Shown: positions 1 through 64,000 of the stretch, in pieces | How positions within the stretch are numbered: the stretch's first letter is position 1 | Layout: every line of letters starts with the position of its first letter | Source: Eledone cirrhosa | Lineage: Eukaryota | DNA length: 64,000 nucleotides | Direction: 5' to 3' | Assembly (NCBI GenBank): GCA_964016885.1 | Contig: OZ024743.1 | Coordinates: 112,654,001-112,718,000, forward strand | Notes under the pieces: generated by a model | Told to the model about the DNA's origin: nothing | Database searches by the model: none | Seen by the model: the letters and a program-made list of their open reading frames with translations, nothing else | Program-made: the position numbers and the translations under genes

Positions 1-207
1 CTCTCTCTCTCTCTCTCTCTCTCCCTCTCTCTCTCTCTCTTTCTCTCTCTCTCTTTCCCTGTATGTATGTGTATATATATATATATTAGTAAAAAGGAAA
101 AGAAAATGCTGTCAAATTTTTCCCAAATAGTTTAATTAGGAATATGTATAAATATAAGTATTGGTTAGTATTTATTTTTATTTTTTACCTGTTGCGCATT
201 TATAATG

Positions 208-297
<90 letters not shown>

Positions 298-301
<4 letters not shown>

Positions 302-1041
302 GGACACCCAGGACTGAAACATGTAGGAAAGAATGACCAGGAGAACAGAAATGACGGGTGACAGGTGTATCCAAACCGAGTCGTATGTCCCTCAAATGTT
401 CGGCAAAACGGTCCTCCATACGGCGTCCCGTTTTTCGGATACATAAAGACCCGCAAAGGGAACACTGGAGGGAATAGACAACGTGGGTGGATATGCAGGT
501 GAAGAAATGGCGGATACGGAAAGACCCGTTAGGGCCTGTAAGAGTGGTGAAGGTGGAAATAGAGGGACAAGTGTTACAGCGGGAACAGGAACAAGGATGA
601 GAGCCGGGTGGAGTCGTGGGAGAGGACGAAAAAGGACTGCGAACCAGGAGGTCGCGGAGGTTTCGGGCGCGCTTAAAAGCAGTAATGGGTGGATTTGGAA
701 AAAAGCGAGAAGTGATGGGGTCAGAAGAGAGGATACGGAAGGAACGGAGGATATGTCGCCGGAGTGGCAGGGTCATGGGGTGGTAGGTGAGAAGGAAAGG
801 AACACGGGTGTTGGGATGGCGGGGGTGAGGTGCGAGGGCTGTGGTGCGGTCTGTTTCACAGACGCGGGTGAGAGCAGCTTGGATCAAAGTGGGGGGTTAT
901 CCACGCTGGATGAACCAGGAAGCATGCGAAGGGAATGGGTTTCAACATCGTCGTCCTGGCTACAGAGCCGACGAAGACGGAGGAATTGGGAATAGGGTAT
1001 GGAGTGTTTGGTGTGGGTTAGATGGGAGGAGGTGAAGTCAA
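298..1041 (-). pseudogene. Penelope-like element fragment, Neptune-like: RT thumb, linker and GIY-YIG endonuclease; degenerate and truncated at both ends
   Basis: Minus-strand translation gives SSH..TKHSIPYSQFLRLRRLCS, VPFLLTYHP, AFKRARNLRDLLVRS, CSCSRCNTC and FTCISTHVVYSLQCSLC..RFAEH. It has a frameshift and stop near 900-930, a mutated YIG (CIRKT), and (CA)n/(TA)n flanks. Confidence 0.88.
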
Positions 1042-1056
1042 ATATATATATATATA

Positions 1057-1245
1057 GGAAAAGAATCAGGACCCCGACGGCTGAGCTCCGGCCATTTCAA
1101 CAGCTAGTTCAGAACTAGCTGTCGAAACGGCCGGAGCTCAGCCGTCGGAGTCATGTCTCTTTTCCGATTACCCACTCTGCCACCCATTGTATTGAGTACT
1201 CTGGTGCGTTATGGTCCACCTGGTTCCTTAGCATACTTCCTTCGT
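1057..1245 (+). mobile_element. Family A mini-PLE insertion (inverted arm plus tail), homologous to the 3' end of the PLE at 26407-30002
   Basis: Palindromic arms around GTTCAGAAC, then tail ...GTATTGAGTACTCTGGTGCGTTATGGTCCACCTGGTTCCTT...TTCGT into (TA)n. Confidence 0.88.
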
Positions 1246-1247
1246 TA

Positions 1248-1284
<37 letters not shown>

Positions 1285-1600
1285 TTCAAGTGTAACCAAT
1301 CTTAAAGAGAGAGATGGAGATAGGAGAGGAGAGATTGGTGAATTAGTTAGAAGCCAAAGCGTAAAGGCATGTGGTCAATGTGCAATATAAAGTGGAAAGC
1401 AGCTAGGTGGCTGGGTTCATGCAGAAGTTAGGTGCGCAGAGCTGGAAATATTCATATTTCAATATGGAGTAGCGAAACAATTGTAAACGGACATATTATT
1501 ATTATTATTCTCTACATTCCTTACATCAAACTAAAATATGTTGACAATCTTTTAATAATGTCTTTCTTGTGAAATTTGTTGTCTTGTTTTGCTTAACTAA

Positions 1601-1662
<62 letters not shown>

Positions 1663-1664
<2 letters not shown>

Positions 1665-1833
1665 AACGAGTAGGACCCCGACGGCTTATTATTTTAGTCC
1701 AGAATTAGCCGTCGAAACGGCTTGAGCTCAGCCGTCGGGGTCCTACTCGTTCCTATTACCCACTCTACTACTCTAAGTTTTGAGTACTTTGGTGCGTTAT
1801 GGTCCATCGGGTTCCTTACCACATTTCCTTGGT
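1663..1833 (+). mobile_element. Family A mini-PLE insertion
   Basis: Short inverted arm 1661-1686 vs 1730-1755; body nearly identical to 29862-30002; (TA)n on both sides. Confidence 0.88.
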
Positions 1834-1852
1834 TATATATATATATATATAT

Positions 1853-2054
1853 AACAAAGGAATTGTGGTAAGGAACCAGATGGACCATAATGCACCAGAG
1901 TACTCAATACTTAGGGTAGTAGACTGGGAAATAGGAAAACATATGACCCCGACGGCAGAGCTCAGGCCGTTTCGACGGCTATTTCTGGGCTGCCACCGTC
2001 CAGAAATAGCCGTCGAAACAGCCTGAGCTCTGCCGTTGGGATCATACTTTTTCC
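1853..2054 (-). mobile_element. Family A mini-PLE insertion
   Basis: Reverse-complement tail followed by hairpin arms; (TA)n flanks. Confidence 0.88.
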
Positions 2055-2084
2055 AATATATATATATATATATATATAAATTCG

Positions 2085-2472
2085 TAACTGAACAAAAAGG
2101 AAAAAACGAACACAGACATATATATATATATGTGTGTTCGTAATGGACCAAAATCACTAAGGTGAAAAAAATACTAACTACAGACAATAGGGTTTGCTGG
2201 ACTCAATTTAAGAACAAATTGTATTTATTTTTCTTAATTTGTTCTTAAATTGAGTCCAGCAAACCTTATTGTCTGTAGTTAGTATTTGGTTAGTATTTGG
2301 TAGCGATTTTGGTCCATTACGATTTGAACACACATATATATATATGTCTGTGTTCGTTTTTTCCTTTTTGTTCAGTTATATACGGCTCGGAAAAGCCTTT
2401 TTCCTAGAGCTAATTGACTGTAATGAGACTATTTTGAGTTTCTAACTCAATGCATGGTTTTGATATAAATTC
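2085..2472 (+). mobile_element. Inverted-arm-plus-tail element (family C), probably a PLE end
   Basis: Arms 2085-2220 and 2236-2378, ~95-nt unique tail, (TA)n context. Arm and tail resemble the element at 19013-19176. Confidence 0.65.
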
Positions 2473-2535
2473 ATATATATTTATGGAGAGACAGAGAAAG
2501 ATAGACAGATAGACAGACAACCAGAGAGAGTAATA

Positions 2536-2927
2536 TAATTGTTACCTACTTTTTGACACAAGGCCAGCAATTACCCAGTACATTACTGGGACTTTATTTT
2601 ATAGACCCCGTAAGGATGAAAGGCAAAGTTAACCTCGGCGGGATTTGAACTCAGAATGGCAAGGGCCGTAACTCTATGCGTCAAAGCATGGCGTCCGACC
2701 CTCTACCGATACTGCCAATCCACCGGAGTAATATAATATAATTGTTTCTACTTTTGACACAAGGCCAGCAAATACCCAGTACATTACTGGTACTTTATTT
2801 TATCGACCCCGTAAGGATGAAAGGCAAAGTTTTACCTCGGCGGGATTTGAACTCAGAACAGAAAGGGCCGTAACTATATTTGTCAACATGACGTCCGACC
2901 CTCTAGCGATACTGCCAATTCACCGCC
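2536..2927 (-). mobile_element. Two tandem tRNA-derived SINEs with a Meta/MESC-like central domain
   Basis: A-box-like TGGCAGTATCGG, B-box GAGTTCAAATCC, central GCCTTTCATCCTTACGGGGTCGATAAAATAAAGTACCAG, (ATT) tail. TSD CACCGGAGTAATATAAT at 2721-2737 and 2935-2951. Confidence 0.9.
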
Positions 2928-3103
2928 ATAAATTCACCGGAGTAATATAATAAAATACAGTATATACAGTACCAATTGTAAAACAATGCAATATGTTAAT
3001 ATCACTCATCATATATACCGTCTTTACATACGTGTGAGCTCGTATATATGCGAGAGTGTATCATACAGTCATTCTAAGTCTTTGTATAAAACTGATATAT
3101 ATG

Positions 3104-3156
<53 letters not shown>

Positions 3157-3209
3157 GTATGTATGTATGTATGTATGTATATATGTATTATATATATATA
3201 TATTATATG

Positions 3210-3247
<38 letters not shown>

Positions 3248-3296
3248 TATGGAATGCTGTTCGCTTTTCGCTGCAGTGTTTTCTATACCTTTCATT

Positions 3297-3341
<45 letters not shown>

Positions 3342-3503
3342 TGGTATACTTTGGGAGGGTCATGTTGCCAATAAGAAACACACGCACCAGTTGCTTTCAC
3401 TTCAATTTATTATATATTTATAAATTTATAAATTTACAAATCTACAAACTTATAAATTTCTGGTTGGTTGGTTGGTTCCACAACCAGATAGTTGTTTATA
3501 TAT

Positions 3504-3548
3504 AGTCATAGTCCTTTCGTCACACACTCTGTGACCTCTTCAGTGACT
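3504..3548 (-). ncRNA. Same hammerhead in the inverted pLTR arm
   Basis: Reverse complement reads AGTCACTGAAGAGGTCACAGAGTGTGTGACGAAAGGACTATGACT with perfect stem II GTCACA/TGTGAC. Confidence 0.75.
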
Positions 3549-4027
3549 GGGGATTCCTTTCTTTGTTTCTGTGCCTTTCCTTTCTTCTGTCCTACGCCAT
3601 TTTGTTTCTGTGTGTGTGTTGTGTGCTCAGTTTGCGCATGCGCCACATCCGGGTGTCTGTGTGTGTTTGTGTTCATTTATCTATTTGTTTATTTATTTAT
3701 TTATTTATTGTTGGTTGGTTGTTTGTTCTATGTGTGTGTGTATTTTCATTTTGTCCTTAATTGTAAGTTGTGATGTTGCTGTTCCACTCATATTTTCTAT
3801 TTAATTTTGGTTGTAATTCTTTTATGCTTACTGCCTCTGTAATTTGCCTAAACATTGCATCTTTTCTGTGTGTGGATTCTATTTTTATTTCTATGTCCTC
3901 TAATTTACCCCTGTGTTCTATCTTAGCATGTTGGTAGAGCACAGATGATTCTTTATTATCTTGAAGGTCTCGCCAGTTCGTTCCCCTATACTACGAGCTG
4001 TCTCACCTATGTACACTATATTTTTGT

Positions 4028-4960
4028 AACAACCAAAGACAAATCCTCCATTCCCATTATGCCAAACCCATGAATTCCAAACATCTGATCCACCGAAACT
4101 CGGCCATTTCGGACCATACCAAAATCAACATACTGATTACGGATTTGGTACGGGTGATGAGAAATGTGTCCCGCATGTGCAACCCCGAAGAACTAGAGAG
4201 ACACATACAACACTTCATCCACCGTATGCAATTCTCTGGCTACAATCAGAGAGATAGAATCAGAGTGTATAGAGGAGCCAGAACCAAATGGGAAAAAATG
4301 GTAAATAATGACATAAATGGGACCTGCCCCTTGTATAGGAGCAAATTTTGGAATAGAATAGAAAGAACTAGGAACAAGGCTAATAGAATAAACTCATGGT
4401 ATGATAGCAATAAATACCAGAGTGTAATGTTCATCAATACAACCCCTAGAGGCGAACTAGCCTACAAATTTAGAAGGGCCCTAAATAAACATAAACTCAA
4501 TATTAAGATAGTAGAAAGACCAGGTACCTCCGTAAAAACACTTATTAGCAAGACATACCCCTTCCAAAGACCCTCATGTATAGATAAGAAATGTATAACC
4601 TGTAAAATAAGCCCCCATATTAACTGTAAAACTAGAAATGTAGTGTATAGCATGAGATGTACTGAAGGACAATGTAGAAACAAAACTATAGTGTACATAG
4701 GTGAGACAGATCGGAGTATAGGGGAACGTATAAATGAACACTGGCGAGACCTTCAAGATAATAAAGAATCATCTGTGCTCTACCAACATGCTAAGATAGA
4801 ACACAGGGGTAAATTAGAGAACATAGAAATAAAAATAGAATCCATACACAGAAAAGATGCAATGTTTAGGCAAATTACAGAGGCAGTAAGCATAAAAGAA
4901 TTACAACCAAAATTAAATAGAAAATATGAGTGGAACAGCAACATCACAACTTACAATTAA
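4028..4960 (+). CDS. PLE polyprotein C-terminal part (RT thumb plus GIY-YIG endonuclease), 5'-truncated, uninterrupted
   Basis: HYAKPM, MFINTTPRGELA, KIVERPG, CIDKKCITC, NVVYSMRC...VYIGETDRSIGERINEH, RQITEA, LNRKYEWN. Confidence 0.92.
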   Translation, partial: NNQRQILHSHYAKPMNSKHLIHRNSAISDHTKINILITDLVRVMRNVSRMCNPEELERHIQHFIHRMQFSGYNQRDRIRVYRGARTKWEKMVNNDINGTCPLYRSKFWNRIERTRNKANRINSWYDSNKYQSVMFINTTPRGELAYKFRRALNKHKLNIKIVERPGTSVKTLISKTYPFQRPSCIDKKCITCKISPHINCKTRNVVYSMRCTEGQCRNKTIVYIGETDRSIGERINEHWRDLQDNKESSVLYQHAKIEHRGKLENIEIKIESIHRKDAMFRQITEAVSIKELQPKLNRKYEWNSNITTYN

Positions 4961-5168
4961 GGACAAACTGAAAACACACACACACATAGAACAAACAACC
5001 AACCAACAATAAATAAATAAATAAATAAACAAATAGATAAATGAACACAAACACACACAGACACCCGGATGTGGCGCATGCGCAACCTGAGCACACAACA
5101 CACACACAGAAACAAAATGGCGTAGGACAGAAGAAAGGAAAAGCACAGAAACAAAGAGAGGAATCCCC

Positions 5169-5213
5169 AGTCACTGAAGAGGTCACAGAGTGTGTGGCGA
5201 AAGGACTATGACT
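5169..5213 (+). ncRNA. Type I minimal hammerhead ribozyme in the Nematis-like pLTR
   Basis: AGTCA-CTGAAGA-G-GTCACA..TGTGGC-GAAA-GGAC-TA-TGACT: stem I AGTCA/TGACT, canonical core, very short stem III. Confidence 0.75.
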
Positions 5214-5431
5214 ATATATAAACAACTATCTGGTTGTGGAACCAACCAACCAACCAGAAATTTATAAGTTTGTAGATTTGTAAATTTATAAATTTATAAA
5301 TATATAATAAATTGAGGTGAAAGCAACTGGTGCGTGTGTTTCTTATTGGCAACATGACCCTCCCAAAGTATAACAATATCGTTTTCAACACACGATTTCA
5401 GATAAAGAATCTTGCTAAACAAATTCAGAAA

Positions 5432-5479
<48 letters not shown>

Positions 5480-5530
5480 TATATGTATTATATGTATAAT
5501 ATATATATATATATATATATATGTGTTTGT

Positions 5531-5585
<55 letters not shown>

Positions 5586-5628
5586 AGTGTGTGTGCGTGT
5601 TATGCGCTGGCATTATTAAAGGGTCGGA

Positions 5629-5990
5629 AGCGGTGGATTGGCAGTATCGGTAGAGGGTCTGACGCCATGCTTTCCAGCATAGTTACGTCCCTTTACGATC
5701 TGAGTTCAAATCCCGCCGAGGTTGACTTTGCCTTTCATCCTTACGGGGTCGATAAAATAAAGTACCAGTAATGTACTGGGTAATTTGCTGGCCTTGTGCC
5801 TAAAGTAGAAACAATTATTAAAGGGTCGGACGCCATGCTTTGACGCATAGAGTTGCGGCCCTTGCCATTCTGAGTTCAAATCCCGCCGAGGTTAACTTTG
5901 CCTTTCATCCTTACGGGGTCGATAAAATAAAGTACCAGTAATGCACTGGTTAATTGCTGGCCTTGTGCAAAAAGTAGAAACAATTATTAT
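5629..5990 (+). mobile_element. Full SINE inserted at the head of a 5'-truncated SINE of the same family
   Basis: Same SINE motifs; TSD ATTATTAAAGGGTCGGA at 5612-5628 and 5814-5830. Confidence 0.9.
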
Positions 5991-6102
5991 ATATAGAGTT
6001 ATAACGAGCTGTATAGCTAAATGTGCATGTGGGTTTGTGTGCTAGTGTGGGAATAGGCATGCCGCTGTATATAAATATACAATGATCAGTGCATATACTT
6101 AC

Positions 6103-6171
<69 letters not shown>

Positions 6172-6379
6172 CTAGATTAATGTATTAACGTCACCTATGT
6201 ATGCAAATTTATATTGAAATTTGAAAGAAAAAAATATATTTCTCTTGTTGGTGTATTGCTCATATTTGGTTTTGTTTTGGTGTTCGGGTGAAAGCTAGCT
6301 CGCAACACAAGTTATGATAAAGACACCATTTGGAGACCATTAAATGGAAGTTAATGTTGGAAAATATCTATTCTCGTAA

Positions 6380-6410
<31 letters not shown>

Positions 6411-6480
6411 TATATATCTGAGTGTATATGTGTGTGTTTCTGTGTAAGTATCTATATATAAATATATGTATGTGTGAGTG

Positions 6481-6511
<31 letters not shown>

Positions 6512-6549
6512 ATGTGTGCGTGTTTGTGTGTGTATATATAAATACTTAG

Positions 6550-6580
<31 letters not shown>

Positions 6581-6660
6581 CAGATATATATAGATATATA
6601 GATATATATATATATATAATATATACATACATCCATATGTATATATGTATATACATACAT

Positions 6661-6748
<88 letters not shown>

Positions 6749-6845
6749 CAGATATATATATAGAGAGAGAGAGATATATACATATAGATATATAATTTAT
6801 ACATACATACATATGTACATATAGATATATAGATATATATACACA

Positions 6846-6905
<60 letters not shown>

Positions 6906-6945
6906 TAGCTATATAAATATAGATATATATATAATATATACATAC

Positions 6946-6987
<42 letters not shown>

Positions 6988-7478
6988 TTACATTATATAT
7001 ATATGTGTGTTTCTATGTGTGTGTGCGTGTGTGTGTGTGTGTGTGTGTATTCACCATTAAATTTTTCTCCCCTCTATATATTATCACCTATTGGCAAATC
7101 TTCTTATCTGGGGTGAGTTAAGTGTTTTATTTACGCTATACATTTTTTCATTTGTTGTAGTTTTTGTTTTTGCCGTTGTTTTTCTTGTTGCTGTTGTTGT
7201 TGGTTCTTTGTTTTTCTATCTTATTCTTTGATTTTTTTTTATAGTTGTTGTTGCTTGAGTTTTTTCATTATATTAAGCTTTAAACTTCGATTTTGTTGCA
7301 TTTTAAGATAGTTTATATTGCTGTTATATTACTTAAATATCTCTCCTTATTTATGTTACTTTTGTTTTCTTGTAAGCGGCGTGCTGTTTTTTCTATGTAT
7401 ATATATATGAGGTGTATTAGCATGTATATACTTGTATGTAAATACACACACACACACACACGCACACACGTATATATA

Positions 7479-7555
<77 letters not shown>

Positions 7556-7952
7556 TAGTGAGTGTTTGTATGTATGTGATATATATATATGCGCTTAAAT
7601 TTATATATGTAAACATATGTACATGTGTGTATGACTGTATATATGAATAAACGTATATATGTTTGTATGTATGCATATAGGTTTATATATATACATGTGT
7701 GTGTGTTGTACGTGTATGTATGAATGCATGTATGTATAAATGTAAGTAGGGCATATGGTTGCATATATGCATGTAAGTATGGTTGTATGTATGTATGTAC
7801 GTACGTATTTATGTATGTATGTATGTATGTATGTATATAAGTATGTATGTATATATGCATTGTATTGATGAATGTATATATGCATGTATGGATAAATGTA
7901 TATATGTATGAATGAATGAATGTATGTATGTGTGTATATATGTATATATATG

Positions 7953-7984
<32 letters not shown>

Positions 7985-8848
7985 TGTATGTATGTATGTA
8001 TGTATGTATGTATCTATGTATGTGTGTATGTATGTATGTTAGTATGTGTGTATGTATGTATGTATGTGTGTATGTATATATATATATGTATATATATATA
8101 TGTATATATATGTATATATTTGTATATATATATGTATATGTATGTATGTATGATGTATGTATCTATGTATGTGTGTATGTATGTATGTAAGTATATGTGT
8201 ATGTATGTATGTATGTATGTGTGTATATATGTATATATATATGTATATATGTATATATGTATATATGTATATATGTATATATATATATGTATATATATAT
8301 ATATGTATATATATGTATATATATGTATATATATATGTATATGTGTGTATGTATGTATGTAAGTATGTCTGTATGTATGTATGTGTTTATATATGTATAT
8401 GTATATATATATGTATATATATATGTATATATATATGTATATATATGTATATGTATGTATATATGTATATGTATGTATGTATGTATGTATGATGTATGTA
8501 TCTATCTATGTGTGTATGTATGTAAGTATGTGTGTATGTATGTATGTATGCATGTATGTGTGTATATATGTATATATATATATGTATATATATATGTATA
8601 TATATGTATATATATGTATATATATATGTATATGTATGTATTTATCTATGTATGTGTGTATGTATGTATGTAAGTATGTGTGTATGTATATATGTATTTG
8701 TATATATATTAATATATATGTATATCTATATGTATATATATATGTATGTATATATATGTATATGTATGTATGTATGTATTTATCTATGTATGTGTGTATG
8801 TATGTATGTATGTATGTATCTGTGTATATATGTATATATATGTACATC

Positions 8849-8894
<46 letters not shown>

Positions 8895-9008
8895 CATGTA
8901 TATGTATGTATGTATGTTTGTATTTCTCTATGTATGTGTGTATGTATGTATGTATGTATGTGTGTATATATGTATATATATGTATATCTATATCTATATA
9001 TATATACG

Positions 9009-9043
<35 letters not shown>

Positions 9044-9145
9044 GTACGTATGTATGTACGTATGTATGTATGTATGTATGTATGTATGTATGTATGTATG
9101 TATGTATGTATGTATGTATGTATGTATTATGTATGTGTGTATATA
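6380..9145. repeat. Compound (TA)n/(TG)n/(ATGT)n microsatellite field
   Basis: Visible di- and tetranucleotide periodicity. Confidence 0.95.
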
Positions 9146-9409
9146 TGAGATATTTCGTTTCTCTATAATTTCCTATTCAAAATAGAAAGGTTATAAATTC
9201 TTCAAAGTTGAATGGAGGGAAGCAATTCATATATATTTTAGCGTTGTTGTGTATTAAACGATTGTTGGTTGTTTTATGTGTACTTCGCCATTTTTGTTTT
9301 TGAATGATCATGTGACTATCGAGAGCGAAAATGAAAGTGGCGCTGGTGGTGATGACTAGGAAGATGGTGATGTTGATACTGATGGTGATAGTGGTTGTGA
9401 CGTTGATGA

Positions 9410-12150
9410 TGATGGTGATGCTGATGGTGATAATGCTGGTGATGGTTATGACGCTGTGGTGATAATGCTGGTGATGGTTATGACGCTGATGGCGATAATG
9501 CTGGTGATGTTTATGATGCTGATGGCGATAATGTTAGTGATGGTTATGATACTGATGGTGATAATTCTGGTGATGGTTATGATGATGATGGCGATAATGT
9601 TAGTGATGGTTATGATGCTGATGGCGATAATGCTGGTGATGGTTATGATGCTGGTGGTGATAATGTTAGTGATGGTTGTTATGCTGATGGCGATGATGTT
9701 TGTGATGGTTATGATGCTGATGGTGATAATGCTAGTGATGGTTATGATGCTGATGGTGATAATGCTGGTGATGGTTATGATGCTGATGGTGATAATGCTG
9801 GTGATGGTTATGATGCTGATGGTGATAATGTTAGTGATGGTTATGATGCTAATGGCGATAATGTTAGTGATGGTTATGATGCTGATGGTGATAATGTTAG
9901 TGATGGTTATGATGCTGATGGCGATAATGTTAGTGATGGTTATGATGCTGATGGTGATAATACTGGTGATGGTTATGATGCTGATGGTGATGATGTTAGT
10001 GAAGGTTATGATGCTGATGGTGATAATGCTGGTGATGGTTATGATGCTGATGGTGATAATGCTAGTGATGGTTATGATGCTGATGGCGATAATGTTAGTG
10101 ATGGTTATGATGCTGGTGGTGATAATGCTGGTGATGGTTATGATGCTGATGGCGATAATGTTAGTGATGGTTATGATGCTTATGGCGATAATGCTGGTGA
10201 TGGTTATGATGCTGATGGCGATAATGTTAGTGATGGTTATGATGCTGATGGCGATAATGTTAGTGATGGTTATGATGCTTATGGCGATAATGCTGGTGAT
10301 GGTTATGATGCTGATGGCGATAATGTTAGTGATGGTTACGATGCTGATGGCGATAATGTTAGTGATGGTTATGATGTTGATGGCGATAATGTTAGTGATG
10401 GTTATGATGTTGATGGCGATAATGTTAGTGATGGTTATGATGTTGATGGCGATAATGCTGGTCATGGTTATGATGCTGATGGTGATAATGTTAGTGATGG
10501 TTATGATGCTGATGGCGATAATGCTGGTGATAGTTATGATGCTGATGGCGATAATGTTAGTGATGGTTATGATGCTGATGCTGATAATACTGGTGATGTT
10601 TATGATGCTGATGGTGATAATGCTAGTGATGGTTATGATGCTGATGGCGATAATGCTGGTGATGGTTATGCTGCTGATGGCGATAATGTTAGTGATGGTT
10701 ATGATGCTGATGGTGATAATGCTAGTGATGGTTATGATGCTGATGGCGATAATGTTAGTGATGGTTATGATGCTGATGGCGATAATGCTGGTGATGGTTA
10801 TGATGCTGATGGCGATAATGTTAGTGATGGTTATGATGCTGATGGCGATAATGCTTGTGATGTTTATGATGCTGATGGTGATAATGCTAGTGATGGTTAT
10901 GATGCTGATGGTGATAATGTTAGTGATGGTTATGATGCTGATGGTGATAATGTTAGTGATGGTTATGATGCTGATGGTGATAATGTTAGTGATGGTTATG
11001 ATGCTGATGGCGATAATCCTGGTGATGGTTATGCTGCTGATGGCGATAATGTTAGTGATGGTTATGATGCTGATGGTGATAATGTTAGTGATGGTTATGA
11101 TGCTGATGGCGATGGCGATAATGCTGGTGATGGTTATGATGCTGATGGCGATAATGTTAGTGATGATTATGATGCTGATGTCGATAATGCTGGTGATGGT
11201 TATGATACTGATGGCGATAATGCTGGTGATGGTTATGATGCTGATGGCGATAATGTTAGTGATGGTTGTGATGCTGATGGCGATAATGTTAGTGATGGTT
11301 ATGATGCTGATGGTGATAATGTTAGTGATGGTTATGATGCTGATGGCGATAATGCTGGTGATGGTTATGATGCTGATGGCGATAATGTTAGTGATGGTTA
11401 TGATGCTGATGGCGATAATGTTAGTGATGGTTATGATGCTGATGGTGATAATGCTGGTGATGGTTATGATGCTGATGGTGATAATACTGGTGACTGTTAT
11501 AATGCTGATGGTGATAATGCTGGTGATGCTTATGTTGATGGTGATAATGCTGGTGATGGTTATGATGTTGATGGCGATGATGTTAGTGATGGTTATGATG
11601 CTGATGGTGATAATGCTGGTGATGGTTATGATGCTGATGGTGATAATACTGGTGATGGTTATGATGCTGATGATGATAATGCTGGTGATGGTTATGTTGA
11701 TGGCGATAATGCTGGTGATGGTTATGATGCTGATGGCGATAATGTTAGTGATGGTTATGATGCTGATGGCGATAATGTTAGTGATGGTTATGATGCTGAT
11801 GGCGACAATGCTGGTGATGGTTATGATGCTGATGGCGATAATGTTAGTGATGCTTATGATGCTGATGGCGATAATGCTGGTGATGGTTATGATGCTGATG
11901 GTGATAATACTGGTGATGATTATGATGCTGATGGTGATAATGCTGGTGATGGTTATGCTGCTGATGGCGATAATGTTCGTGATGGTTATGATGCTGATGG
12001 CGATAATGCTGCTGATGGTTATGATGCTGATGGCGATAATGTTAGTGATGGTTATGATGCTGATGGTGATAATGTTAGTGATGGTTATGATGCTGATGGT
12101 GATAATGTTAGTGATGGTTATGATGCTGATGGTGATAATGCTAGTGATGG
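9410..12150. repeat. 33-bp minisatellite GATGGTTATGATGCTGATGGYGATAATGYTRGT, about 80 units
   Basis: 11-triplet period visible in the sequence and in the ORF translations. Confidence 0.95.
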
Positions 12151-12259
12151 TCGTCATAGAAACAACGTCTATGACAATGGTGGTAGTGCTGGCTGTAGCT
12201 GGAGCACAGAGATTATGGAATAGGGGATAGTAGTGGTTGTAGAGAAACCAACTATGTTA

Positions 12260-12940
12260 ATGGTAGTAGTAGTAGTGGTAGTAGTAGTGGTAGTGGTAGT
12301 GGTAGTAGTAGTGTTAGTAGTAGTGGTAGTGGTAGTAGTAGTGGTAGTGGTAGTGGTAGTGGTAGTAGTAGTTGTCGTGGTAGTGGTAGTGGTAGTAGTA
12401 GTGGTAGTAGTAGTTGTAGTGGTAGTGGTAGTGGTAGTAGTAGTTGTCGTGGTAGTGGTAGTGGTAGTAGTAGTGGTAGTAGTAGTTGTAGTGGTAGTGG
12501 TAGTGGTAGTAGTAGTGGTAGTGGTAGTGGTAGTGGTAGTGGTATTGGTAGTGGTAGTAGTAGTGGTATTGGTAGTGACAGTAGTAGTAGTAGTGGTTGT
12601 GATAGTGGTAGTAGTAGTGGTAGTAGTAGTAGTAGTTGTAGTGGTAGTGGTAGTGGTAGTAGTAGTGGTAGTGGTAGTGGTAGTGGTATTGGTAGTGGTA
12701 GTAGTAGTGGTATTGGTAGTGACAGTAGTAGTAGTAGTGGTTGTGATAGTGGTAGTAGTAGTGGTAGTAGTAGTGGTAGTGGTAGTGGTAGTAGTAGTGG
12801 TGCTGGTAGTAGTAGTGGTAGTAGTATTGGTAGTGGTAGTAGTAGTGGTATTGGTAGTGATAGTAGTAGTAGTAGTGGTAGTGATAGTGGTAGTAGTAGT
12901 GGTAGTAGTAGTGGTAGTGGTAGTAGTAGTGGTAGTAGTA
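12260..12940. repeat. (GTA/GTG)n triplet array
   Basis: Direct reading. Confidence 0.95.
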
Positions 12941-14019
12941 ATTGCTATAGTAGCGAATGTGGCTATGATAATGGTGGTAATAGCGACGGTGGCTTTAAAT
13001 GTGGTTGTAATAATAGTAGCTGTAGTAATAGTCGTTATGATAGCGGTTATGGCTTTGACAGGGGTGGTAGTAATGGATATAGTTAAGACTGTTGTTTTAG
13101 TAGTGGTAGTAATAGTTGTAATTGCAAGAAGGGCTATGATAGTGGTTGTACTTGTGGTAGTTGGAACGGTGGCTATGATACGGGAGCTAGTGGTGCTGTA
13201 GTTGTTGAATTTGGGAGTTATAGCGACAATGACTATGATACTTGTTGTAGTGGTGGTTGTAAATAGGACACAGTTGTTATGAGAGTAATGAGTTTATTTT
13301 AGGTGACAGCCGTTCTTTGTGTTATTTAGCTTCCTATTTAACCCTGATTGAGCAGGGTTGTTTTCACCAGCCATAACTCTCTGATCCTTCTTTTCTGAGC
13401 CTTACGTGTCTATGACTATATATATTAGCAGTAAGACTAAGATGGCTTGGTTGATAGAGTTATATATGAAATCATATACGATATATCTAAATGCAAGTGT
13501 CTCGCTATGAATTTTTTAAGCTGAGATCTTATCACAGCTATCTCGATAGCTGGTAGCTGTGATGTGATCAAGCATGGAAATGGGGAAAAAAACGTACGTA
13601 TTTGTAAATTCAAACGCGTAGGAAACATGAATTTTAGCTCTTTCATCTTGTCGGTCAGATTATTTCAGATCCTAGCTAAATGGTACATATTATGCAAATC
13701 GAGTGAGATAATTGTTCTCATTACTTTCTTACTTTAGTACAACAGACAGGGATAGAGAAAAAACGCAGAAAAAATAATAAAAACAAAAGCCTTCCATCCA
13801 CGTAGACCAAAACCGGAGCATAAATAAATAAAAAAGCGACAACTAAAGAAATAAATGCTACATAGTGGCGTTTTAACAAAAAGAATTTCCTTCGTTCATC
13901 GTTTGGATTATATAATGTTTGCAATAAAGAAAAAAAGAAATAAGAACTAAAACAGTGAAAGTAACGGATAGAGAAGAGAAACTGCAGACACTATACTATA
14001 GTTTAGGCGGTTTATCGCA

Positions 14020-14445
14020 GGAGCACTCCACGGGAAAAAAAGGCAAAGGCATTTCACGGAGAAAAGAAAGCGGCACCCGCTTTATAAGTGACACCACTTC
14101 ACGAAGATCCTTCATCGAACGGGATGCATTCCACCTAATATTACAGAGAAAAACGGCAGTCCTGGAAGCGAGAACGCCAGGGATTTCAACTGCGATCTGC
14201 ACAAAAAGGAAGTGGTCGATAAATTTCTGGTTTTCGTCTATCTTCCTTTTCACGGCGCTCCTAGAGTCAGTGCCTGGCTTTGTGGCCGAAAGAAGGTTGG
14301 AAGTGGCAAATATGTTACAGCACGTGGTGTCCCAGATTAGAGATTTGCCTCCAGCGAAAGGGAAGAGGTTTATACTGTCTGGGCGCTTAACATCACCTTG
14401 ATCGAGGCCGACAGTCTACAGTTGTGACGGGAAATCGCTTGCATC
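14020..14445 (-). pseudogene. CRE-clade non-LTR retrotransposon 3' fragment (restriction-like endonuclease)
   Basis: FPSQL*TVGLDQGDVKRPDSINLFPFAGGKSLIWDTTC...FLFVQIAVE..GV...DLRE...LR(G)NA matches the RPD..WD.T / P.AVE / RGN pattern of CRE RLE domains; contains stops and frameshifts. Confidence 0.8.
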
Positions 14446-15489
14446 TTGTTTCTTCCCCTTCGCTCTCCCTCTCTCCCCCTTCTCTCTCTCTCCTTCCCCT
14501 ACTCTGTGACAAAGGTTTCATCCGTGCCTCACTTAAAAAATGGTAACCCTTTTATTACGAAGCCATCTGAAACATTTCTGAATACAAAACTGCTTATTTT
14601 CCTTCATAATTCTATTTTTAAAAATGCTGATAAATGATGTTTGAAACAGCTTACTACTGAAACGTTTAGTATTTTTATTAAATTCTAAATTTTTGGTTAT
14701 TTTCAAAATTAATTGAAAGACATACGCAGTATATTTCAGGTTACTGAATCTAAAGGTGCGCAAATAAGTTGAAAGAGTAGGTGACGCGTGGAGCGGTTTT
14801 TCATCCTTTGACCAAGGTATGGTTGACCTGTGTATTGACTAGTTTTTCAAGACTGAAGCCTGAAGTGTAACATCAGGCGGAAATAATTCGTTACTCACGG
14901 CTCAAAGGACGGGTCAACATAACAAAAAGATAAAAAGCAGAAGGTATTAAAAGCGATTTCAAACTCTAACCTGTCCTTATGCCTGTGTGTCAACATGGGT
15001 CAGTGGGTTGCAAGTAGAAATAACATAGAAAATGACATGTGGTCCCTTGGGTATGAATATGGACTTGGAGGTGCTTATGATTCCTCGAGGAACAACAAGA
15101 TGTTATGGAGTTATGTTGCCCCATCATAGACGCGAAAACTAACCCATTGAGACAGATGGGAATGAGGAAAATACTCAGTTATTATATTTAGCCTATTCTC
15201 CGTTATATTTCTAAAGAAAGGCAGTGCCTAAAGCTATTTATTGAGGTAATTATTGAGAATGTTTTAAATCTTTTCACCATCATATACTGTGTGAATGTGT
15301 AGAGTATTTGACACAAACAGGGGTCAACTGCAAGTTAAAATACACACTGCTATGTGATGTGTGCAGATGAAAATATAACAGTAGAAAAGCTTCTCTATAT
15401 ATAAACATTAAAAAAGAATCAAGGAATTAAGGTAAAGTAGAAAATCGGAATAATGGAATTTTAAAATAAATGACATAAAAAAACGCCCT

Positions 15490-17621
15490 ACACACATAAT
15501 AATATATAAAATACACATATATATACACATACATGTATAGACACACATATATACACATACATATACACATACATATATAGACAGACATATATACACATAC
15601 ATATATACACATAGATATACACATACATATACACATACATATACATATATACACATACATATATACACATACATATACACATGCATATATACACATACAT
15701 ATACACATACTTATACACATATATACACATACATATACACATACATATATATACCACTTCACGAAGATCCTTCTCCAAACGGGATCCATTCCACCTAATA
15801 TTACAGAGAAAAACGGCAGTCCAGGAAACGAGAATGCCAGAGGTTTCAACTGCATACATATATATACAGACATATATACACATACATATACACATACATA
15901 TATACACATACATATATACATATATACATATAAATATATACACATACATATATACATATATATGTATATACACAGAAATATATATAGACATACATATACA
16001 CATACATATATACGCATACAATATATACACAGATAATATATATACGCAGACATATATGCACATATATACACATATATACGCATACATATATACACATACA
16101 TATATACACATACGTATATACACATACATATATACACATACATATATACACATATATATATACACACATACATATATACACATATATATACACATACATA
16201 TATACACATACATATATACACAGACATATATACACATACATATATACACATACATATATACACATACATATATACACAGACATATATACACACATATATA
16301 TACACCGACATATATACACATATATATATACGCATATATATACATACATATATACAGATACATATACACATACATATATACACATACATATACACACAGA
16401 CATATATACACAGACATATATGTACACAGCTATACACACATATATACACATACGTGTATACACATACATATATACACATACATATATATATACATATACA
16501 CATACATATTTACACATATATATATAAACTGACATATATACTCATACATATACACATACATATATATACATACATAAATACACATACATATATACACAGA
16601 CATATATACACATATATACAGATACATATATACACAGACATATACACGTACATATATACACATACATATATACACATACACATACACACATACATATATA
16701 TACACATACATATAAACACATACATATATATACATACATATACACACACATATATACACATACATATACATATACACATATACGCATACATATACATATA
16801 CATATATATACATACACATACACATACATATATACACATATATATATACACATATATATACATACATATACACACATACATATGTACACATACATATACA
16901 TACATATATGCACATACATATATACACATGCGTATATACACATACATGTATACACATACATATACACACACACATATAGACATACATATATACACATCCA
17001 CATATATATATACATACATATTACACATATATATATACACATACATATATACATACATATAAACATACATATACACACATATATATATATACATACATAT
17101 ACACATACATATATACATACACATAAACACATACATATACACATGTATATATATACACATACACATATATACATACACATATACACACATATATACACAT
17201 ACATATATACACATACATATATACACATACATATATACACATACATATACACACATACATATATACACATACATACACACATACACATATACACATACAT
17301 ATACACATAGATATACATACACATACATATACACATGTACACATACACATATACACATACATATATACACATACATATATACACATACATATACACACAC
17401 ATATATACACATACATATATACACATACATATATACACATACATATACACATACACATATACATATACATATATACACATACATATATACACCTACAGAT
17501 ATATACATACATATATACATACATATACACATACACACACACATATATACACATATATATACATATATACACATACATATATACACATACATATATACAG
17601 ATATATATACATATATGCACA

Positions 17622-17657
<36 letters not shown>

Positions 17658-17910
17658 CATACATATACACATACACATACACACATACATGTATACATAT
17701 ACTTATATACACATACATATATACACATACATATATATATATATATACATATACACAGACATATTTACACATAACATATATATATACATATATACACATA
17801 TATATACATATATACACATACATATATACACATATATATACATATATACACATACATATATACACATACATATATACGCATACATATATACATACATATA
17901 CACATACAGT
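15490..17910. repeat. (ACAT/AT)n compound microsatellite
   Basis: Direct reading. Confidence 0.95.
15752..15854 (-). mobile_element. ~100-bp second copy of the CRE fragment embedded in microsatellite
   Basis: Aligns to 14093-14193 with roughly 10 substitutions. Confidence 0.85.
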
Positions 17911-18654
17911 GAGATTTATACAACAGCAATAAAGAAATATTACTAGAAAGAAAGAATGGAGTTAGAAGGTGATGAATCAAGAATGAAGAAAAGGAAAGAA
18001 CAAATTTGATGAACGAGAATAATTACCAAAGAAGAAGCAGAAAACACGTGATTTATAGTTCCTTCCTTATTTTTTTCTGAAACAGTTAATTTTTGAATGT
18101 CAATATTTCATAATTATAATTGGTAGTGTCGTCAGCGAATATAGGAATTGGGGTTCTATAATTCCACACTGCCTTGATAAGGTCACAAGTAAATTAATTT
18201 TTATTGTTATTGTTGTTGTTGCTAGTGGTGAAGGTGGAGAAGGAACGATATGGGAGAGGTGGGATAGGGGGGGTGATATAGGAGGAGATGGTAGTGGTGG
18301 TAGTGGTGGTGGTATGGTGGTGGTGGTGGTGGTGGTGGTGGTAGTGGTGGTGGTTTTATATTTTACCCTGATGAAGTTTGTTATCTATTTCCCTACACAC
18401 GCTGCGGACATCATAACTCTTGGAGAGAGATACCTTATTGTCCTGGGGATAAACTGTCACCCGCAGATATGAAGCAAATACGCAAACACTCACACACATG
18501 CACACACACACACGCACACGCACATAGATAAATAAATACACATGCACAAACTCACATAGACACACGAACATACACACATATATATCATATATATACATAT
18601 ATCTATCTATGCATCTATCTATATACATTATACATATATACATATATATATATT

Positions 18655-18704
<50 letters not shown>

Positions 18705-18728
18705 TAAATATATATATATATATTTATT

Positions 18729-18759
<31 letters not shown>

Positions 18760-19012
18760 GTGTGTGTGTTTGTAGATTTATACATGTATATGTATGAGTA
18801 TGTATATGTGTGTGACTGTGTATTTGTTACGGTCATACGTATACGTCTTAATACATACACCCATATCTTCATATATATATATGTATACACACACACACGC
18901 ATATATATATATATATATATACATATGTATATATTTATATATATATATAAATACATATATATATATACATATATATATATATACATATATATAAATACAT
19001 ATATATATATAT

Positions 19013-19176
19013 AAGGGTTAAAATACTGGAGCGTGTTGGAGTTAAACACCCTCTTCGTACTATAGATAATAAAAGGTATAGCTCAATGTAGTTAAACAGA
19101 GCCGAAAAATTAAAATCCATTTTTAATGGATTACATTAAAACGAACAGACACACACATATACATATATATACATAT
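19013..19176 (-). mobile_element. Tail and one arm of an older hairpin element; partner arm at 30186-30247
   Basis: ATCCATTTTTAATGGATTACATTAAAACGAACAGACACACACATATAC from 19115 is the exact reverse complement of the sequence ending at 30247. Confidence 0.8.
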
Positions 19177-19195
19177 ATATATATATATGTATATA

Positions 19196-19276
<81 letters not shown>

Positions 19277-19289
19277 GTATATATATATT

Positions 19290-19416
<127 letters not shown>

Positions 19417-19432
19417 CTATATATATATATAC

Positions 19433-19463
<31 letters not shown>

Positions 19464-19542
19464 AAGGACGTAAAATAAGAAATTATTTTTTTAAAAAAAT
19501 TAAAAAAAAAAAAAAAAAAATTTTTTTCTTACTTAAATTTTC

Positions 19543-19624
19543 ACTCCAACTAATTAGTTTCTGCAATGGGATAAAGACAGTTACGTAATCCAACTGTTGA
19601 GAATTCATTGCGTCATCAGGAAGT
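19543..19624 (-). ncRNA. Hammerhead, inverted unit 1
   Basis: Reverse complement of 20762-20843. Confidence 0.82.
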
Positions 19625-20111
19625 CTATTCTCAGTTAAGTCTCCAGGCAATGCGCGGACACTGGCGGCTCATATAAAAATAATAATAATTCGGTAGATCG
19701 AACAGCTTGCGAGGACTGGATTCTATGTACCGAAATTCTCACTGCTTCAAGTCAAATGGCCGATTCTAAAGAATCAATCACGTGACACAGAGGCTAGTTA
19801 GAAGGAATGGGATGGTAAGATGACTGACGCCTACTAACACCCCAAAAAAAATTTTTTTTAGAAGTGGTTTTGACAAGTTTGCTCGACAAATCAGTGATTT
19901 GGAGATAAATATAGATAATTTAATATATCAACTAACATAAGCGCACAGATGCACGCCCATGCCAGCAAATACACAGGTTATGTCATAGTACCTAGGTGGT
20001 TCAATGCAGGAGAATGCAGAACAATAATATAAAGGACGTAAAATAAGAAAATATTTTTTTAAAAAAATTAAAAAAAAAAAAAAAAAAAATTTTTTTCTTA
20101 CTTAAATTTTC

Positions 20112-20193
20112 ACTCCAACTAATTAGTTTCTGCAATGGGATAAAGACAGTTACGTAATCCAACTGTTGAGAATTCATTGCGTCATCAGGAAGT
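20112..20193 (-). ncRNA. Hammerhead, inverted unit 2
   Basis: Reverse complement of 20762-20843. Confidence 0.82.
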
Positions 20194-20761
20194 CTATTCT
20201 CAGTTAAGTCTCCAGGCAATGCGCGGACACTGGCGGCTCATATAAAAATAATAATAATTCGGTAGATCGAACAGCTTGCGATAAGTAAGAAAAAAATTTT
20301 TTTTTTTTTTTTTTTTAATTTTTTTAAAAAAATATTTTCTTATTTTACGTCCTTTATATTATTGTTCTGCATTCTCCTGCATTGAACCACCTAGGTACTA
20401 TGACATAACCTGTGTATTTGCTGGCATGGGCGTGCATCTGTGCGCTTATGTTAGTTGATATATTAAATTATCTATATTTATCTCCAAATCACTGATTTGT
20501 CGAGCAAACTTGTCAAAACCACTTCTAAAAAAAATTTTTTTTGGGGTGTTAGTAGGCGTCAGTCATCTTACCATCCCATTCCTTCTAACTAGCCTCTGTG
20601 TCACGTGATTGATTCTTTAGAATCGGCCATTTGACTTGAAGCAGTGAGAATTTCGGTACATAGAATCCAGTCCTCGCAAGCTGTTCGATCTACCGAATTA
20701 TTATTATTTTTATATGAGCCGCCAGTGTCCGCGCATTGCCTGGAGACTTAACTGAGAATAG

Positions 20762-20843
20762 ACTTCCTGATGACGCAATGAATTCTCAACAGTTGGATTA
20801 CGTAACTGTCTTTATCCCATTGCAGAAACTAATTAGTTGGAGT
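20762..20843 (+). ncRNA. Type I hammerhead ribozyme with extended stem II
   Basis: Stem I ACTTC/GGAGT; CTGATGA; stem II GCAATG/CATTGC with distal ACAGTT/AACTGT hairpin; GAAA; palindromic CTAATTAG in stem III; GUU triplet at 20836-20838. Confidence 0.82.
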
Positions 20844-21329
20844 GAAAATTTAAGTAAGAAAAAAATTTTTTTTTTTTTTTTTTTAATTTTTTTAAAAAAA
20901 TATTTTCTTATTTTACGTCCTTTATATTATTGTTCTGCATTCTCCTGCATTGAACCACCTAGGTACTATGACATAACCTGTGTATTTGCTGGCATGGGCG
21001 TGCATCTGTGCGCTTATGTTAGTTGATATATTAAATTATCTATATTTATCTCCAAATCACTGATTTGTCGAGCAAACTTGTCAAAACCACTTCTAAAAAA
21101 AATTTTTTTTGGGGTGTTAGTAGGCGTCAGTCATCTTACCATCCCATTCCTTCTAACTAGCCTCTGTGTCACGTGATTGATTCTTTAGAATCGGCCATTT
21201 GACTTGAAGCAGTGAGAATTTCGGTACATAGAATCCAGTCCTCGCAAGCTGTTCGATCTACCGAATTATTATTATTTTTATATGAGCCGCCAGTGTCCGC
21301 GCATTGCCTGGAGACTTAACTGAGAATAG

Positions 21330-21411
21330 ACTTCCTGATGACGCAATGAATTCTCAACAGTTGGATTACGTAACTGTCTTTATCCCATTGCAGAAACTAA
21401 TTAGTTGGAGT
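21330..21411 (+). ncRNA. Hammerhead, next tandem unit
   Basis: Identical to 20762-20843. Confidence 0.82.
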
Positions 21412-21611
21412 GAAAATTTAAGTAAGAAAAAAATTTTTTTTTTTTTTTTAATTTTTTTAAAAAAATATTTTCTTATTTTACGTCCTTTATATTATTGTTC
21501 TGCATTCTCCTGCATTGAACCACCTAGGTACTATGACATAACCTGTGTATTTGCTGGCATGGGCGTGCATCTGTGCGCTTATGTTAGTTGATATATTAAA
21601 TTATCTCTATA

Positions 21612-21665
<54 letters not shown>

Positions 21666-21943
21666 CATATATATACATATATATACAGTTGAGCAGTTGA
21701 AGTATAAGGACGTGTTTTTACTTCTCTCCCCGAGTAAGCAGCAAGTCACACAGCCACAAAACAAAACCACAAAACAAAACCAAACAAACAAAAATTGACC
21801 GGTTAATACATTTACATACATCTATATTATTATATATTTGAAACCACGTGTTTTCCAACTTGTGAGTACATTTTCCTTTAACTACAAATTATTATTATAT
21901 ACTTTCGTCTTTTCATTAATTTAATTAATTTCAAATAACCAGA

Positions 21944-21976
<33 letters not shown>

Positions 21977-22095
21977 CTCATATTTATATATATACTCTTC
22001 TCACTCACACACAAGAAAAACAAAAAACAAAAATAAATAAAAAAAATATATATATATTGAAATACTTAACTAAAATACACACACTCAAAACTAGA

Positions 22096-23250
22096 ATGGC
22101 TAACCAGCAAAAATCCAAACAGAACTGGTCTGATAATGAAATCGACATTCTAATAAACACATGGCATTGCCTTACCCAAACAGAAGACATAGATGCTTCA
22201 TCTCTGAACGACATTGCTAAACGTACAGTTCAATTTTTGAAAACTCGATCTGAACAACAGATTCAAGATGAATTAAAGCAAATCGAAATTGCTTTTAAAT
22301 TAATCAATAAACATTTGGATAAACTACGGTGTGTTTTTTCTTCGAATGCTGTCCAGCAGCAGCAACAACAACAACAGCAGCTACAACGGCAACAACAACA
22401 ACAGCTACAACAACAACATCAACAACAGCAACAACAACAACAACGACAACAACAGTGTGAACCACTCCTTGATTCATCAACAATGGCCGATCTACTAAAT
22501 GAAACTATTGACCTCCCAGTAGCCTCTGTCTCACAGCATGAAACGCCACATCCTTTCTCTGGCCCAGCAGTCCAATCATCACCACTGCCAACATCTTCTC
22601 TGCCTACTACTACTACTACTACTACAACATTTTTGTCTACTGCTATGTCAAGGAATTTACCTTCTAATACCAGAACAAGAACTCTCCCTCCCACAGTCCA
22701 CAAAGGTCGTCAAATCCTACTCAAACCATCATCTACACCTCTCACAACACACACACCCACATACCCACCCACTCGAAACCCCATCATTTGCCGCTACTCT
22801 CTACGCTATAGAATATGTACGGATAGTGGCTGCAAATTCACCCATTTACCTAGGACAAAACGATCTATCCCCACAAACAGCCACCACCATAATACATACT
22901 CTAATTTAACACCAACACAACTACCAATAACTCAAACAAGGAATCCACAAATCTGCCGCTTTTCCCTGCGAGACAGATTGTGTTTAGACCGGGATTGTCC
23001 CTTTACCCATCTCCCGGGGAACCGTCGGACAAATGAAAATAAAATTAAAAATAAAAGCAAAAACAAAAACCATAACCTACATAAAAATAACCACTACCAC
23101 AGTCACCAACAGTCTTCTAAACAGGAAACTTCTTCCTCTTTTTTAGCCATAATGAATCTGGCAAAAGAACTGGAAAAAAACATTCGAGCTATCACCCAGC
23201 ACCACCCTCCACTATCACCCCACTGCACAAACTCCCATTGCTGCCATTAA
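22096..23250 (+). CDS. LINE ORF1: SANT/Myb-like N-terminus, polyQ, two C-x8-C-x4-C-x3-H zinc fingers
   Basis: ATG at 22096; WSDNEIDILINTW...RSEQQIQDELK; CRYSLRYRICTDSGCKFTH (22789-22845) and CRFSLRDRLCLDRDCPFTH (22954-23010). Confidence 0.8.
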   Translation: MANQQKSKQNWSDNEIDILINTWHCLTQTEDIDASSLNDIAKRTVQFLKTRSEQQIQDELKQIEIAFKLINKHLDKLRCVFSSNAVQQQQQQQQQLQRQQQQQLQQQHQQQQQQQQRQQQCEPLLDSSTMADLLNETIDLPVASVSQHETPHPFSGPAVQSSPLPTSSLPTTTTTTTTFLSTAMSRNLPSNTRTRTLPPTVHKGRQILLKPSSTPLTTHTPTYPPTRNPIICRYSLRYRICTDSGCKFTHLPRTKRSIPTNSHHHNTYSNLTPTQLPITQTRNPQICRFSLRDRLCLDRDCPFTHLPGNRRTNENKIKNKSKNKNHNLHKNNHYHSHQQSSKQETSSSFLAIMNLAKELEKNIRAITQHHPPLSPHCTNSHCCH

Positions 23251-24480
23251 CAAACAAACAAATTAACAACACACCAAAACAATTAAAACCATCCACTCTC
23301 GCCTCTACATTTTTGCTTAACGCCCAAGGCATCAGCCCTTCCACCAATACTCAAAAATGGAAGATCAAATTCCTGGAGGACTGGATTGATGTCCATCCAA
23401 ACCACATCCCCTTCTTCGTCCTCACTGAAACCCATCTCAGTAACCTCCACTTGGAAGCCGAGGTGAAAGTGAAAAATTTCAAAGCCATCCGTGCTGATCG
23501 CGCTGGCAGAAGAAAGGGCGGAACTGCCATTTATGTCCATAATTCTTTCTCAACAGAGGCTATGAACATATTCACTAATGGATACTGTGAAGCAGTCACT
23601 CTATTCAGTCAAACCAACAACCTATTAGTAGTTGGGCTCTATAGGCCACCCCAAACGCCTGTACCATGCTTCAAGGAATGCCTCAACAGCATAAAGTGTT
23701 TCATCCAAGAGTGTCACCCTGACAACATCTTAATGATGGGGGACTTCAACCTCCCCGGAGTTGACTGGTCCACAAACAGCCTGCCACCAGGTTCTTCTGC
23801 CTCAACCTCTGACAGGGAAGCAGTGGAATCGTTTCTTGACTTCATGGATGATTTTTTCCTATCCCAACTGGTGCTCGAACCAACGAGGTGCCACAAAAAC
23901 GTCCTAGACTTAATTTTCAGCAATCACACTGACAATATCCACAATATTGCAGTGAAGAAAACTCTACTCTCTGATCATGACATGGTTCTCTGTGATCTGA
24001 GATTCCGTCCAATATACAAACCCAATGTCATCTCTCCTGTCCATCCGTTTGACGCTATGGATTTCCACAATGCAAACTGGGAAGCGATCAGTCATGATCT
24101 TGCACATGTCGACTGGTCCTTCACGCACACTCATACACCCACTAACATCAAAAAGTACTGGCAGACATTTGTGGACACTGTTACAAACATATGTGCTAAA
24201 CACACCCCATTAAGAACTATAAACAAATCTAAGAGCAGAATCCCTAGAAATAGAAAAACGCTCATCAGAAAAATTAAGAGAACGAACAAAAAAATCAACA
24301 AGCTGAAATACTGTCAGCAGCAACACATCAACTTGACTGCCATTTCATCACTAGAGATTAAAAAACATAACCTCCAAAACAACATAATGTCCCTCATCAA
24401 CAATCAGAGAAGAGCTGAAGAGGCCTGGGCCATTGAGAAGATCAAACTCAATCCCAAAGTGTTCTTTTCATTTGCAAAAA
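23121..24480 (+). CDS. LINE ORF2 N-terminal part: APE endonuclease (frame open from 23121)
   Basis: LLNAQG, LTETHL, DR...KGG, LYRPP, MGDFNLP, PTR..NVLDLIF, SDHDMV. Confidence 0.92.
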
Positions 24481-26256
24481 AAACACAAAATCACTGGCTC
24501 TACTGTTGGCCCTCTAATTGATGAAAATGGCACTCTTCAAGACAATGCTAAAACCATGGGTGAGATACTGCAGAAACAATACTGCTCTGTTTTCAGCAAT
24601 CCTGATATGGCCGATCTGGGCTGTATCGGCGATGTTACTCCCCATTACACCTTATCGGACATAACGTTTGGCGCCCCTGATGTCTTAGCGGCAATAAAGG
24701 AAATCAAGCATAATTCAGCAGTAGGTCCCGATAGGTTCCCTGCTTGTGTCTTGAAGGCGTCTCAACACCAACTTGCATCTCCTCTTGCCAATCTGTGGCG
24801 GAACTCACTGGATGCTGGATATGTGCCAGAAAACCTTCTATCCCAGTCTGTTGTCCCAGTTTTCAAAAAGGGAAACAAATCCCTTGCCGTGAATTACCGT
24901 CCAATCTCACTCACCTCTCATATCATTAAGGTATTTGAGAGAGTGGTGAGATCGCGAATGACCCACTTCCTTGAGAGTAACAATATGCTGAACTCCAACC
25001 AGCATGGATTCCGTAATGGAAGGGATTGCCTGACGCAGCTACTGCATCACTTTGATGACATTTTGAGAGCCTTGGGAGAGGGTTCCAACACTGATGTTAT
25101 CTACCTTGATTTCAGCAAGGCCTTTGACAGGGTTGATCATAACATTCTAGTGAGAAAGCTGTCCAATATTGGTGTCACTGGAAAGCTGCTGCAGTGGATC
25201 AAGAGCTTCCTGTCAAACAGAACCCAACATGTTGTAGTTGAAGGAGTCAAATCCAGCCCAGCCAAAGTCAGTAGTGGGGTCCCACAAGGCACTGTGTTGG
25301 GCCCACTTCTCTTCATCATCTATATTAATGACATCACTGACATCATCAAACACAGCAACATTAAAATTTTCGCTGATGATTCCAAGCTCCAAAAGGTCAT
25401 CAATGGCGTGGATGACCGGATAAGCCTTCAGTCAGACCTACTGGCTGTTACCCAATGGGCGGAAAAGAACAACATGTTACTGAACGAAGACAAATTCGAA
25501 CTGATCCACTTTGGAAAAGAGGATGCTCTGAAACTCCCGTACTCCCTTCCCTCCGGGGAAACTCTCGTGGCATCTAACAACATCAGAGACTTGGGAGTAA
25601 CCGTGGACAGCAACATAAGCTGGACCACGCATATAAGCAGCAAAGTTGACATGGCCCGCAGAATGTGTTCCTGGATCCTCAGAACCTTCCAGTCGAGAGA
25701 TTCCCACACCATTATCCTTCTCTTCTCTACTTTTGCCCGACCACACCTTGAATACTGTTGTCCACTGTGGTCTCCCCACACGAAACAAAGTATCATGAAA
25801 CTTGAAGCTCCTCAAAGGGCAATCACGAAAAAGATAGATGGCATGTCAGACCTTGACTACTGGGGTCGATTAGAAAAGCTGAAACTTTACTCACTCCAAC
25901 GTCGCCGTGAGCGTTATATTATCTGCATGATGTGGAAAATGTTCCATCATCACTGCCCAAATGATGTTGGCATCGCCTTCAAGATACACCCAAGGCTTGG
26001 GCCCCGTGCTATCCGTCCCATTCAAAAATCTAAATCGCAACACATAATAACAATACGGCACAATTATTTCACCTCAATCGGCCCTGCTCTCTTCAACATC
26101 ACACCAGGACACGTCAAAACAGAAACTGACCACACAAAATTCAAGAAGTCTTTGGACAAATTCCTCCAAGTAATCCCGGACAAACCACCCACACCCGGAT
26201 ATGTCTCCGCAAACAGTAATTCTCTTCTCGAATGGGCCATGGTGCCCAAATCCTGA
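24481..26256 (+). CDS. LINE ORF2 C-terminal part: reverse transcriptase; joined to the APE part if one A is removed from the A8 run at 24476-24483
   Basis: NYRPISLTS, QHGFR, YLDFSKAFD, GVPQGTVLGPLLFIIYIND, FADDSKL, RDLGV, LEYCCPLWSP, LYSLQRRRERY. Confidence 0.95.
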   Translation, partial: KHKITGSTVGPLIDENGTLQDNAKTMGEILQKQYCSVFSNPDMADLGCIGDVTPHYTLSDITFGAPDVLAAIKEIKHNSAVGPDRFPACVLKASQHQLASPLANLWRNSLDAGYVPENLLSQSVVPVFKKGNKSLAVNYRPISLTSHIIKVFERVVRSRMTHFLESNNMLNSNQHGFRNGRDCLTQLLHHFDDILRALGEGSNTDVIYLDFSKAFDRVDHNILVRKLSNIGVTGKLLQWIKSFLSNRTQHVVVEGVKSSPAKVSSGVPQGTVLGPLLFIIYINDITDIIKHSNIKIFADDSKLQKVINGVDDRISLQSDLLAVTQWAEKNNMLLNEDKFELIHFGKEDALKLPYSLPSGETLVASNNIRDLGVTVDSNISWTTHISSKVDMARRMCSWILRTFQSRDSHTIILLFSTFARPHLEYCCPLWSPHTKQSIMKLEAPQRAITKKIDGMSDLDYWGRLEKLKLYSLQRRRERYIICMMWKMFHHHCPNDVGIAFKIHPRLGPRAIRPIQKSKSQHIITIRHNYFTSIGPALFNITPGHVKTETDHTKFKKSLDKFLQVIPDKPPTPGYVSANSNSLLEWAMVPKS

Positions 26257-26331
26257 ATTGAAAGACTTCGCCAGGTGGTGCTATTAAGTTAGACATGGCC
26301 TGGGCCAATACTGGCCAAAACATTTCAAAGT

Positions 26332-26412
<81 letters not shown>

Positions 26413-26934
26413 GGAACCAGTAAGACCCCGACAGCTGAGCTCAAGCCGTTTCGACGGCTAATTCTGGACTAAATGAAAATTTATCCTGGTATTTAAATAG
26501 CCGATCTTCTCAAGGGGTAATTCCATATATGGTCAAAGTGATTGTCAAAAATCAGTAGTAATTCTGTGGTTGCAAATTAGTAGGGGAGATGGTGGCTAAA
26601 CCAGCCAGTAGGAGAAAGAGGGGAGGGGGTGGAGTAGCCCCAATCAAGCGTTTGTAGTGCCAGCTACAGCTGGGCATGAGGTCAAAGAAGATACAAGGGA
26701 GGGGGAGGGGGAGGAAGTCGGAACGGTAGGTGGAACAATGGGGGTAGAAATATATAGGAAAGAGAGTGAAGAAAAGCAAATAAGTGTAAAGAAAAACAAA
26801 TGAGTGTAAAGAAAAAAGTAAAGTAAATTAAATTCTACGACCTAGGTCTCTAGCTATTGTTAGTCTGGAATAAATAAATAAATAAAGAAAGAAAGAAGTA
26901 AAGAAAGAAATAAAGAAATAACGAAATAAGTAAT

Positions 26935-28701
26935 ATTATTAGCAGCCTAAACTCCACCTATAAAAAGGCCAACCACTCTTGCATCGAGGACATAAATCGA
27001 GATGGACAACAAATCACCTCCAGCCTCGGGGTCGCCGACCGCACGGAACCTCTAGACCCACGGACACCATACTTCACACTGAAGGACCATAAATCCGATT
27101 TTGACCGTAAACCCTCTATCAGGCTTATTAACCCAACGAAGTCCGACATAGGGAGAATCAGCAAAAAAATCCTAGACCGCGTGATACCAAAAGTCAAGCA
27201 ACACACCCGACTTAGCCTATGGATCAACACCCAGGAAGTAATCTCCTGGTTCAGCAATATGGAGGATAAACGAGAAACTAAATTCATACAGTTCGACATA
27301 GAGAGCTACTATGCTTCAATCACCTTACCGCTACTTACTGCCGCCTTGGACTTCGCCAAAACACTTGTGCCCATCACCGACCAGGAAAGAAAAATCATCC
27401 TCCACGCCAGGAAGACAGTCTTACTCTTTGACGACTCTAAATGGATAAAAAGAGCTCCCGACTCACCCTTCGACGTCAGCATGGGCGCCACGGATTCGGC
27501 GGAGGTCACAGATCTTATAGGATTATTCCTAATAGCCAAACTCACTGATATGTTTCCTGCATTCGGTGGTGGATTGTACCGTGATGATGGGCTCCTTACC
27601 CTTAAAGGGTACAACCCCAGTAGTACAGATCGGGACCGGAAACAATTAACCAGATTCTTCCGCGACTGGGGATTTAAAATAACCATACAAACGTCCCTGA
27701 CCAGAGTAAACTTCCTGGACGTGACCCTCGACCTCGAAAACGACCTGTACTACCCATACAGGAAACCTAATGACAATCTGCACTACATCCACCGCCGATC
27801 AAACCATCCTAGGAACATCACAAACAACCTGGTCAAAAACATCTCCCTCCGCATATCCCGTTTGTCAGCTAATGAGCGGATATTCGATGAACATGCGCCT
27901 TATTACAACCAGGCCCTCAAGCGGAGTGGTTTCCGGGAGGAAATATCCTACTGTCCAGCTCCCATTAGCGGAACCAGCAGGAGACACCGCCGCTCACGCA
28001 ATGTAACATGGTTCAATCCTCCCCACAACGCAGAGGTGACAACTCCCATCGGGAAACTATTCTTTAGGCTCATTGAAAAACACTTCCCATTACAACACCG
28101 CTACCACAACATAATTAACAAAAATACCATCAAACTCTCTTACAGCACTACACCAAACTTCGCACAAAACATCGTCTCCTCTAACAACAAAAAACTCAAC
28201 CCCGATGGCAGAAATAACCTAAATAGCAGTGGAGAACCGACCAGGAGGTGTAACTGCCCGGATAGATCTATCTGCCCACTCGACAATAGATGCAGAGACC
28301 GTAATGTGATCTACCAGTGCAACGTGAGGACGGATACCTCCAACAAAGCCTATATAGGACTTACCGCATGTGACTTCAAGACCCGGCTATACCAACATAG
28401 ACATACCTTCCGAAACCCGGCCCGGCGTCACGCTACTACACTCTCGGGCCACATATGGGACCTCAAGGACAACAACATCACCTATGATCTCACTTGGAGA
28501 TTACTGTCCAGAGCCAATTCTTACACGGGAGGACGCCGTCCGTGCAATTTATGCTCGGAGGAAACTTTACAAATGCTGTTTTCGACGGACCAACACCTAA
28601 ACAAGAAAGATGAACTGGTTACTACATGTAAACATAGATTGCGTAGGACTTACCTCGCCCTCAAACCCCATAATGACCCGGGGGGTAGACTAGGGCTATA
28701 A
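26935..28701 (+). CDS. PLE RT plus C-terminal GIY-YIG endonuclease, uninterrupted, 5'-truncated
   Basis: FTLKDHK..RLINPTKS, QFDIESYY, DVSMGATD, GLYRDDGL, VNFLDV, WFNPP, CNC..CPL..C, VIYQC...AYIGLT, CNLCSEE, LNKKDELVTTCKH. Clade assignment is from remembered motifs and is less certain than the PLE call. Confidence 0.93.
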   Translation: MISSLNSTYKKANHSCIEDINRDGQQITSSLGVADRTEPLDPRTPYFTLKDHKSDFDRKPSIRLINPTKSDIGRISKKILDRVIPKVKQHTRLSLWINTQEVISWFSNMEDKRETKFIQFDIESYYASITLPLLTAALDFAKTLVPITDQERKIILHARKTVLLFDDSKWIKRAPDSPFDVSMGATDSAEVTDLIGLFLIAKLTDMFPAFGGGLYRDDGLLTLKGYNPSSTDRDRKQLTRFFRDWGFKITIQTSLTRVNFLDVTLDLENDLYYPYRKPNDNLHYIHRRSNHPRNITNNLVKNISLRISRLSANERIFDEHAPYYNQALKRSGFREEISYCPAPISGTSRRHRRSRNVTWFNPPHNAEVTTPIGKLFFRLIEKHFPLQHRYHNIINKNTIKLSYSTTPNFAQNIVSSNNKKLNPDGRNNLNSSGEPTRRCNCPDRSICPLDNRCRDRNVIYQCNVRTDTSNKAYIGLTACDFKTRLYQHRHTFRNPARRHATTLSGHIWDLKDNNITYDLTWRLLSRANSYTGGRRPCNLCSEETLQMLFSTDQHLNKKDELVTTCKHRLRRTYLALKPHNDPGGRLGL

Positions 28702-29816
28702 CACCCCACTTGCTGACTTTGCAATGGGTACCCCCTGCTTGCCAAGGGAGACGTAAGATCTTCTTTGTATTCTTTTATCGCTTCCTTTATTTCCTTCCTT
28801 CCCCCCTCTCTCCTTAGTCCTTCTACCCCAGCTCTTCTCCTTTGTCGACGTCTTTTCTCGCCCACCCGAGGCTGCCCTTTGGCCCCTTGTAGCCTTAGTA
28901 CCCCTACCCCCTCCCCTAGTCTAGGATAGATTTGGCGGACTCCGCCCTTTATAGCAGTTGGTTTAGACCCCGGATACTTGTCCCCTTTTTCCGACCGCTC
29001 CCACTATTCTCTGTGCCCTCTATATTTCTTAGTGGCACTTATGCCTTATTTTTTCGTTTCAGTATTTCTTTCTTCGCTTTTCTTTTGGGCGGGCTGGATT
29101 CTGAATTTATTCTTCCGTATTCTACCTTTACTTCGTACGAACTTTCATGTAGCTTGTTTTAGATCTTTTAGAGTTAGCATTAGTATATATTTTTCTCGGG
29201 ACTCAGAATTATTATCTCGTATTAGTTCACTTTGCTGCACTGGGTGGTGGCTGGAATTGTACCCGGGATGGAAACCTTTATTGTCTATTTCGTGGTAGTC
29301 TCTTTAGTATTTTGGCCCCTTTTGTTGACCCGTCACCGTATCATTTACGTACTTATACCTCTTAAAAGGGTCCTCGCCTAATCCGTCCCACCTAGTTCTT
29401 TTACTTATTTCGTTATTTCTTTATTTCTTTCTTTACTTCTTTCTTTCTTTATTTATTTATTTATTCCAGACTAACAATAGCTAGAGACCTAGGTCGTAGA
29501 ATTTAATTTACTTTACTTTTTTCTTTACACTCATTTGTTTTTCTTTACACTTATTTGCTTTTCTTCACTCTCTTTCCTATATATTTCTACCCCCCATTGT
29601 TCTACCTACCGTTCCGACTTCCTCCCCCTCCCCCTCCCTTGTATCTTCTTTGACCTCATGCCCAGCTGTAGCTGGCACTACAAACGCTTGATTGGGGCTA
29701 CTCCACCCCCTCCCCTCTTTCTCCTACTGGCTGGTTTAGCCACCATCTCCCCTACTAATTTGCAACCACAGAATTACTACTGATTTTTGACAATCACTTT
29801 GACCATATATGGAATT

Positions 29817-29910
29817 ACCCCTTGAGAAGATCGGCTATTTAAATACCAGGATAAATTTTCATTTAGTCCAGAATTAGCCGTCGAAACGGCTTGAGCTCAG
29901 CTGTCGGGGT
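29817..29910 (+). ncRNA. Type I hammerhead with variant U3-A8 core
   Basis: Stem I ACCCC/GGGGT; core TTGAGAA; stem II GA(T)CGGCTA/TAGCCGTC with inner GGATAAAT/ATTTAGTCC hairpin; GAAA; stem III ACGGC/GCTGT around palindromic TGAGCTCA; GUC at 29903-29905. A mirror copy lies in the inverted arm. Confidence 0.8.
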
Positions 29911-30001
29911 CTTACTGGTTCCTATTATCCACTCTACTACCTCAAGTATTGAGTACTTTGGTGCGTTATGGTCCACCTGGTTCCTTACCACATTTCCTTC
30001 G

Positions 30002-30080
<79 letters not shown>

Positions 30081-30105
30081 CATATATATATATACATATA
30101 TATAC

Positions 30106-30164
<59 letters not shown>

Positions 30165-30185
30165 TATATACATATATATATATGT

Positions 30186-30247
30186 ATATGTATATATATG
30201 TATATGTGTGTGTCTGTTCGTTTTAATGTAATCCATTAAAAATGGAT
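30186..30247 (-). mobile_element. Partner inverted arm of the element at 19013-19176
   Basis: Exact reverse complement of the arm beginning at 19115. Confidence 0.8.
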
Positions 30248-30487
30248 GTATATTATAAATAAATGTATATGTGTGTGCGTGTTCGTATTTGGGTGTATTA
30301 TGTATATATATATATATTTGTATGCATGCATGTAAGTTTGTTTATTTTTATTTAAGTGTCGATGATTTTTCGTATAAGAATACCGTATAAGAATACTTCT
30401 TTAACGCACCCACAGACACACACACATATATGCGTGTGTGTCTGTGGGTGCGTTAGAGAAGGAGAGAATGTGTATATGTGGGTGTGT

Positions 30488-30555
<68 letters not shown>

Positions 30556-30695
30556 TTCACGCAATATATTACGTTAAGAATTTGGCCGTCAGGAAAATAA
30601 AGATTCCTAGGAAAGAAACTTTGCAATTTTTGTATTATAGAACAATTATAGATTCCTTTAGGCAACACAACACACACAGACACACAAACACACAC

Positions 30696-30794
<99 letters not shown>

Positions 30795-30927
30795 CATATA
30801 TATACATTTACATATATATATATATATTTTACGTAGACAACGAAGCACATATGTGCACAAGCACACCAAAATTGTTTGAGTATGCAGGCGTTCTTTGATT
30901 TCTTTTATCTATATATATACATACATA

Positions 30928-30994
<67 letters not shown>

Positions 30995-31435
30995 ATAAAT
31001 GCCCGTTCCTATTATTTTACGTTGTTGTTGTGTGTCAGCTTACAATATTAATGTTATTTTTGTTTGATTTGTAATACGTTGTCATACACAGAGGCAGACA
31101 CACACACATCACCCACACATATATACACGCACACACACACATATATATATATATATGTGCATACATACATGCATACATACATCCATACATACTTAGATAA
31201 TTACACACGTGCATATATATGTGTGCGCGTGTGTTTTGTGTGTATGTGTGCATGTGTATCTGTATATATAACCTAACGGTCCAACTCCCAAAGCGAATGT
31301 CGATCAGAAACTTTCTACATTGTGTGCAGATGTGGTGAGTGTTGTTAGATTGTGTGAGTAGCTGTGTAGATGTGGTGCATGATGGATTTATATATATATA
31401 TATATCGGGAATTTTATATTCTCCGAGGGAGAAGA

Positions 31436-31517
31436 GCCCTCTGAAGATTGCTCCATTCTCAATGGAAATCCGCTTGGATTATCCGTTTATTCTGGAGCAT
31501 GAAACCGCGGTAAAGGC
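31436..31517 (+). ncRNA. Type I hammerhead with extended stem II in a solo ~185-bp insert (31406-31590) between TA repeats
   Basis: GCCCT/AAGGC; CTGAAGA; TGCTCCA/TGGAGCA with inner AATGGA-AATCC/GGATT-TCCGTT; GAAA; palindrome CCGCGG; GUA triplet. Confidence 0.8.
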
Positions 31518-31670
31518 ACATATAGTAAGTACTGCGAATTTTTTAAAATTTATTTTAAAACATTTTCTCTGTTTGCTAGACCTTGATTTTATATATATAC
31601 ATATATATATGTGTGTGTGTGTGTACATATATATGTGTATATATATATATATATATATTATTATTATTTT

Positions 31671-32155
31671 TTATTATACTTGGGGAGGGTCATATTGTTG
31701 TAATAATATTAGCAGAAATATTAACAGAATCACACTCAGTTAGGTTGGTTTTCGAACAGCATCTTTTATATCTCAAAGTTAATTCATTTGGCCATCAATG
31801 TTTATTATTGACTGACCAACGGTCAAAAATACAGATATAAATATAAATGGCGTAAACACAACACAATAGGAGGAAATATGATAATAGTACCACTGATGAT
31901 GTTACCGATATGCGACGAGAGAACTTTGTTAGACTATATATAAAAAATTTTTATCTGTATTTTTGACCGTTGGGCAGTCATTGATAAACACAAAAGAAAG
32001 AATGAAGAGTTCCTTCTACTGACATGGCTATAAAAATGAGGCTTATTTGCATAATTTCAAATGAATCGAATGTTATTATTAATATTCGAAAAACTCAGAT
32101 TACATTTATATATATAAATATGTATATGAATATATATATATATATATGTATATAT

Positions 32156-32241
<86 letters not shown>

Positions 32242-32652
32242 CGGCGATGAATAAGTTTTGCGGACACATATCACGAACACACGTCAAACAAAACACTATA
32301 CACACACGCAAACGAATGCGCAAAGAAGACAAAATAAATAAACAAATGAATAAATATATAAACAGACTAAATAAAGATGGCGTAAAAAATACAATGCAAC
32401 GGGAGGAAACAATAGCACCACTGACGATGTTGCAGATGTGCAACGAAAGAACTTTGATAAACGATATATATGTGTTTGTGTCTATATTGTATCTGTATTA
32501 TTTTTGACTGTTGGTCAGTCAATGGCAACATTGAGGACCGAATAAATTAGATTACAGATATAAAAGACACAGAAGCGAAAACCAATCAAACAGTGAGTGT
32601 GTTCTGTTATTAATTCTGGCAATATTACACAAATATGACCCTCCCCAAGTAT

Positions 32653-32658
<6 letters not shown>
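31671..32658 (+). mobile_element. Older Nematis-related pLTR cluster: inverted arm plus two direct pLTR pieces
   Basis: Ends ATGACCCTCCCCAAGTATAACAAT as at 5354-5377; hammerhead remnants near 31890-31930 and at 32418-32457 (CTGACGA-T-GTTGCA/TGCAAC-GAAA). Confidence 0.75.
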
Positions 32659-32739
<81 letters not shown>

Positions 32740-32740
<1 letters not shown>

Positions 32741-32934
32741 GAAAAAGTATGACCCCGACGGCAGAGCTCAAGCCGTTTCGACGGCTATTTCTGGACGTCC
32801 AGAAATAGCCGTCGAAACGGCTTGAGCTCTGCCGTCGGGGTCATACTTTTTCCTATTTCCCACACTACTACCCTTAGTATTGAGTACTCTGGTGCGTTAT
32901 GGTCCATCTGGTTCCTTACCACAATTCCTTTGTT
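32740..32934 (+). mobile_element. Family A mini-PLE insertion
   Basis: Perfect ~113-bp palindrome centred on GGACGTCC, plus tail. Confidence 0.9.
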
Positions 32935-32952
32935 ATATATATATATATATAT

Positions 32953-34362
32953 ACCAGATAGAAAAATGCGTACAGCAAAAAAAAGTAATATTGTTGGAAT
33001 ATAAACCTTTAAAAATACAGGACAAGAAACTAAAATAAAACTTTAAAAGAATAGGACAAGAAACTAAGATAAAACTTTAAAGAATTGGACAAGAAATAAA
33101 AAAATTTACAATAATATTAGTGGCAAAATTTTTATTGGTAAAAAATCGAGTTCCACATTCATAGGCTCTGGGTCCCACATTCAGAGGTCGTCGTCAGACG
33201 TGGAGGATGATTTGATCCTGGTTTGAACACCAATTGGGCCATAACCATACCCTTATTTCATCATTCGGCGACACGCCTCATGTGTCATGCATAATGTGAA
33301 TGGACCCATGGGCCCATGAGCACAGATCTTGAGCAGCAGCGGACGGTCTTGTCGTCCCGCTCATCCTTGATCTTGACCAACCCGTCCATCTTCTCCTTGC
33401 ATCTTGTCCTTGATTTCAAGTCCGGCAGTCCAGATGAATGCGTGCCACAGCTTTCTGGTACAGGAAGGGGGAGCAGGAGGACTGGAGGGATGACGGGATA
33501 GAGGGAGGGGGGACCGGTGGTTGAGGGAGGAGCCGTAGTCGGTGGTCAGAGTCGACATCTTGTCCCGGTCGTCTTCTCCATCTTCGTCTGGTGCTGCGGG
33601 ACCAGAAGTGCATTCTTGGAGGAGACCTGCAGCTGCATCGGCCAATTCTTCTTGCAATGGTCATTCTGACGGAGCAGAACTGCTCAGCCAACCAACACCA
33701 ACCAGAACCAACCGCTCAGGGGCAACGCACAATGAGAGCGTGGCAATTATTATGCACTAATCAAGAAGATACTGGGGCATAGCACAGGAAACGAATAAAA
33801 ACATTTTGCCACTAATATTATTGTAAACTTTTTTATTTCTTGTCCAATTCTTTAAAGTTTTATCTTAGTTTCTTGTCCTGTATTTTTAAAGGTTTATATT
33901 CCAACAATATTACTGTTTTTTGCTGTACGCATTTTTCTATCTGGTCTACTACTTTTTAAGGCAATGCAAGCAACAACTATCTAATAATTAAATGATCATA
34001 GTGAATTACTGACAAGTGATTGACATTTTAAAGTTCTTTTGAGTATAATTGCAATCTAGTTGAGGCAACTGGCTTAATGACAAAGCTACGTCATTTCTGG
34101 ATTACCTCCCCTAGCGTCACGCTTACTACTCACTCACTTGAACACAAGATTTATCAGCAAACTTTGATTATAAACTTTTTCCCGCTGAACCAAATTTCTA
34201 GATTTTTAAGCCAAAAGATGCGTAATGATCTACTGTTCATGCTCATATAAGTTTTATCTCAGTTAAATAAAGTAGAGCCGCGCTGTACTGTCGTAAACAG
34301 ACGATTGCCAACGAAAACAGGACCACAACAATATTACTAAACGGACTACCGTCCGTTTAGGA
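32953..34362 (+). mobile_element. Unclassified element: ~150-180-bp inverted arms around a GC-rich core, then a ~415-nt tail ending in a hairpin
   Basis: Arms 32953-33136 and 33794-33945; hairpin CTAAACGGAC-TACC-GTCCGTTTAG at 34337-34360; (TA)n flanks. Confidence 0.6.
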
Positions 34363-34423
34363 TATATAAATATATATATATATATATGTATATGAATATG
34401 AATATATATATATATGTATATAT

Positions 34424-34488
<65 letters not shown>

Positions 34489-34489
<1 letters not shown>

Positions 34490-34683
34490 GAAAAATTATG
34501 ACCCCGACGGCAGAGCTCAATCCGTTTCGACGGCTATTTCTAGACGTCCAGAAATAGCCGTCGAAACGGCTTGAGCTCTGCCGTCGGGGGTCATACTTTT
34601 TCCTATTTCCCACTCTACTACCCTTAGTATTGAGTACTCTGGTGCGTTATGATCCATCTGGTTCCTTACCACAATTCCTTTGT

Positions 34684-34684
<1 letters not shown>
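34489..34684 (+). mobile_element. Family A mini-PLE insertion
   Basis: Palindrome centred on GACGTC, plus tail. Confidence 0.9.
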
Positions 34685-34710
<26 letters not shown>

Positions 34711-34715
<5 letters not shown>

Positions 34716-35232
34716 AAAATAACAGGAAGGTGGACTGGTGTAAATCCTTGAAAGGTTTATTATACTATGATCATTTCAATGACCGGGTTAAGTATGAATC
34801 CGGTGACATTATCAGGTAACAAAATATAACAAAGGAATATAATAGATAAAATCCATGGGGCTAAAATTCAGAGACAAGAGGCCGACCGACTATTTAGCAG
34901 CTTCTACCTCACTCGGTCTCTGATTTTCAGCCCCATGGATTTTATCTGTTATATTCCTTTGTTATATTTTTTTTTACTTGATAATGTCACCGGATTTTAA
35001 TTAATCAGGTCATTGAAATGATCATAGTATAATAAACCTTTAAAGGATTTACACCAGTCCAGCCTCCTGTTATTTTATAATAATTAACTCTGTACTCGCA
35101 CCACCAACTACACAAACGAAGAGCGGTGAGTTGCATTACGTTGGGTGCTCTCCATAATATTACATCCAGGCTGACCATACGGAAGAGCCAGTTCTATCTA
35201 TCCAGTGGTGAACCAACAAACCTAAATAAATG
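34711..35232 (+). mobile_element. Inverted-arm-plus-tail PLE end (family D) with hammerhead remnant at 34975-35029
   Basis: Arms 34711-34875 and 34916-35081; TAC-TTGATAA-stem II-GAAA-TGATCA-TA-GTA. Confidence 0.72.
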
Positions 35233-35247
35233 TATATATATGTATAT

Positions 35248-35431
35248 GTCAGGACCCCGACAGCAGAGCTCAAGCCGTTTCGACGGCTATTTCTGGACGA
35301 ACTAGCCGACGAAAAGGCTTGAGCTCTGCCGTCGGGGTCCTGACTTTTTTCCTATTACCCACTCTACTACCCAAAGTATCGAGTACTCTGGTGCGTTATG
35401 GTCCACCTGGTTCCTTACCACACTTCCTTCG
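35248..35431 (+). mobile_element. Family A mini-PLE insertion
   Basis: Same arms and tail as the other copies. Confidence 0.88.
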
Positions 35432-35453
35432 ATATATATATATATATATATTT

Positions 35454-35643
35454 ATTTAATAAAGAATTGGCTTCTACAGGACTAGAACTGTTTCATTCGA
35501 AGGAAATCATCAGCAAAGCCATGATGATGTCCTTCGAATGGAACAGTTCTCGTCCTGTAGAAGCCATTTCTATATTAAATATTTATACTCTGTTATGTAT
35601 TGAGTACATTACTTACTGTGGTTTCCCCCCAATTGAATCCGGG
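35454..35643 (+). mobile_element. Family B mini-PLE insertion (hammerhead-containing hairpin plus tail)
   Basis: Arms give the consensus GGCTTTC-CTGATGA-TTTCCTTCGAAT-GAAACAG-TTCTAGTC-CTGTA-GAAGCC; tail ends GAATCCGGG. Confidence 0.82.
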
Positions 35644-35645
35644 AT

Positions 35646-35782
<137 letters not shown>

Positions 35783-36514
35783 AGTGTGTGTGTGTGTTTA
35801 TATGCTTTCTTATTTATATCTTACTCTCCGTTGAAATGTCTAAACGCTGTGTGACAGTAGTGAGTGTGGCTCAACTGATTGGTCTAAGTTACCGACTGAG
35901 CCTGTGGTCCAAATATTTCCACATGGTGGGTCCATTTATCATTGACAGTCAGAGTAATAGGGGATCTTTAGGGTTTCTTAACTGGCCCTAGGTGGCTTAA
36001 GCTTCACACCCCATCATATTTCATTTTTTTTCGGATACAGTTTTTTTTTATCATATTTGCTATTTTTTTGATAATTGATTCTAGATATATAACCACTACT
36101 ATTTATTGTATTTTGTCATTGTAATGTCCGCAAGACATTCTATCATACGCTCTTACGCTTCTGACAATTCACCATATTACCAACATTGCTTCTTCCTTAT
36201 CTTCTTCTTCCCCTCACTTTTCTTTATTTTCTTTTACTCGACTTTCTTCCTTCATCTTGTTTTGATTTGATTGTTTATTATTTAGAAGAATCTTTTTTTT
36301 AATTCATTCGTTATTTTCTTCTTTCTCTCCTCTTCCATTTCCTGTGTTTTTCTTTCTCTTTCCTTCCATCTTTGTTTCTGTTTGTTCGCCATATTTCTCC
36401 TTCCTCCTACATCATTGAGTCAGGTCTACATTTAATACTCCCACCTCTCCCTCTCTATCTCGCTTTCTCTCTCTTCACTCTCTCTATATCTCTCACTTCA
36501 CTCTCTCTCTTTCA

Positions 36515-36582
<68 letters not shown>

Positions 36583-36621
36583 TTTCTCTCTCTTTACTCT
36601 CTCTATATCACTCTCTCTCCA

Positions 36622-36671
<50 letters not shown>

Positions 36672-36672
<1 letters not shown>

Positions 36673-36731
36673 ACGAAGGAAATGTGGTAAGGAACCAGGT
36701 GGACCATAACGCACCAAAGTACTCAATACTT
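36672..36731 (-). mobile_element. Family A tail-only insertion
   Basis: Reverse complement of ~29944-30002 within (TA)n. Confidence 0.85.
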
Positions 36732-36818
36732 ATATATATATATATATATATACACTTTCTCTCTCTTTACTCTCTCTATATCTCTCACTTCACTCTCTCT
36801 ATATCTCTCTCTTCACGT

Positions 36819-36868
<50 letters not shown>

Positions 36869-37039
36869 ACACACACACACAGAATCTACCCTCATCATTT
36901 GCCTATGTCATCGTCGTCGTCATCGTCACCATTATAAACACCATCCTCATCAGCAACAGCAGCTGCAGATGCAGCAGCAGCAATAGCATTCCTGTATAAA
37001 TCGTCATCATCATTAGCCTCACATTTAGGCAAGTCTTCA

Positions 37040-37993
37040 TCTTCATCATCATCACCATCATCATCAAAATCATCGTATATTGTGTTGTCATCATCACCAT
37101 CGTCATCATCATCATCACCATCGTCATCATCATCATCATCATCACCATTATCACCCCTTTTATCATCATCATCATCTGCAGCAGCAGCAACATCAACCCC
37201 ATACCCATTATTTTCTCCCTTCGCCTACTTATTGCTAAAATCACCATCATCATCACCACCATCACCACCATCACCATCATTACCATCATCATCACTACCA
37301 CCATCACCATCATTACCATCACCACCATCACCATCATCACCATCACCATCACCACCATCACCATCATCACCCACATCACCATCACCATCATCACCATCAC
37401 CATCATCACCATCATCATCACCATCACCATCATCACCATCACCACCATCACCATCATCATCATCATCATCATCATCACCATCACCATCATCACCATCACC
37501 ATCACCATCACCACCATCACCACCATCACCATCACCACCATCACCATCACCACCATCACCATCACCATCACCATCATCACCATCACCACCATCACCATCA
37601 TCACCATCACCATCACCACCATCACCACCATCACCATCATCACCATCATCACCATCACCATCATCACCATCACCATCACCATCATCATCATCACCATCAC
37701 CACCATCACCATCACCATCATCACCATCACCATCACCACCATCACCATCATCACCATCATCACCCACATCACCATCACCATCATCACCATCACCATCACC
37801 ATCACCACCACCACCATCACCATCATCACCCACATCACCATCACCATCATCACCATCATCATCATCATCATCATCATCATCACCAGCATCACAATCACCA
37901 TCACCATCATCAACAACAACAACAACATCATCATCATTGACATCATCAGCAGTAGATCATCATCATCATCTTCAACAACATCATCAACATCAA

Positions 37994-38024
<31 letters not shown>

Positions 38025-38240
38025 TTCAACAACATCATCCTCATCATCAACATCATCATCATCAACGTCATCATCAATATCATCATCACCATCATCATCA
38101 CCAATCATCACCATGCTCAACAACATCATCGTCACCAACAACAATATCATCATCATCATCATCATCATCACCATCAACAACAACAACATCACCACCAGCA
38201 CCATCATCATGAGCAACAGCATCGACATCAACATCATCTT
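37040..38240. repeat. (CAT/CAC)n triplet array
   Basis: Direct reading. Confidence 0.95.
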
Positions 38241-38303
38241 TAGAACCTGTCATTATTCCAGTGTCAATAAAACCATCTCCTCTTTGGCTGAATAGTGTCT
38301 ATG

Positions 38304-38348
<45 letters not shown>

Positions 38349-39029
38349 CCCAAACATACGCACATAGACACAAACACACAAGCACACACACACATATACA
38401 CACACAAGCCCAATACACACACTTAACCATACACACACCCTCACACAAGCACGACAAACGACACGAAATATTGCGCACATATGCATACGCATGTACACAT
38501 ATATACACATACACACATACAGGAACATACACGTACACACAATCATACGCACACACACACACACACACACACATACATACATACATACATACATACATAC
38601 ATACATACATACATACATACATACATACATACATACATACATACATACATACATACACAATTATATGCACATACACACACAGTCTTATCTCTATTCTCTG
38701 AGACACTATTTCTTCCCTTCATCCTCTCCACCTCATCACTACTCGACACTCGTGATAGAAGAAAAAAACTTGGAACTATGGCTTCTTCTGTTAGTCTTGT
38801 AGAAGCACTAGAACTGACGACATAATTTCTAAAACGACACCACCGATGCCTTCATCTAAACCACCACCAGCAGCACCACCATCGTCTGTGTATGTATGTA
38901 TCATGAGTGTCGTATTCTGAGGAAGCTGAGATGGTAAATATTACTCCAACCAACATTTTATCCACAACAAACAATTGACATCATTCTTATATCACGACAA
39001 ACACCCATCATTATTACACCTACCCAATT

Positions 39030-39248
39030 GGCGGTGAATTGGCAGTATCGGTAGAGGGTTGGACGCCATTCTTTCTAGCATAGTTACGTCCCTTTACAGT
39101 CTGAGTTCAAAACCCGTCGAGATCAACTTTGCCTTTCATCCTTACGGGGTCGATAAAATAAAGCACCAGTAACGTACTGGGGTCGATTTAATCGATATTC
39201 CCCTCCCCCAAAATTGCTGGCCTTGTGCCTATATAAGAAACCATTATT
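39030..39248 (+). mobile_element. tRNA-derived SINE
   Basis: Family motifs; TSD CATTATTACACCTACCCAATT at 39009-39029 and 39242-39262. Confidence 0.9.
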
Positions 39249-39379
39249 ACACCTACCCAATTATAGCATTATCATTAACATCATCCTCATCATCATCATC
39301 ATCATCTTCAACAACATCATCCTCATCATCAACATCATCATCATCAACGTCATCATCAATATCATCATCACCATCAATT

Positions 39380-39571
39380 GGCGGTGAATTGGCAGTATCA
39401 GTAGAAGGTCGGACGCCATTCTTTCTAGCATAGTTACGTCCCTTTACAGTCTGAGTTCCAATCCCGTCGATGTTAACTTTGCCCTTCATCCTTTACGGGG
39501 TCGATAAAATAAAGTACCAGTAATGTACTGTGTCATTGCTGGCCTTGTGCCTAAAGTAGAAACAATTATTA
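39380..39571 (+). mobile_element. tRNA-derived SINE
   Basis: Family motifs. Confidence 0.88.
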
Positions 39572-39589
39572 TACCTACCCTTAAATGTG

Positions 39590-40310
39590 TATGTATGTAT
39601 ATATTTACGCATGTATGTATGTACGTATAGATATATGTGCATGCATGGATGAGTAGGTGTATTTATGTATGTATATATTTACGGGTGTATGTATGTATGT
39701 ACGTATAGATATATGTGTATGTATGGATGAGTAGGTGTATTTATGTATGTATATATTTACGGGTGTATGTATGTATGTACGTATAGATATATGTGTATGT
39801 ATGGATGAGTAGGTGTATTTATGTATGTATATATTTACGGGTGTATGTATGTATGTACGTATAGATATATGTGTATGTATGTATGGGTGGGTGGGTGTAT
39901 TTATGTATGTATGTATATATTTACGGGTGTATGTATGTATGTACGTATAGATATATGTGTATATATGTATGTATGGGTGTATTTATGTATGTATGTATTT
40001 ACGGATGTATGTATGTATGTACGTATAGATATATATGTGTATGTATGTAAGGATGGGTGTATTTATGTATGTATGTATATATTTACGGATGTATGTATGT
40101 ATGTACGTATAGATATATGTGTATGTATGGATGGATGGGTGTATTTATGTATGTATGTATATATTTACGGATGTATGTATGTACGTATAGATATATGTGT
40201 ATGTATGGATGGATGGGTGTACTTATATATGCATGTATATATTTACGTATGTATGTATGTATGTATAGATATATGTGTATATATGGATGGGTGGGTGTGC
40301 TTATGTATGT
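39590..40310. repeat. ~78-bp minisatellite built from ATGT units
   Basis: GAGTAGGTGTATTTATG recurs at 39651, 39729 and 39807. Confidence 0.85.
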
Positions 40311-40577
40311 ATATATCGTTGTACACACGATACATATATACATATGGACCCGTAACACCCGGTGTAGTTGTAGTGGCCTTGTTATGATATATGGTATGAC
40401 TTAGGCACTTTTAACTTGATGGAGACCATACCTCTTCCTGGTCTAAATGCAACCGAATTCTTCGAGACAATGAGAGAGGGAGAAAGACAGAAAGGAGGTA
40501 AGAAATTGGTGAAGAGGAGGAATCGACAGTCATATTGGTTTTGTGCGTTTTTGATTGTGTATTTTTTTTTTTTTTTT

Positions 40578-40680
40578 TACCGATTTCGAAAGGATGAAAG
40601 GCAAAGTTGACCTCGGCAGAGTTTAGACTCTGAGACTGCAGAGAGCGGGAACGAATTCTATCAGACTGCCAAATCGCTGC
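40578..40680 (-). mobile_element. Degenerate SINE fragment
   Basis: AAGGATGAAAGGCAAAGTTGACCTCGGC. Confidence 0.7.
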
Positions 40681-40687
40681 GCCTAAA

Positions 40688-40901
40688 CCCTTTAGCATTT
40701 AAACCGGCCATATCCGGCCAGAAGTCTCACACCTCTTTCTGTTCAAACCAGGTGTATTTGGCCACTCATACTGATGTTAAGGTATTTTTCTCATAATATC
40801 AAAATCTCATAGGTTCAATATTATGTGAGATAATTATGTGAGGTAAAGCCTTTATCGTGAAAATATAATAGTTTATATAGAGTAATGCAAATGCTAAAGG
40901 G
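40688..40901. mobile_element. piggyBac-like MITE
   Basis: TIR CCCTTTAGCATTT / AAATGCTAAAGGG; flanks TAAA and TTAA. Confidence 0.75.
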
Positions 40902-42763
40902 TTAATGATGACGCTTACTTTGTAGTAATCGCTGTTACTGAATAAACCAGTGTAGCTACCCTCAATGAACAAGCTATTACTTTAACCATTATCCATGTCA
41001 CTACCGATTTGTAATAATTCTTATCATTGCAACATCTCTCGTAGCCACCCTTAATTATGTAATTACTCCTTATTAAAGCCACCCTTAACTACAAAAATAT
41101 CATTGTAATCATTCTTATCACGGCAACAACCACTACAGCCACTCTTAATAACCAATACTTCATATTACTACATCCACCTTTGAAGTCACCCTTAATCAGA
41201 CTATGATTTTAATTATCCTGCCATTACAGCACTCATTACACATACCCTTAATATCAAAACTATTGTTGTAATTATCTTTATTTTCTGTGTTGGAACTCAG
41301 TCGGTTTCGAAGAGGTGTGTTCAAACTGTTTGAACACGGAATGGCCTGCTCATGAAATTAACGTTTAAGTGGTTGGATTTCATAGACACGCGAATAATTT
41401 TTATTATTACACCCATCTCTTTTTAGTGGTGAAATGTTATCTCTAAAATGTCTTATTCTAGACGATTTGTAATGAGGAAAAAGGCCTTAAGTTACTGAGA
41501 CAGACTGAAAGTGCGTAAAATATTAGTCGGGAATGAGATGAGTGCAATGTAATTTATTTTTAATTCTATGGGTAAATTATTCATCTTCTGTGATTCCCTT
41601 ACCTGAAACTTGTGTTTCCCACACGAGTGCCTCCCTACTGACGATTAGTGCGAGGTTGAACTAAAAAATGAATAATTACCGATGGTTTTGAAGGTCGGGT
41701 TCTTTCAAAACACACCAAATACCATCCGAAAATCGTAGATTTAACTTTCAAAGGAAAAGAGGTTTAATAATATAAACTTAACGACACGTGCAACCTTAAC
41801 TACATGTGATTTGTGGGATATTTGACTGTTGTATCTAGCAAATCTAGAAATCGCATAGAATCTTCCTCTTTAACACGGATGTCCCTAATCGTTTTCAGAA
41901 ACTTATGAATATCACGTGGTCTTATAACTCTACCCTTATAAACTTAAGATGTTGAGCCTTTGTATGGAAGAAATCGATATTATTCTGATGTGTGAGTAAT
42001 TTGATAAAATTCTTTATAAGAAATTACTTTCAGATTTCTTTTTATAAATGAGATTCTGAATCTGTTGTTAAGCCGACGATCCTGTTGATCAGACATGTAT
42101 AAAATTCAATTTCAGCGTAAAAACTCTCGCCTACTTCTTTCTAATTCATCTCAGCATTTGCTGATATTACATGTATCAAGGATAATCTATATCGAAGTTC
42201 TTTACCTGACAGTGAGTGGTTAAAAGAAAAGAGAAAGAAAAGAAAAGAAATAAAATGAAAAATAAAATAGTGGTGCGTCACACTAAATGTATTTCAGAAA
42301 TTCAGCTTAGGATCTTTATATTTTGAAGTTCCTCATTCTACACGATAAATGAAATAAGTACGAGCCAATGAGGGAACATCTATTTGTTCACTGAATTTGC
42401 TAGAAACAGCAGCTACACCTTCTTCAAATGATATATTTCTGAGACAAAAAAAAACCCACAAGAATGTTTAGTCTTTAAAAATGAAAGATGTGATAGTCAC
42501 ATTTGGAATGCCTTTGATCATCTGTCTGCTCGTTTACGGTCGACATGGAACTGAAGAGCAATTCAATCAAACAAATCCATATATGTATAAACCCGCAACT
42601 CATAATTGAGTTATAGGGGTGCCGGAGTGATTCATGGCTTGTTCTGGGTATTTTTAAAACCTGGCAGAGCTCATCTACTCTCCAAGTCTGAACACAACCG
42701 ATTTCTTCTAGGGAAGAAATGAGAGAGAGTGAGAGTGTGAAATGGATATAGAAGGGAAATTAA

Positions 42764-43640
42764 CCCCACTACTTGACTAGTACTTTATTTATCGACTTCA
42801 AATGGATGAAAGGATTTTGAACTCAGAGCACCGGAACGAATACCGCAAAGCATTGTACCTGACGTTCTACCGTCTCTACCAATTCGCCGCCTCAATCAAT
42901 AACATAAACGCCACTAGAGTATGAAAGGGTTAGATTCTGTCATATTCAAAACTTGGTCTATTGATTACTAAACTTGAATATATCAGGAGAAACACAGCTA
43001 TTAATTTAACGTAAAAATTATAGTTTATCTAAGGATCCATCAACCGAGATATGCGCACCTTTCTTTCTATGGCGTAGTTTCAGAAATATTTGGCTGTTAT
43101 ATCTTGCAAGCAGATGTTCTTAGGCTTGTATAAAACATTTCTAATTGAGGCACACAGCCAGCAGTTTTGTAACAGGGAAAGTCAATTAAATCAACCCCAG
43201 TACTTGGTTGGTACTTTATTTTCATAGACGCCAGAAGCATGAAAATCAAAGTTGACCTCGCTCAGATTTGGACTAAGAATGTAAAGTGCCATTTCATCCG
43301 ATGCTCTACTACTGCTTCCAATTTGCCACCCTTCCCATATATCGCTTCCTAGTTTAGACACAATGTAAGTAAATTTGGCGGGAAGGCAAAATTGCTTAAA
43401 ACTAGTGCATTATTTAATCAACCCTCAGAACAATAGAAGTTAAAGGTAAACTTGGCTGGGATTGAACTCAGAATCTAAAGACCCGTAATCAAACATGCAA
43501 CGCATTTTGTCCGAGACGCTAACAAACTACCAATTCACAGCTCGTATATATGGTTTCTAATGTTGATGCAAGATCAGCCATTTGTAGCAATTTGTGGGAA
43601 GGGAACGTCGATTATATCGACTCCACCACATAACTGGTAT
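42764..43640 (-). mobile_element. Cluster of older degenerate SINE copies
   Basis: Recurring GTACTTTATTT, AAAGTTGACCTCG, TTGAACTCAGA and CCAATTCGCCGC motifs. Confidence 0.7.
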
Positions 43641-43641
43641 T

Positions 43642-44112
43642 GTGGATTTGCAGTATCGGTAGATCGCCAGACACCCTGACTTGCAGCATAGCGTTTTGGC
43701 ACTTTGCGTTCTGAGTTCAAATCCCGCCGAGGTCAACTTTGCCTTTCATCCTACGGGGTCAATAAAATAAAGTACCAGTAATGCGCTGAGGTCGATTTAA
43801 TCGACTTTCCCCTCCCCCAAAATTGCTGGCCTTGTGCTTAAAATAGAAACAATTATTAAGTCTATTTCAAGGGCGGCGGATTGGCAGTATCGGTAGAGCG
43901 TCGAACACCCTACTTCGCGACAGTGAGCTACGTCCCTTTACGTTCTGCTACGTCCCTTTACGTTCTGAGTTCAAATTCCGCCGAGGTTAATTTTGCCTTT
44001 CATCCTTACGAGGTCAATAAAATAAAGTACCAGTCACCCACTTGTGTCGATTTAATCGACTTTCCCCTCCCCCAAAATTGATGGCCTTGTACCTAAATTA
44101 GAAACTATTATT
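43642..44112 (+). mobile_element. Two tandem SINEs, the second inserted at the tail of the first
   Basis: TSD ATTATTAAGTCTATTTCAA at 43852-43870 and 44107-44125. Confidence 0.88.
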
Positions 44113-44631
44113 AAGTCTATTTCAATGTAAAGAGACGGTATAATTACTGCTACTGTAAATAAAGTTTCATTCACTTTGCCCCGATGGTCGTATTGTCGAA
44201 ACATTTGGCAATCGAGGTTATTTTCTTATTTCTACGAGAAGACTACTATAACTCTTTAGACGGCAAAACTATAAGTCAGTTTTCTTGTTGGAGATATTGA
44301 TTGATCTGTCTCTTACACACCCACACACACTCTCCCTCTTTCTCCCTCTCTCTCTCTCCCTCTCCCTCTTTGGTATTAATCTTTCTACAAAATCAGCCAA
44401 GAGCCAATACCGACTTTTACAATGTATTCTCTAGTCACAGTGCTAGTGACAAGATAATAAATTAGGACTTTCCGTTTAGTGTACCGTCTCGAATATGTTC
44501 TATTTGCTGCAAGCAATAGAATAACTACCAGACTTAAAAGAAATAACTATTGGGGTACATATCACTTCATGACGGTGTCCCATTATTGCTACAGTCTAAT
44601 GAGTGAAACCAGTATAGAAAAGTATACGTGT

Positions 44632-45062
<431 letters not shown>

Positions 45063-45159
45063 ATGTATGCATGTAAAAGGTAAACAGAAATAACAACACA
45101 ATCAGTACAGTATATGGAAGGAATATATTAGGTTAACGCTTGAAATAGCAGGAAGAGGG

Positions 45160-45194
45160 TCTTAACGTTTCGGACGCTAGTCCTTCATTAGAAG
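45160..45194 (-). ncRNA. Degenerate Penelope-type minimal hammerhead in a pLTR remnant
   Basis: CTAATGA-A-GGAC-TAGC-GTCC-GAAACGTTA; core G5 is mutated. Confidence 0.55.
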
Positions 45195-45281
45195 AAAGAA
45201 TGAGAAATAAGAATGTTTGAAGGGACGGGTGGGTTGGAATTGGAAAAAATGTTTTAGATAAAAATAACAGGTCCATTCATA

Positions 45282-45459
45282 GAGAAATCATCAGGTAGCC
45301 CTGATGATTTCTCCAGATTGAAACAGTTCTAGTCCTGTAGAAGCCATTTCTATATTAAATATTTATACTCTGCTATGTATTGAGTACCTTGCTTACTGTG
45401 GTTACCCCCGATTAAACCTGGGAGCTTGCTTGCTGTGGTTACCCCCGATTAAACCCGGG
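45282..45459 (+). mobile_element. Family B mini-PLE insertion with duplicated 3' end
   Basis: CTGATGA...GAAACAGTTCTAGTCCTGTAGAAGCC at 45301-45345; last ~37 nt tandemly repeated. Confidence 0.8.
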
Positions 45460-45489
45460 ATAAACATGTGTGTGTGTGTGTGCGTGTGT

Positions 45490-45528
<39 letters not shown>

Positions 45529-46112
45529 TGTGTGTGCGTGTGCGTGCGTGTGAGTGTGTGTGTGTTTATATGTGTCTTTATATAGTTGTGCATCACAAAA
45601 CTTCAACAAGAGATTTGAAATGTTAATAAATCTTCAGTGTTTACCAAATGCTATTCACCAGGAATTTGTCAATCCAAAGATATAGTAAAAGACACACAAG
45701 GTCCAAGCTGTGGCAGTGAACCTCAAACTACGTGGTTGTAGGTTAAACTTCTTAATTACACAGATATGCCTGTGCCTGAATATTAATCTGCATAACAAGG
45801 TGAACGAGTGTATGTGTATTACGCTTTCAATATTGAAAGAGAATATTGAATCAAAATACTTTACATAATGAAACAATGTTTTCAAGAACTATATATTTAT
45901 TACAACTGAATAGAAATAAGGAGAGTTTTAGAATGTGAAACTTCCACAGTTCACTTTACTATATATAGACCTATTGTCATATCTATATGCAGTGGATTCT
46001 TTGCATTACATGTATCGGATCTCTGCACTCGGAGTTAAATCCCGCCGAGGTCAATAAAAATGTACCAGTCGAGTATTATACACTTTTTTATCGCTTTCTT
46101 TCTCTCCCTCAT

Positions 46113-46203
<91 letters not shown>

Positions 46204-46295
46204 TTCACTCTCTCTCTCTCTATCTATCTATCTCTCTCTCTCTATCTCTATCTATATATCTCTCTCTCTCTCTCCCTATATACATATATGTATAC

Positions 46296-46488
46296 ATATT
46301 TAATATAGAAATGTCTTGTACAGGACTAGAACTGCTTCATTCAAAGTAAATTATCAGGAAAGCTTTCCTGGTGATTTCTTTCGAATGAAACAGTTCTAGT
46401 CCTGTAGATGACATTTCTATATTAAATATTTATACCCTGCTATGGATTGAGTACCTTACTTACTGTAGTTACCCCCGATTGAACCCGG
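46296..46488 (+). mobile_element. Family B mini-PLE insertion
   Basis: Palindrome centred on AAGCTT, plus tail ending GAACCCGG before (TA)n. Confidence 0.82.
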
Positions 46489-46932
46489 TATATATATATA
46501 TATATATATATATATACCGGGCGAAGTGTTATGTCCTTGAGCAAGACATTTTATTCTACGTTGTTCCTTCTACCTGGAGTTGCGACCGATAGATAGTATT
46601 AGCAATTAGAAAGACCAATGGAAACATTGTTTCCTCGATCCGATTTGACGAAAGTCGATCGACTGTCGATATATATATATATATAAATATACAAATATAC
46701 ATTTAGCGAGAATCGCATTTCGGCGAGTAGAAATTAGCGAAACGCAACTTCCGAATTGTGTTGGCGAGCGCTCAATGGATATGAATATACCAGAGCTATA
46801 AACATAAGTTTAAAAGGCCATACAAAACTGAGACGATGGTTAAGAAGCCATTAACCACCTAAGCCAAAGAAGCGAGCAAGCTAAGCGGGTGAAACAAAAA
46901 TAAGAATAAGATATGATTGAAATATATATATA

Positions 46933-46963
<31 letters not shown>

Positions 46964-47300
46964 ATGGATCTATTTCGATTTCTCCCAAGAAATGCTTGTC
47001 AACACTGCGACATACGACCCAAACAAAAGTTAGTGGTTTATGCATACATTCATTCATATCTATGAATGAGTCTGTCTTGGAGAAGCATGTAAGCGCGATG
47101 TGTGTAAATGTGTGGGAAGCAGTATATGATAAATGTCTGTACAAATATAAGTATCGCAGCCATCATTGTACTGGTATTTCAGTCAATCACAACATATTAT
47201 TCTTGTTCGTTTATGAGAGCGAAGGTAGATAACGTGGAGAGGGGTGGGGTGTTAATTGAATGAACATACAAGCCTGTGTATATATATATATATATATATA

Positions 47301-47523
47301 TTGTTATACTTTGGGAGGGTCATGTTGCCAATAAGAAACACATGCACCAGTTGCTTTCACTTCAATTTATTATAATAAATATATAAATTTATATATTTCT
47401 GGTTGGTTGGTTGGTTCCACAACCAGATAGTTGTTTTAGTTCTTTCGTCACACACTCTGTGACCTCTTCAGTGACTGGGGATTCTTTTCTTTGTTTTTGT
47501 GCCTCTCCTTTGTTCTGTCCTAC
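47301..47523 (-). mobile_element. Solo Nematis-like pLTR
   Basis: Matches ~3341-3597. Confidence 0.9.
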
Positions 47524-47542
47524 ACTGCTGGTAGTATATATA

Positions 47543-48388
47543 CTACCAGCAGTACCCAGCGTTGCCTAGGTAGGTAAAATAATATCTGCTTTGATGAAAA
47601 GGTGTTGATCTTAGCGACTGCTTCTCGATGACTCATCTATGGCCACACACGGGCCATGCGGGGGAGGGTGGTGATGACCTCTATCACTGAGACACGCGGG
47701 TGAGTGACGAAGGGGCATGCTGGGGGAGGGAGGTAATGACCTCTAACACTAAGCCAAATTTCCTCACGCTACTTGATTGGAAACCGATGAATTCTCAAAT
47801 ACACAACTAAAAGCTCAGACGACGTCAGTGGCCATCGTTTTGCCTTTGACCGTCTATAAGATGTGCAATGATAGCTTCTATCGTAGTATAAAAGTTGAAC
47901 CAAATAATTTGATTTATGTGTGAGGAGGAGCTGAAGTTTCGAATTTGAAAGAATTCGGTTGAAAAATGTGGGAGCTAGAGCCGAAAAGGCGGAAATTTGA
48001 GCGAAAAGGTGGTATTTTCGAATATTTAAGCGGCTGCCACGCCGTCCCTGAACAACAAATGCAAAATATAAAGCGATTACAGGATATGCAATGGTAAATT
48101 CTATTTTGCTCTAAAATTTGAACGAAATCGGTGGCAAAATGTGGGAGCTAAAGCCAAAAATCTTATTTTTCGATACCTAAAAAAAGGTGACCCCACCTAA
48201 CGATTTTTATCTGCAGAATGAACCCGGAATAAAAAAAATAAAAAAACGATATGCTGATATATAGAAAACACTCTCTGATGACTAATCTATGAGCCTGTAA
48301 AGTTTCATGAAAATCGGTCGTAAGATGTAGGCCCCTATAGACACACACACATACTTAATTTTATATATATATACATATATATATATAG

Positions 48389-48390
<2 letters not shown>
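47543..48390 (+). mobile_element. Non-autonomous Helitron/Helentron-type (DINE/Lep1-like) element
   Basis: 5' ACCAGCAGTACCCAGCGTTGCCTAGG; 3' AAGTTTCATGAAAATCGGT, CA microsatellite, TTTTATATATA. Call rests on resemblance to known ends. Confidence 0.55.
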
Positions 48391-48441
<51 letters not shown>

Positions 48442-49057
48442 ATACGTGTATAGGCATCTGCGTGTGAATGTATACCTACGTGCATGCATGTTTGTGTGTG
48501 CGTGCGTGTGTGTGTGTACGTGTGTGTGTGTGTGTATGTGTATTTTTCTATACGTACTACATGTATGTATGTTTGTGCGTATATGTGTGTATTTCTATAG
48601 GTACTACATGCATGCATGTTTGTGTTTGTGTGTCTGTGTGTGTGTGTGTGTGTGTGTGCGTGTGTGTGTGTGTGTGCGTGTGTGTGTGTGCGTGTCTATG
48701 TGTTTGTATGTTTAGCGGAAGAGTCATATCCCTGGAACTTAATGGTTATTAGTGGATCTTTTGCCAGATTTATTGACAGCTGCGCTGATCATTCCCACCT
48801 GCCTATAGATACATGGAAATACCAATAAATAAATAAATAAATAAACAAAAATAAATAAATAAATAAATATATGAGTAAATAAATAAATAAATATGTAAAA
48901 TAGATATCTGTTGAAGAAATATAATAAAAAAAGGAAAGAGCAGAAATGAAGAAGAAAGCATAATATAGAGTTAAAAAGTAAGTCACCCATATAAAATTGC
49001 TGTTGCTTGTGAGAGATGGGGAGAGTACGAGAGGGGGAGGAGTGGATAGGAAATTAG

Positions 49058-49111
<54 letters not shown>

Positions 49112-49153
49112 ATAGATTTCTTTATTAGCCACAGGGGCACAAAAGAAGGGGAC

Positions 49154-49215
<62 letters not shown>

Positions 49216-49223
49216 GTAAATAA

Positions 49224-49261
<38 letters not shown>

Positions 49262-50664
49262 GGATGGATGGATGGATATAGATAGATAGATAGATGCCAG
49301 AGTGAACGACTGTGGAAGTAAGATAGAAAGTAGGATGCATAAATAGAGAGAGTGATAGAGAAATAGATAGATAGAGAGAGAGAGTGATATATATATATAT
49401 AGAGAGAGAGATAGAGAGAGAGAAATGATAGAGAAAAAGAAAGAGGGATAATAGAGATAGAAAGTGAATGGGGGCGCGGAGAAAGAGACAAATAGGAGAA
49501 ACAATTGACAAATAGAGCGAGAGAGGGATGAAATAGAGAAAAAAGGAGAGAGAAGAAAAGGAAAGAAAAGAAAAAAATGAAGTAAGAGAGAAAAATAGCC
49601 AAGGAGAATGAGAGAGAGAGAGACACACAGAAAGAAAAAAAGTAGGAGAGAGAGAAAAAGAAGGTGAGAGAGAGAAAGAGGGTGAGAGAGAGTGAGGGAG
49701 ACAGAGAGAGAAAGAGGGTGTGAAAGAGTGAGAGAGTGAGTGAGGGAGAGAGAGAGAGAGAAAGAGGGGGAGAAAGAGTGAGAGAGAGAGTGAGGGTGAG
49801 AGAGGGTGAGGGAGAGAGAGAGAGAAAGAGTGAGGGAGGGAAAGAGTGAGGGAGAGAGTGAGGGAGAGAGAAAGAAAGAGGGAGAGAAAGAGTGAGAGAG
49901 AGAGTGAGGGTGAGAGAGAGTGAGGGAGAGAGAGAGAGAAAGAGTGATTGAAAGAGTGAGGGAGAGAGAGAGAAAGAGTGAGAGAGAGAGTGAGTTAGAG
50001 AGAGAGAGAAAGAGGGAGAGAAAGAGTGAGGGATAGAGAGGGGGAGGATAAACGATGTGAGTAAACGTGAAGGTAACCAGGTTGTGTTTTATCATTTTAG
50101 GTTAATTAACTTCACAACGGTATATATTGATCATTTCTTTGGCAAAATACAGATAAAAGAAAAATAAAGAACACACCTGTAATCACCGTATGCTTCACAC
50201 TCATTGTATTTTACTCATTTTCATTGCACCTTGATTTTTTCTTCTTTTCTCCTCATTCTCTCTCTTTCTTTCTCTTTTTCATCGCTCATTCTCTATCTCA
50301 ATCTCTCTCGCGTTTTCTCTCTTCCTCTCTCTCGTTCTCTCTCTCGTTCTCTCTCTCTTCCTCCCTCTCTCGTTCGCCCTCTCTTCCTCTCGTTCTCTCT
50401 CACTCATTCTCTCTGTCTCTCTCTTCCTCTCGTTCTCTCTCTTCCATTCTCTCTCTCTCTTCCTCTCTCACTTCCTCTCTTCCTTTCTCTCATCCTCTCG
50501 TTCTCTCTCTTCCTCTCTCTCTCTCTCTTCCTCTCTCGTTCACTCTCCCTTCCTCTCGTTCTCACTCACTCATTCTCTCTGTCTCTCTCTTCCCCTCGTT
50601 CTCTCTCTTGCTCTCTCTCTCTCCCTCTCTCGTTCACTCTCTCTTCCTCTCTTTCTCTGTCACC

Positions 50665-50709
<45 letters not shown>

Positions 50710-51075
50710 TCTCTCACTTCCTCTCTTCCTTTCTCTCTTCCTCTCTTTCTCTCTCTTCCTCTCTCTCTCTCTCTCCCTCTCTCGTTCACTCTTTCATTCT
50801 CTCGTTCTCACTCACTCATTCTCTCTGTCTCTCTCGCTCTTCCGCTCTTTCTCTCTCGTTCTCTTCTCTCTGTCTTCCTCTCTCTCTTTCTCTCTCTCGT
50901 TCTCTCTCTTTCTCTTTCTGTGTTCACTCTTGCTCTCTCTCCCTTCCTCTCTATATATTTATTTTTCTCTCTCCCTCCCTCTATATATATATATATATAT
51001 TTATGTATTTCTCTCTCTCTCCTACTCTTTCTTTCTCCAGCTCCCTCTTTCTCCTACTCTCTCTTTCTCTCTCTA
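49058..51075. repeat. (AGAT)n, GA-rich and CT-rich low-complexity tracts
   Basis: Direct reading. Confidence 0.92.
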
Positions 51076-51189
51076 ATCTCTATATATATTTTATGTAATC
51101 TCCAACCCTATCTCTTTCTTTGTTTTTTTGTCCCGTTATTGCCCCCCCCCCTTTTGCCTCATAAAACCTCTTATTTTCCATCAATCTCA

Positions 51190-51629
51190 TCATCAACAAC
51201 AACAGCAAAAACAGCAACAGCAACAACAACAGCAACAGCAACAACAACTGCAGCAGCAACAACAACTGCAGCAGCAACAACAACTGCAGCAGCAACAACA
51301 ACAGCAACAGCAACAACAACTGCAGCAGCAACAACAACTGCAGCAGCAACAACAACTGCAGCAGCAACAACAACAGCAACAGCAACAACAACTGCAGCAG
51401 CAACAACAACTGCAGCAGCAACAACAACTGCAGCAGCAACAACAACAGCAACAGCAACAACAACAGCAACAGCAACAACAACAGCAACAGCAACAACAAC
51501 TGCAGCAGCAACAACAACTGCAGCAGCAACAACAACTGCAGCAGCAACATTAACAGTTATAATCATTTCCATTCATCATCGCTCTTCATCGTTGTCATGC
51601 TTCCCATCATCATCATCATCACATTCAAT

Positions 51630-51675
<46 letters not shown>

Positions 51676-51950
51676 CCATCAGTAGCAGCAGCATCTTCAT
51701 TATCTTCATCCTTATCAATTTCATGATAATCATCCATATTTTCATCATTATCATCACCATCATAACCGCAATCATAAACATCATCATCATCACCATTGTC
51801 ACCACCATCATCACCACCATCACCATCACCATCAGCATAAACACCATGATCATCATGATCGATATCATCATCACCATCATCACCGTCATCACCACCATCA
51901 CCAGTACAACCATAATTAGCATCACATCCATCACCACTACACCATCGCCA
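51190..51950. repeat. 18-bp CAA/CAG minisatellite followed by (CAT)n
   Basis: GCAGCAACAACAACTGCA unit. Confidence 0.9.
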
Positions 51951-52128
51951 TCATGGCTGACGGGTCTCATTGCCACCATAGTGTATCTGATCCCCCCCCC
52001 CTCTCTCTCTCTGTATGTATATATAAGAATAAACAGGCGCTGTGTGGTTGCTGGATAAGGGGTACTTATAAAATGAGGAAAGCAAGAACGGGAGAAAATT
52101 GTCCTTCATCAGTTATCTGCTGGGGATC

Positions 52129-52570
52129 TTGTGGCAGTACCGGTGGAGCATCGGACAACATGCTTTATGGCACAGAGTTACGGCCCTTTACGATCTAAGT
52201 TAAAATCCTGCCGGAGTTAGCTTTGCCTTTCATCCTTACGAGGTCGATAAAATAAAGTACCGGTAATGCACTGAGGTTGTTTAATCGACTTCCTCTCCCC
52301 CAAAAATTGTTGGTCTTGTGCTTAAATCAGAAACCATTATTCACAATAGCAGTATGGTGGTCGTTAGACAGAATCGGTAGAGCGTCGAACGAAATGTTAT
52401 TGCTGTACTTGTTCTGGTTCTTTACATTCAGAATTCAAATCCCGTCAAATTCAACTTCACCTTTCATCCTCCCGACGTTGACAATATAAAATACCAGTTA
52501 TATACGTGGGCTGATATAATCAACTTTACATTTCCGCCAAATTTTCTGTCCTAGTGCCTCAAGTAGATAT
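52129..52570 (+). mobile_element. Two tandem SINEs, the second degenerate
   Basis: Family motifs. Confidence 0.8.
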
Positions 52571-52645
52571 CAATATGGTGGATCGTCAGAATTGGTATAT
52601 CGTCGAGTTGGGTTTCATTGCAGTGTGTTTTGGCTCCTTACTTTC

Positions 52646-52647
<2 letters not shown>

Positions 52648-52725
<78 letters not shown>

Positions 52726-52774
52726 CGTGGTGGTGGTGGTGGTGGTGGTGGTGGTGGTGGTGGTGGTGGTGTTG

Positions 52775-52838
<64 letters not shown>

Positions 52839-52889
52839 ATATTGTAGTAGTAGTAGTGGTAGTAGTAGTAGCAGTAGCAGCAGCAGAGC

Positions 52890-52958
<69 letters not shown>

Positions 52959-52988
52959 GGTGGTAGATATTGTAGTAGTAGTAGTAGT

Positions 52989-53059
<71 letters not shown>

Positions 53060-53240
53060 CAATAACAGCAGCAATAACTACAAGCAATAACAGCAGCAAC
53101 ATCAATATCAGCAGCAATAACAGCAACAGCAGCAGCAACAGCAACAGCAACTGTAGCAGCACAACAGCAGCAACAGCAGCAACAGCAGCAACATCAGCAG
53201 CAACATCAGCAGCAAAGTAGCAATAACAGCAGCAGAAGCA
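52648..53240. repeat. (AGT)n/(GGT)n/(AGC)n triplet arrays
   Basis: Direct reading. Confidence 0.95.
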
Positions 53241-53354
53241 TCAACAATAAATTATCATTCATCATCAAACACCTTAATTACAATAATTACTGTTAATTAT
53301 AATCATATTCGTTATCTTCATCACCTTAATAAGTATAGCAGTCAGGATATTAAC

Positions 53355-56300
53355 CATCACCATCACCATCAACTTCACGATCACAATCAACGTCACTCTC
53401 AGCCTCATTACCATCTTTATCACCAAAACCATCACCACCACCGCCACCATAATCACCATCACCATCACCAACACCATCACCATCACCCCCACCGCCACCA
53501 TAATCACCATCACCATCACCAACACCATCACCATCACCACCACCGCCAACATAATCACCATCACCATCACATACCACCACCACCATAATCACCATCATCA
53601 TCACCGTCACCACCACCACCAACATAATCACCATCAACATCATCATCATCATCATCACCATAATCACCATCAACAACACCATCACCATCACCTCCACCGC
53701 CAGTATAATCACCATCACCATCGCCATCACCACCACCGCCACTATAATCACCATCACCATCACCATCATCACCACCATAATCACCATCACCATCACCATC
53801 ACCATCACCATAATCACCATCACCATCACCACCACCGCCAACATAATCACCATCATCATCACCATCACCATCATCACCACCATAATCACCATCACCATCA
53901 CCATCATCACCGCCATAATGACCATCATCATCACCATCACCACTACCACCACCATAATCACCATCACCATCACCCCCACCGCCACCATAATCACCATCAC
54001 CATCACCAACACCATCACCATCACCACCACCGCCAACATAATCACCATCATCATCATCATCACCATCATCACCACCATAATCACCATCACCATCACCATC
54101 ATCGCCACCATAATCACCATCACCATCACCATCACCACCACCACCACCATAATCACCATCACCATCACCACCACCGCCAACATAATCACGATCATCATCA
54201 CCATCACCATCATCACCACCATAATCACCATCACCATCACCATCACCACCACCACCACTATAATCTACATCACCATCACCATCACCGCCACCATAATCAC
54301 CATCACCATCACAATCATCACCACCATAATCACCATCATCATCACCATCACCACCACCGCCACTATAATCACCATCACCATCACCATCACCCCCACCGCC
54401 ACCATAATCACCATCACCATCACCCACACCGCCACCATAATCACCATCACCATCACCAACACCATCACCGTCACCACCAACGCCAACATAATCACCATCA
54501 CCATCACCACCACCGCCAACATAATCACCATCACCATCACCACCACCGCCAACATAATCACCATCATCATCATCATCACCATCATCACCACCATAATCAC
54601 CATCACCATCACCATCACCACCACCAACACCATAATCACCATCACCATCACCACCACCGCCACCATAATGACCATCACCATCACCATCATCACCATCATA
54701 ATCACCATCATCATCACCATCACCACCACCGCCACTATAATCACCATCACCATCACCATCACCACCATCACCACCATAATCACCATCACCATCACATACT
54801 ACCACCACCATAATCACCATCATCATCACCGTCACCACCACCACCAACATAATCACCATCAACATCATCATCATCATCATCACCATAATCACCATCAACA
54901 ACACCATCACCATCACCTCCACCGCCAGTATAATCACCATCACCATCGCCATCACCACCACCGCCACTATAATCACCATCACCATCACCACCACCGCCAA
55001 CATAATCACCATCATCATCACCATCACCATCATCACCACCATAATCACCATCACCATCACCATCATCACCGCCATAATGACCATCATCATCACCATCACC
55101 ACTACCACCACCATAATCACCATCACCATCACCCCCACCGCCACCATAATCACCATCACCATCACCACCACCGCCAACATAATCACCATCATCATCATCA
55201 TCACCATCATCACCACCATAATCACCATCACCATCACCATCACCACCACCAACACCATAATCACCATCACCATCACCACCACCGCCACCATAATGACCAT
55301 CACCATCACCATCATCCCCATCATAATCACCATCATCATCACCATCACCACCACCGCCACTATAATCACCATCACCATCACCATCACCACCATCACCACC
55401 ATAATCACCATCACCATCACATACTACCACCACCATAATCACCATCATCATCACCGTCACCACCACCACCAACATAATCACCATCAACATCATCATCATC
55501 ATCATCACCATAATCACCATCAACAACACCATCACCATCACCTCCACCGCCAGTATAATCACCATCACCATCGCCATCACCACCACCGCCACTATAATCA
55601 CCATCACCATCACCATCATCACCACCATAATCACCATCACCATCACCATCACCATCACCATAATCACCATCACCATCACCACCACCGCCAACATAATCAC
55701 CATCATCATCACCATCACCATCATCACCACCATAATCAGCATCACCATCACCATCATCACCGCCATAATGACCGTCATCATCACCATCACCACTACCACC
55801 ACCATAATCACCATCACCATCACCCCCACCGCCACCATAATCACCATCACCATCACCAACACCATCACCATCACCACCACCGCCAACATAATCACCATCA
55901 CCATCACCATCATCACCACCATAATCACCATCACCATCACCATCACCATCACCATAATCACCATCACCATCACCACCACCGCCAACATAATCACCATCAT
56001 CATCACCATCACCATCATCACCACCATAATCACCATCACCATCACCATCATCACCGCCATAATGACCATCATCATCACCATCACCACTACCACCACCATA
56101 ATGACCATCACCATCACCCCCACCGCCACCATAATCACCATCACCAACACCATCACCATCACCACCACCGCCAACATAATCACCATCACCATCACCATCA
56201 TCACCACCATAATCACCATCACCATCACCATCACCATCACCATAATCACCATCACCATCACCATCACCATCATCACCACCATAATCACCATCACCGTCAC

Positions 56301-57250
56301 CATCAACACCATCACCGTCACCACCAACGCCAACATAATCACCATAATCACCATCACCATCACCATCACCACCATCACCATCATCATCATCACCAACACC
56401 ATCACCATCACCATAATCACCATCACCATCAACATCACCACCACCACCACCATAATCACCATCACCATCACCATCATCACCACCATAATCACCATCATCA
56501 TCACCATCATCTTCACCATCACCGCCACAATAATCACCATCACCTCCACCGCCACCATAATCACCATTGCCATAGTCATAACCATCACCACCACCACCGC
56601 CACCATAATCACCATCACCATCACCACCACCGCCACTATAATCACCATCACCATCACCAACACCATCACCATCACCACCATGATCACCATCACCACCACC
56701 GCCACTATAATCACCATCATCATCATCATCATCACCATCACCACCACCGCCACTATAATCACCATCACCATCATCATCATCATCATCACCATCACCACCA
56801 CCACCGCTACCATAATCACCATCACCATCACCATCACCACCAACGCCACTATAATCACCATCACCATCACCACCACCACCACCATAATCACCATCACCAT
56901 CATCATCATCATCATCATCATCACCATCACCTTCACCACCACCACCGCTACCATAATCACCATCACCATCACCATTACCATCACCACCACTGCCACCATA
57001 ATCACCATCACCATCACCATCACCACCGCCATCACCACCACCACCACCACCATCATCATCACCATTCATAGCGCCATCACCACCACCACCAACGCCACCA
57101 TAATCACCATCACCATCAACATCGCCATCACCACCACCACCACCACCACCACCAACATCATCATCACCATCCTCATCACTATTACCATGTTCTTCACTAT
57201 CACGTCATCATCATCATGACCATAACCATCACCATCAACATCACCATCAC
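53355..57250. repeat. CAC/CAT-derived ~27-30-bp minisatellite with higher-order duplications
   Basis: ATAATCACCATCACC units; the marker CACATAC..CACCGTCACC recurs near 53568, 54793 and 55418. Confidence 0.92.
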
Positions 57251-57590
57251 CATCACCATCAACATCACCATCAACAACATCTTAATAAATATAGCAATTA
57301 TGATATAACCATCACCATCACCATAACCACCACCATCACCATCAACATCACCATCAACATCTTAATAAATATAGCAATTATGATATAACCATCACCATCA
57401 CCATAAGCCCCATCATCACCATCAACATCACCATCAACATCTTAATAAATATAGCAATTATGATATAACTATCACCATCACCATAACCCCCACCATCACC
57501 ATCAACATCACCATCAACATCTTAATAAATATAGCAATTATGATATAACTATCACCATCACCATAACCACCACCATCACCATCAACATTA
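57250..57590. repeat. 80-bp tandem repeat, 4 copies
   Basis: CTTAATAAATATAGCAATTATG at 57281, 57361, 57441 and 57521. Confidence 0.92.
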
Positions 57591-57647
57591 TCATTAGCAT
57601 CAGCTTCCTCATCATAAACACCAGCATCCTTAGAACTATCATAATTA

Positions 57648-57740
57648 TCGTGTTTGTATTTCTTTTGAAAGATTCTTGATATGAAATTGAGTGTTGAAAC
57701 AAATGTGGTTATACTTTGTGATGGTCATGCTGCGAATATA
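57648..57740 (-). mobile_element. Diverged solo copy of the Nematis-like tail
   Basis: Homologous to ~5345-5433. Confidence 0.75.
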
Positions 57741-57788
57741 TAAAACACAGACACAAACACACACACACTCATACACACACACACACGC

Positions 57789-57828
<40 letters not shown>

Positions 57829-57870
57829 ACTCACACACACACACACACGCACACACAAACACACACACGC

Positions 57871-57914
<44 letters not shown>

Positions 57915-58129
57915 ATACACACGCGGCAGTAAAGTTTTACTATTAGTCGGGTAACTAACCCATTACTTGATTAGTTTAATAACCAGATGGCTTTGTAATT
58001 GTCCTATTTGAGTGTCAAATCGCTTTCGTCACAAATTATGTGACATTCTCGATGATAGAATAAATAAAACAAAATCAAATCAAAGCTGAGAACAGAGGTT
58101 TAAGAATTGCCATTCAAAAGGTAGCATAT

Positions 58130-58290
58130 TTTGTGGAAACTCGTGTCCTTGACCTTGGGATCACCTCCCTACACACCACCATCGCCACAGAGTTGGCTAC
58201 CCGCGGGTGTGAGCCTCGCGAGTTGGAATGGCTCTCCCAGTGCGTCTCCCTCACCATCCTCCGAGGAAACGTCCTCTCTACTCTATCCGC
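58130..58290 (+). pseudogene. CRE-like RLE C-terminal fragment (second family)
   Basis: VET....ATRGCEPRELEWLSQCVSLTILRGNVLS. Confidence 0.6.
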
Positions 58291-58409
58291 CGGGGCTGAG
58301 GGGCGGCCAGCGCGTGGGTCACCATTTGCTTACAATAGTGAGAGATGGAGAGAGTCGGAGAGCCGAAGCCAGTGACAGTGGGAGTTTCTTTCAATTGTGT
58401 TCGGACCTG

Positions 58410-58594
58410 GTGGATTGGCAGTATCAGGAGAGGGTCGGACGCCATGCTTTCCAGCATAGTTACGTCCCTTTACGATCTGAGTTCAAATCCTGCCGAGGTT
58501 GACTTTGCCTTTCATCCTTACGGGGTCGATAAAATAAAGTACCAGTAATGCACTGGTTAATTGCTGGCCTTGTGCCTAAAGTAGAAACAATTAT
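58410..58594 (+). mobile_element. tRNA-derived SINE
   Basis: Nearly identical to 5634-5816. Confidence 0.92.
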
Positions 58595-58710
58595 CTATTT
58601 ACCATACCAAATTAACTGTATGTGTGACGAAACAGATTTTACAATCAAATATGACTATCATAAAACCATCCAGTTACTAAACTAACATTGCATTATTTTA
58701 ACAGCCGGAT

Positions 58711-58925
58711 ACTGGTACTTTATTTTATCGACCCCGTAAGGATGAAAGGCAAAGTTTAACCTCGGCGGGATTTGAACTCAGACCATAAAGAGTTATGGCC
58801 CTTTATGGTCTGAGTTCAAATCCCGCCGAGGTTAAGTTTGCCTTTCATCCTTACGGGGTCTATAAAATAAAGTACCAGTAATGCACTGGATAATTGCTGG
58901 CCTTGTGCCAAAAGTAGAAACAATC
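58711..58925 (+). mobile_element. SINE with an inverted duplicated head (hairpin SINE)
   Basis: Arms 58711-58790 and 58801-58879; imperfect 19-bp TSD at 58692-58710 and 58923-58941. Confidence 0.85.
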
Positions 58926-58941
58926 ATTTTAGCAGCCGGAT

Positions 58942-59635
58942 GGTTGTTTAATTGTCATATATATTTTTAATTTTCTAAACGCTTTCGTCACAACCTGTGA
59001 CTTTCTCAATGACTATTCTTGCTCATCGGTGTTACCTAAATGTTCTGATCTCGTTGTATTTATTCCATCTTTTATTTTTGTGGCGTGTGTATGTCATCTG
59101 CGTATTTGTGTGTGTTCGTGTCTCTGTCTGTAAGCAGCTTTGTGTACTGCTACTTCTATGGGATTCTGTATTTAGCATGTCTATGCAAATGTGAATGTGT
59201 ACCTGTTCATGTGTGTGTGTCTTTACGTCTTGTCTCTCCTTCGAGATTTTGCGCACTTATCTGTCTTTCCATTCTTATCCTTTTCGCTTGTCATTAGGTA
59301 GTTATTTTTCTATTGTATTTTATGGTGGGGATGTGTCTCTCTGTGCATCCTTTGAAATTTGTTCTTTTGGGGTTCTTATATTGTTCTCAATCGCTTGGTT
59401 GTAGTATTGAGGTTATTCCATTCATGTTTCCTATTGATGTTAGGTTTACATTCTGTTATACGTGTGACTTCCTTAATCTGTCTGAACATTGATATCTGTT
59501 ATTTGTGTAGATATAATTTCTATTTCAATATTTTCTGATGAGAACCTTGCCCTTGCTCTAGTTTGATATGACGGTAGAGCATTGACGAGCTTTATCCTTT
59601 ATCCCTTCTTCTATATTGCGAGCCATTTCTCCTAT
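58942..59635 (-). pseudogene. Old Nematis-like PLE 3' end: GIY-YIG C-terminus, UTR and hammerhead remnant
   Basis: SSMLYRHIKLE, ENIEIEII, MFRQIKE..KPNINRKHEWN at 59400-59600; TTGAGAA-A-GTCACA/TGTGAC-GAAA near 58980-59010. Confidence 0.78.
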
Positions 59636-59636
59636 G

Positions 59637-60140
59637 TACGAGGTGTGTCAGAAAAGTTCCAGGACTGATGTCACAAAAGTTTTATTTCAAACCCAAACTT
59701 CACACTAAGAGTTTTCTCCTTCAAAGTAATCCCCTGGAGTATGTAACTGTAATCTTAGCTCTCTTCAGCGATCAAACTTTTTTCTTCATAATTTTATATA
59801 CATGTCCTCTGTTTTCAGAGCAACGAACAAACTTGAAGTTTCTGGTACGGTTGGGTAAAACTCCGTCAGAAGCACTGGGATTGCTGCAGCAAGTGTATGG
59901 AGATGAGACGATGTCACGCTAACGTGTTTTTGAGTGGTGCAAGATGACCCCAGGAGCGGAAGGCACCAAACAACCAGGACTGAGGTCAACGTTGAGCGCG
60001 TGGGGCAGATGGTGCGTAGCGATCGTCAGCTGACTGTTCGACTGATGGCAAAGGAGCTGGGCATGAATCGGGACAGCGTCTGGAAGATTCTCACTGAAGA
60101 TTTGGACATGCGGAAAGTCTGCGCGAAGATGGTGCACAAC
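59637..60140 (+). pseudogene. Mariner transposon 5' remnant
   Basis: TA plus CGAGGTGTGTCAGAAAAGTTCC TIR-like start; EQRTNLKFLVRLGKTPSEA..VYGDE, DDPRSGR, DRQLTVR, ILTEDLDMRKVCAKMV. Confidence 0.88.
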
Positions 60141-60394
60141 CCCCCCCCCCCCCCCCCCGCGCTTGCCCCCGCTGAACATTTTTTCCCTTCGATTTTTCGA
60201 TTTATATGAAATTTAAACCATTCGTAAAGGACAAGATATGATGCCTATTCACAAAATTGCAGCAAATTTCAATAATATTAAGACACCCCAATGGGGGTTA
60301 AACCCCCTATAGTGAAAATGTTGGAAGTCCATAACTCGAGTATTAGAACCTCTATTATCACGGGGTTTTTCTATTAGTTAAACTTAAATCAACA

Positions 60395-60589
60395 AAGAGG
60401 TCACAGAGTGTGTGACGAAAGAACTATGACTATATATATATAAACAACTATCTGGTTGTGGAACCAACCAACCAACCAGAAATTTATAAATTTGTAAATT
60501 TATAAATATATAATAAATTAAATTGAAGTGAAAGCAACTGGTGCGTGTGTTTCTTATTGGCAACATGACCCTCCCAAAGTATAACAATA
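60395..60589 (+). mobile_element. Solo Nematis-like pLTR
   Basis: Matches 5177-5378. Confidence 0.9.
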
Positions 60590-60822
60590 ACAAAAAAAGC
60601 ACTTCTCTTTTATAGTAAAATTTGGCTAATTTAGACATTTTATCTATGGCAAAACATCACTAGAATTATAACAACAAAAATTATTAGTTAATGGCTCTAC
60701 TTTTTTAACATTTTCCCTTTATTTTTTTCTCCAGAAATTATATCACTGATTAAAAATCAATCATCATTTTCTTACAAAAAAAAATGTGTGAAACGCAGCA
60801 AGGCGCCAGTAATTCGACTAGT
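60590..60822 (+). mobile_element. Possible Helitron 3' end
   Basis: CGCAGCAAGGCGC...CTAG|T at 60818-60822, followed by a TCTACATAAT start-like motif. Confidence 0.4.
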
Positions 60823-61291
60823 ATATATATCTACATAATGCTAAAGTACAAGTTAGGCTAAACGCTAACCGAACCTTAAAGCAGAACCTGAAGGGATTAT
60901 CTTAAATTTGCAGCTGCAGTGTCTGTGCAGCAGGTGTAGGTGAATAGATGCGACGCGTTATTTGTATATTAGTGGGTTAGAAGGGGTCAGCTGAAAGGAC
61001 CTTGAGAAAATATCGTAGACATTTTGTTCAATCAAAAGTAATAAGAATGCTGAATCAAACTGGCACTTGGCAGCTGATTCCATAAGCACATTCATAGCCG
61101 CAGTCTCTTCATTTACTTGCCTTCACTTCACTTCGTTTGCTGCATGATTTATAGACAAACACCAATACATAATGCCTGGGTATGGTGACAGTGTCTAAAT
61201 AGATGTATGTGTATTTATTCTATGTACTGTATGTCGGTACATCTTTCATATGGTTATGTATTTGTGTATGTATGTGTATTAATAAATATTA

Positions 61292-61323
<32 letters not shown>

Positions 61324-61338
61324 ATGTGTATGTGTGTG

Positions 61339-61411
<73 letters not shown>

Positions 61412-61437
61412 TTTATATACACATATGCATGTATGAC

Positions 61438-61518
<81 letters not shown>

Positions 61519-61573
61519 CACATATGCATGTATGAATATATATTTGAATATATATATGCGTGTGTGTGTGCGC

Positions 61574-61655
<82 letters not shown>

Positions 61656-62478
61656 ATACACAAGCACACATGCCACTGTCCCTAACTGGATCTTTTATAT
61701 ATTTTCAATGTTCTCGTCTCCCTCCTACCACTCCCCTTCCACTTCCCTTTCCTATACCTATATATGTATCTATCTTTGTGACATTTTGATTCGTTTGCGT
61801 ATTTTATTTATGGTCTCGGCCAGAGATATATATAATATAATATAATGTAATATAAGATAATATACATACATGGCCTGTAGTCGGAGATCTATCTTCGAAC
61901 CTTAATTTCCTGATGTTTAATCTTCATACTCTGTTTTAGTTGCTATTCCTCACATCACTTGCTGCCAATATAGCCCTTGAGCATCTTTCAGCCCTCGTTT
62001 ATATCATCTGGCATTACATTTTCCTATTCTTGCATTCCACTATTCCTTCAGCGACTTCAGTCAGTTACATTAATTACTATAAATGCCTTCTGACAATACA
62101 TGAACGGCTCTAAGAATACATTGGAAGAGTTTTACCATGGACGGTGATAAAATATATAAAGAAAATTATTTACAAAATTGTTCACCTGCTTCTTTCCTGA
62201 AAATGGGGAAACATCGTTTGTGACTTGCTTTATCTATTTATTTATTTATTTACGTATTTATTTATTTATTTTGATGCTGTTATCGCTGTTGTTGGTGTTG
62301 GTGTTGGTCTTGTTGGTGTTGTTGGTGTTATTGTTGTTGCTGTTGTTTTTATTGTTGCCCGTGCTGGTGTTTTTATTGTTGTTGTTGCTGTTAGTGTATT
62401 TACTTATTTCACTAATATTTTGCTTTCTGAAAAACATTGCTCTCATCTCACAGCCAGACGTTGTCTATATCATATATG

Positions 62479-62543
<65 letters not shown>

Positions 62544-62544
<1 letters not shown>

Positions 62545-62716
62545 ACAAAGAAGGTGTGGTTAGATACCAGATGGACCATAACGCACCAGAGTACTCGATA
62601 CTTAGGGTAGTAGAGTGGGTAATAGAAAAAGAGTCACGACTCCAACGGCTGCGCTCGGCCGTTTCGACAGCTAGATCTGACACCAACGGACGGAGCTCAG
62701 CCGTCGGGGTCCTGAC

Positions 62717-62722
<6 letters not shown>
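62544..62722 (-). mobile_element. Family A mini-PLE insertion (older)
   Basis: Reverse-complement tail plus diverged arms in (TA)n. Confidence 0.85.
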
Positions 62723-62768
<46 letters not shown>

Positions 62769-63167
62769 GGGTGGGGGTATGTATGCATATATATATATAT
62801 ATACGTGTGTGTGTGCATATGCCTGTGCGCATGTTCGTGCGTTTGTATATGTATATATATATATTATATATATATGATGTGTATATTAAACATACAAGAG
62901 GCTATCTATGAATATGTTAAGCTGTGATCATGTCACGGCTATCGTGTTACTAAAATATCTGTGACATGATCACAGTTCAAATATTCATAGTGAGACATTT
63001 GAATGGTGCTTATACATAAAGATATCGTATATGCCTTCATATACAACATTATTATATATACATACATGTATATACGTATATATATCATCATCATCATCGT
63101 CGTTGTTTACGGTTATTTTCCAATAATGTTGATGATAACACGCATACACACACATATTGTATATATA

Positions 63168-63788
63168 TAACTTAAAATGCGGTGGGAATAGGAAGAAAGC
63201 AAGAACAGGAGGGGGGGGGGGGTTCCTCATCAGTTGTCTACTGGGGGTCTAGGATATTTATACGCGTTAAAGACAAGATACCACTTCACCCCAGGGCGTC
63301 AATAACTGGATAAGTTACTGGGAAAAGGAGTGAAGGAAAGCAGAGGGGAAGAATAGAGAAACAGTAACAAAACAGCGAAAAAAAACACAAACCAGCCAAT
63401 GTGCGAGCAACTATAGGTAGGAAATCCAAGACCATTCGATAATAGAACTTAAGTTCGAGACCGAGTAATCGAGAGAAAGAAGACACACGTCTGGTGGCCG
63501 CAGTTGTAAGTGAGAAGAGAACTGCTAAACGGTCAGACGAGGTGGTAAAAGTGAGAGGGAGAAAGGGAGAGGAAGAAAGTGGGGTAAGTGTAGATAGGAA
63601 GAAACGGGGGCAGAAAGAGGGGTGAGAGAGGAAAGTGGCGAAATAAGAAGGTAGAAGGGAGAGAAGAATGGTCACAGCGAAAAACATGATGAAATATATG
63701 GAGAATAGAAATGGCTGTGTAGTTTCTATTTAAGTTAACTTAAAATGCAGTGAGAATACGAAGAAAGCAAGAACGGGGGGGGGGCTCC
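63168..63788 (-). mobile_element. Probable PLE-derived fragment with direct terminal repeats
   Basis: TAACTTAAAATGC..GAAGAAAGCAAGAAC at ~63168 and ~63736; CTGATGA on minus near 63227-63233; related piece at ~52070-52127. Confidence 0.45.
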
Positions 63789-64000
63789 TATATATATATG
63801 ATTGGTGTTGGATTCTTAAAGTTGATTAGTGTTGCGACGAATGGAATTTATTGGACATATTACAATCGTTTCTCTGGCCACAAGCTCGAGGCACGATCGA
63901 TGTGTTGATCGAACCTGACTCTGAAAATCAGATACGTCTTGATTCTACGAAGCAGATTTTCCTGCTTCGTAGAATCAAGACGTATCTGAGGATCTTGCGA

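Follow-up and report, generated by a model that had tools for sequence, protein, structure and literature searches.

Paired end points of Penelope type in a retrozyme-like repeat family of Eledone cirrhosa

By what enzyme, and from what template, does a non-coding repeat with a hammerhead motif in every unit come to lie as two facing arrays within a (TA)n tract? The question is raised by a locus in the genome of Eledone cirrhosa, in a stretch of 64,000 nucleotides that we call the window (assembly GCA_964016885.1, contig OZ024743.1, forward-strand positions 112,654,001–112,718,000; coordinates below count from its first letter). Animal non-LTR retrozymes, their RNA circles, the proposal of a Penelope-like partner and a model in which circles are copied into tandem cDNA have all been published (PMC7229834, PMC4209133; here and below, published work is cited from those parts of each source that were accessible). 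Li, Clavereau and Pollet (2026; bioRxiv 10.64898/2026.07.22.740005) derive retrozymes from pLTRs, give unit lengths of 51–972 bp and propose local amplification. A first-pass annotation of the window, made from its letters alone, had suggested a young, large-monomer retrozyme copied from circular or multimeric RNA by a TA-targeting Penelope-like element (PLE). Here we follow this suggestion through the 3.0-Gb genome. Evidence from across the family ties the retrozyme to the Penelope mechanism; it leans towards rolling-circle copying of an RNA circle but falls short of proof.

Architecture of the locus

The insertion consists of two arms. The left arm (19461–20281, minus strand; 821 bp, 1.45 units) is 5′-truncated at 20281, and its 3′ end, which we call site A, lies against (TA)n. 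The right arm (20282–21607, plus strand; ~1.33 kb, 2.3 units) is head to head with the left, and its 3′ end, site B, likewise abuts (TA)n. The right arm extends ~117 nt past the end point of the left arm; this tail (21490–21607, plus strand) runs from site A to site B, ~201 nt past the cut, and contains a long covarying hairpin (21549–21598, plus strand; internal copy at 20981–21030) that ends ~9 nt before site B. The target tract occupies 19157–19463 on the left and 21608–21685 on the right, and because both flanks are (TA)n a target-site duplication is unreadable. An arrangement of ~1.45 inverted and ~2.3 direct copies with a tail in (TA)n, as first annotated, is what the mapped arms contain.

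The unit recurs with a period of 568 bp in the direct arm and 569 bp in the inverted arm, and its copies are 99.2–99.8% alike. The cut-to-cut monomer, the predicted circle, spans 568 nt (20839–21406, plus strand). Family units are mostly 557–561 bp in length, and the greater length in the window is owed to a run of T19–20. As published monomers span 51–972 bp, this size is not unusual. Each of 21 diverse units contains an invariant 12-nt block with an E-box-like CACGTG (21167–21178 and 20599–20610 in the window, plus strand), which we take to be a possible internal promoter element.

A young and dispersed non-coding family

Exact matches to a 20-nt motif spanning stem III and stem I number at least 9,366 across the genome, and a 25-mer of the youngest subfamily has 814 (control 0 in both cases). 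A search with the whole unit gave at least 152 matches in the 40 candidates scored out of 943, the full-length ones being 97–100% identical. We examined 35 other clusters from the unit search as a first set, 59 of the first 63 clusters on one contig (C1) together with one locus found by a 23-mer carrying A at unit position 518 (A518), and 29 further loci picked by the youngest-subfamily 25-mer. Subfamilies are ~67–100% identical to one another and unit lengths range from 522 to 586 bp, with a GC content of 0.35 and no LTR organisation. The longest ATG-initiated frame in 21 diverse units encodes 27–86 amino acids, in keeping with the non-coding unit of the first-pass annotation; its reading as a young, multi-locus repeat is likewise supported. 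Arms comprise unit sequence alone, up to the other arm or the flanking DNA, at 124 loci and in the window. The genome-wide search and tabulation of end points that had been called for revealed a dispersed family with fixed 3′ and variable 5′ ends. The window locus is a recent insertion of this abundant non-coding repeat, which is likely to be of retrozyme type; as an element it is ordinary for that class.

Older subfamilies have shorter arrays, with one or two hammerheads per arm. They also show a splice-donor-like GTAAGT just past the cut (unit positions 13–25) and, ~100 nt on, a pyrimidine tract ending in AG (unit positions ~95–115), possibly a relic of a pLTR intron. Short-read contigs of one public run (X19) carry the unit at very high depth; in contigs of four of the 24 listed public runs (X19 among them; X22–X24: 2 records each) there was no contig spanning the window locus and there were no joints.

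A hammerhead under structural selection

The first-pass annotation listed four essentially identical 82-nt type I hammerheads, and a motif scan located four letter-identical copies, which are the only matches to a canonical CUGANGA type I pattern on either strand of the 64-kb window. Two are in the direct arm (20762–20843 and 21330–21411, plus strand), with cuts predicted after 20838 and 21406, and two are in the inverted arm (inner copy 20112–20193 and outer copy 19543–19624, minus strand). Stem I of each is 5 bp long and is followed by a CUGAUGA core; stem II, of 6 bp, continues past an internal loop into another stem, after which come GAAA, the palindromic stem III (3 bp) and the GUU site. 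The variants aligned below all preserve the core, and a conserved C·A mismatch closes their stem II. Tandem units that each carry a full type I hammerhead motif, as in animal non-LTR retrozymes, are present.

Folding and an Rfam scan, the checks proposed at the outset, gave a different outcome. Rfam returned no hammerhead match to the motif, neither at the gathering score nor at E ≤ 10, a convenience test that lies outside the published definition of a retrozyme; the long stem II is the likely explanation. The minimum-energy fold of a single motif (−15.5 kcal/mol; z −0.35 to −0.83) differs from the active fold (−10.8 kcal/mol), a gap of 4.7 kcal/mol, and the stem III palindrome as a duplex is worth −10.8 kcal/mol. 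Evidence for a ribozyme comes from covariation.

We aligned 51 of 67 distinct hammerhead variants, excluding 16 that were near-duplicate or broken. Paired cells make up 95.8% (86.9% in shuffled alignments), and two-sided changes number 99 cells against 32 shuffled, counts that are inflated by relatedness among the variants. The covariation score is 0.276, compared with 0.115 for shuffled and at most 0.081 for slid alignments. Pair 24–74 of stem II occurs as all four Watson–Crick types without a break; the invariance of stem III and of the 3′ side of stem I was left uncounted, as loci had been chosen by that motif. Judged from sequence, the hammerhead is under structural selection, with compensatory change over ~30% divergence, and self-cleavage is predicted. 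The tail hairpin covaries as well (43 sequences, 8 of 50 tails being left out; 97.5% paired; two-sided change at 5 of 21 pairs), and the monomers of four loci or subfamilies, taken singly as circles, fold better than their shuffles (z −3.9 to −6.9; four units, 25 shuffles each).

One end at each of two sites

Read on the hammerhead strand, arm 3′ ends concentrate at two sites: among 153 arms, 73 end at A, 73 at B and 7 are unclassed. Site A lies 84 nt past the cut at the window locus and 53–78 nt past it in most others, with site B ~117 nt further on. Head-to-head pairings combine one of each in 45 of 51 cases; none is A+A, four include an unclassed arm and two are B+B, the last (L034 and L043) being formed by arms of two neighbouring insertions from different subfamilies. 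The 29 further loci contain ten two-armed insertions, all A+B, so both sets together hold 55 A+B two-armed insertions and no A+A. Within the unit, each site is followed by TATA-like letters, a match of 4–5 nt to the (TA)n target.

Work in vitro with a purified Penelope-like protein has shown cutting and extension on both strands of the DNA, with two internal start sites on the RNA, the interval between which equals the genomic tail (PMC11167929); inverted 5′-truncated copies with a one-sided tail of 30–40 bp are a known Penelope signature (PMC8557442, PMC3846280). Because the A/B end rule matches two starts of reverse transcription and priming on both strands, Penelope-like mobilisation is strongly supported, and we consider it very probable that an enzyme of this kind mobilises the family. 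With the arms inside (TA)n, the Penelope geometry and TA targeting of the first reading stand.

The 5′ ends are scattered across the unit (77 mapped). The direct array of the window begins 12 nt past the cut, as had been noted, and this offset was considered as a sign of processing; we reject it as such, given that 5 of 77 ends fall within the first 15 nt past the cut where 2.1 are expected (P = 0.057). A rougher mapping placed 8 of 69 ends within the first 13 nt, one of them an artefact. A mild enrichment in the first 60 nt (16 of 77, 8.3 expected; post hoc) hints at some linear templates. Seven of the 77 ends, with differing partner arms, fall in a 5-nt interval at unit positions 485–489 (window ~20765–20769), where the catalytic core begins (P = 0.003 in a scan); the reverse transcriptase may pause there. 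The two arms of a locus are uncorrelated in length (ρ = 0.09, 29 loci), so the idea of two enzymes stopping together is unsupported.

The neighbouring Penelope-like family and the search for a partner

A 5′-truncated PLE of Hydra type lies at 26410–30002, with a C-terminal GIY-YIG domain and a CxCX5C linker; it has one arm inverted and lies in (TA)n with a tail of 77 nt. Its family is very young, all 150 listed matches being 99–100% identical, and its hammerhead (cores at 29822, plus strand, and 26513, minus strand) has a U3–A8 pair in place of C3–G8. Among loci hand-picked for tandem spacing (L215–L230; for example, G000:C1:437195500-437215499 and C1:91471500-91491499), the family follows the two-end rule at nine of nine two-armed loci, with ends 17–24 and 97 nt past the cut. 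Complete 3.53-kb units stand there in tandem, and the two arms share haplotypes that extend across the locus; two of these arrays show an alternating ABAB pattern of variants, and a third haplotype is also present. A second coding GIY-YIG family (L165, L166, L170, L174 and L176) likewise has a U3–A8 hammerhead core.

The geometry common to the retrozyme and the neighbouring PLE had been offered as evidence of partnership. The common two-end rule holds, but the two have no sequence in common (best E 0.85) and differ in hammerhead and tail length, so this family is rejected as a demonstrated partner. A tblastn search with the PLE protein of the window, and the unit profile, gave no coding partner at 95 retrozyme loci. 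The unit profile also gave no kin in 50 GIY-YIG loci, a small sample of 10,595 candidates (30 returned and 20 picked for long frames, out of 150 listed). No arm continues into an ORF in 11 young copies that seem to stand singly and were taken with 4 kb of flanking DNA, and an ORF with reverse transcriptase and GIY-YIG domains between repeats is absent from the retrozyme loci examined; at none of these is the unit the pLTR of a coding element.

Other elements in and beyond the window deserve mention. Pieces of ~60–200 bp related to the PLE tail (query 29862–30002), some of them palindromic, lie at 1059–2054, 32739–32933, 34488–34683, 35223–35431, 36673–36732 and 62545–62747 and are likely to be stump insertions. 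A LINE at 21925–26256, whose apurinic endonuclease and reverse transcriptase are spread over two frames that overlap (Pfam PF14529, PF03372 and PF00078), terminates against (TA)n near 26335. Further tandem hammerhead repeats occur at L095:1727-2349 (311 bp), L166:6000-6459 (459 bp) and L175:7268-7779 (511 bp), so the genome contains several more retrozyme-like families.

The template

Nearly all arms (76 of 77) run through at least one cut site, a count in which short arms are under-sampled because loci were picked by unit similarity. The template was therefore a circle, an uncut multimer or a nicked molecule whose nick was jumped. In the window, every unit of both arms has A518 and the T19–20 run; the remaining young loci in the first set all have G at position 518. 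The A518 23-mer has nine genomic matches, four at the window locus and five in minority units of older subfamilies, so that a donor array for the window haplotype was not found in the assembly by this search. The two arms of a locus differ less from one another than arms paired by shuffling do (1.36 versus 1.94; 0 of 5,000 shuffles, 11 loci).

Non-homopolymer variants in 107 units of 25 arrays comprise 24 that are fixed, 17 singletons and 2 of intermediate frequency; 16 of the fixed variants are private, all from one locus (L134). In seven of ten further arrays, substitutions are fixed in all units, and one array consists of a rearranged 582-nt unit. All 236 recognised junctions neither gain nor lose letters at the cut, in a scan that requires intact anchors and would miss badly altered junctions. 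One haplotype per locus and seamless junctions fit many copies of one monomer made at insertion; a homogeneous donor array on another haplotype, absent from the assembly, would be expected to give the same one-haplotype pattern. Three arrays are mosaic: a second haplotype occupies 3 of 13 units in L036, A518 occurs in 2 of 6 units in L134 and a variant occurs in 1 of 2 units in L233. Homopolymer runs jump in single units at L050, L055, L057, L075, L244 and L245 (A24, T24–25 and T29; T9–T18 within one array), as from polymerase slippage in each round or from assembly error.

Our preferred reading, to which we assign a probability of about 0.6, is a single insertion made in trans by a Penelope-like reverse transcriptase/endonuclease that repeatedly copied a predicted monomeric RNA circle. 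Arrays would be transcribed, and the hammerheads, probably paired into dimers by the palindromic stem III, would cleave the RNA into monomers of ~560 nt that a host ligase could then circularise. To judge from the end points, the enzyme would cut both (TA)n strands, and the two DNA 3′ ends would prime cDNA at RNA sites A and B, one at each, helped by the TATA match. Synthesis of each cDNA would continue across the ligated cut site, the number of rounds varying and slippage occurring in homopolymers, and the two truncated cDNAs would be joined head to head, as an inverted arm and a direct arm longer by the 117-nt tail, which is the geometry observed. More tentatively, and at slightly less than even odds, Penelope-like enzymes would insert by double rolling-circle reverse transcription: the two ends of the (TA)n break would share one RNA circle as template, start from two fixed sites marked by hairpins and each go round it several times. 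Every insertion would then arise ready-made, as a head-to-head multimer of one molecule, and the same would hold for the 3.5-kb coding element next door; the retrozyme circle would then be the actual transposition intermediate.

Several observations count against copying of a circle. The energy gap to the active fold and the missing Rfam match have been described, and only one of nine predicted frog retrozyme dimers cleaved in vitro (bioRxiv 10.64898/2026.07.22.740005). The mosaics, the uncorrelated arm lengths and the excess of 5′ ends past the cut point the same way; mosaic and ABAB arrays call for a multimeric template, a switch between templates or unequal crossing-over at a later time. 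TATA-matched priming at A and B is also unlike the non-homologous start reported in PMC11167929.

Much of this would suit linear multimers with local amplification: the same Penelope-driven insertion, templated by an uncleaved read-through transcript of a donor array, with long arrays growing by unequal crossing-over in the manner of satellites. A linear template has been proposed for vertebrate retrozymes (bioRxiv 10.64898/2026.07.22.740005) and, for an anole element in vitro, the reaction mainly used unprocessed RNA and did not need the hammerhead (PMC11167929); the weak fold of the monomer and the mosaic and ABAB arrays are consistent with it. We nevertheless think it unlikely, at perhaps one chance in a few, as 41 of 43 variants are fixed or singleton without nesting, the arrays in the two arms share a haplotype, with one arm reaching 5.1 kb, and arrays are shorter, not longer, in older subfamilies. 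The absence from the assembly of a donor with the window haplotype, and the retention of the hammerhead through compensatory change, argue in the same direction.

Less likely again, and in our view improbable, is a cleaved, unligated monomer held closed by stem I, or several such monomers, with the reverse transcriptase jumping the nick or switching template at the cut. End-to-end jumping is known for R2 enzymes, and the mild excess of 5′ ends just past the cut and the second haplotype within L036 would suit this course of events; the recognised junctions without letters added or lost, and the single haplotype at most loci of a family that holds many, do not. That the unit is the mere terminal repeat of a coding PLE, or the array an assembly artefact, is largely refuted and very improbable: the geometry is that of coding elements and no contig of the public runs spans the locus, but mapped arms hold unit sequence only, the unit profile on the 50 GIY-YIG loci gave only two separate retrozyme insertions, and ends, junctions and haplotypes vary by locus yet obey rules, with the unit at very high depth in short-read contigs.

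Comparison with known systems

The retrozyme class, its unit size, its link to Penelope elements and the circle model have all been published before. In the literature found, there was no report of paired end points or locus-wide haplotypes for retrozymes, although supplements and subscription papers may hold some; as far as that literature extends, the family-wide end-point and haplotype evidence is newly described. A Penelope-like mobiliser and the circle as template have been proposed since 2014–2020, on the basis of co-occurrence and pLTR similarity. The window family bears the mechanical fingerprint of such an enzyme, a strict rule of one A and one B at its ends. Its arrays look born whole from one monomer, contrary to the satellite-growth view in the accessible text of the 2026 preprint. 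With two RNA sites, a hairpin and a target named, the circle model is testable in an existing in vitro system.

Like the animal non-LTR retrozymes of Cervera and de la Peña (2020; PMC7229834) and of Li, Clavereau and Pollet (2026), the family is dispersed and made of tandem non-coding units, in each of which there is one type I hammerhead, with a GC content under 50%, no LTR and a unit length within 51–972 bp. The axolotl HHR_Amex2 likewise has a mismatch at the base of stem II, U·U where the window family has C·A; its cleavage is weak as a single motif and efficient in the dimer (PMC7229834). Compared with the published descriptions, the window family differs in its extended stem II (~50 nt), and the accessible text of both papers describes neither fixed paired end points nor inverted arms with a tail nor locus-wide haplotypes; the 2026 preprint favours local amplification once an insertion has taken place; circles and some cleavage have been shown by experiment for published animal retrozymes, whereas the window family is known from its sequence.

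With endonuclease-bearing PLEs the family has in common head-to-head 5′-truncated arms with a tail at one end only (PMC11167929, PMC8557442, PMC3846280), ends downstream of the hammerhead cut and a (TA)n target, as in the Hydra clade. The extra base after the core, at stem II, is typical of Penelope-type hammerheads, which also have a palindromic stem III (PMC4209133). Unlike PLEs, the family has no ORF, a tail of ~117 nt rather than 30–40 nt, start sites with a short TATA match to the target, and many-unit arrays in both arms. It also resembles MRC1 of the Chlamys clade, a non-autonomous Penelope-type element with multicopy head-to-tail arrays (PMC8557442); as described there, however, that clade is without canonical hammerheads, and MRC1-type elements resemble the 3′ end of their partner.

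Follow-up and report, generated by a model that had tools for sequence, protein, structure and literature searches.

A phased slippery heptamer at the ORF1/ORF2 junction of a CR1-group LINE: a candidate -1 frameshift site

Introduction

The way in which LINEs get their second ORF translated has long been an open question. The experimental answers are few (L1, SART1, Zorro3), and none in the literature we examined involves frameshifting. The question is raised by a LINE within the window analysed here, a stretch of 64,000 nucleotides. The ORF2 frame of this element opens inside ORF1 and has no AUG before its first APE motifs. The original prediction was that -1 ribosomal frameshifting at two slippery heptamers in the overlap produces an ORF1-ORF2 fusion protein. 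We studied this junction in the window copy and in its DNA and protein relatives, and weighed frameshifting against four other explanations.

A two-ORF LINE between (TA)n arrays

The window contains a full-length-looking CR1-group LINE of ~4.65 kb (21686..26334, + strand, as are all its features below), located between two (TA)n arrays (21608-21685 and 26335-26409). Neighbouring elements are also (TA)n-flanked, and the flanks of the LINE may reflect either preferential insertion into TA microsatellites or a TA tail. Just upstream, 19459-21614 consists of ~568-nt units in direct and inverted orientation, 96-100% identical, between (TA)n arrays (with similar arms at 3338-5379), and corresponds to a foldback or MITE-like array. 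Downstream, 26407-29928 encodes an ORF of 595 aa (26914-28701) with RT-like and GIY-YIG-like motifs recognised by eye, enclosed by ~540-nt inverted repeats that are 98-100% identical. This stretch has no match in Pfam, PDB or Rfam and looks like a young Penelope-like element. We found no second copy of the LINE within the 64-kb window, nor any close relative at the DNA level in the open sequence collections.

The element belongs to the two-ORF CR1-group LINEs: its ORF2 encodes APE and, downstream, RT. Its 5' UTR (21686..22095) contains zero ATG and has splice-donor-like sites at 21734 and 21862. ORF1 (22096..23250) encodes 384 aa from the ATG at 22096, within an open frame spanning 21925-23250. 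ORF2 occupies two frames. The first (23121..24521) starts with a Met-less extension of 66 codons, followed by the APE domain (PF14529, 1e-13; PF03372, 7e-8), and the second (24388..26256) encodes the reverse transcriptase (PF00078, 2e-31) and the C-terminal region. The Pfam search of the element revealed no protease domain. The two frames are separated by a copy-specific +1 frame break at an A8 run (24476-24483), caused by a mutation or a sequencing error, since the ORF2 of relatives is continuous across this region (full-length proteins, intact ORFs). The window copy as assembled could thus not make a full-length RT, and it does carry homopolymer indels. In a tree of 52 rows, which carried no clade names, the window RT was placed in a clade of its own (100/100) with its protein matches and two of the loci described below, L001 and L003. 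It is 38-45% identical to the RT of the other junction-bearing elements.

ORF1 has an unusual layout, fitting none of the described types I-IV (RRM+CCHC, Tnp22, PHD, esterase): it has CCCH fingers and no match in Pfam. It comprises a Myb/SANT-like N-terminus (a weak lead), a poly-Q tract, two CCCH-type fingers, a K/N/H-rich linker, the residues S-F-L and an amphipathic helix predicted from the sequence pattern. Searches of the Atlas provided zf-CCCH and Myb clusters only as leads, all with scores <0.9. The C-terminus is similar to that of the ORF1 of L021 (E 5e-5) and can be aligned with those of L021, L045 and L003. A word-index search found no ORF1 relatives, and a further one returned a single protein, identical to part of L021. 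The main text of PMC4120745 does not use the term CCCH. ORF1s of this type are present in two separate RT clades, one with the window element and L003 and the other with L021 and L045, which suggests that ORF1 has been exchanged.

The ORF1/ORF2 junction of the window copy

The junction coordinates of the original prediction were all borne out. The ORF2 frame, which is -1 relative to ORF1, begins at 23121 and shares 130 nt with it (23121..23250), up to the ORF1 stop at 23250. The first ATG in the ORF2 frame, at 23562, indeed lies downstream of the APE motifs LLNAQG and LTETHL. Both heptamers are correctly phased. U_UUU_UUA (23139..23145), the likely shift site, is read as Ser-Phe-Leu in ORF1 and Phe-Phe-Ser in ORF2. 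A_AAA_AAC (23175..23181) is probably incidental, given codon usage. They start 18 and 54 nt, respectively, after the opening of the ORF2 frame. HIV-1 shifts at U_UUU_UUA, and both A_AAA_AAC and U_UUA_AAC rank among the heptamers with the strongest tendency to shift (PMC5009743, PMC6547452).

Considered by itself, the window copy has heptamers that chance could explain. When the overlap was shuffled by dinucleotides (n=20,000), at least one phased heptamer appeared in 24.7% of the cases and at least two in 3.6%, and synonymous recodings contained at least one in 65%. Given the encoded peptide, the probability of the heptamer is 0.035 at the first site and 0.35 at the second. We therefore rejected A_AAA_AAC as a special signal: its Glu-Lys-Asn codons yield the heptamer about one-third of the time. 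This heptamer has no counterpart in L021 and L045, whose ORF1 ends can be aligned with that of the window element.

Junctions of related LINEs

We scanned contigs of GTDB representative genomes with an RT alignment, because the APE alignment was too variable, and obtained 371 stretches, of which we took the best 80 (L001-L080). All 371 encode relatives of an animal-type LINE RT and many fill whole contigs. We infer that L001-L080 are eukaryotic LINE contigs in bacterial or archaeal bins. The RT-based scan favoured distant CR1-group elements, and the clade of the window element is represented by just two loci, L001 (which lacks the junction) and L003. Frames reaching the start of APE numbered 43, window included. 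These best 80 of the 371 stretches provided 12 distinct -1 overlaps including the window, six same-frame junctions with a single stop, seven +1 overlaps plus L008, and nine long single frames; the remaining rows were duplicates, disrupted or unresolved. Before counting junctions we dropped L017 (nearly identical to L016), L014 and L025 (in which other DNA replaces the junction) and L008, which has T TTA AAC TAG, yet has its ORF2 in the +1 frame as assembled.

Six of the 11 other -1 overlaps among these best 80 of 371 stretches carry a heptamer that is strict and phased, where 2.1 would be expected (p = 1.4e-3) if the ORF1 protein is fixed, its codons are redrawn according to the codon usage of the element and ORF2 remains open. 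U_UUU_UUA is found in L010, L021, L073 and L077, U_UUA_AAC immediately upstream of the stop in L016, and A_AAA_AAC in L003. The strict heptamer is absent from L045 (U_UUU_UUG), the second element of L079 (A_UUU_UUG), L019, L020 and L022. The last three lack any slippery run, and all have an AUG at codon 6-7 of ORF2. Seven -1 junctions have no AUG before APE: five of them carry a strict heptamer and two a near variant (U_UUU_UUG, A_UUU_UUG). Dinucleotide shuffles of the first 10 junctions gave 1.3 expected against six seen (p = 2.5e-4), and the other two phases contained zero heptamers in any of these 10. The heptamers start 9-27 nt after the opening of the ORF2 frame, at overlap lengths from 28 to 217 nt, a regularity noticed post hoc.

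These loci are not independent of each other (L073, L077 and L079; L021 and L045). The only other junction from the RT clade of the window element, L003, lacks U_UUU_UUA and instead combines A_AAA_AAC with an in-frame AUG. The junction elements share RT identities of 34-55% and fall into several clades, whose ORF1s are of the CCCH type, the esterase type or others. Judged by these sequence comparisons, the feature is real and the first heptamer is beyond chance once relatives are included.

The choice of codons is informative. In the overlaps, Phe-Leu is coded T TTT TTA in five of eight cases. Leaving out the window, these are four of seven, compared with 7 of 182 in the bodies of ORF2 (p = 7e-5; 9e-4 when collapsed to four lineages). 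This bias bears on an alternative that we regard as unlikely: ribosomes would terminate at 23250 and restart without an AUG at a near-cognate codon of the ORF2 frame, making a separate ORF2p, and the heptamer would be a by-product of the conserved Phe-Leu. Suitable codons are found near the ORF1 stop (UUG at 23238, CUG at 23241, AUU at 23262), and AUG-independent reinitiation has been proposed for mammalian L1, whose ORF2 tolerates the loss of its AUG (PMC1965478, PMC5009743). Many related LINEs have +1 or same-frame junctions with neither AUG nor heptamer, so that some other route must exist, and a restart is also favoured by the lack of a 3' stimulator at the heptamers (see below). Yet it leaves unexplained the T TTT TTA bias, the presence of heptamers in a single phase, and an ORF2 that stays open back to just upstream of them. 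The window junction also lacks a stop-start of the UAAUG type used by SART1, as there is no ORF2-frame ATG before 23562 (PMC2699510).

The distribution of T6A among junctions bears on two further explanations. T6A occurs within 330 nt upstream of APE in six of the 43 APE-bearing frames, always in the same phase. It occurs in none of the 13 +1 or same-frame junctions, and once, incidentally, in the single-frame L080. If the T-run followed by AG were a 3' splice acceptor, ORF2 could be translated from an RNA lacking most of ORF1. The window site is indeed a pyrimidine tract ending in TAG, a G follows all five U_UUU_UUA junctions, and the 5' UTR has its two donor-like sites. But an acceptor needs no -1 phase, which leaves the 0 of 13 unaccounted for, and the slippery runs of L045 and L003 are not followed by AG. 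The donor GT[AG]AG is absent from ORF1, and splicing from the 5' UTR donors would make an ORF1-frame AUG, at 23152, the first of the RNA, because the 5' UTR has no ATG. We regard splicing as quite improbable.

Slippage could alternatively take place at the RNA level, if the RNA polymerase or the element's own RT slipped on T6 and gave a minority of in-frame templates. The homopolymer run is conserved, and PMC6547452 cites a paper on RT slippage at the HIV shift sequence. However, the runs are just six T long, the U_UUA_AAC of L016 is not a long homopolymer, and such slippage needs no codon phase, yet all sites are in a single phase. This makes RNA-level slippage very doubtful.

The ORF1 frame beyond the heptamer was compared with that of relatives. 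The last CCCH finger, the linker and the Phe-Leu helix of the window ORF1 align with the ORF1 ends of L021 and L045. Since the segment past the site, Phe-Leu plus helix, is alike in these elements, the ORF1 frame really continues beyond the heptamer.

Other junction types were also observed in the best 80 stretches. In six loci a single stop precedes an in-frame ORF2 (L002:2652-2654, L007:617-619, L013:1701-1703, L015:16-18, L027:353-355 and L038:946-948). The upstream ORF is visible in five of them, most have no AUG before APE, and in two the stop is UGA followed by CAA. In the related L002, L015 and L038 the flanking codons are kept and the stop varies between TAA and TAG. These six loci are candidates for stop-codon readthrough or non-AUG reinitiation. 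ORF2 is in the +1 frame, with overlaps of 47-212 nt, in L018, L030, L031, L036, L039, L061 and L074; some of these are AUG-less before APE, and several of the overlaps are rich in C- or G-runs. NPGP, a 2A-like motif, precedes APE in the single-frame L028, L035, L052, L054, L059, L064, L065 and L080, and in most of them is followed by a PHD-like finger; 2A-like peptides are reported for non-LTR elements.

N-terminal extensions of protein homologs

An exhaustive protein search with the APE domain gave 7,887 hits. Plasmid and phage collections contained no match to APE. We analysed the best 150, together with four from another search, and located the start of APE in 145 of these 154. Extensions of at least 60 aa upstream of APE were found in 19 of the 145. 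In seven of the 19, which represent the wider family of the window element, the extension contains FF followed by R, S or I, located 48-95 aa upstream of the first APE motif. Read in the -1 frame, T TTT TTA gives FF[RSIKNTM], and shuffles tested for this pattern expect 0.5-0.7 such extensions, with 0 of 5000 reaching seven. The motif is missing from the other 12 long extensions. For all seven proteins with the motif the predicted start precedes it, and they may therefore be initiated in the ORF2 frame.

The same proteins bear on whether the two ORFs were once one. In this case the ancestor would have had a single fused ORF and the window copy would have lost a homopolymer base, by mutation or sequencing error, in the direction opposite to the break at 24476-24483. 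This copy does have a proven private frame break, single-ORF subgroups of CR1/L2 exist (PMC4120745), and ORF1-like sequence is in frame with APE in two of the 145 located homologs (among the best 150 of 7,887, plus four): P0112 has a CCCH finger and P0093 an ORF1-like helix. However, P0112 is the only one of these 145 with a CCCH finger in its extension, independent assemblies show this -1 arrangement and this heptamer again, and the ORF1 frame past the site matches the ORF1 ends of relatives. We thus regard a private indel at the junction as highly improbable.

Search for a 3' stimulator

The GCCA/TGGC hairpin described by the original prediction after the first site exists and is weak (-2.7 kcal/mol, zero spacer after the heptamer). 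We rejected it as a stimulator for these two reasons. The pseudoknot prediction that had been proposed was run, and no H-type pseudoknot outdid its shuffles (best 3 of 40, window 13 of 40). Folding z-scores 3' of both window sites ranged from -1.7 to +0.6, the eight related sites that we folded showed a notable hairpin in L010 only (z ~ -2), and Rfam had no match at the junction. A stimulatory basic nascent peptide was also considered and rejected as not general: the upstream 40 residues contain 7-10 K/R in the CCCH-type elements, against 0-4 in the others.

Compared with a canonical -1 signal, the window junction has the AUG-less -1 overlap and the phased X_XXY_YYZ heptamer, and shows nucleotide conservation beyond protein constraint for the first site only, in distant relatives; it lacks the stem-loop or pseudoknot 5-9 nt downstream. 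Given the lack of this stimulator, the junction would work like the class of slippery site plus stimulator and is not counted as a member of it.

A slippery motif in vertebrate CR1 consensus sequences

We searched the motif of L016, TTTAAACTAG, in the first 400 letters of each row of a table of vertebrate CR1-group consensus sequences (PMC13343379 supplement). There were 12 matches, of which 11 were placed by eye at the end of an esterase-type ORF1 and one in a 5' UTR. The rows matched at the ORF1 end come from crocodilian, shark, ray, chimaera, bowfin, frog, coelacanth and others. Eleven control motifs with a single change had 0-3 matches each, and none of the 15 matches examined, out of 17, was at an ORF1 end. 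The version of the motif with TAA had eight matches, and one of the two examined was at an ORF1 end. This motif match at the ORF1 end of vertebrate CR1 is a lead to a candidate slippery site. A G-rich stretch follows U_UUA_AAC-stop in the invertebrate-type loci L016 (4825-4850) and L008 (4808-4835) and in most of the vertebrate CR1 rows examined. It has no local fold and is a possible stimulator of this site.

Discussion

The evidence from sequence leads us to regard low-level -1 frameshifting at U_UUU_UUA (23139-23145) as the likely explanation of this junction, with a minor ORF1-ORF2 fusion made beside abundant ORF1 protein. The frameshift fusion of the original prediction is thus partly supported: for its first heptamer, which recurs in phase in distant relatives, and not for the second, which codon usage accounts for. 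Most ribosomes would read Phe-Leu, pass through the C-terminal helix and terminate at 23250. A small fraction would shift after residue 350 of ORF1, when the tRNA-Phe and tRNA-Leu re-pair one base back, or by slipping at a slowly decoded UUA. The shifted ribosomes would continue through the linker into APE and RT, making a protein ORF1(1-350)-ORF2 that, by arithmetic, would have ~1,390 aa in an unbroken copy. The lack of an evident 3' hairpin or pseudoknot implies that the efficiency of the shift would be low. LINEs are thought to need an excess of ORF1p over ORF2p, which a low efficiency would suit. The HIV-1 heptamer shifts by two routes, one of which is driven by scarce Leu-tRNA for UUA (PMC6547452). 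By analogy, this route might operate where no structure is evident.

The process may extend well beyond this element. We give roughly even chances to the view that -1 frameshifting without a classical 3' structure is a widespread and overlooked route to ORF2p across CR1-group LINEs, in which the active enzyme is an ORF1-ORF2 fusion. This would include the lineages with a CCCH-type ORF1 (U_UUU_UUA) and canonical CR1 (U_UUA_AAC-stop), which dominates the genomes of birds, reptiles and sharks. If this is true, the ORF2 of many CR1-group elements is mis-annotated, having been started at an internal Met, and apparent frameshift 'errors' in consensus sequences are functional. ORF1 domains would be carried covalently on the RT, engineered CR1-group elements would need their native junction, and the natural cases of -1 frameshifting that lack a 3' structure would increase in number. 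With its 7 nt, a conserved phased shift site is a target directly open to synonymous mutation.

We found no report of a slippery site or of -1 frameshifting in CR1-group LINEs in a mainly open-access literature; the early CR1 papers and Repbase Reports may mention it. The term frameshift is absent from the main text of PMC4120745, PMC11203168, PMC13343379 and PMC10294476, and in the accessible text of PMC4700185, PMC11835228 and PMC7175516 it is used for LTR elements and retroviruses only. For mammalian LINEs, PMC5009743 favours non-AUG initiation, and Zorro3 requires its AUG (PMC1965478).

Among systems known for recoding, HIV-1 gag-pol has the identical heptamer followed by G, and a structural protein encoded upstream of an AUG-less polymerase in the -1 frame (PMC6547452). 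It differs from the window element, a LINE with APE and RT, by its stable 3' stem-loop, of which we found no equivalent here. Since no protease domain was detected, the fusion of the LINE would not be self-cleaved, unlike that of HIV-1. Recoding has also been proposed for the Paramecium non-LTR groups 1-3 and for Drosophila HeT-A, but as a +1 shift or readthrough in the former and as a frameshift inside a gag-only element in the latter, whereas the window element would shift by -1 at ORF1/ORF2 (PMC5405496, PMC5009743). SART1, with its documented translational coupling at UAAUG (PMC2699510), and mammalian L1 also have a bicistronic LINE RNA and a low ORF2 output. These elements make a separate ORF2p after termination of ORF1, whereas the window junction has an overlap of 130 nt with neither stop-start nor AUG.

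Canonical CR1 with an esterase-type ORF1, from vertebrates and invertebrates, is a further close system. The window RT is 45% identical to that of L016, and L016 and L017 have the phased U_UUA_AAC at the end of ORF1. In canonical CR1 the heptamer directly adjoins the ORF1 stop, with the G-rich stretch after it, whereas in the window element it lies 35 codons before the stop, ORF1 is CCCH-type and the RT belongs to a separate clade (100/100). Precedents for the shift itself are Dictyostelium TRE5-A and TRE3-A, which have two ORFs with APE-RT and are both stated to require a -1 frameshift for ORF2 (PMC5911963). They are amoebozoan and targeted to tRNA genes, unlike the window LINE, and the likeness follows the description in that review. 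Within the literature covered, what is new here is the phased slippery site at the junction of a CR1-group LINE, -1 frameshifting as such having already been stated for these TRE elements (PMC5911963).

Follow-up and report, generated by a model that had tools for sequence, protein, structure and literature searches.

Insertions of a Hydra-clade PLE share two fixed ends and a near-fixed join, consistent with priming beside tandem RNA hairpins

The window, the whole 64-kb stretch of DNA that was analysed (64,000 nucleotides), contains a long copy of a Penelope-like element (PLE) of family A. Repeats were detected by masked self-BLAST, and the sample is this one window rather than genome-wide. 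The features of the long copy are as follows.

26407..26933, minus strand: inverted arm of the long copy, a copy of 29401-29928 that includes the ribozyme and excludes the tail
26935..28701, plus strand: Hydra-type ORF with RT and C-terminal GIY-YIG, 5'-truncated (588 aa, ~132 N-terminal residues missing)
29815..29910, plus strand: type I hammerhead ribozyme-like fold with a variant U3-A8 core and a 37-nt loop II; predicted cut after 29905
29836..29868, plus strand: candidate core promoter in loop II, TATA-like at 29836-29843 and Inr-like +1 at 29861 or 29865; overlaps the join of the minis
29922..29927, plus strand: upstream fixed end (arm end), a UA-rich patch 3-8 nt before hairpin 1
29931..29956, plus strand: bulged hairpin 1, RCTC-stem-loop-stem-UN-GAGYRC, conserved across Hydra-type PLEs
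29994..30002, plus strand: downstream fixed end (tail end), 72 nt past the start of hairpin 1; hairpin 2 predicted just beyond

Placed by its motifs, the long copy is a 5'-truncated Hydra-clade PLE, its likeness to named Hydra proteins having been judged by eye. The 588-aa frame has 913 homologs, the best of them at 39-57% identity; with the same ORF, a Pfam search matched no family and a PDB profile search gave no match. Both the YRDD RT motif and the YIG (residue 473) lie within this single frame. A CxCX5C linker is found at residue 439, as it is in 114 of the 120 homologs listed, and the C-terminal endonuclease carries a CxxC (CNLC at 537) and a CxH (CKH at 565). CCHH is absent from the ORF, which has one Cys only between VIY and YIG. 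The truncation has removed the RWK/DKT region; among the 120 homologs listed, RW[KR] occurs in 78, DK[TS] in 101 and DKG in 6. A Naiad or Chlamys PLE was ruled out, the endonuclease being C-terminal and not N-terminal. In the accessible text of PMC8557442 the Hydra clade has a (TA)n target, an octopus member, and CxCX5C, CxxC and CxH without CCHH. Family A shares these protein marks, together with a hammerhead-like fold in its 3' region, a (TA)n target in 9/9 copies, and an inverted truncated copy like that held in the consensus of Penelope-13_HM, a Hydra-clade element whose inverted copy is also 5'-truncated and which is symmetric (PMC8557442). With a 3' region of 1.3 kb, a whole family A element would exceed 3 kb.

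A BLAST search with the long copy as query found nine family A insertions in the 64-kb window and nothing else. All nine are flanked by TA repeats; (TA)n tracts with n of at least 5 make up 5.4% of the window. Besides the long copy, the insertions are:

1057..1245, plus strand: mini 1057, two-armed, older sub-family
1663..1833, plus strand: mini 1663, with a 26-nt arm; the two-armed mini nearest to the long copy (91%)
1854..2055, minus strand: mini 1853, two-armed, with a loop of 7 nt at the join
32739..32933, plus strand: mini 32740, two-armed, a loop-less perfect palindrome
34488..34683, plus strand: mini 34489, two-armed; join and arm-end base as in 32740, sense part 97.7% identical
35248..35431, plus strand: mini 35248, two-armed; outer arm end ~10-12 nt short
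36673..36730, minus strand: copy 36672, tail-only (58 nt), with 100% identity to the long copy
62545..62722, minus strand: mini 62544, two-armed, of greatest divergence

The two-armed minis are 171-202 nt long and 77-91% identical to the PLE 3' end, and all seven have a tail of 75-90 nt past the inverted repeat on one end. The first-pass annotation of this DNA had described nine insertions ending at one tail point within a TA repeat. This is borne out: the tail end lies at reference 30001-30002 in 9/9 copies, and the terminal motif TTCCTTNG(T) matches exactly in 8/9, with 62544 one base off. It had also described the arm of the long copy as copied from the 3' region, and the left arm (26407-26933, 527 nt) is indeed the reverse complement of 29401-29928, at 99.6% over 528 columns with two differences, one indel and one substitution. 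The arm lacks the final 75 nt, and its source is not the adjacent ORF. The second claimed fixed point lies at the outer ends of the arms. In 6/8 two-armed copies the arms end at 29922-29927, 75-80 nt upstream of the tail end; they fall short of this by ~3-4 nt in 62544 and by ~10-12 nt in 35248.

Exactly one tail is present in 8/8 two-armed family A copies (p 0.004 at best, if sides are independent; 0.03 for 5 lineages). Single-ended products exist as well, as had been reported: copy 36672 consists of the tail end only, and tail-less single copies of a neighbouring PLE family lie at 47302-47523 and 60395-60589. For comparison we used an external sample of 14 loci from a scan of bacterial genome assemblies, apparently host-animal contigs with Hydra-type elements. 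Exactly one tail was seen in 2/2 intact minis of window family D and in 3/4 two-armed external insertions with both ends visible; the long copy at external locus L006 is tail-less at both ends. The occurrence of one tail per two-armed insertion in family A, family D and most external cases suggests coupled use of the two ends by a dimer.

At ~190 bp, palindromic and set in TA sites, the minis have the look of ordinary DNA-transposon MITEs that resemble a PLE end by chance. We regard this as extremely improbable. Their 77-91% identity to the PLE 3' end and the existence of the tail-only copy speak for a PLE origin, and with a one-sided tail of 75-90 nt their inverted repeats are not terminal. 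MITE identity is refuted by PLE homology and asymmetry. The ends of the minis are PLE ends, and (TA)n would hide any target-site duplication.

The first-pass annotation had held that only the internal join varies. In the minis this is not the case. The sense part begins at 29862-29871, in loop II of the variant hammerhead, in 7/7 two-armed minis, and 32740 and 34489 have identical joins. If truncation points were spread evenly over 140 nt, starts no more than 9 nt apart overall would arise with a chance of ~1e-6 for seven copies, or ~1e-3 for four lineages. In 3/3 minis of family D the join is found 1-6 nt upstream of the ribozyme core; of two external minis, the L006 mini joins 9-14 nt upstream of the core and L006 5580-5993 at least 50 nt upstream. 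Wide variation is confined to long copies, with arms of 527 nt (family A), 26 nt (L013) and 274 nt (L006). The minis thus have a third near-fixed point, and are stereotyped products rather than random abortive truncations. The earlier view of the ~190-bp hairpins as abortive PLE insertions holds in so far as they are PLE-derived and not MITEs.

The ribozyme-like fold that surrounds the join was identified by a hammerhead descriptor hit at 29815-29910, with no strict hits in 20 Markov controls. The three-way junction appears in the MFE fold of this segment, at an energy no better than that of shuffled sequences (z-score 0.05), and Rfam searches of the window, the 3' region and 6/14 external loci matched nothing relevant. 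The family A ribozyme matches none of those listed in the accessible part of PMC8557442, which have a C3-G8 core and short loops, in contrast to its U3-A8 core and 37-nt loop II. A U3-A8 core is already known from Schistosoma PLEs (PMC4209133, accessible text). The minis carry the 3' half of the ribozyme only and gave no descriptor hit, and a non-LTR retrozyme was rejected as their identity.

Loop II also holds the candidate core promoter. Its TATA and Inr composite is the sole one in the 3069-nt sense body, with none in antisense, at a chance of 0.2-0.7% for general promoter motifs applied post hoc. In family A the TATA-like motif lies inside loop II and none is found at -40. Among related families, 8/15 carry a TATA-like motif at a distance of 33-46 nt upstream of the core, where 3.2 would be expected (p 0.004); this was one of five windows tried, and some of the 15 families may be non-Hydra-clade. 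PLE transcripts begin in the pLTR, and the D. virilis Penelope promoter is TATA-less (PMC2377424, accessible text). We prefer run-off at the 5' end of the RNA as the account of the join. Two-primer synthesis might instead end where the RT stalls or dissociates at the ribozyme fold or a bound protein, which the position of the joins, inside the ribozyme or next to it, would allow in family A, family D and the L006 mini. The landmark varies, however, from loop II in family A to stem I or upstream positions elsewhere, following promoter-like motifs, and the ribozyme was traversed in the long copies; we consider a stall distinctly unlikely.

Whether each mini arose anew or was copied as a unit can be approached through variants on the two arms. 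Across the eight two-armed copies, 26 non-consensus bases are present on both arms, 16 of them distinct. Of these 16, two fall in ribozyme-constrained columns and none is disruptive, compared with 10 of 20 one-arm changes, six of them disruptive (Fisher p 0.03 and 0.02). Since the both-arm variants spare the ribozyme, sub-family divergence likely took place in ribozyme-bearing parents, and the minis were likely born repeatedly.

Identical variants on both arms would also be expected if a single cDNA folded back where the extended stem II forms a natural inverted repeat close to the join, and the arm were copied from that cDNA by self-priming, as proposed in PMC3846280 (accessible text). The 527-nt arm of the long copy is, however, not adjacent to its truncation point. 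Moreover, 32740 and 34489 are loop-less, 1663 lacks the 5' half of its parent's loop II, and fold-back leaves the fixed outer arm end beside hairpin 1 without a reason. We judge it very unlikely.

A different set of variants points to copying as units. The minis 32740 and 34489 have an identical loop-less join and a common arm-end base that is missing from their sense copy, and 1853 deviates at the same arm-end base, as expected from CpG decay. A sense-only change at 29908 is common to 1057 and 62544. Such arm/sense differences are shared within sub-families in six cases against 1.2 expected by chance (p 0.0004), and in three against 0.8 when the arm-end column is left out (p 0.03). This excess favours unit copying. 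Further copying of whole minis, whether by the RT or through DNA conversion from one TA tract to another, is probable for some of them, and the trio of 32740, 34489 and perhaps 1853 looks to have been copied in this way.

Taken to its full extent, this evidence would make the minis a self-propagating non-autonomous family with one or few founders, the join being inherited and the arm regenerated or homogenised in each round, or sequence passing by DNA-level conversion between (TA)n tracts. The shared variants just described, the 97.7% identity of 32740 and 34489 and the clustering of joins in family D as well all agree with this. We nevertheless think it unlikely for the set as a whole, because both-arm sub-family variants keep the ribozyme although the minis are without its 5' half, and because 1663 clusters with the long copy in a tree of the copies (support 84/82) and the tail-only copy does not differ from the long one at any base. 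The tree is unrooted, includes one long copy, has no strongly supported branch and omits 36672 as too short. An identical join within a separate clade, the pattern that the first-pass annotation had named as the sign of independent amplification, fits 32740 and 34489, perhaps with 1853, and not the whole mini set.

The position of the two fixed ends relative to hairpin 1 suggests how they may arise. Hairpin 1 sits between them, occurs also in window family D, and had 0 hits in 30 controls. A covariation test used 15 distinct hairpins selected on nothing but their anchors: a single one from each window family, together with every distinct instance at the external loci. Their inner cells are paired in 42/45 cases with many pair types, compared with a shuffle mean of 26.2 and maximum of 39; 0/20000 shuffles scored as high. 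Two tandem hairpins precede the ATG in 4/4 loci with an intact 5'UTR (L008, L004, L003 and L010), spaced 62, 63, 65 and 68 nt apart. The two hairpins of L003 are variants, one of them found by eye.

Tail-less ends stop ~3-8 nt short of hairpin 1 in four families. The tail end lies 54-63 nt after the start of hairpin 1 in six other families and 71-72 nt after it in family A, whose 72-nt distance exceeds that of these relatives. The ends of two published consensuses, read by eye, follow the hairpin pattern: Hydra-1_Crog ends after hairpin 1 and starts 6 nt before a second hairpin, and Hydra-1_Ajap agrees. In 24 published Hydra consensuses the distance from ribozyme to 3' end is 26-43 nt in 10 and 81-149 nt in 11, with three outside these ranges. 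A further hairpin in the window (46796) is 111 nt from its TA tract, and locus L005 is without a hairpin. Hairpin 2 was seen in none of the nine family A copies, and among the external loci no single family shows an intact 5'UTR and a tail-bearing end together. Folding of the whole tail gave an MFE no better than shuffles in 9/9 family A copies. An ORF start inside the tail (ATG 29968) was rejected: 186/1444 control peptides score as high, and the ATG of relatives follows hairpin 2. The match between hairpin spacing and tail length suggests that priming likely took place at each fixed end, in the UA-rich patch immediately 5' of the hairpin next to it.

To account for the nine family A inserts we propose a two-hairpin, two-primer model, which as a whole we give slightly better than an even chance. 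The PLE RT likely binds two tandem RNA hairpins, with a cDNA likely primed immediately 5' of either one and the two primers supplied by nicks in opposite strands of the target. A cDNA begun before hairpin 2 would bear the tail and one begun before hairpin 1 would be the tail-less arm, so that tail length would equal hairpin spacing. Head-to-head joining of the two cDNAs would follow. An RT dimer on a single RNA would account for one tail per insertion. Where the RT engages the hairpin pair close to the 5' end of the RNA, synthesis of both cDNAs would end by run-off at the start of transcription, which is predicted to fall in loop II of the ribozyme near 29865, and near-perfect palindromic minis would result; use of the 3' hairpin copy would lead to variable stops and a long copy. 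At least one mini was likely then copied further as a unit. The tail-less L006 long copy and the symmetric Penelope-13_HM consensus are evidence against the tandem-hairpin model, and in the accessible text of PMC11167929 an anole PLE uses its start sites equally between strands, which counts against a strand-coupled tail. The lack of hairpin 2 in the family A copies, their long 72-nt distance and the 111 nt of hairpin 46796 also tell against the model, as do, for the run-off step, the distant join of L006 5580-5993 and the TATA-less promoter of D. virilis Penelope.

Two priming sites used on opposite strands, with joining of the cDNAs, had been proposed in the first-pass annotation. The single tail in 8/8 copies and the in vitro results on the anole PLE (PMC11167929, accessible text) agree with the two sites, and these results mean that this idea is largely published, apart from the joining step, which we infer. 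More tentatively, and short of calling it probable, we suggest that the hairpin pair is clade-wide in Hydra PLEs and serves as a ruler for an RT dimer, whose subunits would each prime 5' of a different hairpin and on opposite DNA strands. This would explain the tail and inverted pLTR in one step. Palindromic minis would come from priming close to the 5' end of the RNA and would mark where transcription starts, a point that in family A would have shifted into loop II of the ribozyme; a part of the minis would turn into retro-elements that mimic MITEs.

Priming beside each hairpin would help to account for the lopsided inverted ends of PLEs, and start sites should then shift with the hairpins. 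Telomerase RTs and PLE RTs form sister groups, so a structure-defined template start bears on template choice by RTs of the PLE/telomerase type. Annotation of TA-rich genomes could mistake such minis for MITEs or SINEs, and the position of a join may indicate where PLE transcription starts.

In L1 twin priming the other target strand serves as primer for another cDNA, and the resulting inversion has an inverted part that is upstream and non-overlapping, with variable ends. Second-strand priming would be alike in family A, but there a single stretch of RNA would be the template both times, starting at a fixed site. Metazoan non-LTR retrozymes are likewise short, non-coding, tied to type I hammerheads and thought to be PLE-mobilised; they are tandem units with a whole ribozyme, whereas the minis are palindromes with its 3' half only (PMC7229834, accessible text). 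Inverted pLTRs with an optional tail of 30-40 nt are standard PLE anatomy. In the accessible text on Adineta vaga Penelope (PMC3846280), inverted pLTRs, an optional tail at one end, palindromes at the inverted junction and TATA/Inr-like pLTR motifs all recall family A; self-priming is proposed there, whereas the evidence from family A favours two primers and a fixed run-off point.

The formation of an inverted pseudo-LTR with a one-sided tail was named as an open question in PMC8557442 and has been partly answered in PMC11167929, as far as their accessible texts go. In the latter, the protein of Poseidon PAc from Anolis carolinensis cuts and extends both strands of an AT-rich target, with two internal RT start sites bounding the tail and a predicted dimer. 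The PAc tail, of the 30-40 nt type, is contained in a single AC-rich stem-loop of the ORF and does not differ between strands. That of family A measures 75-80 nt, apparently belongs to the 5'UTR, occurs once per insertion and, in the proposed model, is associated with two hairpins. In the literature searched, with subscription journals and Repbase/Dfam mostly outside it, no paper on the hairpin pair or such minis was found; a structure akin to the pair may be depicted in the supplementary figures of PMC11167929. Nor were the third fixed point and a candidate promoter inside a ribozyme found there, including the accessible parts of PMC8557442 and of PMC13282606, on octopus repeats. Set against these systems, the anatomy and two-site priming of family A are already known, and the covarying pair of hairpins, the near-fixed join and the promoter candidate in the ribozyme appear new against the literature searched.

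The tandem element at 19460-21606 lies among other repeats of the window.

Features in the window, by position
19460-21606: tandem non-coding 568-bp units
21925-26334: LINE-like element with frames for ORF1, AP endonuclease and RT
3338-5433: another truncated Penelope-like element (PLE), tail-less arm 640 nt, tail 54 nt
31674-31845, 32483-32657, 47302-47523, 57649-57738, 60395-60589: pieces related to the PLE at 3338-5433
35456-35643, 46290-46488, 45266-45462: palindromic minis of family D
46650-46830 (- strand): third sequence bearing the bulged hairpin
34715-35220, 32954-33950, 2085-2378, 58710-58880: inverted-repeat insertions of other families (masked self-BLAST of the window)
2531-2925, 5624-5991, 39027-39580, with further sites at 43642-44125, 52132-52567, 58401-58931: SINE-like dispersed repeat, 140-190 nt

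The LINE-like element stops at the TA tract containing the long copy of family A, a Hydra-clade PLE, and several of the inverted-repeat insertions are separated from a family A copy only by a TA tract. Copies of the SINE-like repeat recovered by the same masked self-BLAST are numerous, and part of them are tandem. The truncated PLE at 3338-5433 was called Nematis-like in the first-pass annotation from sequence alone; a frame opened by an ATG near 5355 runs through its tail.

The family D minis carry a Hydra-like hammerhead, with joins 1-6 nt upstream of the ribozyme core, and their tail hairpin is the bulged hairpin also found in family A. The tail end is duplicated in the mini at 45266. In the third sequence this hairpin lies 111 nt from a TA tract.

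Outside the window, animal-type PLEs were found on 14 contigs (L001-L014) within bacterial genome assemblies, where these contigs are likely host contamination. Short hammerhead-containing units flanked by TA tracts occur there at L009 1933-2154 and L013 2772, and L009 2061 starts 17 nt upstream of its own core.

Every 568-bp unit of the tandem element contains a canonical-core hammerhead with a long loop II. The units are arranged head to head within (TA)n, the right end extends 115 nt beyond the end point of the left arm, and no microhomology was found at the join. This retrozyme-like element has the insertion anatomy of a PLE, which fits the proposal that PLEs move retrozymes (Cervera and de la Pena 2020, PMC7229834).
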